Assembly (NCBI GenBank): GCA_023265395.1
Contig: JAHFTX010000008.1
Coordinates: 9,604 to 73,603 of the forward strand
Source of the DNA: Thermoplasmata archaeon
GTDB lineage: Archaea > Thermoplasmatota > DTKX01 > JAHFTX01
Length of the DNA: 64,000 bases
Reading direction: 5' to 3'
Under the pieces are notes generated by a model. It did not search any database and had not been told where the DNA came from. It saw only the letters and a list, made by a program, of their open reading frames with translations. Within the stretch, counting starts at the first letter, position 1; each line of letters starts with the position of its first letter. A program made the position numbers and the translations under genes. Shown one piece after another: positions 1-64,000 of this stretch.

Positions 1-1
1 C

Positions 2-3000
2 GGCTCGGTGCTCAGCAATGGCAAATGGCGCGCAGGGGACCCCAGCCCCGGGACGGTCGGGCGCTATGCGGGCATGGCGCCGCGGGCGCGATTGGTCGCG
101 CAAGCGGGCCTCGACGTCGCCGCAGGGGTCGTCTACCTCCACCTCAACGATGCCCTGACCTCGGGGGCCAACCTCACCTCCAACTCCTGGGGGGACCCAG
201 GGAGTCACGGCGCCTATACGGCGCTCTCGCGCAACTATGACTTGTACACCCGTGATGCTGACGTCAACCTCGCGGGCAACCAGCAGATCCTCTCGGTCAT
301 CGCCTCAGGAAACGAGGCCAATGGTGGCGTCCGCGAACCTGCGGTGGCCAAGAACGTCCTGACCGTCGGCGCCGTTGGCGATGATCGCAACGGCCACCCC
401 TCCGACACAATCGCCGACTTCAGCTCCCGTGGGCCCACCAACGACGGTCGGCAGAAGCCCGACATCGTCACACCCGGTGAGGATGTCATGTCCCATGGCA
501 TGGGCGCGACCAGCTACACCGGCAACAGCGGCACCTCCATGGCGACACCCCTCGCCGCCGGTTCCGCTGCCCTGGTGGCGTCCTACTGGAACCTCACCTA
601 CGGCACCTCGCCCTCGCCGGCGTTGCTCAAGGCGCTGCTCATCAACGGCGCGCAGGGTATCCCTACCGAGAGCTACCCCAACAGTGCACAGGGCTGGGGG
701 CGGCTGCGGGTCGCCAACAGCGTCAAGGCGCCCGGGCAGTTCCTGTGGACCCAGGAGGAGGACCCCAGCTTCGTCATCCAGACCGGCTTCTCCGCCAGCT
801 ACCCCGTCACGCTCGACTCTCAGGGGACCCTCAAGGTCACCCTCGCGTGGACCGACGCGGCCGGCGCAGCCAACGACCCCGTGCCCGCCCTGGTGAACGA
901 CCTCGACCTACGGGTGCGGTCTCCCAGCGGCATATGGTATTGGGGTAACCAGTTCTCCGGTGACGTCAGCGTCATCGGGGGCGGTGCCGATCGGCGCAAC
1001 AACGTCGAAGGTCTGCTGCTGCCCACGGCCGAGGCGGGAGAATGGACCGTTGCGGTCCAGGGCTTCGACGTCCCTGAAGGTCCCCAGGATTTCGTCCTGG
1101 TCATCCGTGGTGACACCGCCAGTGCGGTGGGTGCCCCCACGCTCGACTTCTTGGACCTCGAAGCGACCTCCCTGACCGTCGGCGGAACGCTCATCGAGGG
1201 CGAGGAGGTCACCTTCAGCGGCTCCTTCTCCAACACCGGGACCAAGCCTGCGGTCGGGATCTTCTGGCATGTGCTTGCCAACGGGGGGGAGGTCTCCTCG
1301 GGATTGGTCGCGACCCTCACCGATGGTCAGTCCGCCCAGGTCGAAGGGTCCTGGATCGCCGACCGGGGCCTGACCGAGGTGGTCCTCGAGGTCGACCCCG
1401 TCAACGACCTCTTCGAGCTCAGCGAGGCCAATAACGCCGCCAACGCCACCATCACGATCGGGCACTACGGCGTCTTGCTCAGGATGGGGACGGCGTCCCT
1501 CAAGACCGACCCTGAGGCAGAGGTCCGTTACGACTTCACGATCGAGAACGTAGGCGACCTGCCCGACACGTTCGACCTGCTCGTCGAATCGGACCTGCCC
1601 ACCGGCTGGAGCTCCTCCTTCGACCTTGGTGATTCGGTCGAAGTGGCTCCCGACCAGGAGGTCGAAGCCAACCTGTTGGTCACCCCCGCGATCGATGCAC
1701 GCGCCGGCGAGGCGGTGGTCGTCACGCTGCGGGTGACCTCCCAGGGGAACGGGAGCTATTGGCAGAGCGCGCCGACCACCACCGTGGTCAACGAGATCGT
1801 CGGGCTCGAGGTCACCCTCGATCCACCGACCCTCCATGGTATCCCCGGCGCCATCGTCACCACCGAGGTGACCCTTCTCAACAGTGGGAACGGCCCCCAG
1901 CGTGCGGCGTTCTCCACCGAGGGCGTCCCCGACCTGTGGCTCTCCCTGTTCGATTCGTACGACGGGCAGCTCGAACCACAGCAGAGCGTCACCACAACGT
2001 TGCGGCTGACCATCGGTGATGACCAGCTTGCGGGCGCGGCCGTGACCGTCCAGGTGGGCGGGAGCCTGGGCCGGGACCTCACGCTGAGCAGGCCACTGAT
2101 CATCCTCATCGACCAGACCTATGGCCACGAGGTGTCGATCGGCGGCACGCAGGTCGCGACCGCAGCAGGGGAGAGCGCCCAGCTCTCCGCTCGGCTCACG
2201 AACCTCGGCAACGGCAACGAGACGGTCGTTCTGGCACTGCTCGGCCCAGCGGGCTGGCACTTCGACATCCCCGCGACGGCCCGGCTGCAACCCCATGCGG
2301 AGACTGTCGTCGACTTCCAGTATACCCCCTCGGAGGATGCCTTGGCGGGACCGGCGCAATTGCAACTGGTCGCGACCGGCCATGAGGGTGCACGGTCTAC
2401 CAACGTCTCCGTCTCAGTCAACCAGAGCATGGGACTGGAGTTGAGCACCGAGCCCTTGCCGTTGCAGCTCCAGCTGGGCAGCGACAGCACCGACCACACC
2501 AACGTCACCGTCCATGTGCACAACCTGGGCAACAGTCCTCAGGTGGTGCGGTTGCGCAACGACGCCTTGCCTGGGGAGCCGGCCATCGTCCTCGATGAGA
2601 CCACTCGTCAGGTCGCACTCGGCGCATTCGCGGAGGTCGACCTCGTGCTGACCGTAGTCGCCGGGGACCATGCGGGGAACTTCAGCCTCATCCTCTCGGG
2701 GTTCTTGGTGGCAAACCCGACGATCAAGCGGTCGGTGGATTGGCAATTGCACGTCGAGGCAGCAGCGCGCACCGACCCCAGCCATCCGGGTGATGGCGGG
2801 GGCGACGGTGGCGGTGGTGGCCACGGCGGAGGCGACGACAATGGCAACCAGGCCATCACGGCGCTCAATCCCACGTCGGTGTGGTTGATCCTCGCGCTGT
2901 TCGCCATAGTATCCGTAGGTCTGCTGATCGCGGTGATGGCGCGCAACCGCCGAAAGGAGGCAACGCAGCAACAGGAATCGGCACTTGCAGAGACCGTGGT

Positions 3001-3358
3001 TGGCGAGACGACCTCCACCACCCCACCCAGTGGCTGGAAGAGCGCCGAGGAGAAGGAAGCACAGGTGAGCCGCAGCGCTTACGAGCAGTCGTTGGCGAAC
3101 CAGAGCACGTTCGACCTCGAGGCACACCTTGGCGGGTCGACGGCGGAGCCAAGCGTTGCTGAGCAGCCTCTTGCTCCCTCGCCGGTGGATGAACCTCTGA
3201 CGGTCGACCCTGCCTCACCTCGGCCCGAGGTGGCCCCGGTATCCGAGGTCACGCCGGTGGAAGGGCCCGGACTGGGCCCAGGCCCCCTCCCTGCCCCCGA
3301 GGGCACGGAAGATGCGGCGAGCACCGACCTCGACAAGTTGCTCGAGGACCTCAAGTAG
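2..3358 (+). CDS. Membrane-anchored S8 subtilase (KP-43-like) with CARDB and NEW3/Ig-like domains; 5' partial
   Basis: SNSWG, ASGN oxyanion motif, AKNVLTVGA, FSSRGP..DGR.KPD, catalytic GTSMATP, LVNDLDL/NNVE. CARDB signature VDP.N...E.SE.NN. TM helix (VWLILALFAIVSVGLLIAVM) then acidic tail. Frame is open to the window edge. Confidence 0.9.
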   Translation, partial: GSVLSNGKWRAGDPSPGTVGRYAGMAPRARLVAQAGLDVAAGVVYLHLNDALTSGANLTSNSWGDPGSHGAYTALSRNYDLYTRDADVNLAGNQQILSVIASGNEANGGVREPAVAKNVLTVGAVGDDRNGHPSDTIADFSSRGPTNDGRQKPDIVTPGEDVMSHGMGATSYTGNSGTSMATPLAAGSAALVASYWNLTYGTSPSPALLKALLINGAQGIPTESYPNSAQGWGRLRVANSVKAPGQFLWTQEEDPSFVIQTGFSASYPVTLDSQGTLKVTLAWTDAAGAANDPVPALVNDLDLRVRSPSGIWYWGNQFSGDVSVIGGGADRRNNVEGLLLPTAEAGEWTVAVQGFDVPEGPQDFVLVIRGDTASAVGAPTLDFLDLEATSLTVGGTLIEGEEVTFSGSFSNTGTKPAVGIFWHVLANGGEVSSGLVATLTDGQSAQVEGSWIADRGLTEVVLEVDPVNDLFELSEANNAANATITIGHYGVLLRMGTASLKTDPEAEVRYDFTIENVGDLPDTFDLLVESDLPTGWSSSFDLGDSVEVAPDQEVEANLLVTPAIDARAGEAVVVTLRVTSQGNGSYWQSAPTTTVVNEIVGLEVTLDPPTLHGIPGAIVTTEVTLLNSGNGPQRAAFSTEGVPDLWLSLFDSYDGQLEPQQSVTTTLRLTIGDDQLAGAAVTVQVGGSLGRDLTLSRPLIILIDQTYGHEVSIGGTQVATAAGESAQLSARLTNLGNGNETVVLALLGPAGWHFDIPATARLQPHAETVVDFQYTPSEDALAGPAQLQLVATGHEGARSTNVSVSVNQSMGLELSTEPLPLQLQLGSDSTDHTNVTVHVHNLGNSPQVVRLRNDALPGEPAIVLDETTRQVALGAFAEVDLVLTVVAGDHAGNFSLILSGFLVANPTIKRSVDWQLHVEAAARTDPSHPGDGGGDGGGGGHGGGDDNGNQAITALNPTSVWLILALFAIVSVGLLIAVMARNRRKEATQQQESALAETVVGETTSTTPPSGWKSAEEKEAQVSRSAYEQSLANQSTFDLEAHLGGSTAEPSVAEQPLAPSPVDEPLTVDPASPRPEVAPVSEVTPVEGPGLGPGPLPAPEGTEDAASTDLDKLLEDLK

Positions 3359-3373
3359 GCCCAGCGGGCGGTC

Positions 3374-5425
3374 TCACTCCTCGGACGATCCATCGGCCGA
3401 GGGCGGCGCGGGCCCATCCGTTGGCCCCTCACCGGGGGGGCCTTGGAGCAGACCGTGGTCGTCCTCGAGATGGGAGTCGCCCTGCGGTAGCAGACGGGCC
3501 AGCCACTCTTGGGGAACCAGCAGCTTCCGCGAAAGGTCGTTTGCGAGGACGGCCTTGGTCGCTCCACCGGGGGCCAGCAGACCCCATCGCCCACAGTGGC
3601 TCTGCACCGCGCGGGGTGGTCCGGCCATCAGGCGCCATTCCTTGCCCAGACGGATCCACCCGATGGCGAGGCGCAATGGGAGGTGATGGACGTAGTTGCG
3701 CTTGCCACGGACGACGAACGCACCTCGAGCGAGCGCCTCACCACTCTGGGGGGATTTGGAGACCTGGTCGGGAAGGACCCAGTACCCCGTGCCGTCCGCG
3801 AGCTTGGCATTCCAGCACCGGCTGTAGAGCACACTCAGATGCGCCCCTTCCCGGAGCGATTCCTCATCGATGGAACCTACCGTTGCCCCATCAGCGTCGA
3901 CGGCCTTGACCACCACCGAGGGAGCCCCGTGCACCTCCGCGTGACAATACCGATCCGGTTGCCCCAGGTAGCGCTTGACGACCTTGTCGTTGCTTGCGGC
4001 ATCCTTGCCGCCGACGATCACCAGCCCGGTGCTGCTGAGGCACCAGTGGTAATGCTCGAACCACCGTACCGACCGTGGCGGAGCTCGGAGGGTCGCCCTG
4101 AATCGTGCAACCCCTTGTCGCCTGCTGTGCTGCGCTTGAGCCGTGCGCACGGCCGCGCGGGTCTGCTCCAGGTGTGCCGCCGCAGCAGCCGCTCGTTCCT
4201 TCGAGCGCTTGGCCCGTTGGAACCAGTTCTGCGCGTTGTCGTTGACAGACCCTCGAAGGTCGAGGGGAACCTCGACATCGGCAGGGTCCGCCTGATCATC
4301 GAGCGGCCGCAGGCGGATGGAGCCTGTCCCGGTGCGCGCTTCGACCATGGCGCCGGGGTATGCTGCCGCGACGCTATCCCAGCCTCCCTGGGCGCGGAGC
4401 CGACTGACGTCGAGGAGGAATCGTTCGACCTCACCGTAGTGCAGGTAGAGCAGTTCCGCGCGAAGGCGATCCCGCTGCTCGTCCTTGGTGGCATCGATCG
4501 CGACCTGCGCCTGCTGTTCCTCCTGCCGCTGGAGCCGCGCTACTTGGGGGTCTTCCTGCGCTACGGCACCTGGGAGGCCCTGGACGTAGGTGGCCAGCGC
4601 TAGGCAGAACTCCGGCACGGGCTCCGGCGTCAGGCCGCGCTCTTGGAGGGTCCGCAGGCGCAGGGGAGAGACATCGACCAGCGCGCCTTGGGCGTCGCGC
4701 CAAAGTTGTGGGGCCAGCGGGCCTTCGACCTCCGCAAGTAGGCCATGCAGGTGCGCGCACAGCGCCGAAGCGGTGGTACGGTCCAGCTGGTCGACCGACA
4801 GGTCGCTGCGTACCCCAGAGCGCAGCAGCACCTCCTCTGCAACGGTACTCCCCAGGCTGAGCGGACCCGCAAGGAGTTTGACCATCGGGCCAGCGAATCC
4901 CTTGGTTGCCTGCAGCATCCGCTCCCCACCGAGCGTTCCGACATCGACATCGTTGGGTGGGAGCACATAGGGCTCCCCGCGCTGCACCACACGGTGCTTC
5001 CACCGGCCCGGCCGCAGCACCTGGACGATCGTGCTCCCCTGTAGCAGAACGACGTTCCCCTCGGCAAAGCACTCGATCATCAACCGCCATGGCGGCGTCC
5101 CCCCCATCTGGATCCACAGCAAGCGGTCGAATCCCACCTGTCCCACCGCCTCCACGTAGGCGTTGCGCAGATGCTTGCGGACGCCGCGCACGAAGGTCGA
5201 GGGTGGAGGTTGCTCCCCGGCGAGCCGCTCCACAAGGTAGACGAATCGTCCGGGGATGATCACCAGATCTGCCTTGCGCCCCTCGCGGAGGTTGAGCCGC
5301 AGCACGATCCGGTCACGGTCACCCGAGACCTGGCTCACGAAGGACCCCTGCAGGGAGCGCAACTGCCAGGCCAGCGCTCGCAGGTCGAGATTGGTCATCG
5401 CGGTCTTGGCGCGGTGCGGGACCAT
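3374..5425 (-). CDS. rqcH: Ribosome rescue/quality-control protein RqcH (NFACT/Rqc2/NEMF family)
   Basis: N-terminal MTNLDL, F...VRKHL....V..V.Q.GFDR, L.IE.F.EGNV.L, WFE.YHW..SS.G....GGKDA.SN, HA.VHGAP, VSKSP.SGE.L.RGAF.VRG.RNY. Confidence 0.92.
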   Translation of the reverse strand: MVPHRAKTAMTNLDLRALAWQLRSLQGSFVSQVSGDRDRIVLRLNLREGRKADLVIIPGRFVYLVERLAGEQPPPSTFVRGVRKHLRNAYVEAVGQVGFDRLLWIQMGGTPPWRLMIECFAEGNVVLLQGSTIVQVLRPGRWKHRVVQRGEPYVLPPNDVDVGTLGGERMLQATKGFAGPMVKLLAGPLSLGSTVAEEVLLRSGVRSDLSVDQLDRTTASALCAHLHGLLAEVEGPLAPQLWRDAQGALVDVSPLRLRTLQERGLTPEPVPEFCLALATYVQGLPGAVAQEDPQVARLQRQEEQQAQVAIDATKDEQRDRLRAELLYLHYGEVERFLLDVSRLRAQGGWDSVAAAYPGAMVEARTGTGSIRLRPLDDQADPADVEVPLDLRGSVNDNAQNWFQRAKRSKERAAAAAAHLEQTRAAVRTAQAQHSRRQGVARFRATLRAPPRSVRWFEHYHWCLSSTGLVIVGGKDAASNDKVVKRYLGQPDRYCHAEVHGAPSVVVKAVDADGATVGSIDEESLREGAHLSVLYSRCWNAKLADGTGYWVLPDQVSKSPQSGEALARGAFVVRGKRNYVHHLPLRLAIGWIRLGKEWRLMAGPPRAVQSHCGRWGLLAPGGATKAVLANDLSRKLLVPQEWLARLLPQGDSHLEDDHGLLQGPPGEGPTDGPAPPSADGSSEE

Positions 5426-5499
5426 CGGCGAGCGCTCCCGCTGCGCCCAAAGGCCGCGGCAAGATAACCCTGCCGCGGCATGCGCACTGGCAGGAGAGG

Positions 5500-8400
5500 T
5501 CAGCGGCTACCGGGGGGGCGGCCCTGACGGAACTGTTCCTGTCGCTGTTGCATGGCTCGCGCCAACTGGGCTTCTTGCTGCCGCAACGCGTGGTAGGCCT
5601 GCTCGGCCTCGGTCAATGGCCGCTGGGGCATGGGCGCTGCAGCTGGCGGAGTCCTCCGCCGACGCATCAGCACCAGCGCAGCGACGGCCAAGGCCGCGAT
5701 CAGTCCGATGCCGCCGAGCAGCAGGGCGCTGGTCCCTCCGCCTCCGCCGAAGCCACCGGCCGGCACACGCACGACGACCTTGACTGTCGTCGTAGCCGTC
5801 TTGCCGTCACTGTCGGTCGCCGTGATGTCGAGGGCACCGCTCTGGGCCCCGGCATTGGCCGAGGCGCTGACCTGCAGGACGCCGACGGGCGCGCTGGCGC
5901 TCACGCCCGAGAGGTCGCGTGCGACGACGACGAAGGTCAGTGGCACACCCTTCTGCTGGTCGTAGTCCGTGACGAACCCCGAGAGGTCCACCGACTCCCC
6001 CTTGTCGCCAGCGACGATGGTGATCGTCGGGATCGGCGTGGTGAAGGTTGGCGGGAACCGGATGGTGAGGTTGATGGTGACCTTGGTGTCGGAGAGTCCA
6101 TCGGAAACCTCGAGCTCCACCAGGTGGTGGGTCTCGCGCGACGCCCTGGGCGCGCCCAAGCGGATAGTCAACCCGTCGATCGTGAAGATGAACGCGTCGG
6201 CAGAGTAGATGGACAGCGCCTCGCGCTCGTCATCGACGTCTGTCACCTTGGGGGCTAGGTCGATCTGGACGTTGCCATCCAGGTCGATGGTCTGGTCAGG
6301 GATGGGTGCGACCCGCGGCCCGTCGTTGACGGGCGTGATGGTCACCTGCAGCGGTTCGGAGTCCTCGAGGCCGCCGCTGTCGGTGACGGTGAGGGTCAGC
6401 TCCTGGCTGCCGAAGCGATCGTCCACTCCCTCGATCCGCAACAGGTGCGTACCCTCGATTGAGGCCGTCAGGAGTGAGGAATCAGGGACCGAGACGCTCC
6501 ACTGGATGGAGAGCGACCCGTCCTCCTCGTCGCGGCCCGAGTGGCTGAGGTCAAACTCGCTGCTGCCGTCCTCGGCAAAGGTGATTGGGAGGAGTTTCTT
6601 GGCCTCCGGGGCATCGTTGACGGGGGTGACCGTGACGTTGACGTCACGCCACTGCTGGCTCCGGCCGTCGGAGGCGGTCAGGTTGAGCACGTCCGTGAGG
6701 ATGGCTTCGTTGGGATACACCAGCGTCACGTTGAGGCCGCTGACCGTCGCGAAGGGGTTGTCGGTGGTCACCTGCAGCTTGCTGGGGGGGTCATCGATGT
6801 CGAATAGGTATACCCCGACCGTGATTACGTAGGGGGTGTCCTCGGTGACGACGACGTCGGATATGGGCAGGAACCGCGGCGGGTCGTTGACCGCCGTCAC
6901 CTCGATGGCGAACGTCGTACCCTCCGTGGTCAAGCCCATCGGGTCGGTGGCGCTGACCCGGAAGGTCAAGGTCCCGACGAAGTCGTCCTTGGGGACTGCG
7001 CTGAGCACGCCTTGGTCGTCGACCACCAGCGACAGCTTGGTCGCATCGGCTTGGTACGTGACGTGGTACGTGAGGTTCGCATCGAAGAGGTCATCGAAGA
7101 AATACCCATCGAGGTCCAGCAGCGAGGGAGTAGCGGTGTCCTCCTTGACGTAGAGCGCAGGGAAGTCGTTGTCCTGGGTCGGTGGGGTGTTATGGTGCAA
7201 CAGGCGCACCGCACTCCAACCGCTGGTACCCTCGTCAGTGTAGATCGCACGGATCCGCCAATAGAGGATTCCGCCTACGAGACCCGCGGGGGAGTAGCTG
7301 GTTGCCGTCGACGGGATGTCCGAGACATCCAGCACTGTCGTGTCAAAGGTGTCAGAGAGGGCGACCTGCAGCTGGTAGGCAGAGACGAAGGCCTCCTCGC
7401 CGTTGACGAACGCGCTGGCGACCTCCTGCCAGCTGAACGTGAGTTGGTCGTAGTTCAGTGTGGCACCATCCTCTGGACCAAGGATCGGGGGTACTGAGCG
7501 CGGGGTCGCGATGACCACGGTCCCGTCCTGAGTCGGATAGCCATCGCCCCCACCTCCACCGTTACCTCCACCAGGCTGGCTGGGTGCACCGACGCCCTTG
7601 GTGCCACCAGTGGCGTCAATCTGCAGGTCGGTGCCGACCAGCGCCGATGCGGAACTGACCTCGACCGCGACGTCGCCGCCAAAGCCGATGTCCCCGCTGA
7701 GGACGGACGCATGAGCTTGCACCCCGCAAGCCCCACCGTGGCCGCCAGTCCCACCATAGCCCGCGCCTCCACCTGCGCCGTTTGCCGTGTTGGCCCCACC
7801 AGGCTGTCCTATGGTGGCGCCCGTGCCACCACGACCCTTGAGCAGGGTGGTATCGATCTCGAGCCACCCACCACTGCCGATGCCGATGTCAGCGCGGCCT
7901 CCTTCGCCGATGTGGTCCTTGAGCGTCCCGATGCCCGGGGTCTGGCCACCGCAGGCGTAACCCGTGCCACCCCCGCCACCGATGCCGCCTCCCCCGCCAC
8001 CACCCCAGTTGTTGCCAGAGCCGCCACCGGCACCGCCGGTGCCGGCCGAGCCGCCGGTGGCGGTGATCGCGCTGTCGTGCAGGTTGAGCGAATCGCTCGC
8101 CGTCACGTTGATGGAAACGTTGCCACCGGCGAGAGCCTCTTGCGAGAGTGTCGCTTTGCCCCCATTGGTGTAGTAACCTGCACCGCCGCCCCCGGCGCCA
8201 CCACCCCCGCCACCGCCGACTGCGTACGCCTGATTCGAGCTCGTCCCTCCACCATTGCCCCCGATTCCTCCATCGCCACCACGGCCGCCGGTCGCGGTGA
8301 CCGTCAGACCGCTGGCCGTGAGGTCGAATCCGCCCACGACATCGACCCAGACTTCGCCGCCTGCAGCGACGCGGCTGTCGATAGTCCCAGCGCCCCCGGC

Positions 8401-9573
8401 GCCCTGGGGGTAGGTCCCGCCACCGCCGCCACCAAAGCCACCGCCACCCCCGCCGCCTGCATAGTATGCGACGATGCTCGAGCCATCCCCTCCGTTGCCG
8501 CCGTGTCCAGCGTTGCCGCCCGTCAAGGTGAGGACCACATCGTCCACCGTGGTGTGGAACCCTTGGATCGCGACTCGGATGTCCCCGCCGGAGCCGACGT
8601 TGTCCGTGACCGTCGCTGCGGTGCCCGCGACCGACCCGCTGCGGCCGCCATTGCCCCCGCTGTAACCGCCGCCGCCCCCACCCGAGCCTGCAGCGCCCGA
8701 GCTCCCCGTGGCGTAGCCCTTACCGCCGTCACCGCCATCGCCCCCATCCCCCCCAATCGCGCCGATGTCATTGTCCTGCATCAGGACCGTCTTGCTGATG
8801 GCCGAGAGGTTGACATCGCCGCCCTCCCCGACCGAGCCACTGACGGCACCTCCGTTGGAGTAGCCGCCACCCAGCGCCTGGGTCGAGCCCGCGGAATTCT
8901 GGCCGTTGGCCGCGTCACCAGCCCGCCCGCCGTTGAGCGAGATGTCGCTGTCGACGATGCGGACGGAGCGGTCCTCGAAGGAATCGTTGATCGCGTTGAG
9001 GATGAGCCCCGCGTGACCGCCGGCGGCGACCCAGCCCCCGAGGTTGGCGGTCGTCCACGCCGTGGCGTTGGTCGCCCCCGAGCCTCCTTGCAGCACGAGA
9101 GTGGTGTTGGAGACTTCGATGCCTGCGTCGGCATCGACGTCGATGAGCGCGTCGCCGCCCTGGCTGTGGGCCTTGTCGGCCGCGCCATTGGAGCCCTTGA
9201 GGGTCACCTCTGCGTTCTTGCTGAACACTAGGCGGTAGCCCCACCCGAGGATGCGGGCATCCGCCCCCGTGCTCAACCCACTGAGGTCGATCGTCACGGT
9301 CCCTCCTTCGACGACGAGAGAACCATCCTCGAGGCTGACGCCGTCGGCGACGAGGGTCCCCTTGACGGTCAGGGTCGCATTCTCGAGGACGGTGACGAGA
9401 CCATGGGTCTCGCTGCCGCTGACGGTGTAGGCAGATTCATCGTCCCCGATCACCAGGGGAACCCCCGCACTCCGCGAATCGATGTCCGCTCCCACGGGAA
9501 AGGTCGCACCTGCTCCGCACAAGAGGGCCAGTGCCAGCGAGATCGCGGCAACGCGGGTCGCGAATGCGTTCAT
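5500..9573 (-). CDS. Large glycine-rich surface protein with cadherin-like Ig repeats and C-terminal TM anchor
   Basis: Signal peptide after MNAF (ATG 9573; alternative ATG 9612). Poly-Gly repeat region, repeated V.VTPVND.P / EDT Ig modules, TM followed by RRRR. The ORF-track start at 9921 overlaps the thiolase and is rejected. Confidence 0.85.
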   Translation of the reverse strand: MNAFATRVAAISLALALLCGAGATFPVGADIDSRSAGVPLVIGDDESAYTVSGSETHGLVTVLENATLTVKGTLVADGVSLEDGSLVVEGGTVTIDLSGLSTGADARILGWGYRLVFSKNAEVTLKGSNGAADKAHSQGGDALIDVDADAGIEVSNTTLVLQGGSGATNATAWTTANLGGWVAAGGHAGLILNAINDSFEDRSVRIVDSDISLNGGRAGDAANGQNSAGSTQALGGGYSNGGAVSGSVGEGGDVNLSAISKTVLMQDNDIGAIGGDGGDGGDGGKGYATGSSGAAGSGGGGGGYSGGNGGRSGSVAGTAATVTDNVGSGGDIRVAIQGFHTTVDDVVLTLTGGNAGHGGNGGDGSSIVAYYAGGGGGGGFGGGGGGTYPQGAGGAGTIDSRVAAGGEVWVDVVGGFDLTASGLTVTATGGRGGDGGIGGNGGGTSSNQAYAVGGGGGGGAGGGGAGYYTNGGKATLSQEALAGGNVSINVTASDSLNLHDSAITATGGSAGTGGAGGGSGNNWGGGGGGGIGGGGGTGYACGGQTPGIGTLKDHIGEGGRADIGIGSGGWLEIDTTLLKGRGGTGATIGQPGGANTANGAGGGAGYGGTGGHGGACGVQAHASVLSGDIGFGGDVAVEVSSASALVGTDLQIDATGGTKGVGAPSQPGGGNGGGGGDGYPTQDGTVVIATPRSVPPILGPEDGATLNYDQLTFSWQEVASAFVNGEEAFVSAYQLQVALSDTFDTTVLDVSDIPSTATSYSPAGLVGGILYWRIRAIYTDEGTSGWSAVRLLHHNTPPTQDNDFPALYVKEDTATPSLLDLDGYFFDDLFDANLTYHVTYQADATKLSLVVDDQGVLSAVPKDDFVGTLTFRVSATDPMGLTTEGTTFAIEVTAVNDPPRFLPISDVVVTEDTPYVITVGVYLFDIDDPPSKLQVTTDNPFATVSGLNVTLVYPNEAILTDVLNLTASDGRSQQWRDVNVTVTPVNDAPEAKKLLPITFAEDGSSEFDLSHSGRDEEDGSLSIQWSVSVPDSSLLTASIEGTHLLRIEGVDDRFGSQELTLTVTDSGGLEDSEPLQVTITPVNDGPRVAPIPDQTIDLDGNVQIDLAPKVTDVDDEREALSIYSADAFIFTIDGLTIRLGAPRASRETHHLVELEVSDGLSDTKVTINLTIRFPPTFTTPIPTITIVAGDKGESVDLSGFVTDYDQQKGVPLTFVVVARDLSGVSASAPVGVLQVSASANAGAQSGALDITATDSDGKTATTTVKVVVRVPAGGFGGGGGTSALLLGGIGLIAALAVAALVLMRRRRTPPAAAPMPQRPLTEAEQAYHALRQQEAQLARAMQQRQEQFRQGRPPGSR

Positions 9574-9862
9574 CCGACGGGGTAGACCTGTGGGGGGGAC
9601 GTGGGGATCCATGCGGGTGACTCCAGATGCGCGCACCCTGGGGCATTCGGCAAGATTCGGGTTGCTACCAGGGCCGGTAACGCTGGGGCAATTGAGCTGA
9701 ACGAAGCTACATATATGCTCTGGTCTCGGTCTCGAAGGCCCTCCAGTCGGGGAGCGCCACCTGCAGTTGGAGAGCGTCAAGCGGATAGTGCAGATGACGG
9801 AGGGGATGGCCGTAGGATCGATTGGAGGCCCCGACACCAATCCGCTACCGGCACCCGGGAGG

Positions 9863-11011
9863 GTGTGGCGCCCCTCGTACAGGGTTTTCCTCCAGGGCGG
9901 GGCGATGACCCGCTTTGGCAAGCGGCCCGAGTCGTTGCTGGGGATCGCCCGGGCCGCTACTGATTCACTGCTCGCCGCAACCGACGCCCGACCAGACTAC
10001 CTGCTCGTCTCAAACTTCAATGCCGAGCAGTTCTGCGGCCTGAGCAACCTGCCCTTGCGCATCGCTTCACACCAGGGGCTGCCGTCCCTCCCCGGCGCCC
10101 GGGTCGAGGCGACCAGCGCCAGCGGGGGAGCGGCAGTGCAACAGGGCGCCGCGCTCATCGGCGCAGGACTTGCCCAGCAGGTGTTGGTGGTTGGCGTAGA
10201 GAAGATGACCCACGTTCCGACCGCCACCGCCACCGCCATCCTTGGCCAGGTGCTGCACCCTTCGGAGGTCGCCGCAGGGCTGTCGATGCCGGCGGTCGCT
10301 GCGGTCGCGACGCGCCTCTGGCTGACCACAGTTCCAGGAGCGTCCATGGCCGCGCTCAGCGCGGTCGCGACGAAGAATCACGCCAACGCGGTGCACAACC
10401 CCTTCGCTCATTTCCAGACGGCGCTCGGTCCGCAGGACCTGGCCTCCAGTCCGCTGGTCGCCGAGCCGCTGCGCCGACATGACTGCGCCCCCCTGTCCGA
10501 TGGCGCTGCGACCCTGCTCCTGGGCGCCGACTCCTCCGATGTCGAGGTGGTGGGCATGGGGGCCGCCAGCCAACCGCTGGCCCTCGCCGACCGGCCATCG
10601 CCACTGGAGGGCAAGGCCACCGCTGTTGCGGGGGGCGCTGCCCTTGCACAGGCGGGGCGAGAGGCCTCGCAGGTCGAGGTCGCCGAGATTCATGACGCCT
10701 TCACCATACTCGAACTCCTCTCCCTCGAGGACCTTGGGCTGCTCCCCAAAGGCACAGCTCACGAAGCGACGCTCGAGGGCATCACATCGATCGATGGGCG
10801 GCTTCCGACCAACCCCAGCGGGGGCCTCAAGGCACGGGGACATCCGATCGGGGCCAGTGGCGTCGCGCAGGTCATCGAGGTCGCCGCGCAGTTGCGCGGC
10901 GAGTGCGGTGGGCGGCAAGTGGGCAAGGGTCGTCGTCCGAACCTTGGCCTGGCCCATGCCATCGGGGGTTTTGGTGCCGCCAGCACGGTCACCCTGCTCG
11001 CGCGCCGCTAG
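9863..11011 (+). CDS. Archaeal thiolase family protein (acetyl-CoA acyltransferase, SCP2-thiolase-like)
   Basis: GAMTRFGK, RVEATSASGGAA, VVGVEKMTH, KNH.NA..NP.AHF, C.PLSDGAA, AEIHDAFT, NPSGGLKARGHPIGASG. Start approximate (GTG 9863). Confidence 0.88.
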   Translation: MWRPSYRVFLQGGAMTRFGKRPESLLGIARAATDSLLAATDARPDYLLVSNFNAEQFCGLSNLPLRIASHQGLPSLPGARVEATSASGGAAVQQGAALIGAGLAQQVLVVGVEKMTHVPTATATAILGQVLHPSEVAAGLSMPAVAAVATRLWLTTVPGASMAALSAVATKNHANAVHNPFAHFQTALGPQDLASSPLVAEPLRRHDCAPLSDGAATLLLGADSSDVEVVGMGAASQPLALADRPSPLEGKATAVAGGAALAQAGREASQVEVAEIHDAFTILELLSLEDLGLLPKGTAHEATLEGITSIDGRLPTNPSGGLKARGHPIGASGVAQVIEVAAQLRGECGGRQVGKGRRPNLGLAHAIGGFGAASTVTLLARR

Positions 11012-11044
11012 TGCAGGGTCACCTTTATCGCCCCGCCCGGGCGA

Positions 11045-11713
11045 GTGAGTCTCGTGCGCATCGACCTGCACAGCCACACCCAGTACTCGCCCGATTCAAC
11101 ATCCCCCGTGCACGAGGTGCTCCAGGCGGCGCGCAAGTCAGGCCTCGATGGGATCGCGATCACCGACCACAACGCGATCGAAGGGAGCCTCAAGGCGGTG
11201 GAGATTGCTTCGGGGCTGCTGGTGGTCCCGGCTGTCGAGGTCTCCACAACAGAGGGTCATCTGATTGGTCTGGGGGTGCGCACCATCATCCGAGCGGGTC
11301 TGAGCGTCGTCGAAACCGCAGAGCAGATCCGGGCCCAGGGCGGGTTGCCCATCGCCGCCCACCCTTGGAGGCGTCGAACCGGGATGGGTCCCCAGGGCAT
11401 CAGCGCCGCGCATATCGAGGTCATCGAGACCTTCAACGCCCGCACCTGGTCACGCAACAACGCGCAGGCGTTGCGGTTTGCCCAAGAGGGTCATCAAGGA
11501 CAAAGCGGTGGGAGTGACGCCCACACGATCGAGGAGGTCGGGGCCGGCTACGTCGAGCTCCCATATCCTGTGTCGGATGCCGACACGCTCATCGAGGCGC
11601 TTCGGAAGGGGGACGGGCAGGGCCGGGGAGTCCAACGGGGCATGGGTGCCGTCGCCACCACGACCTCCTTCAATGTCGGCCGGTGGCTAAGGCGCGGCGG
11701 GAAGAATATCTGA
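11045..11713 (+). CDS. PHP-domain metal-dependent phosphoesterase
   Basis: DLHSHT.YS.D, AITDHN, EVST..GH, AAHP, IETFN, GGSDAH. Confidence 0.9.
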   Translation: MSLVRIDLHSHTQYSPDSTSPVHEVLQAARKSGLDGIAITDHNAIEGSLKAVEIASGLLVVPAVEVSTTEGHLIGLGVRTIIRAGLSVVETAEQIRAQGGLPIAAHPWRRRTGMGPQGISAAHIEVIETFNARTWSRNNAQALRFAQEGHQGQSGGSDAHTIEEVGAGYVELPYPVSDADTLIEALRKGDGQGRGVQRGMGAVATTTSFNVGRWLRRGGKNI

Positions 11714-11749
11714 GCCTGTCACATGCCCGAGGTCCCTGGGCCACTTCGC

Positions 11750-11826
11750 TTTTAAGGTTCTTTAAATACTCACCCATAAAGCAGGCCATTTGGCCGCCGT
11801 GAGCGGGTTGGTCTATGCTTATATAC
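11750..11826 (+). promoter_or_regulatory. Multiple TATA-box elements upstream of tbp
   Basis: TTTTAAG (11750), TTTAAATA (11761-11768) and TTATATAC (11819-11826) in otherwise GC-rich DNA. Confidence 0.6.
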
Positions 11827-11836
11827 TGGTAGCAGG

Positions 11837-12412
11837 GTGGCGGGAAAGGGGATCGACCTGCCGAACCCTACCATCAAGATTGAGAACGTGGTCGCTTCGA
11901 CTGCGCTGGGCAGCGCGCTTGACCTTCAGACCATCGCATTGTCGCTGGTTGACGCCGAGTACGAGCCCGAACAGTTTCCCGGGCTCATCTACCGGATGAA
12001 GAAGCCCAAGACCGCCACCTTGATCTTCCGAAGCGGCAAGGTCGTCTGCACCGGTGGTAAGTCCTTGCTGGACGTCCAGACGGCGATCGCCCATGTGATC
12101 ACGGAGATCGAGAAGGCTGGTATCTCCGTCAACCGCAACCCCGAGATCATCATCCAGAACATCGTCGCCAGCGCTGACCTGGGCTCGAAGATCAACCTCA
12201 ACGCCATCGCCATCAGTCTCGGCCTCGACAAGGTCGAGTACGAGCCCGAACAGTTCCCCGGCCTCGTCTACCGTCTCGACCACCCCAAGGTGGTCCTGCT
12301 CCTCTTCGGCAGCGGGAAGCTCGTCTGCACCGGGGCCAAGAAGCCCTCCGATGTCGACGAGGCCGTCGACAAGATCACCATCGAGCTACGCGACGCGGGC
12401 CTGCTCCAGTAG
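11837..12412 (+). CDS. tbp: TATA-box-binding protein
   Basis: Two direct repeats of I.N.VAS...YEPEQFPGL.YR...PK...L.F.SGK.VCTG.K. Confidence 0.98.
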   Translation: MAGKGIDLPNPTIKIENVVASTALGSALDLQTIALSLVDAEYEPEQFPGLIYRMKKPKTATLIFRSGKVVCTGGKSLLDVQTAIAHVITEIEKAGISVNRNPEIIIQNIVASADLGSKINLNAIAISLGLDKVEYEPEQFPGLVYRLDHPKVVLLLFGSGKLVCTGAKKPSDVDEAVDKITIELRDAGLLQ

Positions 12413-12460
12413 TCTTGTGCGCAGCACGCGCGCGGGCCCTCGCTCGCAGGAGGGTTCGTC

Positions 12461-13318
12461 ATGGGCCGCACGCCACTGGATGGGTATGACGGGCCAGTCC
12501 TCGACAACCACTTCCACCTCGACGACGCGGGGGCAAACGTCGCAGCTGCCGCGGAGTTCCAGCGGGCTGGCGGCACCCACCTGCTGCTGGTGCACAAGCC
12601 TTCATGGCACGAGGTGGACCGCCCCACACTCGAGGAGAGCTACGCAGCGACGATCCGCATGGCGGGACGGCTTCGGGCCGAACTCGGATTGGTCGTCGGC
12701 GTGTGCCTTGGCCCGCATCCGGCCTTCGTCTCCGTCCTGCGGGACCGGCTGAGCCTCCAGGAGCGCAGGGCGTTCCTGAGGATGGGCGTCGAGCTGGCGG
12801 CGCAGTACGTCCAGGAAGGGGAGGCTGTCGCCATCGGCGAGGTCGGCCGTCCGCACTATCCCGTCCCTGCGGAGGAGCAGGCGCTCTCGGAGGAGGCGCT
12901 GCTGCTGGCGGCGCAGCGCGCCAAAGAGGTCGAATGCCCACTGATCCTGCATACGGAGGAGGCCAGCGCCCAGACCTACGCCTTCCTTGCGCAGATCGCC
13001 GACGCGGCGGGATTGCCCCGCGCCCGCATGGTCAAGCACTTCGCCGGCCCACAAGTGCTGCCGGAGGAGAACCTCGGCCTGCTGCCCTCGGTCCTGGCGT
13101 CACGTCAGAACGTCGACGCTGCAGCGGACAAGAGCGATCGCTTCCTGCTGGAGACCGACTACCTCGACGACCCGAGACGGCCCGGAGCGGTACTCGGGCC
13201 GCGCAGCGTCCCCAAGGCCTGCGCGCGGTTGCTGGCGCGCGGATGGGATTCCGAGCGCTTGTGCCGACTCCATCTGCAGGGGATCAATGGCCTCTACCGC
13301 CTGCCCCCGGGGCGTTGA
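12461..13318 (+). CDS. TatD-family metal-dependent hydrolase (archaeal type)
   Basis: DNHFH, GPHPA, AIGEVGRPHYPV, LHTE, VKHF, FLLETDYLDDPRRPGAVLGP. Confidence 0.88.
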   Translation: MGRTPLDGYDGPVLDNHFHLDDAGANVAAAAEFQRAGGTHLLLVHKPSWHEVDRPTLEESYAATIRMAGRLRAELGLVVGVCLGPHPAFVSVLRDRLSLQERRAFLRMGVELAAQYVQEGEAVAIGEVGRPHYPVPAEEQALSEEALLLAAQRAKEVECPLILHTEEASAQTYAFLAQIADAAGLPRARMVKHFAGPQVLPEENLGLLPSVLASRQNVDAAADKSDRFLLETDYLDDPRRPGAVLGPRSVPKACARLLARGWDSERLCRLHLQGINGLYRLPPGR

Positions 13319-13324
13319 GGCCAC

Positions 13325-14053
13325 CTACGTGGTGGGCGGGGTCAGCTTGGCCAAGAAGGCGCCCAGGGCATCGCCGTCGATCTCCTGGTAGCCGCCGTCG
13401 GTCGAGAGCACGGCCAGCTCGAGGTTGTCGACGGTCAAGTCCTCATCGTACTGGTCAGCGATGGCATGGAGGGCTAGCTCGATCGCCTCGTCCTTGGTCA
13501 GTCCCTTGTGCCAGTGCACCTCGAGGTAGGCCTGTACCTTGGCGGTACCTCGGCCTATCCCCCCCGCGTAGATGGACCGGTAGGCACCGCTGGGGTCGGT
13601 CTCAAAGAGCGCCGGCACCCCTGCGTCGATCCCGCAGATCAGGAGCGCAGCCCCAAAGGGGCGAACGCCACCGTGTTGGGTGTAGCCTTGCTTGACCTCG
13701 CAGATTGCCCGGGCGAGCATGCCCACAGGGAGCTCCTCGCTGTAGCGGATGCGGTTGTTCTGGCACTCGACCCGGGCGATGTCGATGAGCACACGGCTAT
13801 CGGCCACCAGCCCGCTGCTGGCGACGGCGATGTGCTGGTCGATCACATACAGCTTCTTGGTGTGTGCCGGCTCGATGAGGCGCGAGTGAATCCGCCGCTC
13901 GGCCAGGAGCACGACGCCATTGTCATAGAGGACGCCCAAGGCGGTCGCCCCGCGCTTGACCGATTCGCGGGCGTACTCGACCTGGAAGATCCGGCCCTCA
14001 GGAGAGATGATGGTGATGCCGAAGTCGTAGTCCTGGTCTTCGTGCTCGGGCAT
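13325..14053 (-). CDS. psmA: 20S proteasome subunit alpha (divergent N-terminal gate)
   Basis: YD..IT..SPEGRIFQVEYARE.VKRG, SGLVADSR, YTQHGGVRPFGAALL, LFETDPSG. ATG 14053 lies about 25 nt from a TTTTATATA box, consistent with a leaderless mRNA. Confidence 0.93.
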   Translation of the reverse strand: MPEHEDQDYDFGITIISPEGRIFQVEYARESVKRGATALGVLYDNGVVLLAERRIHSRLIEPAHTKKLYVIDQHIAVASSGLVADSRVLIDIARVECQNNRIRYSEELPVGMLARAICEVKQGYTQHGGVRPFGAALLICGIDAGVPALFETDPSGAYRSIYAGGIGRGTAKVQAYLEVHWHKGLTKDEAIELALHAIADQYDEDLTVDNLELAVLSTDGGYQEIDGDALGAFLAKLTPPTT

Positions 14054-14076
14054 CGAAGCGCCGACGGCACCGGTGC

Positions 14077-14085
14077 TATATAAAA
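14077..14085. promoter_or_regulatory. TATA box between the divergent psmA gene and his operon
   Basis: TATATAAAA on + strand, TTTTATATA on - strand. Confidence 0.7.
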
Positions 14086-14155
14086 GGCCATCGTGGAGCC
14101 CGCAGCTCTGCCGAGCCTGGGCCACCATGGCGCTCCCCGATGGGCCGCTCCGGGC

Positions 14156-14185
14156 ACAACCGGCCGAGGGCCGGTGGTCTTTTTT
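14156..14185 (+). terminator. Hairpin plus T6 tract in the his operon leader (candidate attenuator)
   Basis: ACCGGCC-GAG-GGCCGGT stem (14159-14175) followed by GGTC-TTTTTT, upstream of the hisG SD sequence GAGGTG. Confidence 0.45.
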
Positions 14186-14205
14186 GGTGGTCGAGAGGTG
14201 TGGCG

Positions 14206-15075
14206 ATGATGCACCTGCGGATTGCGGTCCCCAACAAGGGTCGGCTGGCCACTCCCGCCATCGAGTTGCTCAAGGCCATCGGCCTGCCCCTAGAGGAGAG
14301 CGTGCTTACCGACCGAAAGCTCCTGGCCAAGGTGGGCAAAGGGCAGACCGTGCTGCTGGCCCGTGCGGCGGACATCCCCCAGTATGTCGCCGGCGGGGCG
14401 GCCGATGTCGGGATCACGGGGGTCGACCTCCTCGAGGAATCGGCCGCGGCAGTCGAGAGACTTCAGCCGCTGGGCTTTGGGCGCTGCCGTCTGGACGTCG
14501 CGGTCCCCCAGGACTCGCCGATCACCACCCTCACGCAGATCCCCCCAGGCTCGGTGGTCGCGACCTCCTTCCCTGCGGTCGTCGAGCGGCATTTCGCTGC
14601 TGCGGGACTGCCCGTGACGGTACGCACCGTCAGCGGGGCGACCGAGGTCACCACCCACATCGGGGTCGCTGACCTGATAGTCGATCTGACGGCCAGCGGG
14701 ACGACCCTGCAGCAGAACCAACTCCGGGAGATCGGCACGATCCTCCAAAGTGAGGCGGTGCTCGTGGGCAACCCGACCTTCGTCGCAGCCCACGCGTCCG
14801 AAGTCGCCGAGCTGACCGCCACCATCCGTTCGGTCCTCGATGCCCGCCTGAGGCGCTACCTGATGGCAAACGTCCCCCGGGCACGCCTCGAAGCGGTGCG
14901 AGAGGTGCTGCCTGGACTGGACGGGCCGACGGTGATGGATCTGATGGGCCGCCCCGACTGGGTCGCGATTCACGCCGTCGCGGGTGAGCGCGAGGTCAAT
15001 GGAATCGTCGCTGCGTTGCGCTCTCTGGGAGCGACGGGTATCCTGGTGATGCCCATCGAGCGGATGGTCCCGTAA
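14206..15075 (+). CDS. hisG: ATP phosphoribosyltransferase (long form)
   Basis: IAVPNKGRL, RAADIP.YV..G.ADVGITG.D, GATE, DLT.SGTTL..N.L, C-terminal LPGL.GPT...IER. SD GAGGTG. Confidence 0.96.
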   Translation: MMHLRIAVPNKGRLATPAIELLKAIGLPLEESVLTDRKLLAKVGKGQTVLLARAADIPQYVAGGAADVGITGVDLLEESAAAVERLQPLGFGRCRLDVAVPQDSPITTLTQIPPGSVVATSFPAVVERHFAAAGLPVTVRTVSGATEVTTHIGVADLIVDLTASGTTLQQNQLREIGTILQSEAVLVGNPTFVAAHASEVAELTATIRSVLDARLRRYLMANVPRARLEAVREVLPGLDGPTVMDLMGRPDWVAIHAVAGEREVNGIVAALRSLGATGILVMPIERMVP

Positions 15076-15098
15076 GGACGGGGCCAGGAGCCGAGTGG

Positions 15099-16400
15099 AT
15101 GTACGTCGGTCCGGTCGAGGGTCTGCCAGCAGGATTGCGAGCTCTGCTCTTCGACCGGGAGGCAGTCATCCGCGCGGCCGAGCGCGCGGTCGTTCCCATC
15201 ATCGAAGCCGTGCGCCGTGAGGGCGACCTCGCGCTCTTGCGCCTGACCAAGGAATTCGACGGCGTCGAGCTGCAGGCGACGGACCTGGCGTTGGACCCTC
15301 GAGGCCTTGCCGACCCGACACCCGAGCTCCCCAAGATGGTGCTTGCCGCCACGGAGACCGCGATGACGCGAGTGATAGCCTATCACCGACGCCAATGGTC
15401 CGTGCGCCAGCTCGAAGCCGATGGTGCCACGGGGCGATGGACCGTTCCCGTCGATTCGGTGGGTCACTACGTCCCCGGCGGCCGTGCCGCCTATCCCTCC
15501 TCGGCAATCATGACTCTGGCCCCCTCGCTGGTCGCGGGCGTCAGAGAGCGGCACCTGTGCACGCCGCCGACCGCATCGGGCCGCGTGCACCCTCTGACGC
15601 TATGGGTCGCACGGCGCATGGGCGTGACATCCCTCCACCTGGTCGGGGGCGCGCAGGCGATCGCCGCGATGGCGCTTGGGACGCCTTCGGTGGCTCGGGT
15701 CGACCGGATCGTCGGACCGGGTAACGCCTACGTGGTGGCGGCCAAGCGGGCGCTGCGCCACGAGGTCGAGAGTGACTCCTACAGCGGTCCTTCGGAGCTC
15801 CTCGTCATCGCCGATCACAGTGCGACCCCGCATGCTGCTGCCATCGCCGCCGACCTCATCGCCCAAGCAGAGCATGACCCCGCTGCCAGCGTGGTGCTGT
15901 TGACCGACAGCGAGGCCGTGCTCGACTCCGTCACCGCCCAGGTGCGGGAGCAGCTTGCGGATCTCCCGCAGGGGAAGACTGCCAGCGCAGCAATGGCCTC
16001 GGGCGGTGCGCTGCTGCTCTTGCCCGATCTCCCGTCGATGGTCGCTTGGGCGGAGCGTTTCGCGCCCGAGCATCTGAGCCTGCTGGTCGCCGCACCAGAG
16101 CACGTGCTCCCCCAGTTGCGCCACGCCGGCGCCATCTTCGTCGGCCCCGAATCGGCGGTCGCCTTGGGGGACTATGTTGCCGGGCCCAACCATGTCCTGC
16201 CGACCGGTGGCGCTGCAGCGCGGCACAGCGGGCTGTCGGTCGACTCCGTCAGCCGCTCCTTCTGCGTGGTGCGCATCGACGCTGCGACACTCTCGCAACT
16301 GGGGCCCGTCGCAGTAACATTGGCGCGCCTGGAGGGACTCGAGGGCCATGCCCGATCCCTCGAGGTGCGGCTCCAATCCGTGCCGGAGCCGCGGAGATGA
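15099..16400 (+). CDS. hisD: Histidinol dehydrogenase
   Basis: VG.YVPGG.AAYPSS, GGAQAIAA.A.GT, GPGNAYV..AK, GPSE, QAEHDP, APEHL, GDY.AGPNHVLPT. Confidence 0.96.
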   Translation: MYVGPVEGLPAGLRALLFDREAVIRAAERAVVPIIEAVRREGDLALLRLTKEFDGVELQATDLALDPRGLADPTPELPKMVLAATETAMTRVIAYHRRQWSVRQLEADGATGRWTVPVDSVGHYVPGGRAAYPSSAIMTLAPSLVAGVRERHLCTPPTASGRVHPLTLWVARRMGVTSLHLVGGAQAIAAMALGTPSVARVDRIVGPGNAYVVAAKRALRHEVESDSYSGPSELLVIADHSATPHAAAIAADLIAQAEHDPAASVVLLTDSEAVLDSVTAQVREQLADLPQGKTASAAMASGGALLLLPDLPSMVAWAERFAPEHLSLLVAAPEHVLPQLRHAGAIFVGPESAVALGDYVAGPNHVLPTGGAAARHSGLSVDSVSRSFCVVRIDAATLSQLGPVAVTLARLEGLEGHARSLEVRLQSVPEPRR

Positions 16401-17512
16401 GCGTCCCTCCCCTCGATGGCGCAGCCCTGGCATCAGCCCTAGCGCGCCCAGCGATTGTCGGGATGACCCCGCAGCGCTACCCCGACCCCTCGGGGCTGCG
16501 GCTGGATCTCAACACCAACCTCTTCGGGCCCAACCCGGCAGTGGCGCAGGTGGCCGCCGCACTGGCTGAGGGGCGGCTCGACCTCACCCAGTACCCCCAA
16601 AGCGATGCAGCTGGCCTGCGCAGCGCCTACGCGAAGCATCTCCACGTCGGGCCGGAGCAGCTCTGCTTCGGCAATGGGTCCGATGAGATGATCGACCTGC
16701 TGTTCAAGGCCTACGTCGATCCCACCGAGGTCGTCGCGTGGGCTGTCCCGACCTTCTCGATGTACCGGTTCTACGCCACGGTGGCTGGTGCCCGGGTCGT
16801 TGAAGCGTCGTTCGGTCCCTCCTTCAGCCTGCCCGAGGAGGAACTGCTGGCAGCCCGACCCAAGGTCCTGGTGCTGTGCAGTCCAAACAATCCGACCGGG
16901 AGCGCAGTCGCGACGTCGCAGGTGTACCGTTTGGCGACCCTGCTACGGGATCGCCCCACTGCCGAGGGCGGGCCGGGGTTGCTGGTGCTCGATGAGGCGT
17001 ACGGAGAGTTCGGCGGTGCCCACCATGCCTCATCGATCGCCGCGCATCCCAACCTCGTGGTGCTGCGCACCCTGAGCAAGGCGATGGGCCTTGCCGGAGC
17101 GCGAATCGGGATGGCGATAGCCGATGGGGCGGTGATGGATCGAATCGCAGCGGTCAAGCCGCCCTTCAACCTCAACGAGGTCTCCATCGCGTTGGCCCAT
17201 GCGGCCCTCGACCATCTCCCCTGGGTCGAACAGGTCGCCATGACCGTCGTTCAGGAACGCCAGTGGTTGGCGCAACAGTTGCAGTCCCGTGGGTATGTCG
17301 TCCACCCGAGCAGTGCCAACTTCCTCTTGGTGCGACCCCCCGGTGAGGTCGATGAGGTGGTGCGACGACTGGCCGCCGCAGGCCTCGTGGTGCGCCACTT
17401 CCCCCACCAGCCGGCGCTCGCTGGTCACGTGCGGCTGACGGTGCCGCCGCGGGAGGTCGGGCAGCGTCTGCTTGCGGTGATCGACACGATGGGGGGGTCC
17501 GATGGCCGCTAG
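16397..17512 (+). CDS. hisC: Histidinol-phosphate aminotransferase
   Basis: GNGSDE, PTFSMY, CSPNNPTG, DEAY.EF, RTLSKA.GLAG.RIG. ATGA overlap with the hisD stop. Confidence 0.95.
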   Translation: MSVPPLDGAALASALARPAIVGMTPQRYPDPSGLRLDLNTNLFGPNPAVAQVAAALAEGRLDLTQYPQSDAAGLRSAYAKHLHVGPEQLCFGNGSDEMIDLLFKAYVDPTEVVAWAVPTFSMYRFYATVAGARVVEASFGPSFSLPEEELLAARPKVLVLCSPNNPTGSAVATSQVYRLATLLRDRPTAEGGPGLLVLDEAYGEFGGAHHASSIAAHPNLVVLRTLSKAMGLAGARIGMAIADGAVMDRIAAVKPPFNLNEVSIALAHAALDHLPWVEQVAMTVVQERQWLAQQLQSRGYVVHPSSANFLLVRPPGEVDEVVRRLAAAGLVVRHFPHQPALAGHVRLTVPPREVGQRLLAVIDTMGGSDGR

Positions 17513-18188
17513 GGTGTCACCGCTCCGGGTGCATCTGTTCGACTACGGAGTCGGCAACATCCACAGCATCAGCAAGGCGCTGAGGGCGGTGGGTGCACAC
17601 GTGACGATTGTCAGCGATCCCGAGCGGTTGGTGGGCGCCCGCGCAATCGTTCTTCCCGGTGTCGGGGCCTTTGGTGCGGCGATCGATGCCCTGGCACCGA
17701 CCCCCCGACTCCGCAGCGCCCTGCGCCTGCGCCTCTTGAGCAGCACAGCCCCGCCGACCCTGGGTGTGTGCGTCGGGTTTCAGGTCCTGTGCCGCTCGTC
17801 AGAGGAATCGCGGGGCGCAGGCGTAGGAGTGTTCCCGACGGCCGTGCGACGACTGCGGCGGCCACCGGTGCCACACATGGGCTGGGCGCTGGTGACTCCT
17901 CGCAAGGGTCGGGGCATTGCGGCGCTGCGCTCCGCGCACCCCGCGCTGCGGACCCTCCCGTCCCCTCCTTATCTCTACTACGCACACAGCTATGGTCCCC
18001 GCGTAGACCGGTACACCCTGGCGCAGACGGTCCATGGCGTGCCCTTCGGAGCGATTGCCGCACGCGGCAGGGTCCTGGGCGTCCAGTTCCACCCTGAGAA
18101 ATCCGCAGGGGTGGGCCTGGCGCTGTTGCGCGGCTGGGCGAAATGGGCGAGCGCCATCGTGCGCGGCGACCCAGGAGGGGAGCGATGA
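17502..18188 (+). CDS. hisH: Imidazole glycerol phosphate synthase, glutaminase subunit
   Basis: DYGVGN..S, LPGVGAF, LGVCVG.Q, PHMGW, QFHPEKS. Confidence 0.95.
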   Translation: MAARVSPLRVHLFDYGVGNIHSISKALRAVGAHVTIVSDPERLVGARAIVLPGVGAFGAAIDALAPTPRLRSALRLRLLSSTAPPTLGVCVGFQVLCRSSEESRGAGVGVFPTAVRRLRRPPVPHMGWALVTPRKGRGIAALRSAHPALRTLPSPPYLYYAHSYGPRVDRYTLAQTVHGVPFGAIAARGRVLGVQFHPEKSAGVGLALLRGWAKWASAIVRGDPGGER

Positions 18189-18919
18189 AAGTCGTCCCGG
18201 CCGTCGACCTCCTCCATGGCCACTGCGTCCAGCTGCGCGGGGGCGATCCCTCGGCGATGCTCGTGGACCTGCCCGATGCGGAGGCCGCTCTGGCTCACTG
18301 GATCGATGCGCGGGCGCCCGCCATCCACCTCGTCGACCTCGATGCGGCGTTCGGCGAGGCACCCCAACGCAGCCTCGTCGCCTGGCTGCTCCAACGTGCG
18401 GGAGCTGCCTTGGTGCCGGTCACGGTCGGCGGTGGGGTGCGCGACGACCTGATGGTGGCATCATTGTTGCAGGCGGGTGCCCAGCGGGTCATACTCGGAA
18501 CCGCAGCGCTTTCCGACCTCCAGTGGTTCGGTTGGCTGAGTAGGCACCACCCAGATCGGCTGGTACTGGCCCTCGATCATCGCGGGGGCGAGGTCGTGAC
18601 CCGTGGTTGGACCTCCCTCAGCGGCCATGCCGTTCTGGACGTCCTCGAGAAGACCGCCGACCTCCCCATCGCGGGGGTGCTGGTCACCGACGTCTCGGTC
18701 GAGGGCGGATTGGGCGGAATCGTCGAATCCCATGTCGCGCCCATCGCGACGGCTGCCAAGCGCATGGGGATACGGATGATCCACAGCGGGGGAATCTCCA
18801 CGGTCGAAGACCTCGAGACCCTCGAGCGCTTGGGCGTCGACGAATCTGTCGTTGGCTCGGCGTTTTATACCGGGCGGCTCCCTGGGACACTCTGGGAGGA
18901 GGCACGATGGCGCGAGTAG
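18185..18919 (+). CDS. hisA: ProFAR isomerase
   Basis: PAVDL..G.CVQL..G, HLVDLD.A, VGGGVR, TD...EG.L.G, SGGI....DL, VG.AFY. Confidence 0.93.
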   Translation: MKVVPAVDLLHGHCVQLRGGDPSAMLVDLPDAEAALAHWIDARAPAIHLVDLDAAFGEAPQRSLVAWLLQRAGAALVPVTVGGGVRDDLMVASLLQAGAQRVILGTAALSDLQWFGWLSRHHPDRLVLALDHRGGEVVTRGWTSLSGHAVLDVLEKTADLPIAGVLVTDVSVEGGLGGIVESHVAPIATAAKRMGIRMIHSGGISTVEDLETLERLGVDESVVGSAFYTGRLPGTLWEEARWRE

Positions 18920-19518
18920 GCTCGCATGCTCGGGGGAAGGTCCGACGTGCACCAGGATCGCTTTCGCGGCGTCGCGCGAAGTTGCAGCGCAAGACCCGTG
19001 AGACCCAGGTCGAGGCGAGTCTGGTCGTCGATGGCAGCGGTCGTTTTGAGGTCTCCATCCCCCAGGACCGTTTTTTGGCTCACATGACGGAGACCCTCGC
19101 CCGCTACGCCGGCTGGGATCTGGCCCTTCACGCGCAGGGGGACCTCGACCACCATCTGGTCGAGGATGTGGCCATCACGCTTGGGCGGGCGCTGCGCAGC
19201 GCCATCGGCACCGAAGCCCCAATCGTTCGCTTCGGCTCGGCCACCGTCCCCTTCGACGAGGCGTTGGTGGCCGCGCATGTCGATCTCGTCGACCGCGCCT
19301 ACGCCGTGCTCGAGGTCCCCGATGAGCTGTACGAGCATTTCCTCCGCTCGCTGGCGTTCGAAGGCAAGTTCACCCTCCACACGCAACGCCTGCGGGGCAC
19401 CAACAAGCACCATATCATCGAAGGGTCGATCAAGGCCACGGGTATGGCACTGCGTCAAGCGTCGGCGCTGCGTCCGACGGTGCTCTCGACCAAGGGCACG
19501 GTGGCCAATCGAGCCTGA
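18907..19518 (+). CDS. hisB: Imidazoleglycerol-phosphate dehydratase
   Basis: RKTRETQV, FL.HM, DHHLVEDVAI.LG, P.DEAL, N.HHIIE, STKG. Confidence 0.95.
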   Translation: MARVGSHARGKVRRAPGSLSRRRAKLQRKTRETQVEASLVVDGSGRFEVSIPQDRFLAHMTETLARYAGWDLALHAQGDLDHHLVEDVAITLGRALRSAIGTEAPIVRFGSATVPFDEALVAAHVDLVDRAYAVLEVPDELYEHFLRSLAFEGKFTLHTQRLRGTNKHHIIEGSIKATGMALRQASALRPTVLSTKGTVANRA

Positions 19519-19521
19519 GTG

Positions 19522-20424
19522 TCAGCGGAAGGGCTGGCCCGTCAGCCGCTCGAAGAGGCTGATGTAGAGCGAGCTGGTCTGCGCCAACAGGTCCGGTGGG
19601 AGTGGCGGGATCGGCGGTTCCTTCTCTCCTCGCTCGCGCGCCGCGTAGAGCTGCCGATGGTACCCGCTGGCGCGATAGTGCCCCCGCACGAACTCCTTGG
19701 AGAGGTCCACGAGCTCACCGGCATCGAATCGGGCCTTGTCCCAGAAGCGGTCCTCGTCGGCGGTGCCGAAGGTGTCGATGACCATCAGCTGTCGCCGACC
19801 ATCCAGGGCAAACTCCTTCTTGCCATCGACATGGACCAGACCGCGGCTGCGGACCGAGTCGTTGATGACGTCATCGATGCGCAGCGCGGTCTCCCGGAGC
19901 GCACCGAACTCCTGGCGCGACAACCCCGAGATGGCGCGCGCCTCAGTCTCGTCGAGCAGCCGGTCGGTCGGTTCGAGCTTGGTCGTGACCTCGAAGTAGG
20001 GGTCGGGGAGCTCCGTTCCCAGCGCGGCAGGACCCCGCAGTCCAAGGGCCTTGGGGTCAATGACGCCCGATTCGATCCGGTCCAGGAAGGACCCCGCGAC
20101 ATAGTAGCGCACGATGACCTCCAGAGGGACCATCACGTTGGTCGCGCTCGCCCCCCGTTTGGCGACGTCTGGGTCGACCTCGACCTTGCGCACCCGCATC
20201 GTGGTCGGGTCGGTCACGCGCAGGAAGTGGGTCGGTATGCCCTTGGCAGCGGTGCGCTCGAACCAGTGGGCCGAGGTCCGGCAGAGGGTCTCGCCCTTGT
20301 GCGGGATGAGCGAGGGGATGACCTTGTCGAAGACCGAGATCTGATCGGTGAACCGGAACTCCAGCTCCGCCCCAGCATCGTAGACCTCCTTGACTTTGCC
20401 CTTGCGCACTAGTGGCAATCCCAT
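19522..20424 (-). CDS. purC: SAICAR synthase
   Basis: GKVKEVY, TDQISVFD, IP.KG, VDGKKEF, D.FGTADEDRFW, LSKEFVR. Confidence 0.95.
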   Translation of the reverse strand: MGLPLVRKGKVKEVYDAGAELEFRFTDQISVFDKVIPSLIPHKGETLCRTSAHWFERTAAKGIPTHFLRVTDPTTMRVRKVEVDPDVAKRGASATNVMVPLEVIVRYYVAGSFLDRIESGVIDPKALGLRGPAALGTELPDPYFEVTTKLEPTDRLLDETEARAISGLSRQEFGALRETALRIDDVINDSVRSRGLVHVDGKKEFALDGRRQLMVIDTFGTADEDRFWDKARFDAGELVDLSKEFVRGHYRASGYHRQLYAARERGEKEPPIPPLPPDLLAQTSSLYISLFERLTGQPFR

Positions 20425-20479
20425 CGCAGCGCTCTCAGCCGGCGAGGGGCAATCGGGGGGAAAAAGGTGGTGGCGACCC

Positions 20480-20950
20480 TCAGCGGACCCGCAGCTCGAG
20501 CTTCTTGTCGATGACGCGCTCCTCGTAGGAACGGCCCAGCCGGTAGGCCAGCCGCTCGAGCTCCTTGAGGTTGGCCATGAGCTCCTGCCGGCTATTGGTG
20601 TCGATCAGCCTCAGGAAAGTGTGCCGCGCCCAGAGCGCATCGCCCAGGAACCACCCACTGACCGCCATGGCGATGGGCATGGCACCTAGGAAGCAGAAGT
20701 CCCAGCGGCTCTTCTCGAGGGAGTCGAGGAAATCTGCGAGCTGACCCTCGTGGGGACGCCAGTCCGGATAGGAGATGAAGATGACTCGGGTGAAAAGGGC
20801 GATGATGAAGAGGGCTGTGAAGGCGCCGAAGAGCCCGCCGCTCCAGAGGAAGGTCTGGGTCCGGATGAAGTCGTTGTAGCTCGTCCGAAGCCGGCCGAAG
20901 TTGACCTTCTTCTTGCGGCCCCTACGCTTGCCAGAGGATTCGCTGGCCAT
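20480..20950 (-). CDS. Two-TM archaeal membrane protein (DUF3198-like)
   Basis: Two hydrophobic helices, then F..LI.T.S......N.KELERLA..L...YE..V..KK. Family assignment is from memory. Confidence 0.6.
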   Translation of the reverse strand: MASESSGKRRGRKKKVNFGRLRTSYNDFIRTQTFLWSGGLFGAFTALFIIALFTRVIFISYPDWRPHEGQLADFLDSLEKSRWDFCFLGAMPIAMAVSGWFLGDALWARHTFLRLIDTNSRQELMANLKELERLAYRLGRSYEERVIDKKLELRVR

Positions 20951-21049
20951 CGTCGACCGACCCGCTCATAGGAGCGCATTACGGCGCAGCGCCCCACCGG
21001 CCGTAAATGTTGGGGTGTGGGCGTTGGGAGGCCACCATCGCCCCATTGC

Positions 21050-23695
21050 CTACCCCGCACCATGCCAAAGGAGGATCTGGACGTCTGCCGCCTGCAGGAC
21101 TTCGACTGCCTGGCCCCCTACCTCGGTGCGGCTGATTACCTGCACCATGTTCGGAGGGATATCGACCATCCTGCCCTCTTGAAGCGCCACGGTCAGGGGT
21201 TGGCCCTTGGCGATTTGCGCTGCAACGACCTCCAGCGGGAGGGCTTCGATGGCAGCGATGACTTCCTTGGCCGCCCCGCGGAATGCTGGACCCAGCAGCT
21301 TGTGGTCGGGTCGAAGCGCGATGGCGCGCTCGTCGACCGTCGCGACCGTCGCAGTGCGGAGCTGCGTGATGTTGGCGACATCGGTGAGGATCGCTAGGTC
21401 CACCAGTGGGGTGGCGGTCACGAGCTCCACCATCGCGATCGGGTCGCTGCGCTTGAGCTTGTGCTCGCTGCGCCAATGCCGGAGCGCGGCCAGCACGGCC
21501 TTGAGGCGCTCGCCCTGCTGGAGAGCAACCTCGTCGCGCAGTGGGGCCTTGGGCCAGGGGAGCCGGCCGACCGAGGGGGCCGCGTGGAACCGCCGGAAGT
21601 GGTTCTGGTAGACCTCCTCACACACGTGCGGAAGGAACACTGAGAGCGCCGCCAAGGTGCCAGTCCCGATGGTTGCGAGTGTATACTGCAGGGCAGGATC
21701 GGGCGTACCGGTGGCCAACAGCGCCACTCGGGGCTTGATCGACTCGAGGTAGTGATCTGCAAACTCATGCCACAGGAACTGCTCGAGCTCCCGGATCGCC
21801 TGGTCGAAGCGGTACGCAGACAGCGCCTCGTCCGCGCGGTCGACGGCCTCACCGAATCGGTGCAGGACCCAGCGATCGAGGGCGCTCAGCTGGGCAGGTG
21901 GCGGCACGGCGCCGCGGTACCCCTCGAGCGCCTCCCCCGCATAGGAGAGCGCATTGTAAGCCTTCTGCACCAGCCGGCTACCGTGGACGACCACTTTCTC
22001 CTGGAACGCATGGTCGACCCCCAGGCTGCAGTTGGCCGCCCAGGTCCGGAAGGCATCGGCCCCGTGGCGTTCCACCAAGGGCACCGGGTCGACGACGTTT
22101 CCCTTCGAGGTGTGCATGGGGGTGCCATCAGGCGCCATGATGAACCCGGTGATCATGATCTGCTCCCAGGGTGGGGCATCGAAGAGTTGCACCGCGCGCA
22201 GCAGGGTGTAGAAGGCCCACGTCCGGATGATGTCGTGGGATTGGGGTCGCAGGCTCGTCGGCCACAAGCGCTCGAAGAGCGCACGGTCGCGTTCCCAGTA
22301 GGTGATGAACTCCGCGGTGATGCTGCTATCGACCCAGGTGTCGAAGACGTCCTTGCAGCCCTCGAGCGTCCCCCCGCAGGCAGGGCAGGCGGCCACGGGG
22401 GGAGCGTCGACCGTCGGGTCGACGTACAACTGCTCCTCGGTCGCCGGCACGACGTGCGCGCAACTGCTGCACTCCCACAGCGGGATGGCGGTGGCGAAAT
22501 AGCGCTGGCGGCTGACGCACCAGTCCCAGGCGAGGCTGTCAGCCCAGTTCTCGAGCCGCACGCGCATTGTCGGCGGGAACCACTGGACCTTCGCCGCCAC
22601 ATCCTTGACGCGCTGCCGTAGGTCGGTCGAGCGGATGAACCATTGAGGCACTCGCAGGAACTCGACCGGGGTGCCACATCGCCAACAACAGCCGACGTTG
22701 CCCGTGGTGGGTCGCTGCTGGAGCAGCAGCCCGGCGCTCCGCAGCCGCTGCGTGGTCTGCTCCCGAGCGTGCAGGATGGTGGAGCCTTCGAGCTCGGGGC
22801 CAATCAGGGAGGTCATCTTGCCGTCGCGGTCGATGGGATCCTGCATGGGCAGACGATGACGTTGCAGCCATTCGAGGTCGACTCGGTCCCCAAAGGAGCA
22901 GACCATCACCGCGCCACTTCCGAAGGCAAGGTCCACGTCGGGATCCGCCAGGACGGGGACTTGCTTGCCGTACAGGGGCGTCGATACGGTCGTGCCGACC
23001 AGCGAGGCACCTCGCGGGTCGTCGGGGTTGACCAGCACGGCCTGGCAGGCACAGATCAGTTCGGGGCGCGTGGTGGCGACCTCGAGGGTGCCCCCGTCGG
23101 TTCGCGCAAAGGGAATCGTACAGAGCTGGGTGCTGCGCTCCTCGTATTCGACATCGGCCGCCGCCAGTGCCGTGCCGCAATGGCCGCACCACGTCACCGG
23201 GTGTTCCTTCTTGTAGACGTAGCCCTTGGCGAAGATCCGCAGGAAGGTCTTCTGCGTGATCGCACGGTACTGGGGACTGTCCGTTCGGTAGTACTGTGTC
23301 TCGTCCATGCTGTGGCCGAGCATCGTGAACTGGTCGATCATGCGCTGGATGTTCGAATCGGCGAACTCGGTGCACAAGCGGATGAGGGTCTGGCGGTCGG
23401 TGTCACGCTTGGAGACCTTGTGCTTCTTCTCGACCGCGACCTCGATCGGCATCCCGTTGACGTCGGCGCACAGCGGGAAGAGGACGTTGTCACCCTTGAG
23501 GCGGCGATGCCGCGCAACGAAATCGATCTGGGTGTACCCGGTGGCATGGCCCAGATGGAGTGCACCGCTGGCGTACCGCGGGGGGTTATCGATGGAGAAT
23601 ATCGGTGCCTTGGATCTGGGGTCGAAGTGGTGGACTCCCCACGTGCGCCATCTCTCCTGCCAGTGAGCTTCCCGTGCGCGATGGTCATAGGGCAC
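21050..23695 (-). CDS. valS: Valine--tRNA ligase (archaeal type)
   Basis: IDNPPRYASG.LHLGH (HIGH), ATTRPEL, WDWCVSRQR.F...IP.W, RPQSHDIIRTW, PMHTSKGN (KMSKS). GTG start at 23695. Confidence 0.95.
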   Translation of the reverse strand: MPYDHRAREAHWQERWRTWGVHHFDPRSKAPIFSIDNPPRYASGALHLGHATGYTQIDFVARHRRLKGDNVLFPLCADVNGMPIEVAVEKKHKVSKRDTDRQTLIRLCTEFADSNIQRMIDQFTMLGHSMDETQYYRTDSPQYRAITQKTFLRIFAKGYVYKKEHPVTWCGHCGTALAAADVEYEERSTQLCTIPFARTDGGTLEVATTRPELICACQAVLVNPDDPRGASLVGTTVSTPLYGKQVPVLADPDVDLAFGSGAVMVCSFGDRVDLEWLQRHRLPMQDPIDRDGKMTSLIGPELEGSTILHAREQTTQRLRSAGLLLQQRPTTGNVGCCWRCGTPVEFLRVPQWFIRSTDLRQRVKDVAAKVQWFPPTMRVRLENWADSLAWDWCVSRQRYFATAIPLWECSSCAHVVPATEEQLYVDPTVDAPPVAACPACGGTLEGCKDVFDTWVDSSITAEFITYWERDRALFERLWPTSLRPQSHDIIRTWAFYTLLRAVQLFDAPPWEQIMITGFIMAPDGTPMHTSKGNVVDPVPLVERHGADAFRTWAANCSLGVDHAFQEKVVVHGSRLVQKAYNALSYAGEALEGYRGAVPPPAQLSALDRWVLHRFGEAVDRADEALSAYRFDQAIRELEQFLWHEFADHYLESIKPRVALLATGTPDPALQYTLATIGTGTLAALSVFLPHVCEEVYQNHFRRFHAAPSVGRLPWPKAPLRDEVALQQGERLKAVLAALRHWRSEHKLKRSDPIAMVELVTATPLVDLAILTDVANITQLRTATVATVDERAIALRPDHKLLGPAFRGAAKEVIAAIEALPLEVVAAQIAKGQPLTVALQEGRMVDIPPNMVQVISRTEVGGQAVEVLQAADVQILLWHGAG

Positions 23696-23867
23696 GCCTT
23701 CAACCCCCTGTTCGGTCCAGGGCGGAGTGCTCCATAAAACCATTCGGACGCGCCGTGAATCGCTGCCGATCGCAGCCCCGCGAGTCCAGGAGCGCCACGG
23801 AGCGACACGTTCGCATTCGCCGAGAGGCTGCGGTATATATAGGCCCCGTTCCATCCCACGGCCGTCC

Positions 23868-24287
23868 ATGGTACCGGCTGACCAGTATGTGGGCGTAGGC
23901 GTGCTCATCATCGTGGCGCTGTTGTTCCCGTTGGGCACCCTCTTCGCCACCCGCCTGTTCCGTCCCCGTCGCACGCCGGTGGGCGCGCGCCAGTTCATGC
24001 TGGGGATCCACTATGCCGAGCGGACCGATGACCGCTACGCCGAAGATACCTACGAATGCGGCAACCCACTGATGACCGAGACCAGCGACATCGATTTCCA
24101 CTTCCAGTATTACATGTACGCCATCATCTTCGTCGCTGCCGACGTGATGGCGATCTTCCTAATCCTGTGGGGCTTGGACTACCAGGAACTCTCAGACTCG
24201 GCGCGAATGGCGATGCTCGGCTTCGTCGCCGTGTTGGTCATCGGGGTGCTCTACGCCCTGCGCAAGGAATCGATGGTGTGGATATAG
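23868..24287 (+). CDS. nuoA: Complex I-like (Nuo/Fpo) subunit A
   Basis: Three TM helices, TYECG, QYY.YAI.FV..D. TATATATA box at about 23834. Confidence 0.92.
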   Translation: MVPADQYVGVGVLIIVALLFPLGTLFATRLFRPRRTPVGARQFMLGIHYAERTDDRYAEDTYECGNPLMTETSDIDFHFQYYMYAIIFVAADVMAIFLILWGLDYQELSDSARMAMLGFVAVLVIGVLYALRKESMVWI

Positions 24288-24298
24288 GGAGGGTGCCG

Positions 24299-24916
24299 AT
24301 GACCGCTCAATCGCCGGGGATCCACTTGGAGCGGCCAACGGACGACCGGGAGACCCAGATCGGTTTTGCCCGCAGCGAGGACCTCCTTGAGTGGTTGACC
24401 AACATCGCTGAGGACCAGACCGAGAAGTTCGGCATCAAGAACCTGGTGAAGCCCCTCAACCATGACATCTTCAACTGGGGACAACGTCACAGCATCTGGT
24501 TCCTCGAGATGGGAATCATGTGTTGTGCCCTCGAGATGGGGGCGGCGATTGGTCCGCGCTATGACCTGCACCGCTTCGGGATCGTCCCGCGGGCCAGTCC
24601 GCGGCAATGCGATGTCATGATCGTCAACGGACCCATCTCGTACAAGCTGAAGGACGGCTTGTTGCGCCTCTATGAGCAGATGCCCGAACCCAAGTGGGTC
24701 ATCTGCATGGGGGAATGCTCCATCAGTGGCGGTCCCTACCACAAGGCCTACTCGATCATCAAGGGTGCGCGGCAGTTCTTGCCCGTGGATGTCTTCATCC
24801 CCGGCTGCCCGGTACGGCCCGAGGCGTTGATCCACGGCTTCATGGTCTTGCGGGAAAAGATTGAGAGCATGAAGGTCAGCCAGGGCAAGCAGACCGTCCT
24901 GGTGGAGAAGATCTGA
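24299..24916 (+). CDS. nuoB: Complex I-like subunit B (N2 cluster)
   Basis: CCALEM, RASPRQ.D, YEQMPEPKWVICMGEC, PVDV.IPGCP.RPEA. Confidence 0.95.
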   Translation: MTAQSPGIHLERPTDDRETQIGFARSEDLLEWLTNIAEDQTEKFGIKNLVKPLNHDIFNWGQRHSIWFLEMGIMCCALEMGAAIGPRYDLHRFGIVPRASPRQCDVMIVNGPISYKLKDGLLRLYEQMPEPKWVICMGECSISGGPYHKAYSIIKGARQFLPVDVFIPGCPVRPEALIHGFMVLREKIESMKVSQGKQTVLVEKI

Positions 24917-24944
24917 GCATCATCGGGTGCTGGGGAGGGTTGCG

Positions 24945-25592
24945 ATGGCTGGCGGACGCAAGGTCGTTGCCAAGCGACGGGTCACCACCTCAGCGGCCTC
25001 GCCCGACCCTGGGCATCTCGGCGCACGCCACAGCTCCAAGAGCGGCGTGGCAGGGAGCGGGGGCGACAGCAGCCCTGAGGTCCTGCTCGAGGAACTCGAG
25101 GAGCTCCTCCCGAGCGTCATCCTGCGATCGGCCGTGCGCCTGCAGAAGCACGAGTTGCGCATCAAGGTCGGCCGGGACGACCTCGTCCGGGTCTGCACGC
25201 TGCTGCGCGACAACTTGAGCCTCGAGCACTGCACCCTGATCACCCCGGTCGACTGGGTGACGCACTGGAGCTGCGTCTACCACCTGTTCAGCTACAGCCG
25301 CCGTCCCCTCAACCTCGAGATCATCGTCGACCTGCCGCGGGCCGAGCCCTGGGTCGACAGCATCACGCCCCTCTATGCCGGCGCCAACTGGCACGAGCGC
25401 GAGGCCTACGACCTGATGGGGATCGACTTCCGCGGCCACCCCGACCAGCGCCGGATCCTCAATCCTGACTGGTGGGAGGGCCACCCGTTGCGCAAGGATT
25501 ACACTTGGGACATGGAGCCCCACAAGATCGGAGGATTCGTCCCCCTGTTCGAGATCAAGGGCGGCGAGAGCGGCGGCAACACGAACCTGTAG
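24945..25592 (+). CDS. nuoC: Complex I-like subunit C
   Basis: SITP.Y.GANWHEREAYDL.GI.F.GHPD.RRIL.P..W.GHPLRKD. SD GGAGG. Confidence 0.93.
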   Translation: MAGGRKVVAKRRVTTSAASPDPGHLGARHSSKSGVAGSGGDSSPEVLLEELEELLPSVILRSAVRLQKHELRIKVGRDDLVRVCTLLRDNLSLEHCTLITPVDWVTHWSCVYHLFSYSRRPLNLEIIVDLPRAEPWVDSITPLYAGANWHEREAYDLMGIDFRGHPDQRRILNPDWWEGHPLRKDYTWDMEPHKIGGFVPLFEIKGGESGGNTNL

Positions 25593-25607
25593 GTCGGGAG
25601 GGCGCAC

Positions 25608-26711
25608 ATGGCACAGATGTGGGTAAGCATGGGTCCGCAACACCCGATGACCCACGGCCTGTGGCGCCTGCGGGTCAGGGTCGATGGCGAGATCATCACC
25701 GAGGCCGACCCGGACATGGGCTGGCTTCACCGCTCGGTCGAGAAGCTCACCGAGCTCTACGAGTACCCTTTCAATACCATCTTCACCGACCGGCTCTGCT
25801 ACGCCTCACCGCTGACCTGGTCGCATTGTTACGTCGCGGCGGTCGAGGACCTGATGGGTGTCGAGGTCCCCGAGCGGGCTCGGTACATGCGTGTCATCGT
25901 CCTCGAGCTGCAGCGGATCCTGTCCCACTTGATGTGGTTTGCCGCCTATGGCCCGGACCTGGGTTTGTTCGCCGCAGCGGTCTACGGGTTCCGCGAACGC
26001 GAGGACTTCATGGACCGCATCCAGGAGCTGACCGGTCAGCGGCTCAACTACAATTACCTCCGGATCGGTGGTCTCAAGCATGACTTCCCGCCAGGATGGA
26101 CCGATCGGCTGTTGGAGACCTGCGACCGCTTCCTTCCGCATCTGGAGGAGTACAAGGGCATGTGCGAGAACAACTCGATCTTCCGCATGCGCACGCAGGG
26201 TGTCGGAATCCTGCCTGCCAAGGATGCGATGAACCTGGGGGTGACAGGCCCCAACTTGCGGGCCAGCGGCGTCGACTACGACGCGCGCGTGGACAATCCC
26301 TACGAGGCCTACGGGGAACTCGATTTCCCCAAAGTCGTCGCTACCGAGGGGGATTGCTATGCTCGCTTCGTCGTCCGGCTCTACGAGCTGGAGCAGTCGG
26401 TGGGGATTCTCCGCCAAGCGATCAAGCAGATGCCCGACAAGGGCAAGTACCGGGCCCGAGCCCCGCGCAACGGGCCCAAGTGCGACCGTGTCTTCGACGG
26501 CACTGGTGTCGCCCGCGTGGAAGACAGTCGCGGTGAAGCGATGTTCTACGTCATCGGTCAGGGTAACGAGTACCCCTACCGGGTGAAGATACGCTCCCCT
26601 GCCTATACGACCATCGGCGCAAGCCCGGTCATGCTCGTGGGCAGTCGTGTCGCCGACATTCCCGTGATCCTCGGCTCCATCGACATGTGCATCGGCGAGA
26701 CTGATAAGTAG
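25608..26711 (+). CDS. nuoD: Complex I-like subunit D (no NiFe CxxC pairs)
   Basis: GPQHPMTHG, G.LHRS.EK, DRLCY, ELQRI.SHL, GP.LRASGV.YD.R, GDCYAR, PYR.KIRSP, IDMCIGETDK. Confidence 0.94.
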   Translation: MAQMWVSMGPQHPMTHGLWRLRVRVDGEIITEADPDMGWLHRSVEKLTELYEYPFNTIFTDRLCYASPLTWSHCYVAAVEDLMGVEVPERARYMRVIVLELQRILSHLMWFAAYGPDLGLFAAAVYGFREREDFMDRIQELTGQRLNYNYLRIGGLKHDFPPGWTDRLLETCDRFLPHLEEYKGMCENNSIFRMRTQGVGILPAKDAMNLGVTGPNLRASGVDYDARVDNPYEAYGELDFPKVVATEGDCYARFVVRLYELEQSVGILRQAIKQMPDKGKYRARAPRNGPKCDRVFDGTGVARVEDSRGEAMFYVIGQGNEYPYRVKIRSPAYTTIGASPVMLVGSRVADIPVILGSIDMCIGETDK

Positions 26712-26738
26712 GGACGTCGGCGCTGGGAGGGGTGGGAC

Positions 26739-28172
26739 GTGGGGCTGTCGTTGCATGAGGTCCTACTGGTCTACCTGCTGACGCCCATCGCGGGATTCCT
26801 CGATGGCCTCCTAGAGCGGATCACCGGATTCCTGGTGCCGCCCTTGGTCGGAGCCATCGAGTTCGGCGCGGAGCAGACAGGATTCCGAGTCCTCGGCTAC
26901 CTCGCCCAAGGGATCTCCTACCTCAACTGGACCCGCTTCCCCTTGCGCCTGAGCACACCCTTCATGCTCAGCTTCCTGACGGCAGCGGTCGCCGCGGTGC
27001 TCCTGTTCGCTTTCATGATGGTCAACGTCCTGGTGCTCACCTGGCTGGAGCGCAAGATGTTCTCACGCATGTGGGACATGCGCGGTCCGATGGCCGCGTC
27101 GCTCAACAACATGCAGGCTCTCTGGTGGGTATTCGTCGTGGCGGGTCTCGCCGCTCTTGCGGTGTGGGTGTGGGTCGCCTGGTTCGTCTACCCTGGCGAG
27201 GTTGCCGACAGCGTCAAGATTGCCGGTGTGGCGCTGGGTGGTTTCGTCGCGTTCGGGTCGCTCCTGTGGACTCGAGGTCACCTCGAGGGTGCCGGCTTCA
27301 TGCAACAACTGGCCGATGGCAACAAGTTCTTCCTCAAGGAACTGATCATCCCGCGGGCTGCCGACCTGACGATCTACAACCTCGCCCCGATACTGTTCGT
27401 GAGCAGTTCCATCGTCCTGATCGCGGCCATCCCGTTCTCTGACGGGTTCTTTGCGGTGGATACCTCCATGGGGCTCATCTTCACGATGGGCGTCTTCGCG
27501 GTCGCCCCTCTCGCCGTCCTCGGGGGCGGGTGGGCGCAGAACAACAAGTACACCCTGATCGGCGGGATGCGCTCGGCTGCGATGATGATGAGCTATGAGA
27601 TTCCTCTTCTGTTGTCGCTGGTGCCGGTGTTCATTTTCGCCGGGACTTTCAACCCTCTGGAGATCGTCCAACGCCAGGTCGATGCTGGCGTCTGGTTCGG
27701 CACTGGGACCTTCTTCCTGGCACCGTTGGTGTTCATGATCTGCCTCGTCGCTGAGGTCGAGCGCATCCCCTTCGACCTGCCCGAGGCCAATTCGGAGCTC
27801 GTCGAAGGCTGGGTGACCGAGTACACCGGCATGCGCTTCCTCTTCCTGCTGATGGCGGAGTACATCCGTAGCTTCGTCGGCGCGGCGATCTTGGTGCTGG
27901 TGTTCTTCGGCGGCTGGACCGGCCCCATCTACGCGGCCCTCGCGCCGACGCTGGTGGGAATTCTCGGCTTCGACCTAGCGGTGCTCTTCATGCTCGCGAA
28001 GATCTACCTCGTGTTCATCCTCTTCATCTGGATCCGCGCCTCACTGCCCCGGGTGCGCACCGACCAGATCCTGCAGATTGGCTGGCATCGCTTGTTACCG
28101 TTGGCGCTGATAGCAATCGTTATCGCCATGTTCATGCAATTCCTCGACTGGACATCCTGGAGCCTGTTCTGA
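26739..28172 (+). CDS. nuoH: Complex I-like subunit H, extended
   Basis: WLERK...R....RGP, Q.LADG.K...KE, NKY.L.GG.R....M.SYE, E.ER.PFDLPEA.SELVEG..TEY.G, W.R..LPR.R.DQ. Confidence 0.93.
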   Translation: MGLSLHEVLLVYLLTPIAGFLDGLLERITGFLVPPLVGAIEFGAEQTGFRVLGYLAQGISYLNWTRFPLRLSTPFMLSFLTAAVAAVLLFAFMMVNVLVLTWLERKMFSRMWDMRGPMAASLNNMQALWWVFVVAGLAALAVWVWVAWFVYPGEVADSVKIAGVALGGFVAFGSLLWTRGHLEGAGFMQQLADGNKFFLKELIIPRAADLTIYNLAPILFVSSSIVLIAAIPFSDGFFAVDTSMGLIFTMGVFAVAPLAVLGGGWAQNNKYTLIGGMRSAAMMMSYEIPLLLSLVPVFIFAGTFNPLEIVQRQVDAGVWFGTGTFFLAPLVFMICLVAEVERIPFDLPEANSELVEGWVTEYTGMRFLFLLMAEYIRSFVGAAILVLVFFGGWTGPIYAALAPTLVGILGFDLAVLFMLAKIYLVFILFIWIRASLPRVRTDQILQIGWHRLLPLALIAIVIAMFMQFLDWTSWSLF

Positions 28173-29080
28173 TGGCCGGTGCGTTGGTGATCCCCCCTCG
28201 TCCCGAGGGGACGGGAATCGACGGGGGTTTGCTCGAGTTGTTCATCAAGCCGATGGGGGTGACCGCCAAGACGATGTGGCGGACCTGGAAGTTCGGCGCT
28301 GCGCGGCCGCGCACCAACCTCTACCCGATCGAGAAGCCCGACATGCCCGAGTACTACCGGGGCTTCCATGAGATCGACTGGGAACTCTGCATCGGCTGTT
28401 CCGTCTGTGCACGGGTCTGCCCCAACGACTGCATCCAGATGGAGAAGGTCGATCTGACCGCTTCAGACGAGATCGACAAGCTCTACTCGCGGTCGTTTAT
28501 GGACTCTAAGAAGGGCGTCGCCAAACGTCCCGGTGTGGACATGGGCCACTGCCTGCTCTGCGGGTTCTGCGAGGAGTACTGCCCCACAGACGCCTGGCGG
28601 ATGGTCAACAAGTTCGAGCTCGCCGATACCGAACGCGACCGACTCTACTACAGCGCCGCCGCCTTGCGCAAGGACGAGCCCCGAGCGCCGCCGCGCCTGC
28701 TCAACAAGGCCATGGAGAATCCGCAGTTGGACTGGGCCAACTGCACAGGTTGCCAAGCCTGTGTCCGCCACTGTCCGACGCGGTGCATCTACACGGTCGA
28801 AGCCGGCGCCAACGAGAAAGGGCGGAAGATCCGCAAGGTCGTCTTCGACTACGCCATCTGCATCGGTTGCCGCACCTGCGTCGAAGCCTGCAAGTTCGAC
28901 GCGCTGGAGATGAACAATCAGGAGGCCGTCACCAATCCCGTGGAGGCCGAGCCCTGGGTGCGGGCCTTCAACATCGAGGAGGGGACGTTGCGGTTGCAGC
29001 CCAACATGCCCAAGTTCCAGAAGGTCAACCCCGTCGGAGCTCCGCAGGAGCAGCCCCTCTCGGGACCCCTCGAACCCTGA
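28172..29080 (+). CDS. nuoI: Complex I-like subunit I with four [4Fe-4S] motifs
   Basis: YP.EK.....YRG.H, then CIGCSVCARVCP, CLLCGFCEEYCP, CTGCQACVRHCP and CIGCRTCVEACK. Confidence 0.9.
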   Translation: MAGALVIPPRPEGTGIDGGLLELFIKPMGVTAKTMWRTWKFGAARPRTNLYPIEKPDMPEYYRGFHEIDWELCIGCSVCARVCPNDCIQMEKVDLTASDEIDKLYSRSFMDSKKGVAKRPGVDMGHCLLCGFCEEYCPTDAWRMVNKFELADTERDRLYYSAAALRKDEPRAPPRLLNKAMENPQLDWANCTGCQACVRHCPTRCIYTVEAGANEKGRKIRKVVFDYAICIGCRTCVEACKFDALEMNNQEAVTNPVEAEPWVRAFNIEEGTLRLQPNMPKFQKVNPVGAPQEQPLSGPLEP

Positions 29081-29100
29081 GCGTCGGTGCCGTGTCCGCC

Positions 29101-29607
29101 TCATTCGTGGAGGAAGAGGTCCCCGTTGCCGATGAACCCGGGAAGCGGTTGAGCGACCTGGAGGGTGTAGACGAACTTCCCCTCTGGGGGGACCTGCTCG
29201 ATGGCTGTGATCTCCACCCCGCGCAGATGGGCCACCGATCGCTCCGTCGAGACGATCGGATGGGGGGGGAACGAGGCCAGCTGATCCCCGGGGTGCACCT
29301 TCTCAGCGCGCTGGGTGGTCATCTTCCCGGCCGCCAGCAGGTAGACCCGTTGGGAGGGTCGGACCATGAGTGGGGGGTGGTCGGCGACCGCCAACCGCAG
29401 CATCACATCTGGGGCAGGATCCTTGGTGGTCTCGGTCACGGGATTGGTTATTGGTCGGTGGCGCGGGCTGAGGCCCAAGGCCACCTGAAGCGAGTGCGGC
29501 GGTGTCGTGCCGGGGCCCGCAGGGAGGAACGAATCGACGAGGTCCCCGAGGCCGACCTCGTGCAGCCTTCCATGGCGCAGCAGGGTGATCGACGTGCGTC
29601 GGTCCAC
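29101..29607 (-). CDS. Stand-alone HINT (intein-like) domain protein, catalytically degenerate
   Basis: Intein block A-like VDRRTSITLLRHG, block B-like LMVRPSQRVY...AEKVHPGDQL, block F-like EITAIE.VPPEGKFVYTLQV, block G-like FIGNGDLFLHE-stop. BRE/TATA-like CGCGAAGCGTAATAAG about 25 nt upstream. Confidence 0.75.
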   Translation of the reverse strand: MDRRTSITLLRHGRLHEVGLGDLVDSFLPAGPGTTPPHSLQVALGLSPRHRPITNPVTETTKDPAPDVMLRLAVADHPPLMVRPSQRVYLLAAGKMTTQRAEKVHPGDQLASFPPHPIVSTERSVAHLRGVEITAIEQVPPEGKFVYTLQVAQPLPGFIGNGDLFLHE

Positions 29608-29724
29608 CGGCGACGAAGGGAAGGGCCCCTTATTACGCTTCGCGCAGAGGTCGCAGGGGCTGGTCAGGAGAGGGCTTGGCGGCCATGCGTGGCCTCCCTA
29701 TGCGTCGCGGCTCCGCCAATACCC

Positions 29725-29738
29725 CGAAAGCGTTATAT
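29725..29738 (+). promoter_or_regulatory. BRE/TATA promoter
   Basis: CGAAAGCGTTATAT; same motif as at 33180 and 50811. Confidence 0.6.
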
Positions 29739-29810
29739 CGCGTCCCTCCCGGTCAGCGCATCCTAGCGCTGTGTGCTCGCAAGGCCGCAGCTCTGCTCCC
29801 GAGGGCCTTC

Positions 29811-32800
29811 ATGAATCGACGTACCCGCGTTGGTCGGATGGCCGCCACTACAGGTCGTCGACCTGCACGCAACGCCCGTAGGGGCGGTCGGACCGCCGCC
29901 CGGTTGCTGGTGGCGCTGCTGGTGCTAATGGTGCTGCCGATTCTCGACATGCCCGCAGGCGCCCAGTCGACGAGCACGGGATCGACGACCAAGCTCGCCG
30001 ACGGCACGACCACGGCCTTCCTCAACTTTACCCAAGCCGGCACACTCTCGTTCGATGTGCGGATCAACAAGGCCTGGACGATCAACGAGGCGGTGTTCCA
30101 GATTCGCGGGGGAGAACAGGTGATCGACCCTGGCACAGAGTTCGAGACCCATGCCTGGCCGGCGAACCTGCGGCTCGACGTCGGTGGTGATTCGACGATC
30201 GAGTTCCAATTCCCCGGTGAGTGGGGACGGATGGCGAACTTCGGCCTGGAGGCCAACGAGCCCAGCCCCGACTTGCGATTCATCGCCAAGGAGACTCAAG
30301 AGGTCCCCCTGCACGTCCCCGTGGCGGACGTCGAGACCTCCCGTTTCGTCGCCAACTCGACCTCCGAGGACCAATTCGAGTACAAGGCCGTCATCCCGAC
30401 CTCTCCCGAGAGGGTCGTCTGGCGCAAGAGCTCGATTGGATTCACCTTGGCCCAGACGGTCAACATCCCCGACGATGCCAACGATCTGGCGGTCACCAAC
30501 ATCGACCTCAACAATGCCCCCGATGTGATAGTCGCCAGCGACAAGAGCGGCGTCGTCACTCTTGCCAACAGGCCTCCCAACGGGCTGCAGCCGGGCGTGA
30601 CCTGGACCGGGGTCGGTCAAGGCGAACGCCTGCTGGCGATGGGCGTTGGCGATTATGACGGGACAACGTCCCAGGATGTCGTCGTCGGGACGGACAAGGG
30701 CAAGGTCTACGTCTTCAACAACCAAGGGCAAGGAATCCTGGGGGTCCCGGAGGCCATCACCCTGGGCGACCAGGCGGTGGATGCCGTCCTGGTGACCGAC
30801 CTCGACGGGGATGGCGATGGCGACATCATCGCTGGATACGAGGGGCTCTCGATCTTCCTCATAAAGTACGACCTCAACCAGAACACCTGGGAGGAGCCGT
30901 TGCGGATCCCCAGCGGCTTGGGAGGCTTCACCGACCTGGTCGCTGCCGACCTCGACCAGGATGGCCTGACCGATGTCGTTGGCGCCAACCAGGACGGCGC
31001 CATCTACGTCTTCCTCAACAGCGGCGGGAACACCCTCGTCCCGCAGCCGAAGGTCAGTGCTGCGACCAAGTCGATGCGAAAGGTCGTCGCCGCTGACTTG
31101 ACCGGCGATGGGATTGCCGATGTGGGCGGGGTGAGCGAGGACGGGCGGTTCTACCTATTCTCGGGTCTGGGCGGCGGCGTGCTCGATTCAGGTGATGCGT
31201 ACCTGGTGAGCCAAGCTCCCCTGCGCGACCTTGCGCTTGCCGACCTCAACAAGGATGGCAAGGAAGACCTGCTGCTCCTCTCACAGGATCGTTTCCTCTA
31301 TGTCCTGGTAAACCGGGGCTTCGGTATCTTCGGCGGCCTCGAGGCAGGGGTCTCGACGGCCTCGCGCTTGCTCGAGGCGGGAGCCTCAGCGCTGAGCATC
31401 ACCACCGGGGACGTCGACCACGACAGCGATGTGGACCTCCTCTTGGGCACGACCAAAGACGTTCAGGTGTGGACCAACAACCTGGGGCCCTTCGAGGTCA
31501 CCAGCGCGGACTTCGCCCCTGCGCTCGACACCTATCTGGAGCAACTCGGCGCCGAGGAGCAGATCAAGGACCCCTGGGGGACCCCGTTCGTCAATGTCCC
31601 GCTGCAGTTGACATCGGAGTTCGACAGCGATATCTCGCTGCTCGGCCTCAACATCACCTACAACTACACCGCGCCGGTAGACTTGCGGGCCGCTTTGGGT
31701 GTCTACAAGGACAGCCACAAGAGTGACGCCGATACTGCGGGGGACATCATCGTCCCCGTCACCCTCACCTCCGATGGCCCAGGGCAGGTGTTCCTCGAGG
31801 GGCTGCACATCGCCTATTCCGAGAATTTCGCCGTCACCGTCATCTCGCCCTCGACCCGCCAGAACCACCTCACCAATCAATCGTTGGTCTTCGAGGGCCG
31901 CTCGACCATCGACCGCGAGCCCGACTTCGCCAACCCCGACGTCAACTACACCTGGCGGGTCGAAGGTCGCGCCTTCGGATGGGGGCGCCGCGTGGTGGTC
32001 GCCGACATCGAGGAGGAGCTAGGTGCCCTCGAGGCCGACGTCCAGACCTTCACGGTCCGCCTCACCGCCAAGGTGCTGGCGGGGTCCTACAAGGGGGCGA
32101 CGGATAGTTCGGAGTTCGCCGTCACCGTCGAACGGCCATCGTTGCCCGTGGTTCGTGTCAAGCTCTCTGTCTCGGAGACCTCGGTGGTCGAGGGAACGAA
32201 GGTCCGGATCATCATGCAGATCGAGAATACCGGCAAGATCAATGCCACGGGGCTGACCATCCAACTCCGAGACGACACGGTCGGCCGCTCTATCCAGGCC
32301 TACGTCATCCCCCGTCTGATCCACGGCGAGATTCCGCAGCAGTACACCCTCGATCAGACGCTGGGGGTGGGCAAACATACCATCGTGGCGGTGATCAAGT
32401 CCGTCAGCCCCGTGGAGACCGAGGTGATCTCCAACGACGCTCGGCAGGTCACCGTCACCGCCAAGCCCATCGACTGGGACTTCATCTTGACCCTGGCAGT
32501 GTTCTTCGCGCTGATCGCCTATGTCGCCTTGCTGGGCCTGCGGATCAAGAAACGCCGGGATGACCTGGCGATGCGTCAGGACCGCAAGGAGGAGATGAAG
32601 GCCATGCACCTGAAGATCCAGGCCGAGATGGCTCAGTTCATCGCCACGACCGGGGGCATCGGGACCGCAGCTCAACAGGCCCAGCTCTCGGAGGTCCGCA
32701 AGGCCCGCGAGCAGGCAGAGTTCGAACGCCAGAACCTGATCAACGACATCCGCGCACAAGTGCGCCTCGCTGAAGAGACCTTGCGACAGGTGCGAGAGAT

Positions 32801-33143
32801 GGGCATCGACGTCGATGACGCCGACGACCTGCTGGCCTCCGCCAAGGAGGCCTTGGCCAGAGAGAACTTCGACCAGGCGCTCGCCGATGCGGAGACGGCC
32901 GAGGACATCGCCACCGAGCAGAAGGAGCGTTACGAGGCAGCCTTCACGGTCATGGCCCAGCAGGCCGAGACCGAGGACGCCACCGAGCGCCGTCGCAAGC
33001 GCCTCGATCGCCGCCGCGATCTGCGCAAGAGGCAGGAATCGTACCAGAAAGCCGTCGACGGTGCCGAAGGGAGCGGGCAACCGCCCGGAGATACGCCCGA
33101 AGGGGCGGATGGCGCGAGCGCAGGACCCTCCCCCAAGCCGTAG
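29811..33143 (+). CDS. FG-GAP/VCBS-repeat surface protein with CARDB-like domain, TM helix and cytoplasmic coiled coil/helical bundle
   Basis: Basic N-region and signal helix. About 7 DxDxDGxxD repeats (DLDGDGDGDII, DLDQDGLTDVV, DLNKDGKEDLL). TM FILTLAVFFALIAYVALLGL, then a charged helical tail. Start uncertain (29811 or 29838). Confidence 0.85.
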   Translation: MNRRTRVGRMAATTGRRPARNARRGGRTAARLLVALLVLMVLPILDMPAGAQSTSTGSTTKLADGTTTAFLNFTQAGTLSFDVRINKAWTINEAVFQIRGGEQVIDPGTEFETHAWPANLRLDVGGDSTIEFQFPGEWGRMANFGLEANEPSPDLRFIAKETQEVPLHVPVADVETSRFVANSTSEDQFEYKAVIPTSPERVVWRKSSIGFTLAQTVNIPDDANDLAVTNIDLNNAPDVIVASDKSGVVTLANRPPNGLQPGVTWTGVGQGERLLAMGVGDYDGTTSQDVVVGTDKGKVYVFNNQGQGILGVPEAITLGDQAVDAVLVTDLDGDGDGDIIAGYEGLSIFLIKYDLNQNTWEEPLRIPSGLGGFTDLVAADLDQDGLTDVVGANQDGAIYVFLNSGGNTLVPQPKVSAATKSMRKVVAADLTGDGIADVGGVSEDGRFYLFSGLGGGVLDSGDAYLVSQAPLRDLALADLNKDGKEDLLLLSQDRFLYVLVNRGFGIFGGLEAGVSTASRLLEAGASALSITTGDVDHDSDVDLLLGTTKDVQVWTNNLGPFEVTSADFAPALDTYLEQLGAEEQIKDPWGTPFVNVPLQLTSEFDSDISLLGLNITYNYTAPVDLRAALGVYKDSHKSDADTAGDIIVPVTLTSDGPGQVFLEGLHIAYSENFAVTVISPSTRQNHLTNQSLVFEGRSTIDREPDFANPDVNYTWRVEGRAFGWGRRVVVADIEEELGALEADVQTFTVRLTAKVLAGSYKGATDSSEFAVTVERPSLPVVRVKLSVSETSVVEGTKVRIIMQIENTGKINATGLTIQLRDDTVGRSIQAYVIPRLIHGEIPQQYTLDQTLGVGKHTIVAVIKSVSPVETEVISNDARQVTVTAKPIDWDFILTLAVFFALIAYVALLGLRIKKRRDDLAMRQDRKEEMKAMHLKIQAEMAQFIATTGGIGTAAQQAQLSEVRKAREQAEFERQNLINDIRAQVRLAEETLRQVREMGIDVDDADDLLASAKEALARENFDQALADAETAEDIATEQKERYEAAFTVMAQQAETEDATERRRKRLDRRRDLRKRQESYQKAVDGAEGSGQPPGDTPEGADGASAGPSPKP

Positions 33144-33179
33144 GGAGCGCCCGGCGACGCGCTAGTCAGCCACGGCCCA

Positions 33180-33190
33180 GAAAGGTTATA
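33180..33190 (+). promoter_or_regulatory. BRE/TATA promoter
   Basis: GAAAGGTTATA about 40 nt upstream of ATG 33229, with SD GGAGG between. Confidence 0.65.
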
Positions 33191-33228
33191 GGGCGCCCAG
33201 CGGCATCGAAAGGAGGCTGGGTGCTCTG

Positions 33229-36200
33229 ATGCTACCTGGTCGATGGACGAGCCTGCTGCCCCTGCTGGTCGTGGCACTGCTGGTCCTCCCCCTCCTGTCG
33301 GCGGCCGTCGCAACCGAGGCATCGGATCCTTCGTCGACCCATGGTCGGCAGCAGACCATTCCCAGCTGTCTCTCGACGCCAGTGGTAGATGGCTTCTACA
33401 ATAGCAGCGCGGAGTGGGTCGGCTCTCTCAACCTCGACATCGGCGTCAGCGGCAGGGCCGCCGAGCTGTACGTTTGTGCCGATGGGATGTCGCTCTACTT
33501 CCTGGCAGACCTCATCCAGGAGACGACCCCTGACCCGACCTCGGGCCCGCTGGCCGCCGACGGCGCGACCGAGTACTTCACGATCATCATCGACGGCGAC
33601 AACGATGGCGAGGTCACCTACGCGCAGAACCAACAGGGGTTCAAGCCCCCCGACCAAGGAGGTCAGAACGTCGACCATGGCGTCCTCGTGGGCAAGAACC
33701 TCACCACCCGCTGGGTCGGGCAGCTCTACACCGGTCAGGGCCTGACCTTTGCCACGCAGTGGAGCTACGCCGACATCTTCGCGTACAACTACAACGGCAG
33801 CGCCAACTTCGGCACCTCGCACCTGATCGCCGAGGTCTCGATCCCCTACGATGGCCCCGGTGATGTCCTGGGTGGTTCGATCTGGAAGGGTTTCGTCAAG
33901 GGCCTCTACATCGTCGGATTCGACAGCGCCCTGCCGGCAGGGGACCAGATGTATGCCTCCTGGCCCCAGCCCCCCCCGGCGGGTCTGGCCGGTGGCTTCG
34001 ACCCGATGACGTTGCCCCAGGAGCTCCCCCACATCCGGATCACCGACCCGGCGGTTGCTGATGGCCCCTTCGAGGTCGGGACGGCGGTGGTCGTCACGAC
34101 CGAGGCGACCGATGACTCGGTTGGCACCCTCACCTATCAGTGGGACCTCGATGGCACGCCCATCGCTGGTGCGACGGCGGCCACCTACCCGTTCGATCCG
34201 ACCGCCGCCGGATTCTACGATCTGCAGGTGACGGTCACCGACACCCAGAGCAATGCTGAGTCGGCCGACATGGTGATGGAATGGATCCCCCAAGAGACGG
34301 GACCGTCGACGGTCAGCACCGAGCCACCCGCTGGCGCTGTGGAGGGCGTCGAGGGCGCGGACCTTCCGCTGTCGTTGACCTACCAGGATCTCAATCTGGG
34401 CCAATCGGATGAGGCGGTGGCGGTCTCCTGGACCCTCAACGGTGCTGCCGTCACTCCCTCGAAGGTCTCGGGTTTCCAGGTCGATCCGACGACCCGGCGG
34501 ACCACCTACACATTCTCGACCGACTACGAGATGGCGGGCACCTACGCGGTCTCAGTCTTGGTCACCGACAGCTACCTCGATGCCGGGCTCACGACCTCGG
34601 CGACCTGGTCGGTGACGGTCGCCAACACCAACCGACCGCCCAAGATCGAGACGGCGACCCCAGCGGGCAACGCGATCGCCCTCAAGGAACTCGAGTCGGT
34701 GCAGTTCGAGATCTCGGCGACAGACCCCGACTCGGACACCCTCGAATACGCGTGGACCTTCGATGATCTCCCGCAGCCCCTCTCAGCGGGGGCGCTCAGC
34801 TTCACCTATCTGAGCGACCTCTCCTCTGCCGGTCCCCACACGGTGCGAGCGGAGGTCTCCGATGGCACCGATGAGGTCAACCGCACTTGGAGCGTGACGG
34901 TCGACAACCTCAACCAGGCCCCGCGGATCGTCTCCCTCTCCCCCGAGGGGGCCGTGGTACTCGACGAAGGCTCCAGTCAGACCTTCTCCGTCGTCGCCGC
35001 GGATGCCGACGAGGACTCGTTGACCTACCTCTGGCGGCTCAACGAGCTCGACATCGAGAGTGCCACCACTCCAACCTTCGTGTTCACAACGGCCTTCACT
35101 GGTCCGATGAGCGCAGGGGGCTACACCCTCGAGGTCATCGTCAAGGATGGCCACGTCAGCACCCCGACGAGCTGGGAGATCGAGGTCCGCAACGTCGATC
35201 GACCGCCGGTGGTCGTCTGGGCCTCGCCCCAAGAGGGCAGCACCTTCCCGCTCGGAAGCCGCGTCAACTTCATCGCCGGCGAGAGCAAGGATCCCGACGG
35301 GCACGCGCTGACGTACGCATGGGACTTTGGGGACGGGTCCAAGGCCGTCGAGGCGGTGCTCACCCATGAGTACCGCCAGCCGGACACCTATCAAGTGACC
35401 CTGACCGTCTCCGATGGTGGGACGCCCATCGTGCTCAGCCGCACCATCACGATCGAGGCAGCGGTGGTCTCGGTGACCTTCATCAAGGCCGAGCCAACGA
35501 CTGCCAAGGAGGGTAGCTCGATTCACCTCGAGGTGACCGTGCGCAACAGCGGAAACCTGGCGGTCGACGGCGTGGCGGTGACGCTGGTGATCGGGAGCTC
35601 TGTGTCTGCCCAGCTCTTTGCGAACCTCACCCCCCAGGCCGACCAGGTGCTGACCTTCGAATGGAAGGCGCGACCAGGTACCCACAAGGTCTCCGCCTCG
35701 ATCGCCCCAAAGGACGGGCTCCAGATCGATACCAGTGGCACCCCACCGAGTGTCACGCTCACGATCGAGGCCCTCCACCGGACCGACGATTCGGGACAAC
35801 CTTCGTTGTTGACATCGCCAGTGGTCTTGGGGGGGATCGTCGGGTTGCTGGTCGTGCTCATCGTGGTCGCGCTTATCGCCGCCAGGCGCGTCAAGGCGAA
35901 GCGCTACTCCGAGGGATTGATGGCCTCAGTACCAGCCCCTGCCGCGCCGATGACCTACCAGACCGACTACCAGGCGAGGGCGCTCTCCCAGGAGACCTTC
36001 GCCCGAGCTCTCCAGACGACCCAGACGCCAGCGGAGCGCTCCACGGCCTCGAGCAAGGCGCGCGTCTGCCCCCATTGCAAGGCCGAGGTGTTCGAGGAGA
36101 GTGCCGACTGCCCCTTCTGCTACAAGCCGATGGTGGTGGCGCCCCCGCCGCCAAAGCCCGTCATCGCTCCGCCTGCAGCCGTCCCCTCCGTACCTGTCAC

Positions 36201-36798
36201 ACCCAAGGGGCCGACCTGCCCCGCGTGCCACGAGCCGGTCGAGGCAGGCTGGAAGCTCTGCCCCTTCTGTGACCACGCACTCGGCGAGCCGTCTGCGCCA
36301 AGCAGCGCCGGTGCAGCAGGGACGAAGTCTGCCAGCACTCGGCCCACCTCAGCCAAGACCCACTGTCCCGCCTGCAACGAGGAGGTCGAACGGGATTGGA
36401 AGATCTGCCCCTTCTGTGACAACGAGCTCAAGGGCAGCTCACCGACTCCCCCTAGGTCGACCAGGCCCAGCGGCACCGCCGTCAGTGGGCCATCCCCTAC
36501 CAAAGGATCCGCAAGCGCGGCTCCGTCACGACCTTCGCCGACCAATGCTGCCAGCCCGTCGCCCAGGGGGGCTGCTCCCATCCCAGCGGTGGCCCCCCCC
36601 GCGGCGAGCCTCGCAGGCGCATTCACCAGCCGGCTGGCGACATTGCAGGCCGCTCTCGAGCGCGCGGAGGCGGGGGGGAAGCCCCGCAAGGACGTGCGCA
36701 ACTTCCTGACCCTGGCGCAGCGCAATCACGGCTCCGGGAAGCTCGACAAGGCGACCGAATACCTCGATAAGGCGCAGAAGGCCCTCGAGCCCTCCTGA
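33229..36798 (+). CDS. PKD/Ig/CARDB surface protein with TM helix and three cytoplasmic zinc ribbons
   Basis: Signal peptide, repeated N..P.I...D.D.D.L.Y.W Ig modules, PKD YAWDFGDG, TM helix, CPHC..CPFC and two CPAC...WK.CPFC units. Confidence 0.87.
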   Translation: MLPGRWTSLLPLLVVALLVLPLLSAAVATEASDPSSTHGRQQTIPSCLSTPVVDGFYNSSAEWVGSLNLDIGVSGRAAELYVCADGMSLYFLADLIQETTPDPTSGPLAADGATEYFTIIIDGDNDGEVTYAQNQQGFKPPDQGGQNVDHGVLVGKNLTTRWVGQLYTGQGLTFATQWSYADIFAYNYNGSANFGTSHLIAEVSIPYDGPGDVLGGSIWKGFVKGLYIVGFDSALPAGDQMYASWPQPPPAGLAGGFDPMTLPQELPHIRITDPAVADGPFEVGTAVVVTTEATDDSVGTLTYQWDLDGTPIAGATAATYPFDPTAAGFYDLQVTVTDTQSNAESADMVMEWIPQETGPSTVSTEPPAGAVEGVEGADLPLSLTYQDLNLGQSDEAVAVSWTLNGAAVTPSKVSGFQVDPTTRRTTYTFSTDYEMAGTYAVSVLVTDSYLDAGLTTSATWSVTVANTNRPPKIETATPAGNAIALKELESVQFEISATDPDSDTLEYAWTFDDLPQPLSAGALSFTYLSDLSSAGPHTVRAEVSDGTDEVNRTWSVTVDNLNQAPRIVSLSPEGAVVLDEGSSQTFSVVAADADEDSLTYLWRLNELDIESATTPTFVFTTAFTGPMSAGGYTLEVIVKDGHVSTPTSWEIEVRNVDRPPVVVWASPQEGSTFPLGSRVNFIAGESKDPDGHALTYAWDFGDGSKAVEAVLTHEYRQPDTYQVTLTVSDGGTPIVLSRTITIEAAVVSVTFIKAEPTTAKEGSSIHLEVTVRNSGNLAVDGVAVTLVIGSSVSAQLFANLTPQADQVLTFEWKARPGTHKVSASIAPKDGLQIDTSGTPPSVTLTIEALHRTDDSGQPSLLTSPVVLGGIVGLLVVLIVVALIAARRVKAKRYSEGLMASVPAPAAPMTYQTDYQARALSQETFARALQTTQTPAERSTASSKARVCPHCKAEVFEESADCPFCYKPMVVAPPPPKPVIAPPAAVPSVPVTPKGPTCPACHEPVEAGWKLCPFCDHALGEPSAPSSAGAAGTKSASTRPTSAKTHCPACNEEVERDWKICPFCDNELKGSSPTPPRSTRPSGTAVSGPSPTKGSASAAPSRPSPTNAASPSPRGAAPIPAVAPPAASLAGAFTSRLATLQAALERAEAGGKPRKDVRNFLTLAQRNHGSGKLDKATEYLDKAQKALEPS

Positions 36799-36802
36799 GC
36801 GT

Positions 36803-37246
36803 TCAATCGACGACGTCGAGGCGCAGTTCCTCGCCGGCGGAGGACCACGCCCTCCATGACCGGCGGGTGTAAGGATGGGCGATGATCAGGTGCACATCTC
36901 CTAGGCGGGAGAAGAACCCCAAGTCGGCCTCCGATGGGAAGGGATAGGGGCTTGGGTGCGAGTGGACCGACCCGATGATCAGTCTGCCCGAGCTGACGTT
37001 GGCGAACTGGACGATGGCATGGCGGTCCCCGCTGACGGTCCCAGGGATGAGGAGCAGGTCGTCGATCACCCCTTGCGTCTTTGAGGAGAGGATCCCGGAG
37101 AACTCCCGGGGGTGAGTCTGCGCGCTGCTCTGGAGGAGCATCTCTAGGAGACGGCCAGAGATCCTCCGATAGCGCGCGCTCCGTCGTCTTCCCTTTGAGG
37201 TCGACGATGGTGAGTCGCCGACCTTGATTCCGCGGATGCGCACCAT
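36803..37246 (-). CDS. JAMM/MPN+ metalloprotease (Mov34/MPN/PAD-1 family)
   Basis: E(REF)...HSHP......S.AD, matching the JAMM E-xn-HxH-x7-S-x2-D motif. Confidence 0.88.
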   Translation of the reverse strand: MVRIRGIKVGDSPSSTSKGRRRSARYRRISGRLLEMLLQSSAQTHPREFSGILSSKTQGVIDDLLLIPGTVSGDRHAIVQFANVSSGRLIIGSVHSHPSPYPFPSEADLGFFSRLGDVHLIIAHPYTRRSWRAWSSAGEELRLDVVD

Positions 37247-37388
37247 CGCCCGGCACCGTCGAGCTCTCTGCCGTGGTGTCGCTGCTTGAAGTCTGCGCTT
37301 TGCCCGCCTCGCTCCTCGGTGGCGCGATCGCGGTGCGACGGTGGGACTTTATAAGCCCGTCATCCTTGCCCACCTCGGAGCCCTCGAG

Positions 37389-37775
37389 ATGTCCGTCACC
37401 CAAGCTGAAGTACGGGAGCTCAAACCCAACAGATACATGGTCATCGACGGCGAGCCTTGCAAGATTATCTCCATCAGTGTCAGCAAGCCGGGCAAGCATG
37501 GTGAGGCCAAAGCCCGCATCGATGCCGTGGGCCTCTTCGACGATTCGAAGCGATCCGTCGTCCATCCGGTCAAGCACAAGATCAGCGTGCCGCTGATCGA
37601 CAAGCGCTCCGCGCAGGTCTTGGCGCTGGTGGGCAGCGATGTGCAGCTGATGGACATGTCGAGCTACGAGACCTTCGAGCTGCCCATCCCAGAGGAGTTC
37701 CGTGCCGAGATCTCCCCCGGCAAGGAGGTCTCATACTTTGAGGCCATGGGCCGGCGCAAGATCACTCGCGTCTGA
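37389..37775 (+). CDS. eif5a: Translation factor aIF5A
   Basis: Hypusination loop SKPGKHGEAK, VQLMD...YETFE. TTTATAA box at about 37348. Confidence 0.97.
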   Translation: MSVTQAEVRELKPNRYMVIDGEPCKIISISVSKPGKHGEAKARIDAVGLFDDSKRSVVHPVKHKISVPLIDKRSAQVLALVGSDVQLMDMSSYETFELPIPEEFRAEISPGKEVSYFEAMGRRKITRV

Positions 37776-37816
37776 ACCACCGTCCCTGGTGAGGGGACCG
37801 CGGCGGAGGTAGCATC

Positions 37817-38689
37817 GTGCAGGGTCGGAACAATCTTCAGTTTGCCGACGCGAACAGCACATACGCCGATTCGACCTTCGTGCTCTTTGGCGTGCCCTTC
37901 GACAACACCTGTTCCTTCCGGACCGGCGCCCGCTTCGGCCCCGCAGCGGTGCGGACCGCCTCGTACAACTTCGAGACGTGGCTCTTTGCCCATGGCATCG
38001 ACCTCGCGGAAGAGGCGATTTTCGATTGGGGAGACGTCCATGACTTCGCGATCGTCGACCAGATGGTCGCAGAGGTCGAGCAGGTGGCCACCCCGTTTGC
38101 CAAGGATGGCAAAGTCCCGATGGTCATCGGTGGTGAGCATTCCATCAGCGCACCGTGGATCGGTGCGTACGCCACGCGCAACAAGCTCGCCTGTATCCAG
38201 GTCGATGCCCACCTGGACTTCCGCGATTCTTACCAGGGTCTGGCCAACTCCCATGCCTGCGCTGCGGCGCGGATCGTGGACCGCATCGGAGTCGAGAACC
38301 ACGTGGTCATCGGCGCGCGGTCGATCTGCCGCGAGGAGCACGAGCGCGCCACCGAGCTGGGGTTGCGGTGGTACAGCGCCTTCGACGTCCGCGATCGCAC
38401 GCTCAAGGCCGTGGTGCAAGAAGCCCTCGATTACCTCAAACCCGAGCGCGTGATCGTCACGCTCGACATCGATGGGATCGACCCGGCCTATGCACCGGGC
38501 ACCGGCACTCCCGAGCCCTTCGGGCTGACCCCCATGGAGGTGCGCCAACTCCTCATCGAGGTCGGTCCGCGCCTGGTAGGGTTCGACGTCAATGAGATCG
38601 CGCCAGTCTACGACCAGGGGATCACTGCCGCTCTTGCGGCGCGCATGGTCCGCGAAGCGATGGGGATCGTCGCTCGCCATCGTGCCTGA
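37817..38689 (+). CDS. speB: Agmatinase
   Basis: GVPFD.T.SFR.GARFGP, GGEHS, DAHLD, SHAC, DID.IDPA.APGTGTPEPFG. Adjacent to aIF5A, as is common in archaea. Confidence 0.93.
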   Translation: MQGRNNLQFADANSTYADSTFVLFGVPFDNTCSFRTGARFGPAAVRTASYNFETWLFAHGIDLAEEAIFDWGDVHDFAIVDQMVAEVEQVATPFAKDGKVPMVIGGEHSISAPWIGAYATRNKLACIQVDAHLDFRDSYQGLANSHACAAARIVDRIGVENHVVIGARSICREEHERATELGLRWYSAFDVRDRTLKAVVQEALDYLKPERVIVTLDIDGIDPAYAPGTGTPEPFGLTPMEVRQLLIEVGPRLVGFDVNEIAPVYDQGITAALAARMVREAMGIVARHRA

Positions 38690-38697
38690 ACGGCCAT

Positions 38698-39417
38698 CTA
38701 CTCATCGATGGCGGCGAGCATCCGGGTGACATCGGGTTCGAGGCGGGGCTCCCGCGACGGCGGCGGCGGATGCGGTCCCACGGGGCGCAACGTGCTGACG
38801 TTCCGTTGGACCTGCAACATTCGCAAGTGGGCTGCAAGGGGGGCGGGCAGCAGCAGCAGGGCCGTCGCCACACCGTAGAGCGTGATCGCCCAGGAGCTCC
38901 CCAGTGGGACGGTCTGGAGCGTGGCGAGGGCCAGCAATGCGCAGCGTGTGAGAACGGCAAGGGTGCCGATGATGACGGACTCTCGCATGTCCATCTCCAT
39001 ACCCGCAAGCGCAATCGCCAGGATCACCACCGGGGTGGTCAGCAACACTGCCGATCCCACCAGGGGTGTGGTCCCCAAGACGGCGATGAGGAGCACGAGT
39101 GCGCGCACCACCCGCAGCTCCCAGCGCAAGCCATGGAGCCAGCGGGCGCCACGCACCATCGTCGGAATCGAGCCGAGCTGGAGAATCGCGGTGGTCACGC
39201 TGTCATGGGGCGCCCTGCCACCATGGTCTGCTGCAGCCATCAGGTGGGCCCGGAGGTCCGCCGTCAGGGTCGCGCGGGCCTGGGCCGGGACCATCCACAG
39301 CGCCGAGTCGAAGGTAGCTACATGCTCTTCGATGAGGCTCAGCCAGCGGGGCCGAGTGTCGAGGGTCCCGCCGTCGGGACGGCTGCGGCGCGGGTAGAGC
39401 CGCGAGGGCGTGCTCAC
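38698..39417 (-). CDS. Hypothetical membrane protein with HAAS-like N-terminal helical domain
   Basis: R..L..DLR.HL.....AI.QLG motif followed by about 4 TM helices. The GTG start overlaps the upstream stop (GTGA). Confidence 0.6.
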   Translation of the reverse strand: MSTPSRLYPRRSRPDGGTLDTRPRWLSLIEEHVATFDSALWMVPAQARATLTADLRAHLMAAADHGGRAPHDSVTTAILQLGSIPTMVRGARWLHGLRWELRVVRALVLLIAVLGTTPLVGSAVLLTTPVVILAIALAGMEMDMRESVIIGTLAVLTRCALLALATLQTVPLGSSWAITLYGVATALLLLPAPLAAHLRMLQVQRNVSTLRPVGPHPPPPSREPRLEPDVTRMLAAIDE

Positions 39418-39554
39418 GGGGCCCCCGTTGCGTCGTCGTCCGGCAGGGAGAGCCGCCAGCGCCGCCACAGGTAGGCCATGACCAGGGCACCGGTGAGCAG
39501 GAGGCTGACCCCCGCCTGGTACGCCATCAGTCCATCGTCGAGAAGAGGTCCCAT
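39414..39554 (-). CDS. Small single-TM protein, 46 aa (not in ORF track)
   Basis: MGPLLDDGLMAYQAGVSLLLTGALVMAYLWRRWRLSLPDDDATGAP*. SD GGAGG just before the ATG; TGA overlaps the next gene's GTG. Confidence 0.6.
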   Translation of the reverse strand: MGPLLDDGLMAYQAGVSLLLTGALVMAYLWRRWRLSLPDDDATGAP

Positions 39555-39658
39555 CGCCCTCCGTTGCCCTAGCGGTGCACTGGGCTATGCTTCTTCGCAC
39601 CGCGCGGCCGTCAGTGTGGGTGAACCTTAATATCGACCCGGCGGGCTTGGCCGAAGGC

Positions 39659-40747
39659 ATGCTAGTGGACTACTACGGTCTGCTAGGAGTCGCACCAACC
39701 GCCACACGGGAGGAGGTCAAGGCGGCCTACCTCAAGCTCGCCCGCAAGTTCCACCCGGACCTCAACCACAACAGCAAGGAGTCCGAGGAGCGGTTCAAGG
39801 ACCTCAACCTCGCCTACCAGGTGCTGGTAGACCCGCAGCAGCGGCGGGATTACGATCAGCAGCGGGCGGCGGCGCTGGGGGGGGGACCTGGGCAGGAGAA
39901 TGTCGGCTGGAGCACGCCTGAGTCTGCGGGAGGTAAAGCTCAGGGAAAGTCCGGAGGCCCCACTCTCTCACCAAACGACATCGTCTACGATGTCACCATC
40001 ACCCTCGAGGAGGCGGCGATTGGGGTGACCCGTGACTTGCAGGTTCCCTCCTGGGTCAGTTGCTACCAGTGCGGCGGGCTGGGCAGTGCCGATGGGACCA
40101 CCGCCGCCGCCTGCCAGGCCTGTGCTGGATTGGGCCAGATCCAACAGGTCGAGAACCGTGGGGGGCAACGGGTCAACAACCTTTCACCCTGCACTCGCTG
40201 CCGCGGGATCGGGAGGCTGACCACCAACCCCTGCACCGTCTGCAAGGGCCGGGGGAAGGTCACGCAGCACCAGGTCATGACCGTCTCGATCCCTCAGGGT
40301 GTCCACGATGGGGTCGCCTTGGAGGTCCCCATGCACGGGAACCCCATGCAGCCAGGCGGACGCATGTTCGTGCGGGTGTCGATTCCCGCACACCCCAAGT
40401 TCAAGCGCGACGGTACCGACGTGCGTTCCAAGCTTTCCATCCCCTTTTCGATGGCCGCGATGGGCGGTGAGGTCGATGTCCCCACCCTCCAAGGAGTCTC
40501 GCGGTTGAGCGTGCCCCAGGGCACCGATGGGGGGACCGTCTTCCGAATCAAGGGCAAGGGGATGCCCGACCCCTATGGGGGCAGTCATGGCGATCACCTG
40601 GTGGCCGTCCGAATCGAGGTTCCCACGGACCTGACCGAAGAACAGCGCCAGCTCCTGCGCGAATACGCTCGCGCCCGAGGTGAACCCCTGCCAGAGGCGC
40701 GGCCTCCAGGTTGGAAGGGGAGCGGCCTTGGTGGCCGCTGGCGCTAG
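39659..40747 (+). CDS. dnaJ: DnaJ/Hsp40 chaperone with zinc finger
   Basis: DYY.LLGV, HPD, four CxxCxGxG repeats, C-terminal HP.F.R.G.D / GKGMP / GD..V. CTTAATA box at about 39626. Confidence 0.92.
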   Translation: MLVDYYGLLGVAPTATREEVKAAYLKLARKFHPDLNHNSKESEERFKDLNLAYQVLVDPQQRRDYDQQRAAALGGGPGQENVGWSTPESAGGKAQGKSGGPTLSPNDIVYDVTITLEEAAIGVTRDLQVPSWVSCYQCGGLGSADGTTAAACQACAGLGQIQQVENRGGQRVNNLSPCTRCRGIGRLTTNPCTVCKGRGKVTQHQVMTVSIPQGVHDGVALEVPMHGNPMQPGGRMFVRVSIPAHPKFKRDGTDVRSKLSIPFSMAAMGGEVDVPTLQGVSRLSVPQGTDGGTVFRIKGKGMPDPYGGSHGDHLVAVRIEVPTDLTEEQRQLLREYARARGEPLPEARPPGWKGSGLGGRWR

Positions 40748-40917
40748 GCGGGAGTCTCTCGACGAGTGGTGGCCGCGCGCAGGTCCGTGCGTGGGCCAAG
40801 AGGCTCAGCCACTGCATGGTCGGTGCCGCTGCGGTCTCCTCGCCAGATCGATGTCGGGGGGGTTGGCGGGTAAGCTTCTATGGCGCAGGCACCCCATCGT
40901 CCCTGCCGGAGGGGCAC

Positions 40918-42021
40918 ATGGGGTCGATGGCCACTCCCGTTGTCGATCCGGTCGGGACGGTGGCGATACTCAGCGGGGAGGCGCCAGAGCTTGCCGCAGC
41001 GGAGCTTCTCACACTGGTGGAAGGGGAGGGGTGGCGAGGGTCCGCCAAGCTGCTGCAGCCCCGGCTGGTGCTCGTACGTCCAGCCCTTGAGGCGCCCCTT
41101 GCAGCGGTGGCCCTCGAGCGGCTGGGTCTGACCCATCGTCTCATCGCACTCTGGGCAGAGGCGCACTTCGATGGGTCTCCCGCCAGCTTGCCGCAGAGGG
41201 TGCCATTGCCCGAGGGGACCTTCTGCGTCCGTGTCGAGCGGGTCTCGGGGTCTTGGCCCACCCTCGACGTCCCCCAGCTGCAGCGCACCCTGGGGGAGCG
41301 TTGGGGCACTGCTCCCCGGAACCCAGTGTCCCTAGTCGATCCGGGGACAGAGGTCCGGGTGGTGCTCCAAGGAGAGCTTGCCTTCATCGGTGCGACATTC
41401 GGGACGATCGAGCGAGGGCCTTTCCAGAAGCGCCATGTCCGCAACCGGCCCTTCTTCCGGCCGGTCTCCCTCAGCCCCCCGATCGCCCGAGCGCTCGTGG
41501 TCCTCAGTGGCGTGCGCCCCCCGCAGGCCATCCTCGACCCATGCTGTGGGACAGGGGGCTTCCTCTTGGAGGCTGCTTCTGCTGGGGTGCCCTGCATCGG
41601 GGCTGACATCGATTCGCAGATGGTACAGGGTGCTCTGGCCAACCTCGACCATTTGGGCCTTGCGGCGACCGCCATGGTCTCAAGCCCACTGGGGGAGCTT
41701 GGAGCGCTGCTGCGGGGCCGCGGGCTTGCGACTGGCGGGATGGTGACCGACCTTCCCTACGGGCGCTCGAGCACCCTCTTTGGGAGCACACCCGAGCGGG
41801 TCGTGGAGGATGTCCTTGCACTGGCGATGGAAGTCCTCTCACCGGGCGCGCACATCGTCCTGGTCAGCCCTCAACCTATCAGGGAGGGCGCAGTCCCAGA
41901 AGGGCTGGAGGTCGTTGACCGTTTTTCCCTTCGGGCGCACCGCAGCCTGACCCGGTACATCGTCCGCCTGCGCCGCCGAGCACCCGACCCCGCAGCAGAG
42001 GCAGAACTCCGCAAGGCTTAG
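40918..42021 (+). CDS. trm11: tRNA (guanine-10-N2)-dimethyltransferase-like protein (THUMP plus SAM-dependent methyltransferase)
   Basis: LSGE.PELA.AE, RPFF.PVSL.P..ARALV.L, LDP.CGTGG.L.EA, G.DID..MV.G...NL, TD.PYGRS, HRSLTR.I. Confidence 0.85.
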   Translation: MGSMATPVVDPVGTVAILSGEAPELAAAELLTLVEGEGWRGSAKLLQPRLVLVRPALEAPLAAVALERLGLTHRLIALWAEAHFDGSPASLPQRVPLPEGTFCVRVERVSGSWPTLDVPQLQRTLGERWGTAPRNPVSLVDPGTEVRVVLQGELAFIGATFGTIERGPFQKRHVRNRPFFRPVSLSPPIARALVVLSGVRPPQAILDPCCGTGGFLLEAASAGVPCIGADIDSQMVQGALANLDHLGLAATAMVSSPLGELGALLRGRGLATGGMVTDLPYGRSSTLFGSTPERVVEDVLALAMEVLSPGAHIVLVSPQPIREGAVPEGLEVVDRFSLRAHRSLTRYIVRLRRRAPDPAAEAELRKA

Positions 42022-42046
42022 GACGCGTCAAGGGCTGCCGTCGCCC

Positions 42047-42595
42047 ATGAGCCGCGGGCCGCGCACGTTCCACTTGCTGTTCCTGGGCGACAAGGACGTC
42101 GGGATCACCAGCCTGATCGAACACACCCCCATCGACTACGCTGGCGAAGGAGATTGGGGCTTGGGGATCGAATTCTACCAACAGAATGTCCGCCTGCAGG
42201 AGGGGCCCGCCCGCCTGGTCATGTTCGAGCTCGGCCGCGAGGATTCCTTTGCCACCGTCGCTCGCAACTTCAAGCGAGACTGCGGCGTCATCCTCGTCTA
42301 TGACGTCACCCGCCCGACGACCTTGGCCAACGTCCTCGACACCTTCTCCCGCCTCAAGCCCCACCTGCCGGAGGTCATCCCCCGGATCCTCGTCGCCAAC
42401 AAGGCGGACCTCGAGGATTCTCGGGAGGTCGACACCCCAGCGGGGTTCGCCGCAGCATCGGCAATCGACGCCGAGTACCTCGAGACCTCGGTCGTGGACA
42501 AGGATCGGGAGAACATCCAATTGGTCTTGACCGACATCGCTGAGGCCATCGCCCACGTCGACTTCGACGAGGGCGACTCTCAAGACCTCGAGTAA
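42047..42595 (+). CDS. Rab-like small GTPase with degenerate G1-G3 motifs
   Basis: G1 GDKDVGITS, LGIEF, RLVMFELGREDSF, LVYDVT, G4 ILVANKADL, G5 YLETSV. Confidence 0.82.
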   Translation: MSRGPRTFHLLFLGDKDVGITSLIEHTPIDYAGEGDWGLGIEFYQQNVRLQEGPARLVMFELGREDSFATVARNFKRDCGVILVYDVTRPTTLANVLDTFSRLKPHLPEVIPRILVANKADLEDSREVDTPAGFAAASAIDAEYLETSVVDKDRENIQLVLTDIAEAIAHVDFDEGDSQDLE

Positions 42596-42662
42596 GTCCC
42601 GAAGGTAGGACCGTCGCCGCTCCCGCGGGGCGGGCTCCAATGCCCGCCCCGCTGCCTTCCTG

Positions 42663-45600
42663 CTACTTGTGGCGAGCCGTCTGGCTGACGATCGCGGCCA
42701 TCGGAGGGTCGAGCGCGGACTGCGCGATGGCGGGGTCGGCCTCTGCCGCAGCTGCTCCAAGCAGTTGGGTCAGCGATAGCGCGCTCGCTGCGCCCGTGGT
42801 CAAGGAGACACCCCCGACAACTGGCGCCACGGTGGTCACGAGCACGAAGCCGCCGGCGAGGCTCCCATGGTTGGAGAGACCGACCTGTCGCCCGCCGGTA
42901 GGTCCAAGCTCGCGGCTGGACGTGGGTTTGCTGCGCGAATCATGGGGGTTGGTCGGCCAGGGATCGGCGCGATACTCATCGATGTTGCTCCATTGGTCGG
43001 CGTCAGGGTCCCCGGCAGAGCCGTTGTCGCCGATCGGCTCCCGGTCGTTGAGGTTGTAGACCTTCTCGTACCAGAAGGGGATCAAATCCTGGTCTCCATC
43101 GGTCAGGAACAGCAGGAAGTAGGCATCCGGGATCGGGATGGGCAGCACCAGCGGGCGCCCGTTCCCGTCGAAGAGGTTCTTCGAGATGATGGGGCTGAGG
43201 TACTGCGAGGGGTCGGTGGTCAGCTCGTTGATACCATCGGCGTCGACATCCGTGCCCGCGACGTATTCCTGGAGGTTGGGGAAGCTCTCGTTCTCCCAGA
43301 TGGGGTCGATGAACCCGTCCCCATTGAAGTCCTTGCGGGTGATGATCCAGTTCTCGCCCTCGTCGTACTGGAGGTTGCCGTTCGCATCGTTGAACTTGCT
43401 CGAATAGTTCATGCCGTCCTGGTCGGGATCGTCATACCAGTCGGTGGGAACCAATGGGTCGATGGTGTACTTGTTCGTCCCATTGATCGGCCGCCCATAT
43501 GCGACCTCGAAACCGTCTGGCATCCCATCCCTATCACTGTCGGGGTCGAGCGGGTCGGTCTGCCCAAAGGGACGCCGGAACTCCTCGACGTCCTCCAACC
43601 CGTCCTGGTCGATGTCGCCATCGAGGGAGGAGGGGATGATCGGGTTGAGGGCATTGGTGCCCTTGGCGACGACGCGAAGGGGGCGTTCGGGCAGTCCCGA
43701 GGGAATCACCCCGGGGATCTTGTCCCGGTCATCATTGGCGGTATCGCCGTCCGTGTCATTGCCGTTGTACGTGAACCCAGTCCGAGGGTCCTCCCAGGCC
43801 ATCACGGGGATGGTGCGGTAGACGTTCTGCCCCATAACCCGTTGCAGCTCCACGCTGCTTTCGGCGTCGACCCAGGTGCGTTCCCACTCCTGGAGGTTGG
43901 TCCAGTTGTCGCCATAGGTGAATCCCGCGGCTGGGCCATCGGAATTGTCTCCCGGGTCGCAGGCTTGCAGGTACGTGCTGCCGGCGGTAGGCTCGAAGTA
44001 GAGGCGTTCCCACCAGTCGGCGATGCCATCGGGCTCTGAGTCGAAGGCGTCGTCGCTGAATGCCCACTCATGGTTCCACCAATCGTCCCCCTTGCCATTG
44101 CTGGGGTCGGTGTTGTAGATCCACTCGTCGATGTTATGGAAGCCGTCGTTGTCCTTGTCCCCCTTGCCGTCGGAGTTGAGGATGGGGTTGAGGTCATAGA
44201 TCCGCTCCCACCAGTCGGGCATCCCGTCGCGATCGGTGTCCGAATAGACCGGCTGCCGGAGCAGCAGTGGGCGGCCCGAGGGGTCGAGATAGGTGTCGGA
44301 ACCGTCAAGGATGTCGTCCGCATCGGTGTCGGGATTGAATGGCTCCGTGCGGTGCTGGTACTCTGCGATGTTGTTGAACCCGTCGAGGTCGAAGTCCTCC
44401 TCGCTGTCGAGCACGTCGTCATCGTTGGGGTCGGAGGCATCGGAGTTGATGCGGGTCGGGTCGAGCTTGAACAGCCCGTAGGCGAGCTCCCAGAAGGTCG
44501 GCAGGCCGTCCTTGTCGAGGTCCGAGTGGTCGAACTCGAAGCCGTCGGTCATGCCGTCATAGTCACTGTCTTGCAGCTTGGGGTCGGAGCTGTTGACGAT
44601 CCCGACGGTGCTATAGACCACTTCGAAGCGGAGGACAGACCCGTCGATGTCTTTGATGGGACGGATCTTGGGGTTCCCAACGTCCTGCCCGTCGATTGGG
44701 TCGAAGTCCGTCAGCACCTCCAGGCCGTCCGAGAGCCCATCGCTATCGCTATCGGCCCGCAGGGCGTAGGGCCTGACCGTCGCACGCTGGTTGTTGACGG
44801 GCGTCCAGATATCGATTCCCAAGACCTCTTGGAGGTCGGAGAGACCGTCGCCGTCGCTATCGGACTGAGTCGGGTCGAGGTACTGCCATCCGGCGTCGGG
44901 GTCGGCATCGATAGTGTACAACTCGTCGAAGTCGGAGATCCCATCACCATCGGTGTCAGGGGCCGAGGCGTTGAGGGTGTAGCCGCGGAGGCGGCCGCGG
45001 ACCTCGTTGTAGTCGTTGAGGTCATGCTCCTCGTTGGGGTTGGAGCTCCCGTCATTGTCATCGTCGATGTCCTGGCCGTTCTTGGGTCCATCGAGGATGT
45101 ACTCCTCGTCGGCGCCGAAGTAGTTGTCCCCATCCTCATCGTCAGAAACGTCGTCGAGGTCGGTGTCAATCGCAGTGGCGCAGGTGAAATACCGTTCTTC
45201 CTTGTCGTTGACCCACACTAGCCATCCCTTGATGATCTCCTCGTCGTCGTGGAGCCGATCCCCGTCGGTGTCGAGCTTGAATGGGTCGGTGTTGTTGTAG
45301 TACTCTTCCAAGTTGAGCAGCCCATCGGGATGGGAAGCCCCGGTCTCGTCGAGATCGTTGTCTTCTTGGGCGTCCGCTGCGCGAAGCGGATCGAGATGAT
45401 AGGCCACCTCCCACCCATCTGGGATCTTGTCGCTGTCGGTGTCGGGGTCTTTTGGATGGGTCCCTGCGTCGAACTCGGCGATGTTCTGCAACTCATCGCC
45501 ATCAGGGTCAGCGAAACGGTCGTTGGGGTCGAGTGGATTGAGGCCGTAGTAGATCTCCCAGCCGTCGAACATGTGGTCGCCATCGGTGTCCGGGTTGATC

Positions 45601-46898
45601 GGGTCCGTGCCGTAGATGCAGATCTCAGCGAAGTCGATTGCCAAGCGCCCCCCCCGCTCGAGCCCCAAGCCGGTCGGCTTCTCCTGGTAACTGTCGCGGT
45701 CGGTGTCGGGGTCGCCCGGGTCAGTGCCAAGGTGGTATTCGTCGATGTTGAATCCGGTGATCCCTTGCGCGTCTCCGGTACAGTTCTCAGAGACCCCATA
45801 GTTGGCAGCGTCCTGGTCAGGATCGAGGTAGCGGTCCCCCGGATAGGTCGGGTCGATCGGCACGATCCACTCCCAGAACGGGACCCCCCGGTCGTTGGTC
45901 GAGTTGACATGGCCGAGTCCGTAGAATGCCTCCCAGCCATCGGTCATGCCGTCTGCATCGGTGTCCGCGTTGACGGGCGAGGTCTCGTTGAGTGGGTTGA
46001 GCAGGTCCTCGAGGTCGACATCGAACCGAGCCTGGTACTCCATGATGTTGGTGAACTGCTCACCGCCCCGAATGACCAGCTTGGGATCGGGGTCATTGGC
46101 GTTGAAGCAGGGTGCCAGTGGCCGCTGGAAGCAAAAGATTCCCTGGATGTCCACTAGGTCATTGGTCCCGACGCCGCCGAGGCTGGGGCCATGCAGCTCC
46201 ACGGGGCGGTTGCCGCGGGATTGGACCTCCACGGAGAGGTTCTGCAGTTGTTGGGCGTCCAGGTCTGCGATTGAGAACCGGATGATGTTATCGACCTCCC
46301 CGCCGAGCCCCAGCCGGTAGGAACCATTGTCGTCGACGACAGCGTGCTCGATTCGCACCGAAGAGCCGCTGAATTCGAGCTTGTTGCTGAGCAGGTTCTC
46401 GACCGTCTTGATCTCGTAGTCGCTGTTGGGTGCGACCTTGAGGTCCGAGAGGAAGACGTTGTCGAAGAAGGAATCAATACGGCCGTTGTGGTTGAAGTCG
46501 TAGCCGTCCCCGTCGGGGTCCTCATAGGCGTCGGTCGGGTCGTTGGGGTCGACGTTGAACTGGTTGGTGAATAGGTCACGCACACCGTACTTGACCTCCC
46601 AGGCGTCGCCGATCCCATCCCCGTCGGTATCGGGGTTGCTCTCGTTGGTACCGTACCGATAGTTCTCGGCGAGGTTGGAGAGGCCATCGCCATCGGTATC
46701 AACCTCGGGGAGCGCGACGTCCTTCTGCGCGACTGAGAACTTGATGTCCGGACTCTTGTCGACGGCGGTCGAACCCTGGTTCGAGAAGGCAATCGCCCCA
46801 GCGACGAGCAGCAGCGCCACGATGAGCACGACGACGCTGATGATCACATCGTACCGCTTGATGCGGTCCATCTGCTTCCATTGGTCCCAAAAGCCCAT
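42663..46898 (-). CDS. Giant acidic Ca2+-binding repeat protein (thrombospondin type-3-like DTDGDG repeats) with N-terminal membrane anchor
   Basis: TM VIISVVVLIVALLLVAGAIAF. More than 20 D(T/S/P)DxDGxxD..E....T.P repeats. Confidence 0.87.
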   Translation of the reverse strand: MGFWDQWKQMDRIKRYDVIISVVVLIVALLLVAGAIAFSNQGSTAVDKSPDIKFSVAQKDVALPEVDTDGDGLSNLAENYRYGTNESNPDTDGDGIGDAWEVKYGVRDLFTNQFNVDPNDPTDAYEDPDGDGYDFNHNGRIDSFFDNVFLSDLKVAPNSDYEIKTVENLLSNKLEFSGSSVRIEHAVVDDNGSYRLGLGGEVDNIIRFSIADLDAQQLQNLSVEVQSRGNRPVELHGPSLGGVGTNDLVDIQGIFCFQRPLAPCFNANDPDPKLVIRGGEQFTNIMEYQARFDVDLEDLLNPLNETSPVNADTDADGMTDGWEAFYGLGHVNSTNDRGVPFWEWIVPIDPTYPGDRYLDPDQDAANYGVSENCTGDAQGITGFNIDEYHLGTDPGDPDTDRDSYQEKPTGLGLERGGRLAIDFAEICIYGTDPINPDTDGDHMFDGWEIYYGLNPLDPNDRFADPDGDELQNIAEFDAGTHPKDPDTDSDKIPDGWEVAYHLDPLRAADAQEDNDLDETGASHPDGLLNLEEYYNNTDPFKLDTDGDRLHDDEEIIKGWLVWVNDKEERYFTCATAIDTDLDDVSDDEDGDNYFGADEEYILDGPKNGQDIDDDNDGSSNPNEEHDLNDYNEVRGRLRGYTLNASAPDTDGDGISDFDELYTIDADPDAGWQYLDPTQSDSDGDGLSDLQEVLGIDIWTPVNNQRATVRPYALRADSDSDGLSDGLEVLTDFDPIDGQDVGNPKIRPIKDIDGSVLRFEVVYSTVGIVNSSDPKLQDSDYDGMTDGFEFDHSDLDKDGLPTFWELAYGLFKLDPTRINSDASDPNDDDVLDSEEDFDLDGFNNIAEYQHRTEPFNPDTDADDILDGSDTYLDPSGRPLLLRQPVYSDTDRDGMPDWWERIYDLNPILNSDGKGDKDNDGFHNIDEWIYNTDPSNGKGDDWWNHEWAFSDDAFDSEPDGIADWWERLYFEPTAGSTYLQACDPGDNSDGPAAGFTYGDNWTNLQEWERTWVDAESSVELQRVMGQNVYRTIPVMAWEDPRTGFTYNGNDTDGDTANDDRDKIPGVIPSGLPERPLRVVAKGTNALNPIIPSSLDGDIDQDGLEDVEEFRRPFGQTDPLDPDSDRDGMPDGFEVAYGRPINGTNKYTIDPLVPTDWYDDPDQDGMNYSSKFNDANGNLQYDEGENWIITRKDFNGDGFIDPIWENESFPNLQEYVAGTDVDADGINELTTDPSQYLSPIISKNLFDGNGRPLVLPIPIPDAYFLLFLTDGDQDLIPFWYEKVYNLNDREPIGDNGSAGDPDADQWSNIDEYRADPWPTNPHDSRSKPTSSRELGPTGGRQVGLSNHGSLAGGFVLVTTVAPVVGGVSLTTGAASALSLTQLLGAAAAEADPAIAQSALDPPMAAIVSQTARHK

Positions 46899-46937
46899 GT
46901 CCAGCACACTCCTTCCCGTTGCGGTAGGTCCGATAGC

Positions 46938-47414
46938 TCAATTGCGCCAGGGTCGCGTCATCCACCATCGGGAGGTGACGACGACGAGCGTGACGCCGAT
47001 GACCATGCTCATCAGTGTTAGGGTTCCGACCTGGCTGGGGTCGACCACGGGAACCTCGAACCAGACGAGGTAGACCGCCAGGGCGATCAACGCGACCCCA
47101 CCAAGCCACAGAGGGGTGCTCAGCATCAGCGAGACCGAGACGTTCTCCGGGTGCAGGAGTTTCTGCCCCTTGCGCGTGAGCTGGTAGTAGACCCACTTGC
47201 GGTCCTCTTCGAGCTTGGTGACCAAGCCAACCTCCACCAGCCGTTCGAGGTGGCCATGGGCGGTGCTCTTGCTCACCCGTAGGCTCCGTGCTAGGTCGGA
47301 GACCGTCTGTTGATGCTCGTCGAGCTGCTTGAGGATGTCAATGCGCAGCGGGTGGGAAAGGGCCCTGAAGGACTCAGCATCCAACAACACGTGGCCGAAT
47401 ATTCGCATGGACAT
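46938..47414 (-). CDS. ArsR-family winged-helix regulator with two C-terminal TM helices
   Basis: FRALS.P.R..ILK.L....TVSDL...L..SKST...HL..L...GLV...EDRKWVYY.LT.KG, then two hydrophobic helices. CTTAAGTA box at 47433-47440 on the - strand. Confidence 0.88.
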   Translation of the reverse strand: MSMRIFGHVLLDAESFRALSHPLRIDILKQLDEHQQTVSDLARSLRVSKSTAHGHLERLVEVGLVTKLEEDRKWVYYQLTRKGQKLLHPENVSVSLMLSTPLWLGGVALIALAVYLVWFEVPVVDPSQVGTLTLMSMVIGVTLVVVTSRWWMTRPWRN

Positions 47415-47882
47415 CACTTGAGGAGGCCGACGATACTTAAGGGTTGTAGCAATCGTTCGGAACTCCAGAACACGGATATCATCATCGGCAACCCAATGGC
47501 ATTCTGGGAATCGAAGTCTACTTACGAGAGAACTGCTTCGGCCCTACGTATTCCAGAGTTCCAACCCTACAATCATTCTCGATTCGCTGGCAACTTCCCG
47601 GTGTCACTCGGAAGGCAGCCAGACGCCTGGTGGATACCGCCAAGATCGGAGGTCGCCAGGCTCAGCGCTCACTGGCGCTGGTCGATGGGAGCACGCCCGA
47701 GGAGCTTGGGGGCAATCCCGCTCGTATTTCAATCCCGCCGCTGGGGCGTCAGACAAGCGGGGGATTTGGGAGGCCGAATGGCCACCGATTGGCCAAGGAT
47801 GGCTACCCGCGGGCAGCCTGCTGAGAAAGGGATATGAACCTTCTCTAGCAGCCTGTCGGACAAAACTCAAGCACCACCGATA

Positions 47883-47904
47883 TCCGTTAGATATATATTG
47901 CGGA
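47883..47904. promoter_or_regulatory. ftsZ promoter: AT-rich core inside an imperfect palindrome
   Basis: TCCGTTAGATATATATTGCGGA. Confidence 0.5.
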
Positions 47905-47942
47905 AACATTATTCACCATCCATCGGGCAAATCCCGTAGTGA

Positions 47943-49073
47943 GTGGAGACCGTGCAATCGCTTATCGAGGCCGCGCTTGCGAAGGGGAACTCAACGACCC
48001 CCGCGCATCTGCAGAAGTTCCAGAACGTCGAATCCCCTGATGACATGGAATTGGAGGAGCTCGTCAAGGGGCTCCAGCTGAGCATCAAGGTGGTCGGCTG
48101 TGGCGGGGGCGGTTGCAACACCGTGACCCGCCTGATGGAGGAAGGTGTGGTGGGCGCCGAGCTGCTCGCTGCCAACACCGACGCGCGGCACTTGGTCAAC
48201 GTCCATGCCCACCGCAAGGTCTTGATCGGGCGTCACCGCACCCGGGGTCTGGGAGCCGGAGGCAACCCCGCCCAAGGCGAAGCATCGGCGCAGGAAGCCG
48301 ACGAAGAGCTCCGCGGCCTGATCAAGGGTGCGCACATCGTCTTCGTGACCGCAGGCATGGGCGGCGGAACGGGTACGGGCTCGGCCCCGTACGTCGCGCA
48401 CATCGCCAAGCAGGAGGGTGCCCTCGTGATATCCTTCGTCACCACCCCCTTCCACGGCGAGGGGCGGCAGCGCATGAGCACCGCGCAAGCTGGCGTCGCC
48501 AAGCTGGCTGGGATCGCCGACACCGTCGTCGTCCTCAACAACGACAAGCTCTTGCAGGTCAGCCCCAAGCTGCCCCTCAATGACGCCTTCCGCGTCCTCG
48601 ACGAGCTGCTGATGAACTCCATCAAAGCCTTGATCGAGCTGATAACCAAGCCCGGTCTGGTCAACGTCGACTACAACGACCTGCGGACCATCATGTCCGG
48701 GGGTGGCGTTTCGGTGATGGGGCTGGCCTCGACTGATGAGACCAGCAACCGCGCCGAAGCAGCAGTCAACGAGCTGTTCGGCTCCCCGTTCCTCGAGTAC
48801 GACATCAGCCGTGCCAGCGGAGCATTGATCAAGGTCACCGGCGGCCCCGACCTCACCCTCTCGGAGGCGCAGAAGGTCGCGGAACTACTCCAGACGCGAA
48901 TCAACCCCAACGCCCGAATCATCTGGGGCGCGGGCATCGAACCCGACATGAGCGGGCAGTTGCGCGTGATGATGGTGGTCACGGGTGTCGATGGCTCGGG
49001 CCTGACTGGATCGTCTGTCGCGCCGCGTGCCCAGGCCGGTGGCAAGTCTTTCGGTCTCGACGTGATGCAGTAA
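47943..49073 (+). CDS. ftsZ: Cell division protein FtsZ
   Basis: VVGCGGGGCN, ANTDA.HL, GLGAGG.P..G, AGMGGGTGTG, PF..EG..R, T7 loop NVDYND, IIWGA. Confidence 0.97.
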   Translation: METVQSLIEAALAKGNSTTPAHLQKFQNVESPDDMELEELVKGLQLSIKVVGCGGGGCNTVTRLMEEGVVGAELLAANTDARHLVNVHAHRKVLIGRHRTRGLGAGGNPAQGEASAQEADEELRGLIKGAHIVFVTAGMGGGTGTGSAPYVAHIAKQEGALVISFVTTPFHGEGRQRMSTAQAGVAKLAGIADTVVVLNNDKLLQVSPKLPLNDAFRVLDELLMNSIKALIELITKPGLVNVDYNDLRTIMSGGGVSVMGLASTDETSNRAEAAVNELFGSPFLEYDISRASGALIKVTGGPDLTLSEAQKVAELLQTRINPNARIIWGAGIEPDMSGQLRVMMVVTGVDGSGLTGSSVAPRAQAGGKSFGLDVMQ

Positions 49074-49215
49074 CGACTGCGATCGCAGGGGGGCCCCCCT
49101 CCCTGCCATCCGTCCAGTCCAGCTCGTTGTGGGGGCCCCATGGGCCCCCACCCCTGGCCAAACCTTTCGTGGAAAAGGCCTTAGCCGGGGCCCAGGCATC
49201 CTGATTCTCGTGTAT

Positions 49216-50112
49216 ATGCGCGACTGTACCGGCAGGCAGCGCCCTTCGCTGGGTAAGGGTTGGCACCGTGGCATTGCCATCGTTGCGATGGTGGGGGCGT
49301 TGCTCCTCATGCCCTTCGTCGTGAGTGCCGCCAGCGGCCCCGACCTGCAGTTGCGCGATTCGGAGCTGCAAGTCAGTGGCGGAGCGTCCCCAGGGCCTGT
49401 AGTCGGAGATATCCTGCAGGTCAGCGGTATCATCCACAATGTCGGCAGTGTCGCCAGCGGCGTCACGCTCGAACTGCGGGTGGGCGATGCCGTCGTCCAG
49501 CGCCAGCCGATTCTAGGTACCATCGCCAGCGACACTCCTTTCACCTTGCCGTGGAACACAAGTGGCGTGGCCCCTGGGACAGTGACGCTGCGAGTCAGCG
49601 CACTCGTCACCAACGATACCTCACCGCTCGACAACATCGCGGTGGTGAGCCTTCTGCTGGCCCCTTCCGCGGGCAACGGAGGGCGTCTGGAGGTCCTCGA
49701 CCTCGTCCTCAGTGACGGCACGCCCGTGGCCCAACAGGACGTGGAGGTGCGGTTCACGGTGCGGAACGTCGGCAACGCGAGCGCGACCACCGATGTCACG
49801 CTCAAGGACGGCACGAAGGTCATCCAGCGATGGGCTGGCCAGACCATCGGAGCGGGTGAGTCGCGTACGTATGAGGCGACCCACGCCTTTGTCGGCGGGG
49901 ATCGGACCGTACGGGTGGTGATGAGCAGCCATCCCGAGGCGACCTATGCTCGGCGGATCGTCGTCGAGGCGGGGCAACGGACAGCCTGCGCCCTTGCGGT
50001 CCCAACAGTGGTACTTCCCCTGGGGCTGCTCAAACTGCGCACTCATCGTCGATCTCGCGGAGATATCCAGGCTGGACCATCGGGAGACGGCGCGCCGCGC
50101 GATCCGGAGTGA
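49216..50112 (+). CDS. Secreted two-CARDB-domain protein with Cys-containing C-terminal anchor
   Basis: Signal helix, two 'I/V.N.G..A' CARDB modules, C-terminal TACALAVPTVVLPLGLLKLRTHRR. Confidence 0.7.
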   Translation: MRDCTGRQRPSLGKGWHRGIAIVAMVGALLLMPFVVSAASGPDLQLRDSELQVSGGASPGPVVGDILQVSGIIHNVGSVASGVTLELRVGDAVVQRQPILGTIASDTPFTLPWNTSGVAPGTVTLRVSALVTNDTSPLDNIAVVSLLLAPSAGNGGRLEVLDLVLSDGTPVAQQDVEVRFTVRNVGNASATTDVTLKDGTKVIQRWAGQTIGAGESRTYEATHAFVGGDRTVRVVMSSHPEATYARRIVVEAGQRTACALAVPTVVLPLGLLKLRTHRRSRGDIQAGPSGDGAPRDPE

Positions 50113-50119
50113 CCCTCTC

Positions 50120-50764
50120 ATGGGCAAGGCGTGGTTGCGCGATCGGCGACGTGATGGCTACTACCGGATGGCCAAACGCCTGAACTATCGCTCTCGTGCT
50201 TCCTTCAAGATATTCCAGATCGATGACCGGTATCGGATCTTCCGACCTGGGGGGTTGGTCGTCGACCTGGGTGCCTCGCCGGGGGGGTGGAGCCAAGCAG
50301 CGGCCGAGCGGGTCGCCCCCAATGGGTTGGTCGTCGCCGTCGATACCGCGACGATGGCACCTCTCGAACGCGTCACCGTGTTGCGGGGCGACGTCCGCAG
50401 CGAGGAGACTCGACGAGACATCCTTGGAGCATTGGCGGGCCGCCATCCCAACGTCGTCCTCTCCGACATGTCCCCCAACTTGGCGGGTAACGCCTCCCTC
50501 GATCAGTCGCGGTCCGCTGAGCTGGCGCAATCGGCGCTCGATGTCGCCCGCTCGCTCCTGCGGTCACGGGGTCATCTGGTGGTCAAGATCTTCCAAGGAG
50601 AGGACTTCCCTGAGTTCTTGCGACAAGTCCGTGCGGACTTCCGATTCACCAAGGCCCACAGCCCCAAGGCCAGCCGCTCGGCGAGCAGTGAGATCTACAT
50701 CGTGGCCAAGGGCTATCGCGGTCCACCTGGAGACGATTCCGAGGAGAGCGCATCGGAGGAGTGA
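50120..50764 (+). CDS. rlmE: 23S rRNA 2'-O-methyltransferase RlmE (FtsJ)
   Basis: D.YYR.AK...YRSRA.FK, VVDLGASPGGWSQ, VLSDMSP, VVKIFQG, PKASR..S.E.Y (K-D-K-E tetrad). Confidence 0.95.
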   Translation: MGKAWLRDRRRDGYYRMAKRLNYRSRASFKIFQIDDRYRIFRPGGLVVDLGASPGGWSQAAAERVAPNGLVVAVDTATMAPLERVTVLRGDVRSEETRRDILGALAGRHPNVVLSDMSPNLAGNASLDQSRSAELAQSALDVARSLLRSRGHLVVKIFQGEDFPEFLRQVRADFRFTKAHSPKASRSASSEIYIVAKGYRGPPGDDSEESASEE

Positions 50765-50810
50765 TTCCTCCGGTGCCCCGGACCTCTCTTCTCCCGTTGT
50801 GGGACGTGAC

Positions 50811-50821
50811 GAAAGGTTAAT
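50811..50821 (+). promoter_or_regulatory. BRE/TATA promoter
   Basis: GAAAGGTTAAT about 30 nt upstream of ATG 50850. Confidence 0.6.
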
Positions 50822-50849
50822 CCCCCAAGGACAGGACCTGTTCATCTCG

Positions 50850-53800
50850 ATGGTCCGCAGCATCGCTCCTTGGCCATCCTATGGGAACGGGCGTGCCTGG
50901 TACGCCCACACCGGGTCGGCCACCCTGGTGGTCCTGCTGGTCTTTGCCGCCTTCCCGCTGGGTTCGATTGGCACGATTCCGTTGCAATACAACCTCGGAA
51001 CCGGACTGGCGGGGATGCCCCAGGGCTTCGTTGCTGAGCAGGACAACCAGAACCTGGGGTTCTCGACCGGCTCGGGGACTCCGCTCAGTATCGTCGGTGA
51101 CCTCAATGGGGATGGATACGAGGACCTCGCGATCGGCTCTCCTACGTTCGACCAGGGTCTCAACAACCGTGGACGGGTGTATCTGTTCTTCGGACCAGGA
51201 AAGCAGTGGAATGCCAGCACTACGGTAGGAAGTGCTGATGTGATCCTCACTGGTGAAGCTGCCGAAGATCAGCTGGGGATGGCACTCAGTGGTGTCGGTG
51301 ATGTCAATGATGACGGGATCGACGACATGGCTATCGGCGCGCCACGAAGCGACCGCGGTGCTGGCGATTCTGGTTGCGTCTACCTTCTTTTCGGTCACAC
51401 CGGTCCATGGTCCGGAGGCGACATCTCCACCCTCCCCGGGGTCATGGTGCTGCTGGGGAACACCGGCTCCGAGTTCGCAGGTTCGGCAATCGCTGGCGGC
51501 GGTGACATCGATGACGACGGGATCGCCGACCTCGTGGTAGGCGCGCCCAATTGGATGGGTCTAGCTGCAAACGCTGGTGCGGCTTACCTCATCCGCGGTC
51601 GTCCGACCTGGCCAACTTCCCCGGTGTTCCTGGGCAATAGCGGCACGCGTATCTACGCCGACTCACAGGGATTGGCCGGCACACAGGTCTCCCTCGATGG
51701 AGACCTCGATGGCGACGGGTTCGATGACCTGGTCATCGGAGCGCCACAGTTCATGAGTCCTGCTCCGCAGGCGGGCCGAGTCTACCTCATCCGAGGAGGT
51801 GCAGGTCCCTGGCCCAGCTCGATCCCGGTGGAGACCGCTGCCAATGGGATCATCACCGGGCTCCGCTCGCAACACCATATCGGTGTCTCGCTGGACATCA
51901 TCGGAGACGCCAATGGCGATGGCCGCGATGACCTTCTCCTAGGCTCACCGGACAACAACCTCGCCAACAGTTCGCTGCCCGAGTGCTATCTGCACCAGGG
52001 GAGCGCCAACTTCTTCGGCGCGATGACAGACGTCAGCGCTGCGACGAGCGTCCTGACCACGACCATCGGCGGGGGGCGGTTGTGCAGAAGCATCGTGGGC
52101 GTAGGCGACATCGATGATGACGGCATGGCAGACATCGCCATCGGGGCACCCTACGCCTTCGATCAAGGGCTGGGCACGACGTATCTGCTCCAAGGTCGGG
52201 CGAGCTGGCCCCCCAGCGCCGATATCAGCAGTCTTGCAGGGGCGACCTATTTGGCGGAAGGCAACCCCGCCGCGGGGGGATTCACGCTAGGTGCAGGGGG
52301 GGATATCGATGATGATGGATTGCCCGACCTGCTAGTGAGCCAGCCCGACCTCTCAGCGAGCGGACCAAACCGGGGGAAGGTGAGTCTCATCCACCCGACC
52401 CATGAGCCGGGCCCTACGACGATCTTGAGCTTGACGGTCTACGGCGACGCAGCTCATGCAGTGCCCATCAGCGTCGCGAGCCCAGGCCAGCGACTGTACC
52501 TGAGGATCGAGGGGACAGGGGGGGACCTCCAGGCACGTGACCTCACCAAGCTGCATCTGCAGGTCGATGACGGATCAGGGCCGGTGGTCCCGCTGGTTCT
52601 TCGGGAGACTGACGTCCAGAGTCATCTGTTCGACGGCGAGGTCACGCTCGGCGCCAAGACCAACCCTGATGCAGCAATCCTCGGTGCGGCGCTCGGTGAT
52701 GACATCCTGCTGACATCGGCGGCCAACCCTGCGATCACGGCGCTCCTCCCCGTGGTTCCCCTTGAGGTCCATCTGGACCCTTCTGATGGGAACCTGACCG
52801 AGGATGACGTGGTGACCTTCACGGCCAGCGTGGTCAATGGGACCGCCAGCAGCCTGACTCTTGCCACCACTGCCCCGTTCCTGGACGTGGATGCCGACCT
52901 CCACACTGCCACAGGTACTCCCAACAATGGCGACATCGGGACTTACACGCTGACCGCCACCGCCATCGACCGCTGGAGCGGCCTACAGGTCGATCGGACC
53001 CTAGGCTTGACAGTCGTGAACACCCCCCCGACGATCTTGACCATCGATGTGCCCCTGGCTCTCGTCGGCAGCGAGTACCGGGTGCCCTACCGGAGTGACG
53101 ACGACGGGCAGGGATTCACGAGTTGGGCGCTGCTCGAAGCACCTGCCTGGTTGGACATCGAGGCGGCGACGACCGAGCTCTTCGGGACTCCACAACCCAG
53201 CGATGTTGGGACGGATGCAGTCTCTCTGCGCGTCGACGACGGCAATGGGGGGAGGACGTTCGCCAATTTCAGCATCGAGGTCCGTGCGTTGCAAGAAGCC
53301 CCCTTGATTACGAGCACGAACCTCCCCGATGCCTTCGAGGATAGCCTGTATCAGGCCAACTTGACAGCGGCGAGCCCCCTGGGTCTGCCGCTGACCTGGT
53401 CCCTTCAGACCAACGCGACCTGGCTGACCCTCGACCCGCAGAGCGGTCGGCTCAGCGGGACGCCTCGGAACGAGCAGGTGGGTCAGACGATGTTGCAGCT
53501 GCGAGTCTCAGACCCCCAGGACCGCAACGACTCGCGCACGATTGTCCTCGAGGTGCAGAACACCAATGACCCCCCGCTCTTCTTGACCGACCCCCCAGGC
53601 GTCGTCACTGTCGGGGAGACGTTCCACTACTCACCCGGGACCCAGGATCCTGATGTGGGTGACGATGTGGCGGTGATCCTCCGAGTCGGTCCTACGGGGA
53701 TGGCCTTGCAGGGGGACCCGCCGATCCTGCAGTGGGTGCCCACTGTCGGCGATGGTGGGATCACGACGGTCGAGCTCGTCGCCAGCGATGGCGATTCCCA

Positions 53801-56156
53801 GACGGTCCTTGCCTTCTCGCTACTGGTCAATCTTGCTCCACGTATCGACATCGCACCTCCTGCGACCGTCCGTGCCGGGGACCTCTACCTTTTCGACATC
53901 CCCGTCACCGATGATGGTCACGCCGCCCCGGTGTCCTTCTCGCTTTCCTCAGCCCCTGCGGGGATGACGGTGGGCCTCTCCGATGGCCAGTTGCGATGGT
54001 CCCCCACCGCGACGGACGTCGGGAATCTGAGCGTCACGCTGGTCATCGCCGATGGGATTGTCGCTGTGCCGTTCCCTTTCACGATCACCGTGCTGCCCAC
54101 GGATGCCCCTGCGCCCCCCCAGATCGAGCTCGTCGCCCCGGGCGAGGGCGCGGCGGTGCACACCACCGTCCCGCTCTTGCGATGGCGCATCACCGATGGC
54201 GGCGAGGGGCCAGTTCGATGCACCGTACTCCTCTCGGTCGACCGGGCATCGGTCGGCACACGAGACCCCGCTGCCCGGATCGGCGCGACACCAACGGGTG
54301 TCGAGCAGCTGCAGCTGACCGATTCACTTGTGCCCGGTACGACCTACTTCTGGAGCGTCCTGGCCGAGGATAGTCTGTGGCAGGTGGCGTCGCAACCTCC
54401 CCGCAGTTTCACCATCTCAGCCGTTGCGACGGAGGACTGGCCTCCGCTTCCGCAGGGCCCGGAGCGCTGGGTCACCGTGGCGGGGAGCAATGGCACCGTC
54501 CAACTCAACGGCACGGACCCGGAGCATGTCCGGATCGGCTTCCTGCTCGAGGAAGGGCCGAGTGGGCTATCGATTAGCCCCGAGGGTCTCGTCCACTGGC
54601 GCACCAGCCGTGCCGACATCGGCACCCACACGGTCCGCTACCTCGTTGACGACGGTGTCAGTCAGAGCGAGGGCCTGCTCATCATCGAAGTGCGGGGAGT
54701 CCCGATCCATGATGCCGGGCTACCCCTCGGGGTGCTCGCCCTGATCGCGGCCCTGGGGCTGGTCGCCACGGGTGTGGGCCTCCTCGTGTGGCGGCAGCGG
54801 CAGGGTCGGGCACCCGTCCCGCCAACCATCCTCAGTCCACCACCGCCGGCCATCGGTGTCGAGCCATTCCATGTCGCTTCAGTGCTCCTGCTGCATCAGG
54901 ATGGTCGATTGCTCCAGCACCTGCTCCCCTCTGGCGCCGAGTCGCTGGGTCAGGGCAACGCCACGGAGGCCGATATCGTCGGGGCGATGCTCGTGGCCAT
55001 CCAAGGTTTCGTGCAGCAGTCCTTTGCCACGGACCGCGGATTGGACCGTTTTGGCTTTGACCGTTTCACGGTGGTTCTGCGATCCCAAGGTCCGCTTCTG
55101 GGGGCGGTGGTGGTCGAAGGCACCCCACCGGCCCAGCTGGAGGACTTGCTCGAGCGAATCGTCGTCAGCCTCCACGCGGAATATGGCGCACTGCTGGAGG
55201 TGTGGGACGGCGACCCTGCAGCCATGGTCGCGATGGGGCCGTCACTGACCCAGCTGTTGGAACTCGAGCAGCACCTCGAGGTGCGCACCGACTTGGCACC
55301 GATCAAGGTACGCTCGGCGATGGAGTACTTCCAGGGTTACCTGCGACTCAAGGTCTCAGTCGCGAACAATGGTGCGACGCCGGCGTCCTCGGTTCGGCTG
55401 ACCCTTCGGTATGACCACTCCTACCTGCGCCTTGCTCGTATCGAACCTGAGTTGGCGCGCCAAGAGGACACCGTTACCTTGGGGGAGGTCCCAAGCGGGG
55501 AGCGGCGGGCGGTCGCCTTCCTGCTCGACCCTCTGATCTGCCAAGAGAGCGTGCTGCGAGCCGATCTCAGCTATACCGATGGCGCGGGGGCACCTCAGAC
55601 GATGCAGATGAAGGAACGACACGTCGATGTGGTCTGCCCAGTGTTCTACACACCGCAGACGGTCAACGTCGCGATCCTCCGCCGACTCTTGGCAAGATCG
55701 ACTGTGCACGACCTGCGTCGCTATCGCCCGGCCACGGGCGGCACCCTCCACGAGCTGTATCTGAAGGTCAAGGACGTCATCGCGGGCTATGACATTCGGC
55801 TGGTCCGTGAGCTCGAGGGGTCGGACACGCAGAGTGTCGGGGATACGGAGAGCGCCACCCCCGGGACCAGTGCCGTGGCGTGGTTCTACGGGAAGGTCCC
55901 CGCGACCAGCGAGGAGCTGGTCGTCGCAGTCATTGCCAATTCTGACGCCCAGGCCGTCGATGTCACGGTCACCTGTTCGAACCTTGCCTCGCTGACCGGA
56001 TTGCTTGCAGACATCGCCCACCAGGTCGGTCGTGTCATCCCCGGGGTCCTCACCGACGAAGGAGAGGACGAACAGCAGGTGCTCGAGCGCGCCCTGCGGT
56101 TGCTGCAGCTGCTCGACCCAGAAGAGGGTCCGGATCAGGGCCGTAGCAGCAAGTAG
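50850..56156 (+). CDS. Integrin-alpha-like (7x FG-GAP) single-pass receptor with Ig stalk and large cytoplasmic region
   Basis: Signal helix, seven GDxxxDGxxD...GAP-type repeats, He_PIG/cadherin-like Ig repeats, TM at about 54720-54790, about 450-aa cytoplasmic part. The ORF-track start at 50196 overlaps rlmE and is rejected. Confidence 0.88.
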   Translation: MVRSIAPWPSYGNGRAWYAHTGSATLVVLLVFAAFPLGSIGTIPLQYNLGTGLAGMPQGFVAEQDNQNLGFSTGSGTPLSIVGDLNGDGYEDLAIGSPTFDQGLNNRGRVYLFFGPGKQWNASTTVGSADVILTGEAAEDQLGMALSGVGDVNDDGIDDMAIGAPRSDRGAGDSGCVYLLFGHTGPWSGGDISTLPGVMVLLGNTGSEFAGSAIAGGGDIDDDGIADLVVGAPNWMGLAANAGAAYLIRGRPTWPTSPVFLGNSGTRIYADSQGLAGTQVSLDGDLDGDGFDDLVIGAPQFMSPAPQAGRVYLIRGGAGPWPSSIPVETAANGIITGLRSQHHIGVSLDIIGDANGDGRDDLLLGSPDNNLANSSLPECYLHQGSANFFGAMTDVSAATSVLTTTIGGGRLCRSIVGVGDIDDDGMADIAIGAPYAFDQGLGTTYLLQGRASWPPSADISSLAGATYLAEGNPAAGGFTLGAGGDIDDDGLPDLLVSQPDLSASGPNRGKVSLIHPTHEPGPTTILSLTVYGDAAHAVPISVASPGQRLYLRIEGTGGDLQARDLTKLHLQVDDGSGPVVPLVLRETDVQSHLFDGEVTLGAKTNPDAAILGAALGDDILLTSAANPAITALLPVVPLEVHLDPSDGNLTEDDVVTFTASVVNGTASSLTLATTAPFLDVDADLHTATGTPNNGDIGTYTLTATAIDRWSGLQVDRTLGLTVVNTPPTILTIDVPLALVGSEYRVPYRSDDDGQGFTSWALLEAPAWLDIEAATTELFGTPQPSDVGTDAVSLRVDDGNGGRTFANFSIEVRALQEAPLITSTNLPDAFEDSLYQANLTAASPLGLPLTWSLQTNATWLTLDPQSGRLSGTPRNEQVGQTMLQLRVSDPQDRNDSRTIVLEVQNTNDPPLFLTDPPGVVTVGETFHYSPGTQDPDVGDDVAVILRVGPTGMALQGDPPILQWVPTVGDGGITTVELVASDGDSQTVLAFSLLVNLAPRIDIAPPATVRAGDLYLFDIPVTDDGHAAPVSFSLSSAPAGMTVGLSDGQLRWSPTATDVGNLSVTLVIADGIVAVPFPFTITVLPTDAPAPPQIELVAPGEGAAVHTTVPLLRWRITDGGEGPVRCTVLLSVDRASVGTRDPAARIGATPTGVEQLQLTDSLVPGTTYFWSVLAEDSLWQVASQPPRSFTISAVATEDWPPLPQGPERWVTVAGSNGTVQLNGTDPEHVRIGFLLEEGPSGLSISPEGLVHWRTSRADIGTHTVRYLVDDGVSQSEGLLIIEVRGVPIHDAGLPLGVLALIAALGLVATGVGLLVWRQRQGRAPVPPTILSPPPPAIGVEPFHVASVLLLHQDGRLLQHLLPSGAESLGQGNATEADIVGAMLVAIQGFVQQSFATDRGLDRFGFDRFTVVLRSQGPLLGAVVVEGTPPAQLEDLLERIVVSLHAEYGALLEVWDGDPAAMVAMGPSLTQLLELEQHLEVRTDLAPIKVRSAMEYFQGYLRLKVSVANNGATPASSVRLTLRYDHSYLRLARIEPELARQEDTVTLGEVPSGERRAVAFLLDPLICQESVLRADLSYTDGAGAPQTMQMKERHVDVVCPVFYTPQTVNVAILRRLLARSTVHDLRRYRPATGGTLHELYLKVKDVIAGYDIRLVRELEGSDTQSVGDTESATPGTSAVAWFYGKVPATSEELVVAVIANSDAQAVDVTVTCSNLASLTGLLADIAHQVGRVIPGVLTDEGEDEQQVLERALRLLQLLDPEEGPDQGRSSK

Positions 56157-56272
56157 AGGATGACGATCGCCCCCAGGGCAGTCATCGCGTTGGTGGCGAT
56201 GACTGCGGCTTTGAAGAGCCGCGTGCGGCCCTGCTCGGAGCGCCAGTAGGTTTGGAGCCAGCGGTTGAGCAT
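56135..56272 (-). CDS. Small single-TM protein, 45 aa, directly after atpD (not in ORF track)
   Basis: MLNRWLQTYWRSEQGRTRLFKAAVIATNAMTALGAIVILYLLLRP*. An alternative in-frame GTG at 56287 abuts the atpD stop. Confidence 0.62.
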   Translation of the reverse strand: MLNRWLQTYWRSEQGRTRLFKAAVIATNAMTALGAIVILYLLLRP

Positions 56273-56287
56273 CAGTGACGCGCCCAC

Positions 56288-56920
56288 TCAGGCCTGGCCT
56301 TTGGCCTTGATCCGCTTGAGTCGGAAGGTGTTCTCCCGTTCCATCTCCTCGAGACGGAGGCGGACGAACGCTGCTGCCTCGTCGAGCTCCGGGATCACCT
56401 TGAACTCCAGGGCGTTGACGCGCCGCTTGGTCTTCTCGATGTCGTCGAGGAGCTTGCGCATGGTGGTCTCGAGCTCTGCCGCGGCGATGATCTTCTCGAC
56501 GAGGGCCTCGTAGGCCTTGGCGGCCTCGTCGATTCGCGCGGAGGTTCCGATGACCCCATACCCTCGTTGCGTCAGCTTCTTGGCGATGCCAGAGGAGGTG
56601 ATCTTCGGGACCACGACCCCCATGATGTTCTTCGAGGCGACCTGGATCGTAGGTTTTTCCTTGAGGGCGAAGGCTGCGCTCTTGACAGCGATGACTCCTT
56701 CCACCGCCTCGGCGATGGCGATTCGTTCATCGGCCGCCCTATAGTCGGCCACCAGCTGGGCACGGATCCCCTTGGCCCGCTCGAGCATGTTGAAGAACTC
56801 GATGATCAGGCCATCCCGTTTGAGTTTGAGCAGCTTGTGCCCGCTCTGGGAGAGCTTGATCCTCTTCTTGAGGGCCAGCAGCTCCGAGCGGTTGGGCTTG
56901 ATGTCATCCTTGATGGCCAT
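56288..56920 (-). CDS. atpD: A/V-type ATP synthase subunit D
   Basis: KP.R.EL..LK.RI.L...GHKLLK.KRD.L, NIMGV.VP, IEKTKRRVNALE..VIP, LEE.ERE..FRLK. Confidence 0.96.
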   Translation of the reverse strand: MAIKDDIKPNRSELLALKKRIKLSQSGHKLLKLKRDGLIIEFFNMLERAKGIRAQLVADYRAADERIAIAEAVEGVIAVKSAAFALKEKPTIQVASKNIMGVVVPKITSSGIAKKLTQRGYGVIGTSARIDEAAKAYEALVEKIIAAAELETTMRKLLDDIEKTKRRVNALEFKVIPELDEAAAFVRLRLEEMERENTFRLKRIKAKGQA

Positions 56921-56955
56921 CGTCCGCACCTCGTGTCCGATTCAGCGGTGGGCGC

Positions 56956-58425
56956 CTACTCCGCCTTCGCCTTCTTGGGCTTGGTCCTCTTGGGAGCGTC
57001 CACGGTTGGCGAAGCCGCAGGCGTCACCACGGCCGGGGCCGATGCAGCCTTGGTGGCGTAGGCCGGGTGGTATTTCTTGATGAACTTGGTGTCGATGCGG
57101 GTCAGTTGGCTCTCTTCGAGGGTCGAGAGCAGATTCCAGAAGTGGCCGAGCGTCGTGGTGATCTGCCGATCCTCGTCACGACCTTGCCGAACCAGCTTGT
57201 CCTCGAAGATATCAGCGAATTCGAGGAACTTGCGGTCCCGCGGCGAGAGCGCCTCCTTTCCAACGATCGCCACCAGACCGCGCAGGTCTCGCCCTTCGGC
57301 GTAGGCCGCGTACACTTGGTCGGAGACTGCCTTGTGGTCCTCTCGAGTATGCTTGGCACCGATGCCGGAGTTCATCAACCGACTGAGCGAGGGCAGCACG
57401 TTGATCGGGGGATAGATTCCCTTGCGGTGGAGTTCGCGACTGACGACTATCTGGCCCTCGGTGATGTACCCGGTGAGGTCGGGGATAGGGTGGGTGATGT
57501 CGTCCCCGGGCATCGTCAGGATCGGGAACTGGGTCACCGACCCGGTTCGTCCCTTGATCTTGCCTGCGCGTTCATAGATGGTCGAGAGGTCGGTGTACAT
57601 GTACCCAGGATAGCCACGCCGACCGGGGACTTCCTCACGCGCGGCCCCGATCTCGCGCAGCGACTCGCAATAGTTGGTCATGTCCGTCAGGACAACCAGC
57701 ACGTGCATGCCCTTGGTATAGGCAAGGTATTCCGCAGCCGTCAGCGCCAATCGCGGGGTGATCAATCGCTCGATCGCTGGGTCGTTGGCAAGGTTGAGGA
57801 AGACGGTGGCCCGCTTGAGCGCACCTGTGCGTTCGAAGTCGGCCATGAAGTACTGCGCTTCCTCGTTCGTGATGCCCATCGCACCGAAGATCACTGCGAA
57901 GTCCTCGCCTTCGCCAAGCACCTTGGCTTGTCGGGCGATCTGGAGGGCGATATCGTTGTGCGGGAGTCCTGAGCCCGAAAAGATCGGGAGCTTCTGACCT
58001 CGCACGAGGGTGTTCATGCCGTCGATGGTGCTGATCCCTGTCTGGATGAATTCCGCCGGCGATTCGCGAGCATAGGGATTGATGGCGGCGCCGTTGATGT
58101 CCAATCGGTCCTCTGGGACGATCGGGGGACCGCCATCGAGGGGCTCGCCGCTTCCGCTGAGGATTCGTCCGAGGAGTCCCAGTGAAACCGGGAGCTTGAA
58201 CGTCTCACCGAGGAATTTGACGCCGCTCCCGCGGTCGATCCCTGAGGTCCCTTCGAAGACTTGGACGACGACGAGGTCATGGCTGCTGTCGAGCACTTGG
58301 CCACGCTTCCGTTCGCCGTCAGGCAGCAGCAAGCTGACCAGCTCTCCATAGGCCACCGGCTCGGTCTTGTTGGCGAAGACCAGCGGTCCCTTGATGTCGG
58401 TGATCGTGTGGTATTCCTTGACCAT
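56956..58425 (-). CDS. atpB: A/V-type ATP synthase subunit B
   Basis: KEY.T...[50 protein letters not shown]. Confidence 0.97.
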
Positions 58426-58426
58426 A

Positions 58427-60166
58427 CTAGGCGCCTCCCATCGTTGCGAACTCCTTGTCCATGCTCTTGCGCGTCGCTGCCATCTTCTCGAGGAAACCCG
58501 GCTCGAAGCGCAGTCGCGCCAATTGCTCCTTGGCCGAGACCCCGAGGATCTTCTCGAGCGGGACTTCCCGCGTGAGCGCGTCATTGGCCGAGGTGCTGTA
58601 TTGGCGGATCGCCGAGAGGATCTCGAGTTGGTTCTCCAGCGGGCAGAACGTGTCGATCTGATGGTAGGCGTTCTGCTGGAGGAACACCTCGCGAATCAGC
58701 CGGGCGACGTCGAGGAGGAGTTGTTGCTCTTGCGGCAAGGCGTCGCTGCCCACCAGTTGTACGATCTCCTGGAGTTCGGCTTCTTTCTGGAGGACCCCCA
58801 TCGTCCATGCCTTGAGGCCTTCCCAATCGGCACTGACCTCGTGGGCATACCAGTCCTTGAGGATGGGGCCGTAGAGGCTGTAGGAGTTGAGCCAGTTGAT
58901 CGCGGGAAAATGGCGCCTCTGGGCGAGCTTGGCGTCGAGGGCCCAGAACACCTTGACGATGCGCAGGGTGTTCTGGGTGACTGGCTCGCTGAAGTCGCCA
59001 CCGGGTGGGGAGACGGCGCCGATGACGCTGACCGACCCCTCGGCCCCGTTGATCGTCTTGACCCGACCGGCCCGCTCGTAGAACGCGCTGAGCTTCGTGG
59101 CCAAATAGGCCGGATAGCCCTCCTCACCGGGCATCTCCTCGAGGCGGCTGCTGATCTCGCGCATCGCCTCTGCCCATCGTGAGGTCGAATCAGCCATCAG
59201 CGAGACGGCATACCCCTGGTCGCGATAGTATTCGGCGATGGTGATTCCCGTGTAGACCGAAGCCTCGCGCGCGGCGACTGGCATGTTCGAGGTGTTGGCG
59301 ATCAACACCGTCCGTTCCATGAGCGGGGAGTCGGTCTTGGGGTCCTGCAAGTGTGGGAACTCCGTGAGCACCTCGGTCATCTCGTTGCCTCGCTCTCCGC
59401 AGCCGATGTAGACGACAATCTGGGCGTCTGACCATTTGGCCAGCTGTTGTTGTGTCACGGTCTTGCCGCTGCCGAAGGGCCCGGGAATCGCAGCGGTCCC
59501 CCCTTTGGCCAGCGGGAAGAGGCCGTCGAAGATGCGCTGTCCCGTGACGAGTGGGATTTCGGGGCGGAGCTTCTCGTGGTGGGGCCGTGGGACTCGTACT
59601 GGCCAACGATGCATCAGCCGCAAGGGGGTGCCATCCTTCAGGGTCCCAATCACCTCGTCCACGGTGAAGGATCCGGCTGTCAGGGTGGCGATCTCACCCT
59701 TGACCTTGGGCGGGACAAGGATGCGGTGGACGATGTGCGTGGTCTCCTGCACCGTCCCGAGCACCTGGCCACCCTTGACGACGGTCCCCGGCGTCACAGC
59801 GGGGGTGAACGCCCACTTCTTGGCGTGGTCGAGGCCCGGTGCGCTGACACCGCGCTTGATGAAATCCCCCATCTTGCTCAGTAGCACCGGGAGCGGGCGC
59901 TGAATCCCGTCATAGATGGAGGTCAACAGGCCTGGTCCCAGCTCGACCGCTAGGGGCAGACCCGTGGTCGAGACCGGTTCGCCCGGGCGGATACCAGACG
60001 TATCCTCGTACACCTGGATGATGCTCTTGTCGCCACGGAGCTCGATGACCTCACCCATCAATCCTTCGTTCCCGACCAGGACCACGTCGTACATGCGCGG
60101 GCTGATCCCCCGCGCGGTGACGACGGGTCCTGAGATCCGGTAGATCTCACCCTTGTCTTCAGCCAT
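58427..60166 (-). CDS. atpA: A/V-type ATP synthase subunit A (intein-free)
   Basis: [53 protein letters not shown]. Confidence 0.97.
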
Positions 60167-60259
60167 GGCTACCACGCACCTGATTCAGTCCGACGTGCGT
60201 CGGTCCGAATGATGGAATAGGATATCCGCCAGTTGCTGGCGACGTCAACGGTGCGGCCG

Positions 60260-60556
60260 TCACTTCCAAAGGTCCACCCCCACCGCCTGCTTGATTCGTT
60301 CGCGCAGGTCGACCTCCTCCACTTTGCCAATCGAGATGACCACCGGGTCGATGCTGTTGCTCAATCGCCGTCGGAGCAGTGGTGGCAGGCGAATCCAGTC
60401 TTCATTGTCGACCACCAGGATTCCCACGTCTCCCTCGTCGGTGACCTTGACCAACGTCTCTTCGAGCTGCTCGAATTCGACGGCGTGGGTCCTGCGCACC
60501 CCCGCCAGGCGGAACCCTAGGACGAAACGAGGATTCCCGACCACTGCTAGCTCCAT
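60260..60556 (-). CDS. atpF: A/V-type ATP synthase subunit F
   Basis: AVVG...FVLGFRLAGV, LRERIKQAVGVDLW. Confidence 0.95.
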   Translation of the reverse strand: MELAVVGNPRFVLGFRLAGVRRTHAVEFEQLEETLVKVTDEGDVGILVVDNEDWIRLPPLLRRRLSNSIDPVVISIGKVEEVDLRERIKQAVGVDLWK

Positions 60557-60567
60557 CCTCTCCCCTC

Positions 60568-61641
60568 CTACGTCCGCAACATCGCTCGGATGGTCGCATG
60601 GTCGAGTCCGCGGTCGAGGCCACGGGCGATGATTCGGATGTTGTCTGCCTCTGCCCTCTTGTGGATGATGAAGGCCAGGACGGGTAGTGCTGACAAGGGA
60701 TAGAGTGATGCCAGCTTGGCGCTGAAGCGCAGCATGTAATGGTCAAGGGCACTCAATACCGGGCTGAGATCCTTGGCGGCGCCCATGGACTCGACGGCCT
60801 CACGGAGCTGCTCGTAGACGGGGAGCGAGGCAAGCTCGGTGACCAGCCCGTCAAGGCCCTCTGCGCTCGCGAGCCGCCGAAGGTCCGCATCGGGCAGCTC
60901 GATGCCACCGCGCACGAGATTCTCAAGGACCTGCTCCGCAGCGAGGTCCTCGGCCTTCATCTTGAAGAGGGTCCGGAGATTCACCACATCGACTTCGTGG
61001 CGCAAGAAGTTGAGGAATTGCAAGTTGGCCGGCGAGGTCGGCGTCACGACGCGGAACAGGTTGGCGTAATAGGCCTTGTCCAACTGGTTCTCGACGGAGG
61101 CGAGGTCAAGCTGGCCGCCCTCGCCGCGGCCCGAGGCGATGACGGAGTGGTAATCGGTCTGAGAGAGGTTGTCGATGACGTCCGCGAGATTCTCGATGTT
61201 GGCCAGCGCTGCAAGGTACTCGTAGCTGAACTCCCCAGCGGCGACGATATCCTCGAGGATCTCCTGGACGGGGATGCCGTTACTCTTGCCCCGGAGGATG
61301 ACCTTCAGGTTGGCAACGTCCCATCGGCGCAGGTAAAGGGCCACCATCGCCTGCAGTTCGCCCTCGCACCAGCCGAGGATCTGCCGGAAATTGTGGGCCA
61401 GGTTGAGGGAGGTCGCCCATTCGATCAGGTCGACGCTGCCATAGCGAGGGGCCAGCTCCTCGATCTCGGCACGATAACTGCTCTCCCCTATGGTGCGGCT
61501 GAGCTCTGGCAAGCTGAGCATCAGCATCTTCTCGTAGTTCTCCCTGGGCTGGAGCTCTGCACGTCGCGCACGGACGCGGGTCGTGACGTAGGCATAGTTC
61601 CCATGCTCGCGGTACTTGCGCAAGAACCGAAGGATCGTCAC
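60568..61641 (-). CDS. atpC: A/V-type ATP synthase subunit C
   Basis: Y.YV.TRVRA, YL.RWD..NLK.ILRG, EVD..NL.T, K..E..NIR.IARG; position in operon. Confidence 0.93.
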   Translation of the reverse strand: MTILRFLRKYREHGNYAYVTTRVRARRAELQPRENYEKMLMLSLPELSRTIGESSYRAEIEELAPRYGSVDLIEWATSLNLAHNFRQILGWCEGELQAMVALYLRRWDVANLKVILRGKSNGIPVQEILEDIVAAGEFSYEYLAALANIENLADVIDNLSQTDYHSVIASGRGEGGQLDLASVENQLDKAYYANLFRVVTPTSPANLQFLNFLRHEVDVVNLRTLFKMKAEDLAAEQVLENLVRGGIELPDADLRRLASAEGLDGLVTELASLPVYEQLREAVESMGAAKDLSPVLSALDHYMLRFSAKLASLYPLSALPVLAFIIHKRAEADNIRIIARGLDRGLDHATIRAMLRT

Positions 61642-61661
61642 CCTATCCCCCCATTGAGCCC

Positions 61662-62225
61662 CTAGGCGCTCCGCGCAGGGAAAAGCTGCTGGCTGAGCTT
61701 CGCGAGCCGCGTGTCGATGAGTTCCTCAAGGAGGGTATCGTAGGTGAGGTCAAGGCGGACGGTCCGGTCTGCGCTCTCGACGATGATCCCTCCCATGCAG
61801 GGGATGTCTCCGCCGTATTTGAGTGAGGTGATGCTCTGGACGAAGAGGCGGTTGCGCGCGTTGGCATATATCGTTGCACCCCCTTTCTCGTTGGCCTTGA
61901 TCAGGCTGCGGAGTAGCTCCTGATCCTGCTTCTCGGGCAACACGGCGATGCGAGCTTTTGTGCGCTCGAGCAGCCCTTCGAGGACCTCGCGCTCCATGTG
62001 GAGGCGTCGTCTGGAGACCTCCAGCTCAGCGTTCGCCAACTCCCTCAAGCGGACGAGTTCTCCTTCCTCCTTGGCGGTTGTGCGCCGTTTTTCCTTGAGT
62101 GCGGCCGCCCGCAGGTTGGCCTCGGCCACGAGCTTCGAGCCCGTGCTCTCGCCCTCCTTGCGCAACTGCTGAGCACTGCGCTTGCCCTCGGCGATGATGC
62201 TGTCGATGACCTGTTCGAGTCCCAT
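61662..62225 (-). CDS. atpE: A/V-type ATP synthase subunit E
   Basis: MGLEQVI..I, coiled coil, GGIIVES.D..VR.DLTYDT.L; position in operon. Confidence 0.92.
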   Translation of the reverse strand: MGLEQVIDSIIAEGKRSAQQLRKEGESTGSKLVAEANLRAAALKEKRRTTAKEEGELVRLRELANAELEVSRRRLHMEREVLEGLLERTKARIAVLPEKQDQELLRSLIKANEKGGATIYANARNRLFVQSITSLKYGGDIPCMGGIIVESADRTVRLDLTYDTLLEELIDTRLAKLSQQLFPARSA

Positions 62226-62306
62226 GGTCGATCCTCCCCCCCCGATGGCACGGCCGGCGAACCGGCCGCGCAATCCAGAGGTGGGTGTGTTGCCTTCCTT
62301 CCGCCT

Positions 62307-62642
62307 TCAGATATTTCCCATCAGCAGGAACGCGATAACGAACCCGAAGAGGACGATGGTCTCGGGCAGGGCGACGAAGACGATCGCCTTACCGAAGTTC
62401 TTCTCGTTCTCCGCGGTCGCACCGACGCCGGCGGCACCAATCTGGCTCTGTGCCACTCCGGTCCCAAGTCCCGCAAGCCCGATGGCCAGGCCCGCACCTA
62501 TGGCCAGGAACCCGGCCCCGTCGCTCACGTCGCTTCCCTGGGCTGTTGCTCCCCCGACCATCATGCCGCCGCCGATCACGAGGACCAGCGAGGCCACGAG
62601 GGTTCGGCGAAGCCAGCCGTTGTTGTTCTTTGCGTTCTCCAC
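62307..62642 (-). CDS. atpK: A/V-type ATP synthase proteolipid subunit K (c) with N-terminal extra hydrophobic segment
   Basis: AIGAGLAIGLAG.G.G.AQ..IG.A..GA.AE...FGK...F.ALPET. GTG at 62642 preceded by SD GAGGTGA. Confidence 0.92.
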   Translation of the reverse strand: MENAKNNNGWLRRTLVASLVLVIGGGMMVGGATAQGSDVSDGAGFLAIGAGLAIGLAGLGTGVAQSQIGAAGVGATAENEKNFGKAIVFVALPETIVLFGFVIAFLLMGNI

Positions 62643-62684
62643 AATCTCACCTCTGGATGTACTGAGTATCACTGAATATCAACC

Positions 62685-63998
62685 TCATCCCGACCCCACC
62701 GCATAGGTGTATCGACGGGTCGTGCCGAAAGGGGTGAACTTGCGTCCTCCCCCCTTGAAGAATTTCAGGAACCATTCCACGTAATGCAATCGAACGGCCT
62801 GGATTCCGCTGCTGAGCGCACCCAGCACGAAGACCATCGCTTGAACGACGAAAAGGACGATTGCTCCGCCGATGAGCGCGGGGATGCCCCCGATTCCGAT
62901 GATGGAGAGGGCTAGGCTGTTGAGCGCCAGGACCAGAGCTGCCTTCCCCACCGCGATGGCTGCGAGTCGGGTGTAGGAAATCAAATTCGTGACCAAGCCA
63001 AGGACTTCGAGGATCTCCAAGAATCCACTGGTGGCGACGAGTGCCACGATGCCGATGAGAACGATCATGATGGCAATCTGCAACGAGCCGGTCAAGGGGA
63101 TGCCGGCGAACTCTCCGAGCGCGAAAGGTCTGGCGAACAGGTCGCCCCGGACCATGCCGACCATGGTCGTCAGGGTCAGGGAAAGCCCCACGAGCACCAC
63201 CAACCAAGCGAGTTTCGCCGCGGCGTGCCGCGGGTGGTGCTCACGCTCGTTGATGAAGCCAATCACGAAGCCGATGAAAATCTGGATCATCCCGATGACG
63301 AGGGCGAATTTGAGCATGAATCGCACGTCGGCCACCTCAAGCTTGAACAACATCGGGTAATGGAACAGCAGAGTCCCTTGGTAGGCGACGTCATACTGGT
63401 GTGCCACCTCCATGCCGAAAGCCTCAGCATACTGGGTGAACTCGAACCCGAACGCCTCGGCGAAGACGAAGATCCCGAAGAAGAGGGTCCAGATGCCGCC
63501 GCCGATGAGCAGCTTGCCGAACCGCTGCCCTTCCTCGTCGGTTGCACCCCGCAGGAAGTAAAACCCAAAGAGGATCAACAGGGTACCGTAGCCAGCGTCC
63601 CCGATCATCATGCCAAAGAAGAAGGGAAAGGTCAAGGCTAACAAGAACGTGGGGTCGATCTCACCATAGCGTGGGATCGAGTAGAGGTCCATCAAGAACT
63701 CGACCGGCCGCATGACCTTCGGGTTGCGGAGGGCCACGGGCGGTTCCTCGGCAGGGTCAGGCTCATGATGGGCGCCCTCATCCCCTGCAGGTTCGTCCTG
63801 CAACGGGAGCAGTTCGAGGTGAGCACCTGCGGGCAGCAGGCCGGCGAGCCGGGGGAGATCCGCGTGCTTGACGAACCCTTCGATCAGGAAGGCGTTCTTG
63901 GTGACCGCAAATCGCAAGGGACTCTCCGCCTTCTGCACATCGATCGAGAGCAGTTCTTCGGCCGCCAGGAGGAACCCCTCGTGCTCCTTTCGAAGGGC
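62685..63998 (-). CDS. atpI: A/V-type ATP synthase subunit I (a); 5' partial
   Basis: P.Y.EIDPT, FP.FFG.M.GD.GYG, ISYTRLAA, RLHYVEWF.KFF.GGG..F.PF. Frame is open to the window edge. Confidence 0.96.
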   Translation of the reverse strand, partial: ALRKEHEGFLLAAEELLSIDVQKAESPLRFAVTKNAFLIEGFVKHADLPRLAGLLPAGAHLELLPLQDEPAGDEGAHHEPDPAEEPPVALRNPKVMRPVEFLMDLYSIPRYGEIDPTFLLALTFPFFFGMMIGDAGYGTLLILFGFYFLRGATDEEGQRFGKLLIGGGIWTLFFGIFVFAEAFGFEFTQYAEAFGMEVAHQYDVAYQGTLLFHYPMLFKLEVADVRFMLKFALVIGMIQIFIGFVIGFINEREHHPRHAAAKLAWLVVLVGLSLTLTTMVGMVRGDLFARPFALGEFAGIPLTGSLQIAIMIVLIGIVALVATSGFLEILEVLGLVTNLISYTRLAAIAVGKAALVLALNSLALSIIGIGGIPALIGGAIVLFVVQAMVFVLGALSSGIQAVRLHYVEWFLKFFKGGGRKFTPFGTTRRYTYAVGSG

Positions 63999-64000
63999 CT

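Follow-up and report, generated by a model that had tools for sequence, protein, structure and literature searches.

A free-standing, extein-less mini-intein homologue lacking the residues for splicing in a core region of an archaeal chromosome

The window analysed here, meaning the whole 64-kb stretch of DNA, has a G+C content of 65% and harbours genes for TBP, proteasome alpha, a his operon, an aminoacyl-tRNA synthetase, nuoBCDHI, aIF5A, DnaJ, FtsZ, and the A-type ATP synthase, all of them core functions. The 45 ORFs scanned in the window included no integrase or transposase, and ARAGORN detected no tRNA gene in the whole 64 kb. Rfam gave no match above noise, a compositional island was not found, and a repeat search of positions 28600-30200 revealed neither a target-site duplication nor terminal repeats. 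The ORF described in this work, a free-standing and extein-less homologue of mini-inteins (HINT domains) at 29101..29607 on the minus strand, sits in a core chromosomal region.

The convergent neighbour of the ORF is nuoI (28172..29080, plus strand), which encodes a protein of 302 aa with two 2x[4Fe-4S] modules. The stop codons of nuoI and of the ORF, on opposite strands, are separated by 20 nt, and a C-extein therefore has no room. On the other side, a region of approximately 200 nt is shared with the divergent gene of an FG-GAP-repeat surface protein (29811..33143, plus strand, 1110 aa from ATG). This gene is followed on the same strand by the gene of a second large surface protein with PKD, CARDB, and double zinc ribbon domains (33229..36798), so that the divergence from two large surface-protein genes proposed in the initial annotation was found as described. 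A tblastn search with six polymerases against the window matched only positions 29092-29613, with the intein part of the queries, and no similarity to polymerase exteins above noise was present in any frame of the 64 kb. With a start at intein position 2, a stop at position +1 and no extein similarity in the flanks, the free-standing, extein-less state that had been claimed for the ORF holds.

Other features of the window include the nuoB-C-D-H-I cluster (24056-29080), which ends at nuoI with no nuoJ-N genes after it. NuoB (286 aa) and NuoH (477 aa) are extended at the N-terminus by about 150 and 180 aa, and NuoI is distinguished by its second 2x[4Fe-4S] module. The load of large surface proteins is unusually high, with five very large predicted ones in 64 kb (8-3358, 5500-9921, 29811-36798, and 50196-56156). 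One of them is a subtilase with CARDB/NEW3 domains; the domain contents of the remaining ones are Big_9, FG-GAP, PKD/CARDB plus double zinc ribbons, and FG-GAP together with He_PIG. A Ras-family small GTPase of 182 aa (42047-42595, plus strand; Pfam Ras, E = 6e-21) adjoins a methyltransferase and an ORF of 1414 aa (42663-46907, minus strand), which shows a phase GC well in line with coding (0.63/0.39/0.83) and no Pfam match at E <= 1e-5.

The ORF consists of 168 codons and a TGA stop (29101-29103, minus strand), and the intact frame that had been claimed for it extends from the GTG at 29605..29607 to this stop, with no internal stop or frameshift. None of the 30 in-frame open codons upstream of the GTG is ATG, GTG or TTG, so that the GTG at 29607 is the sole possible start. 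Since the window is GC-rich and full of spurious long ORFs (136 ORFs of at least 150 aa), the codon phase was checked. The GC contents of the three codon positions in the ORF (0.72/0.47/0.82) follow the pattern of confident genes in the window, such as nuoH (0.60/0.40/0.85) and nuoI (0.58/0.46/0.87), and the coding-type phase is present in each half of the ORF. The 30 open codons upstream of the GTG show a non-coding phase (0.60/0.70/0.77), and the antisense frame gives the mirror pattern (0.82/0.47/0.72). An antisense ORF of 338 aa was ruled out as a real gene by its codon phase and the lack of a Pfam match.

Upstream of the GTG, at a distance of 23-28 nt, lies a TAATAA sequence (29630-29635, minus strand), a putative TATA-box-like element. 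It would make a plausible TATA box, although it is weaker than the TATA-like boxes before other genes of the window, and a leaderless transcript starting from it is plausible from its position. The predicted product has 168 aa, a mass of 18.3 kDa and a pI of 7.2, and contains neither Cys nor Trp. It is rich in His (nine residues, 5.4% compared to a background of 2.2%) and in Pro (11.9%, approximately twice the background).

When 1.84 billion representative proteins were searched exhaustively with a cut-off of E <= 0.001, eight matches were obtained. One of them, P0001, is a protein of 168 aa that is 99% identical to the ORF product, with A93G as the sole difference. Six others are intein-bearing polymerases or fragments of such (480-1256 aa, E = 4.6e-12 to 4.3e-5), in which Pfam identified Intein_splicing in all six, DNA_pol_B in five out of the six, and a LAGLIDADG endonuclease in two. 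The remaining match, P0004, was dropped as a compositional artefact; this repeat protein of 4652 aa is rich in Thr, Ala, and Ile and aligned in 26 weak stretches.

The ORF product aligns end to end with the inteins of the six relatives over 160-167 columns, at 25-30% identity, and the BLASTP alignments were concordant. A profile of the six inteins matched the ORF with 90 bits (E = 7e-27) at model positions 3-178 of 179, and no other match to it was present when the window was translated in six frames. A sequence search of the PDB with the ORF found the CDC21 mini-intein (6rpq, E = 4.6e-4), and a profile of the ORF and four mini-inteins matched 14 solved intein chains, among them the TFIIB, CDC21, PolII, PI-PkoII, RadA, and VMA inteins. 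The Pfam models for inteins and all HINT families gave no match to the ORF at E <= 10, and PHROGs gave none. In NCBIfam, the intein-bearing stretch of the PolD large-subunit model was matched weakly (E = 4e-7), and nothing else.

In the alignment, the six relatives have their intein insertion point in common (...LKWLLVT / C...HN / CFGYTGY...), which we take to be the K-x3-N-S-x-Y-G motif B of family-B polymerases, or 'pol-b site'. All six informative matches of the ORF (6/6) are inteins of this kind, while the ORF itself is located outside any family-B polymerase gene. Sequence comparison firmly establishes a class-1 mini-intein of the archaeal family-B DNA polymerase motif-B type (K-x3-V-T / C-F-G-Y) as the ancestor of the ORF. 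The ORF has the length and the block order A-B-F-G of the class-1 motif-B mini-inteins in P0005, P0007, and P0008, which have endonuclease-containing forms in P0002 and P0003, and shares 14 of 16 non-catalytic invariant residues with these inteins at the identity given above. In contrast to them, it stands outside a polymerase and is devoid of Cys1, the Thr and His of block B, the Cys at F:4, the terminal Asn and the +1 Cys, and its score is about half that of real members. As regards the polymerases themselves, a stretch reading HGIVDS in P0002 and P0005-P0008 (AGIVDS in P0007) presumably occupies the place of polymerase motif C (YxDTDS), and P0003 ends before that stretch. Judging from this sequence, P0002 and P0005-P0008 may represent a subgroup of polymerase B that is divergent or inactivated.

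The splicing residues were placed with MAFFT and BLASTP alignments to the six polymerase inteins and with the solved CDC21 intein, and all placements were concordant. Blocks A, B, F, and G follow each other in the mini-intein order, collinear end to end with the six relatives. The first residue of the ORF product (Met1, Val codon GTG) aligns with intein position 2, which is Leu or Phe in the relatives, and the untranslated codon before it, CCG (Pro) at 29608..29610 on the minus strand, takes the position that the Cys1 nucleophile has in inteins. Block B, T-x-x-H in the relatives, reads R83-P-S-Q86 in all alignments (29350..29361, minus strand; codons CGA ... CAA). A short linker of about residues 112-131 (29215..29274, minus strand) corresponds to the site of the LAGLIDADG homing endonuclease in P0002 and P0003, and no such endonuclease is present there in the ORF. 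Block F reads V146-Y-T148 (29164..29172, minus strand), the third position being F:4, an invariant Cys in the relatives. At the end of block G (29101..29109, minus strand), His167 (CAC) is followed by Glu168 (GAA) and TGA, where the relatives have Asn and then a +1 Cys or Ser.

These placements agree with the initial annotation in the block order, the start at intein position 2 after a Pro codon, RPSQ in place of TxxH, the retained penultimate His, and the terminal HE followed by a stop instead of a +1 nucleophile. For block F, its reading of VYT in the ORF stands, but the VYD that it expected is found in the distant CDC21 intein, and the closest relatives read VYC. As a post hoc curiosity, the replaced catalytic codons CGA, CAA, and GAA and the stop TGA all end in A, an ending shared by 15 of the 168 codons of the ORF (background A3 7.4%). 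A single C-to-A change could yield each of CAC to CAA, GAC to GAA, and TGC to TGA.

Among the features of a functional class-1 intein, the ORF retains the HINT splicing domain and its blocks in the order A, B, F, G, and lacks the in-frame insertion in a host gene, the position-1 nucleophile, the T-x-x-H of block B, the C-terminal Asn, and the +1 nucleophile. The steps of splicing are taken here as laid out in the available text of PMC3196547 and PMC7765530. Since no residue precedes position 2 or follows Glu168, and no nucleophile is present, no splicing step is expected to occur. Judged from the predicted protein, all four splicing steps, as well as cleavage at either single junction, would be impossible.

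The HINT fold that had been proposed for the ORF is borne out by the intein profile match, the solved intein chains found by profile, and the superposition of the ESM Atlas model of P0001, the 99% copy. The exact sequence of the ORF is absent from the Atlas, and the comparison is between predicted models on either side. This single-sequence model has a pTM of 0.83 and a pLDDT of 0.82, and its ten listed structural neighbours show TM values by query of 0.77-0.83 over 149-167 aligned residues. The ten neighbours are clusters, mostly archaeal, with Intein_splicing in many of their members. By superposition on HINT domains, the predicted model of the 99% copy belongs to the HINT superfamily fold.

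Stand-alone orthologues, which the initial annotation had suggested searching for, were limited to a sole relative, the 99% copy P0001. It was the only protein detected among 82 candidates in a word-based search. A profile search of proteins of 89-314 aa gave eight matches at E <= 0.001 among 3804 candidates, namely P0001 and seven fragments. The seven short matches were rejected as stand-alone relatives, as they are fragments of polymerase-intein genes that extend into exteins or endonuclease regions, or whose ends are junk. The neighbouring gene nuoI gives a measure of sampling: the only NuoI relatives above 50% identity in the large collection are its own copy (100%), P0010 (81%, on a contig of 2.5 kb), and P0011 (58%, on a contig of 3.1 kb). 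All others are at 46% or less, and one of these is named Thermoplasmata archaeon. When the genomes of 185,579 species were scanned with NuoI, 15 loci were obtained, all of them chance matches of bacterial ferredoxin type, and no relative. The lineage of the organism is almost unsampled, and consequently the absence of ORF orthologues carries little weight.

The initial annotation described the ORF as a domesticated HINT fold. The selective loss of catalytic residues, the intact collinear frame, and the confident public model speak for this description, and the single 99% copy and the high divergence speak against it. From the sequence pattern and the modelling, we put the chance that the ORF encodes a HINT-fold protein maintained by selection, with a new non-catalytic role, at about even. 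A possible but less probable reading is a well-preserved fossil without function, namely the intein copy of a decayed duplicated or transferred polymerase gene, or of an ectopic homing event. Its frame would then be open only through youth or luck in a GC-rich genome, and the ORF would resemble the Arth_1007 intein described below.

The pattern of retained residues bears on the choice between these two readings. Among the six inteins, twenty alignment columns from Cys1 through the terminal Asn are invariant. Of these, the ORF keeps none of the four catalytic ones (Cys1, His B:10, Cys F:4, and Asn) and 14 out of the 16 others, the two changes being P8T and L104V. The hypergeometric probability of this partition is 15/4845 = 0.003, in a test that is post hoc, the finding having been chosen because it looked dead. 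Each replaced position requires approximately one to three base changes. The probability that a random frame with the composition of the ORF contains no stop over 168 codons is P = 0.014. Drift was simulated from the present sequence in 4000 replicates, under HKY-like substitution and with an indel for every 20 substitutions, and replicates were counted in which the four internal catalytic codons were changed, at most two of the 16 structural codons were changed, and the frame was open. At best 2/4000 replicates fitted before the factor for the absence of indels was applied; with this factor, the joint probability under this simple model is approximately 4e-5 or less. On this model, the residue pattern would be poorly explained by neutral decay acting uniformly on a frame that remains open. 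The partition of catalytic and structural residues, the 168 codons free of frameshift, stop and large deletion, the improbable openness of the frame, the gene-like phase GC, and the confident single-sequence fold model thus argue against a fossil, as does the location in a tightly packed core region rather than a prophage remnant.

Other measurements favour the fossil. Apart from its 99% copy the ORF is a singleton, the Pfam intein models miss it, and in leave-one-out profiles it scores 85-93 bits compared to 155-241 bits for the left-out real inteins, about half. Its terminal branch is long, at 1.50 substitutions per site, where the other inteins in the tree have 0.24-0.92. Most of the retained invariants (G, P, A, D, and V) have GC-rich codons that are mutationally favoured at 65% GC, and the high Pro and His contents are also expected from GC pressure on a relaxed sequence. 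Open frames are cheap in this genome, the antisense frame being open for 338 codons. The rare A-ending codons at the replaced catalytic positions could plausibly each stem from one recent C-to-A change, and a dead orphan intein flanked by tiny exteins has a precedent, described in the accessible part of PMC3196547.

A further reading holds that the free-standing state of the ORF is artefactual and that it belongs to a longer gene, be it a polymerase gene that is frameshifted or mis-assembled or an intein that is still embedded. All its relatives except the 99% copy are embedded in polymerases, which would favour this reading. Against it are the lack of extein similarity in any frame of the 64 kb, the nuoI stop on the other strand 20 nt away, the just 30 open upstream codons with no start and a non-coding phase, and the recurrence of this 168-aa protein in a second sequence record. 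The possibility of a frameshifted part of a longer gene, raised in the initial annotation, is largely refuted by these results, and we regard the reading as very unlikely.

Even less probable is that the product retains an atypical autoprocessing or trans reaction by means of other residues. Some inteins work without the canonical residues, such as the Tko CDC21-1 intein, which has no block-B His according to the available text of PMC3196547 and PMC7765530. The ORF product, however, has no scissile bond at either end and no Cys, no Ser or Thr is found at position 1 or +1, and Glu replaces the terminal Asn. Finally, a chance ORF or antisense shadow with no true HINT relationship, which the abundance of long spurious ORFs in high-GC genomes and the silence of Pfam and PHROGs might suggest, retains next to no probability. 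It is refuted by homology, with E = 4.6e-12 among the 1.8 billion proteins searched and 90 bits with the intein profile, besides the TM of about 0.8 to inteins, the correct codon phase on the minus strand alone, and the antisense ORF without a Pfam match.

If the ORF is a protein kept by selection, its history may be pictured as follows. The start would have arisen in a copy of the polymerase gene by one base change at Leu2 (CTG or TTG to GTG), and the end by one base change at the +1 Cys (TGC to TGA). The extein DNA would have been lost after these start- and stop-creating changes. The fold would have been retained by selection after the loss of splicing, and the ORF would still be a real gene, with a weak TATA box and a leaderless mRNA. 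Its product would be a soluble, Cys-free HINT-fold protein of 18 kDa. As to its role, we can only guess at a non-catalytic binding module, in which the cleft of the former junction might be lined by Arg83, Gln86, Thr148, His167, and the C-terminal Glu168. Such a cleft might bind a partner or ligand, or might simply lock the free C-terminus. For the roles put forward in the initial annotation, binding of a ligand or metal or trans-modulation of inteins, the nine His residues and the lack of Cys are the sole hints.

The closest precedent for a fossil is the intein of Arthrobacter sp. FB24 Arth_1007, which was inactive by experiment and was presented by its authors, in the accessible text, as the first case of a genome that has retained a decayed intein pseudogene (Tori and Perler 2011, PMC3196547). 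It is located in a prophage remnant, has kept its homing-endonuclease domain, and is flanked by meaningless exteins of 52 and 14 aa (PMC3196547). As far as the available text describes it, Arth_1007 resembles the ORF in being an orphan with database similarity solely to inteins and in lacking the block-B His and the Cys at F:4. The ORF has lost the catalytic residues, as an intein pseudogene of this type would, and does not show the general decay that goes with it (frameshifts, stops, loss of motifs, and a dispensable mobile locus). On the same description, Arth_1007 is bacterial and prophage-borne, with endonuclease and exteins, whereas the ORF is archaeal, lies in a core region, and is a mini-intein with zero exteins in which structural residues are selectively kept.

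Accepted cases of domestication are the yeast genes HO and WHO, free-standing and intein-derived, with inactive splicing (bioRxiv 10.1101/2020.01.20.913210; PMC5056185, in the portions available). According to these sources, HO and WHO act through a LAGLIDADG endonuclease and a zinc finger. They share with the ORF the status of a free-standing gene with an inactive splicing domain, as far as those portions go, but they are eukaryotic and possess endonuclease and zinc finger, both of which are absent from the ORF, a mini-intein of 168 aa only. The horseshoe HINT fold is also common to Hog-Hint, the BIL types A and B (PMC7765530, in its available part), PT-HINT, and Hint_2 (Pfam). In the descriptions available, these domains are autoprocessing, are embedded in larger proteins and have kept their nucleophiles, in contrast to the ORF, which stands alone. 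The ORF matches no family model of BIL, PT-HINT or Hint_2, nor is it embedded in a variable secreted protein.

A feature search of the ESM Atlas, taken only as a lead, lists short (107-171 aa) HINT-only clusters from phages and bacteria with scores of 0.87-0.91. Similar to the ORF, these are small proteins with little more than a HINT domain, but they have no detectable sequence relationship to it in the exhaustive and profile searches. Gene calling could have produced them as fragments of intein-bearing genes. Phrase searches of the literature for free-standing, orphan, remnant, decayed or stand-alone inteins and Hint proteins yielded only Arth_1007 and HO/WHO, and no report on stand-alone prokaryotic HINT proteins was found by them. 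The ORF is an intein-derived free-standing gene or relic, distinctive in being archaeal, in having no endonuclease and zero exteins, and in its location in a core region.

Inteins are viewed as selfish elements, which keep splicing or vanish. The ORF may represent the first prokaryotic exapted mini-intein, in which host, endonuclease and catalytic residues are gone and a folded stand-alone protein is selected in a deep Thermoplasmata-like lineage, a possibility to which we give somewhat less than an even chance. If the ORF was kept as a bare HINT fold, the splicing domain itself would be recruitable for another job, and its product would be a natural HINT scaffold free of Cys and of termini. 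If it is only a fossil, it would still be a rare snapshot of the death of an intein outside its host gene.

Follow-up and report, generated by a model that had tools for sequence, protein, structure and literature searches.

A predicted Rab-like pseudo-GTPase with a remodelled nucleotide site in a Thermoplasmata-like archaeon

The pseudo-GTPase locus and its host

The window analysed here is a stretch of 64,000 nucleotides from contig JAHFTX010000008.1. The gene of interest encodes a 182-residue protein, referred to as P0001, and is flanked by a tRNA methyltransferase gene upstream and a convergent gene for a giant surface protein downstream (Table 1). The earlier note had placed the product of this ORF in the Ras superfamily, and this is supported by a match to the Pfam Ras family (PF00071) with an E-value of 6.2e-21 and 75.1 bits (cut-off 21.6) over profile positions 2 to 160 of 162. 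The Roc profile scored 21.5 bits on the same protein, under its cut-off of 27, and NCBIfam returned the generic small_GTP domain alone, also below cut-off. An ORF of 293 codons on the opposite strand (41879–42760) was rejected as an unsupported artefact of the high GC content. One DNA sequencing run is listed as containing the window and may be its source, and no RNA sequencing run is listed.

Table 1. Features at the P0001 locus, numbered from the first nucleotide of the window
Feature	Position	Strand	Remarks
Trm11-type tRNA (guanine-10-N2) methyltransferase, archaeal	40918..42021	+	Upstream neighbour, 25 nt before the pseudo-GTPase ATG
CDS, predicted 182-aa Rab-like pseudo-GTPase (P0001)	42047..42595	+	ORF and translation, PF00071, family alignments
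G1/P-loop GDKDVGIT, residues 14–21	42086..42109	+	I20 in place of the Walker-A Lys
Remodelled switch I/interswitch, D30...E34..W37-G38-L-G40-I-E-F43	42134..42175	+	D30, E34 and G40 invariant in the family
G3 remnant ELGRE, residues 61–65, instead of DxxGQ	42227..42241	+	E61 invariant; family pattern E-[LIMV]-[GA]
G4 NKAD, residues 118–121, intact	42398..42409	+	NKxD in 11/11 family sequences reaching G4
G5 ETSV, residues 146–149, intact	42482..42493	+	ETS[VA] in 11/11 family sequences reaching G5
Perfect 11-nt GC-rich inverted repeat in the convergent spacer	42625..42652	.	RNA fold -40.1 kcal/mol, z -5.1
1414-aa surface protein with TSP3-type Ca-binding repeats and N-terminal membrane anchor	42663..46907	-	Convergent neighbour, syntenic in relatives

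The start of the upstream gene was set at the earliest ATG compatible with the family model, within a frame that is open from 40711. Its product was identified as Trm11 through PF01170 and TIGR01177 (207 bits, under the cut-off of 316), its matches in the PDB are 5e71 (6.9e-31) and 6zxw (5.3e-27), and the DPPYGR motif is invariant in 15 aligned Trm11 homologs. The hairpin in the spacer following P0001 is likely the transcript end for both convergent genes. Further into the window, the earlier note had described a longin-like domain in a protein at 50850–56156. Pfam analysis of the 50196–56156 protein with E-values up to 10 does not bear this out, as it identified only FG-GAP, He_PIG, FG-GAP_3, Big_9, BACON_2 and Cadherin_5 domains and no longin-like domain.

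The host is a groundwater Thermoplasmata-like archaeon and not an Asgard archaeon. The window also carries an A-type ATPase operon, FtsZ and DnaJ. The best 80 of 598 confirmed AtpA relatives in named genomes are 56–79% identical to the window's AtpA and belong to Methanomicrobiales, Methanosarcinales, Thermoplasmata, Poseidoniales, haloarchaea and similar groups, with no Asgard among them. In the AtpA tree the window lies on a long branch, weakly placed beside Methanomicrobiales (SH-aLRT 93). Seven of the best 120 FtsZ relatives carry an organism label, six being "Thermoplasmata archaeon" and one "Euryarchaeota archaeon RBG_16_68_13". Profiles for actin, Snf7 and profilin found no match in the host genome, which is 88.7% complete; the profilin result is uninformative, as its control matched nowhere. 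The AtpA and FtsZ relatives, together with the missing actin and Snf7 matches, speak against the contig being Asgard, which the earlier note had named as one of the observations that would overturn its reading. The host genome also encodes eight canonical Rab-like paralogs that have intact G1, G3 and G4 motifs and are devoid of a lipid anchor.

Nucleotide-site motifs and resemblance to Rab proteins

In the HMMER alignment to Rab6, the P-loop GDKDVGIT lies opposite GEQSVGKT, which puts I20 (codon ATC, 42104–42106) at the Walker-A Lys position. W37 aligns with the switch-I Thr of Rab6, Rab39B and Rab1B, ELGRE with the DTAGQ of Rabs, and NKAD and ETSV with NKTD and ETSA. The C-terminal tail of P0001 is acidic and has no Cys; a tail Cys is likewise missing from all seven full-length database members of its family. 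The earlier note had read these features from the DNA, namely the Lys-to-Ile change with its ATC codon, the loss of the switch-I Thr, the replacement of DxxGQ by ELGRE, the intact G4 and G5, and the acidic tail lacking a prenylation Cys, and each of them is borne out by the sequence and the alignments.

The AF2 model of P0001 (pLDDT 76.4, pTM 0.77) predicts a G fold with a six-stranded beta sheet and five helices in the canonical beta/alpha order. Residues 26–38, which comprise switch I, are modelled with pLDDT below 50, and the geometry of the pocket is therefore not fixed by the model.

Sequence searches against the PDB returned Rab, Ypt or Sec4 proteins in 60 of the 60 rows listed, the best with 50–57 bits. 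The top ten Foldseek matches are Rab10, Rab1b and Rab8a structures, with MRas at rank 11. VIA-align placed Sec4p first (Z 19.3), tied with Gem, Rab3C, Ypt32, AGAP1, Rab28, RASL12, MRas and Rheb (18.2). Fold scores to Rab, Ras, Rheb and RGK structures thus range over Z 17–19, and MglA (14.8), Arf6 (14.7) and Sar1 (13.6) score lower. MglA, Arf or Roc as best match, an outcome raised in the earlier note as evidence against a Rab relationship, was not what emerged; Rabs are the best matches by both sequence and fold.

The earlier note had also stated that all five Rab-family (RabF) stretches are recognisable. The five stretches do align, but only RabF5 and, through conservative changes, RabF1 are Rab-like. 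Compared with a consensus built from 24 eukaryote-type Rabs, P0001 has 2/5 identical positions in RabF1, where the other three changes are conservative, 1/5 in RabF2, 1/6 in RabF3, 1/5 in RabF4 and 5/6 in RabF5. RabF2 and RabF4 match better in the canonical paralogs of the host than in P0001. The label "Rab-like" consequently holds for P0001 in a loose sense. With eukaryotic Rabs (Rab1/6/8/10/11, Sec4/Ypt), which are its best sequence and fold matches, P0001 shares the RabF5 sequence LVYDVT, a conservatively similar RabF1 (LGIEF) and the same NKxD...R.V...ETS[AV] layout. It differs from them in lacking the P-loop Lys, the switch-I Thr, DxxGQ and the prenyl Cys, and in the poor conservation of RabF2 to RabF4.

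Resemblance to Rabs is not special to P0001, because a canonical paralog gives the same kind of matches: used as a control, the paralog on contig 11 of the host genome had a Thorarchaeota Rab as its best match (9.5e-27), ahead of Rab21, Rab27B and Rab6. Pairwise phmmer scores of P0001 are 17–28 bits to its own canonical paralogs, 22–45 bits to paralogs in the phylum, 44 bits each to a Thor and a Loki protein, and 58–73 bits to eukaryote-type Rabs, the last being rows pre-selected as its best among 1.8 billion proteins. The idea of a captured eukaryotic Rab, based on these higher scores, was rejected. A canonical paralog also scores 85–97 bits against Rabs, and the scores are no evidence of transfer because slowly evolving Rabs attract any divergent relative. 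The canonical Rab-like or Rup-type paralogs share with P0001 the fold, size, Pfam family, genome and lack of a lipid anchor; they differ in that GK[ST], DxxG and NKxD are kept in them.

As leads only, the ESM Atlas neighbours of P0001 include IFT27, kappaB-Ras, giant-virus Rab-likes and Promethearchaeota Rab-likes, at 0.95–0.96.

A small family with conserved altered motifs

The family of P0001 is small and rare, comprising 12 sequences with a visible P-loop that are 35–91% identical. A word-indexed search of 5.8 billion proteins returned a single close relative (P0003), a 117-residue fragment that is 78% identical and has the same GDKDVGIT and FELGRE motifs. A HMMER scan of 1.84 billion representative proteins gave 6977 matches at E<=0.001; among the best single-domain matches are P0007, P0009, P0011 and P0016, all of which contain G-x3-V-G-I-[TS] and E-[LIMV]-[GA]. 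P0154 and P0155 were added by a family profile search. A scan of metagenome contigs with P0001 itself as query found no relative, and the same scan with P0155 identified four loci (L143–L146) encoding proteins 80–91% identical to P0155, along with a C-terminal piece (L147). All 11 aligned family members match PF00071. The family profile gave no family-level match in 400 other genomes of the host phylum, the host's own genome scoring 252.9 bits and the next best 96.4. Nor did 401 genomes from another euryarchaeal phylum, the one that includes a Methanoculleus genome, give a match at E<=1e-25, although this is a weak blank in which nothing scored at all.

The altered motifs are a family trait. 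Ile occupies the Lys position in 12 of the 12 sequences with a visible P-loop, always as G-I-[TS] within a consensus of G-x3-V-G-I-[TS]-S, and it is encoded by ATC, ATC, ATT, ATA and ATA in the five genes for which DNA is available. Thirteen columns are invariant (G14, V18, G19, I20, S22, D30, E34, G40, L57, E61, V84, D86 and P112) in an alignment of members that are 34–78% identical to P0001. Position 31 is aromatic throughout the family and W37 is near-invariant; identity to the G3 consensus across the family is 0.02. The reading frame is intact in all 12 sequences, and some members carry basic N-terminal extensions.

Nei-Gojobori dN/dS values range from 0.083 to 0.229 in six of the six pairs among L143–L146; the estimate comes from these four genes only, since pairs with the window gene are saturated at synonymous sites. 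The invariant motif set and the low dN/dS together argue that the altered motifs are a selected trait. These results answer two checks proposed in the earlier note: the GIT P-loop is kept in the orthologs, with no GKT ortholog seen, and the four orthologs evolve under purifying selection and not by neutral drift. On its sequence, P0001 is thus judged to be a real, selected pseudo-GTPase with a G fold whose catalytic motifs have been lost. The rival view that it is a neutrally drifting, decaying paralog could draw on P0001 having the lowest score among the nine higher PF00071 matches of its genome; given the dN/dS values, the motifs invariant across 12 sequences and the intact frames, this view can be set aside.

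Gene order around the pseudo-GTPase is conserved in the relatives. Trm11 is located directly upstream in four of the four loci with upstream DNA (the window, L143, L144 and L145), and the TSP3 giant lies downstream in L143 and L147. Beyond the giant, the L147 contig follows the gene order of the window: first an ArsR-type regulator with membrane segments, then FtsZ, a CARDB protein and A-ATPase B. Identities between the window and the relative contigs are 82% for AtpB, 65% for FtsZ, 57% for ArsR, 54% for the TSP3 protein (with the L143 homolog), 42% for the GTPase and 31% for Trm11, and the TSP3-repeat proteins are about 1300–1400 residues long. The conserved gene order establishes the pseudo-GTPases as positional orthologs.

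The family is monophyletic (SH-aLRT 98). A Thorarchaeota Rab-like protein (P0156) is its sister in every unconstrained tree (SH-aLRT 84–88), and a long search recovered the same pairing in its six best candidate trees. P0156 is also the nearest non-family match of the family profile, at 101 bits. In the best trees the family and the Asgard Rab-likes come together, either within the eukaryote-type Rabs or beside them, and in no tree is the family nested among canonical paralogs. The placement rests on candidate trees and AU tests with references that include one Ras-type protein and no Rho, Ran or Arf. A constraint joining the family to the canonical Thermoplasmata paralogs gave a tree 36 lnL above the quick tree under the C20 mixture (p-AU 0.883), which shows that the first quick tree was not the best tree. 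The same constraint was 25–33 lnL worse under LG+F+G4 (p-AU 0.227). Its p-AU was 0.134 on an alignment stripped of the G1, switch-I and G3 columns, and 0.091 against the best candidate tree. The evidence leans towards a placement next to Asgard Rab-likes, without significant support, and joining the paralogs is not rejected. The Asgard Rab-likes (P0156 and the Thorarchaeota Rab of PDB 7ezb) resemble P0001 in this sister relationship and, as described for Thor-Rab (PMC10933270), in having no prenyl Cys. They differ in that the motifs of Thor-Rab are intact and its GTPase activity has been measured (PMC10933270), and in the Thermoplasmata-like host of P0001.

Predicted function and alternative explanations

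By textbook G-domain chemistry, GTP hydrolysis depends on the P-loop Lys and the catalytic Gln, and the gamma-phosphate is sensed by the switch-I Thr and the Gly of DxxG. All of these are lost in P0001, which would be expected to carry out no hydrolysis and no classical switching. Contacts to the base and to Mg and the alpha and beta phosphates would be retained through NKxD, ETS[VA], the aromatic residue at position 31, the glycine-rich P-loop backbone and Ser22. Since the guanine and Mg/phosphate contacts are strictly kept, a guanine nucleotide or another guanine ligand is most likely held. The domain would then be conformationally fixed and could act as a scaffold or regulator through the remodelled switch I/II face (D30, E34, W37 and E61); D30, E34, E61 and the near-invariant W37 likely form an interaction surface, for which the canonical paralogs, Trm11 and the Roadblock proteins of the host would be candidate partners. 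The motif pattern somewhat favours the reading that P0001 is a catalytically dead, non-switching binding module that is permanently loaded with guanine nucleotide.

A less probable but still credible explanation is that P0001 is a nucleotide-free (class i) pseudo-GTPase, its pocket either unoccupied or taken up by acidic side chains of the protein itself, which serves purely as a protein-protein scaffold. The residues that would bind phosphate and Mg (Lys, Thr and Asp) are gone, and the former phosphate site is surrounded by three invariant acidic residues, D30, E34 and E61, with no invariant Lys or Arg in the nucleotide pocket to compensate; without such a basic counterpart these residues could work against the binding of phosphate. 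Fold stability alone might explain why G4 and G5 persist. Class i examples have been reported in AAGAB (PMC12490416) and in CENP-M and the pG domains of p190RhoGAP (PMC10211241), and these resemble P0001 as G-domain folds that have lost catalysis and work as interaction modules (PMC12490416, PMC10211241). The structure of p190 pG1 aligns with the P0001 model at Z 12.9. What counts against a nucleotide-free pocket is the presence of both NKxD and ETS[VA] in 11 of 11 members, at 35–42% identity to P0001, together with an invariant Ser22 at the Mg ligand position. In AAGAB, as described in PMC12490416, the G4 and G5 counterparts have not been kept and no longer support guanine binding; G4 and G5 are lost in the class i proteins and strictly conserved in the P0001 family.

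The loaded, non-switching module has a precedent of sorts in the IRG "GMS" proteins (Irgm1–3). According to PMC2532785, these regulate the "GKS" proteins, their function is lost in nucleotide-site mutants, and Irgm3 is reported to co-precipitate with GTP. A P-loop that lacks Lys can thus still depend on nucleotide. The likeness to P0001 lies in a hydrophobic residue replacing the P-loop Lys as a family trait, with IRG function still dependent on the nucleotide site (PMC2532785). The IRG proteins differ in being an unrelated, larger, dynamin-like family that is vertebrate and membrane-bound, and they keep the other G motifs, whereas the P0001 family has lost G2 and G3 as well.

The same parallel between GMS and GKS proteins (PMC2532785), together with the eight canonical paralogs having intact G1, G3 and G4 in the same genome, would suit an IRGM-like attenuator that binds the G domains of these paralogs and locks them in a single nucleotide state. 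This is an unlikely role, as the P0001 gene is unlinked to any paralog gene, its similarity to its own paralogs reaches just 17–28 bits, and genomes of the same class, with Ras-family matches numbering 5 to 11 or more per genome, contain no member of the pseudo-GTPase family.

Adjacency to Trm11 raises the question of an accessory subunit of this tRNA m2G10 methyltransferase. The two genes are on the same strand with a 25-nt gap, they are adjacent in all four loci, and the basic N-terminal extensions of some members would fit such a role. The adjacency may be plain inheritance, however, because the whole 15–20 kb block is collinear. Trm112 is the known partner family of Trm11, and the host genome encodes its own Trm112 homolog, which weakens the idea that P0001 replaces Trm112. 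Trm11 is also found in 28 of 31 relatives, and the 27 besides the window's genome all lack the pseudo-GTPase family, which makes the subunit role quite improbable.

Catalytic residues are supplied in trans to some GTPases, and P0001 could in principle be an active GTPase that works by a non-canonical mechanism or with residues from a partner, in the way that a partner-supplied Gln has been proposed for Group 1 Rup proteins (PMC4316618). Because four separate elements have gone at once (Lys, Thr, Asp/Gly and Gln) and the family has no invariant basic residue in their place, activity of this kind is very improbable.

To our knowledge, pseudo-GTPases are known almost only from eukaryotes. A literature search pairing pseudoGTPase with archaea found no archaeal pseudo-GTPase described, and the family has no prior description in the literature searched. 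Pseudo-GTPases and archaeal Rab-likes are each already known, and what is new is a selected, dead Rab-like G protein in a Thermoplasmata-type archaeon. With its phosphate chemistry lost and its guanine motifs kept under selection, this prokaryotic small G protein is a natural experiment on a switchless G fold. As a more speculative and rather doubtful scenario, a Thermoplasmata-type lineage may have kept a Rab-clade G protein, or taken one from Asgard archaea, and turned it into a permanently loaded, non-hydrolysing module whose "G-I-T" P-loop would be analogous to the "G-M-S" P-loop of IRGM. This would be the first archaeal pseudo-GTPase family, and it might restrain the canonical Rab-likes in the manner of a GDI or link them to the giant adhesin and the cell-division cluster.

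The host genome adds to the evidence for multi-copy Rab-like G proteins outside Asgard archaea, which bears on their status as "eukaryote-signature" proteins. Rab-like proteins are already in print for a Thermoplasmatales archaeon, Aciduliprofundum, Thermofilum and Caldiarchaeum (PMC4915359), as are the prokaryotic Rup and MglA families (PMC4316618). Ras-family matches are patchy within the phylum, being present in 150 of 301 genomes, with whole families having none (e.g., 0/36 and 0/21). Weak Ras-family matches are attributed to other GTPases, because the control gave a signal in 13 of 14 genomes. Three Roadblock/LC7 proteins are also encoded in the host genome.

Ras-family GTPases of the host genome and class

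The Thermoplasmata-type genome that holds the window (G000) encodes eight canonical Rab-like small GTPases in which the GK[ST], DxxG and NKxD motifs are all intact, and for one of these the top match in the PDB is a Thorarchaeota Rab. Three more Ras-family paralogs, which are divergent, are encoded on other contigs of this genome and may represent additional degenerate G proteins. Ras-family matches are found in all genomes of the same class (11/11), ranging from 5 to at least 11 per genome, with 11 as the ceiling of the count.

Within the sister family f3, a canonical Ras-like GTPase is located approximately 2 kb from the gene for Trm11, a tRNA (guanine-10-N2) methyltransferase, in each of five genomes. 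The two genes are divergently oriented with one intervening gene. This arrangement is a second case of proximity between Trm11 and a small GTPase in the class and is distinct from the one in the window.

Genes and repeats surrounding the pseudo-GTPase in the window

Giant predicted surface proteins are clustered at 29676-36798, 42663-46907 and 49129-56156, with FtsZ and housekeeping genes interleaved among them. The inverted repeat sits between the stop codons of two convergent genes and folds as RNA at -40.1 kcal/mol (z -5.1), with no T-run following it in the sequence. The C-terminal half of the ArsR-type regulator is hydrophobic and probably spans the membrane; its counterpart in L147, a metagenome locus with conserved gene order around a relative of the pseudo-GTPase, occupies the same position with 57% identity.

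Three long ORFs of 283, 338 and 320 aa at 36726-39660 on the reverse strand have no Pfam match, as is the case for a 983-aa ORF in L143, another such locus (2815-5766, reverse strand). Some of these may be spurious, given that the DNA is 65% GC. The start of the window (2-9921) is occupied by two very long ORFs.

Features of the window and of related genomes
Feature	Location	Strand	Details
Surface protein (predicted)			1155 aa; FG-GAP
Surface protein (predicted)			1189 aa; PKD, double zinc ribbon
Surface protein (predicted)	42663-46907		1414 aa; TSP3 repeats, weakly CglD/MtsD-like
Surface protein (predicted)			327 aa; CARDB
Surface protein (predicted)			1986 aa; FG-GAP/He_PIG/Big_9
Inverted repeat	42625-42652		Perfect, 11-nt, GC; arms GCGGGGCGGGC/GCCCGCCCCGC, 6-nt loop
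ArsR-type winged-helix regulator	46938-47417	-	Between TSP3 giant and FtsZ
Very long ORF	Start of window	+	1118 aa, 5' end open
Very long ORF	5500-9921	-	1473 aa
Canonical Rab-like GTPases, G000	C11, C24, C17, C75 (two copies), C46, C58, C56		
Divergent Ras-family paralog, G000	C47:5261-5791		N-terminal zinc-ribbon-like CxxC pair; P-loop GDSGVGKK
Divergent Ras-family paralog, G000	C60:37685-38059		G3 without glycine (FDLPAEQ)
Divergent Ras-family paralog, G000	C40:1203-1691		WDFPQPD; CQAD replaces NKxD
Trm11-GTPase loci, f3	G002:C79, G005:C89, G007:C289, G009:C15, G010:C7		Loci L181-L183
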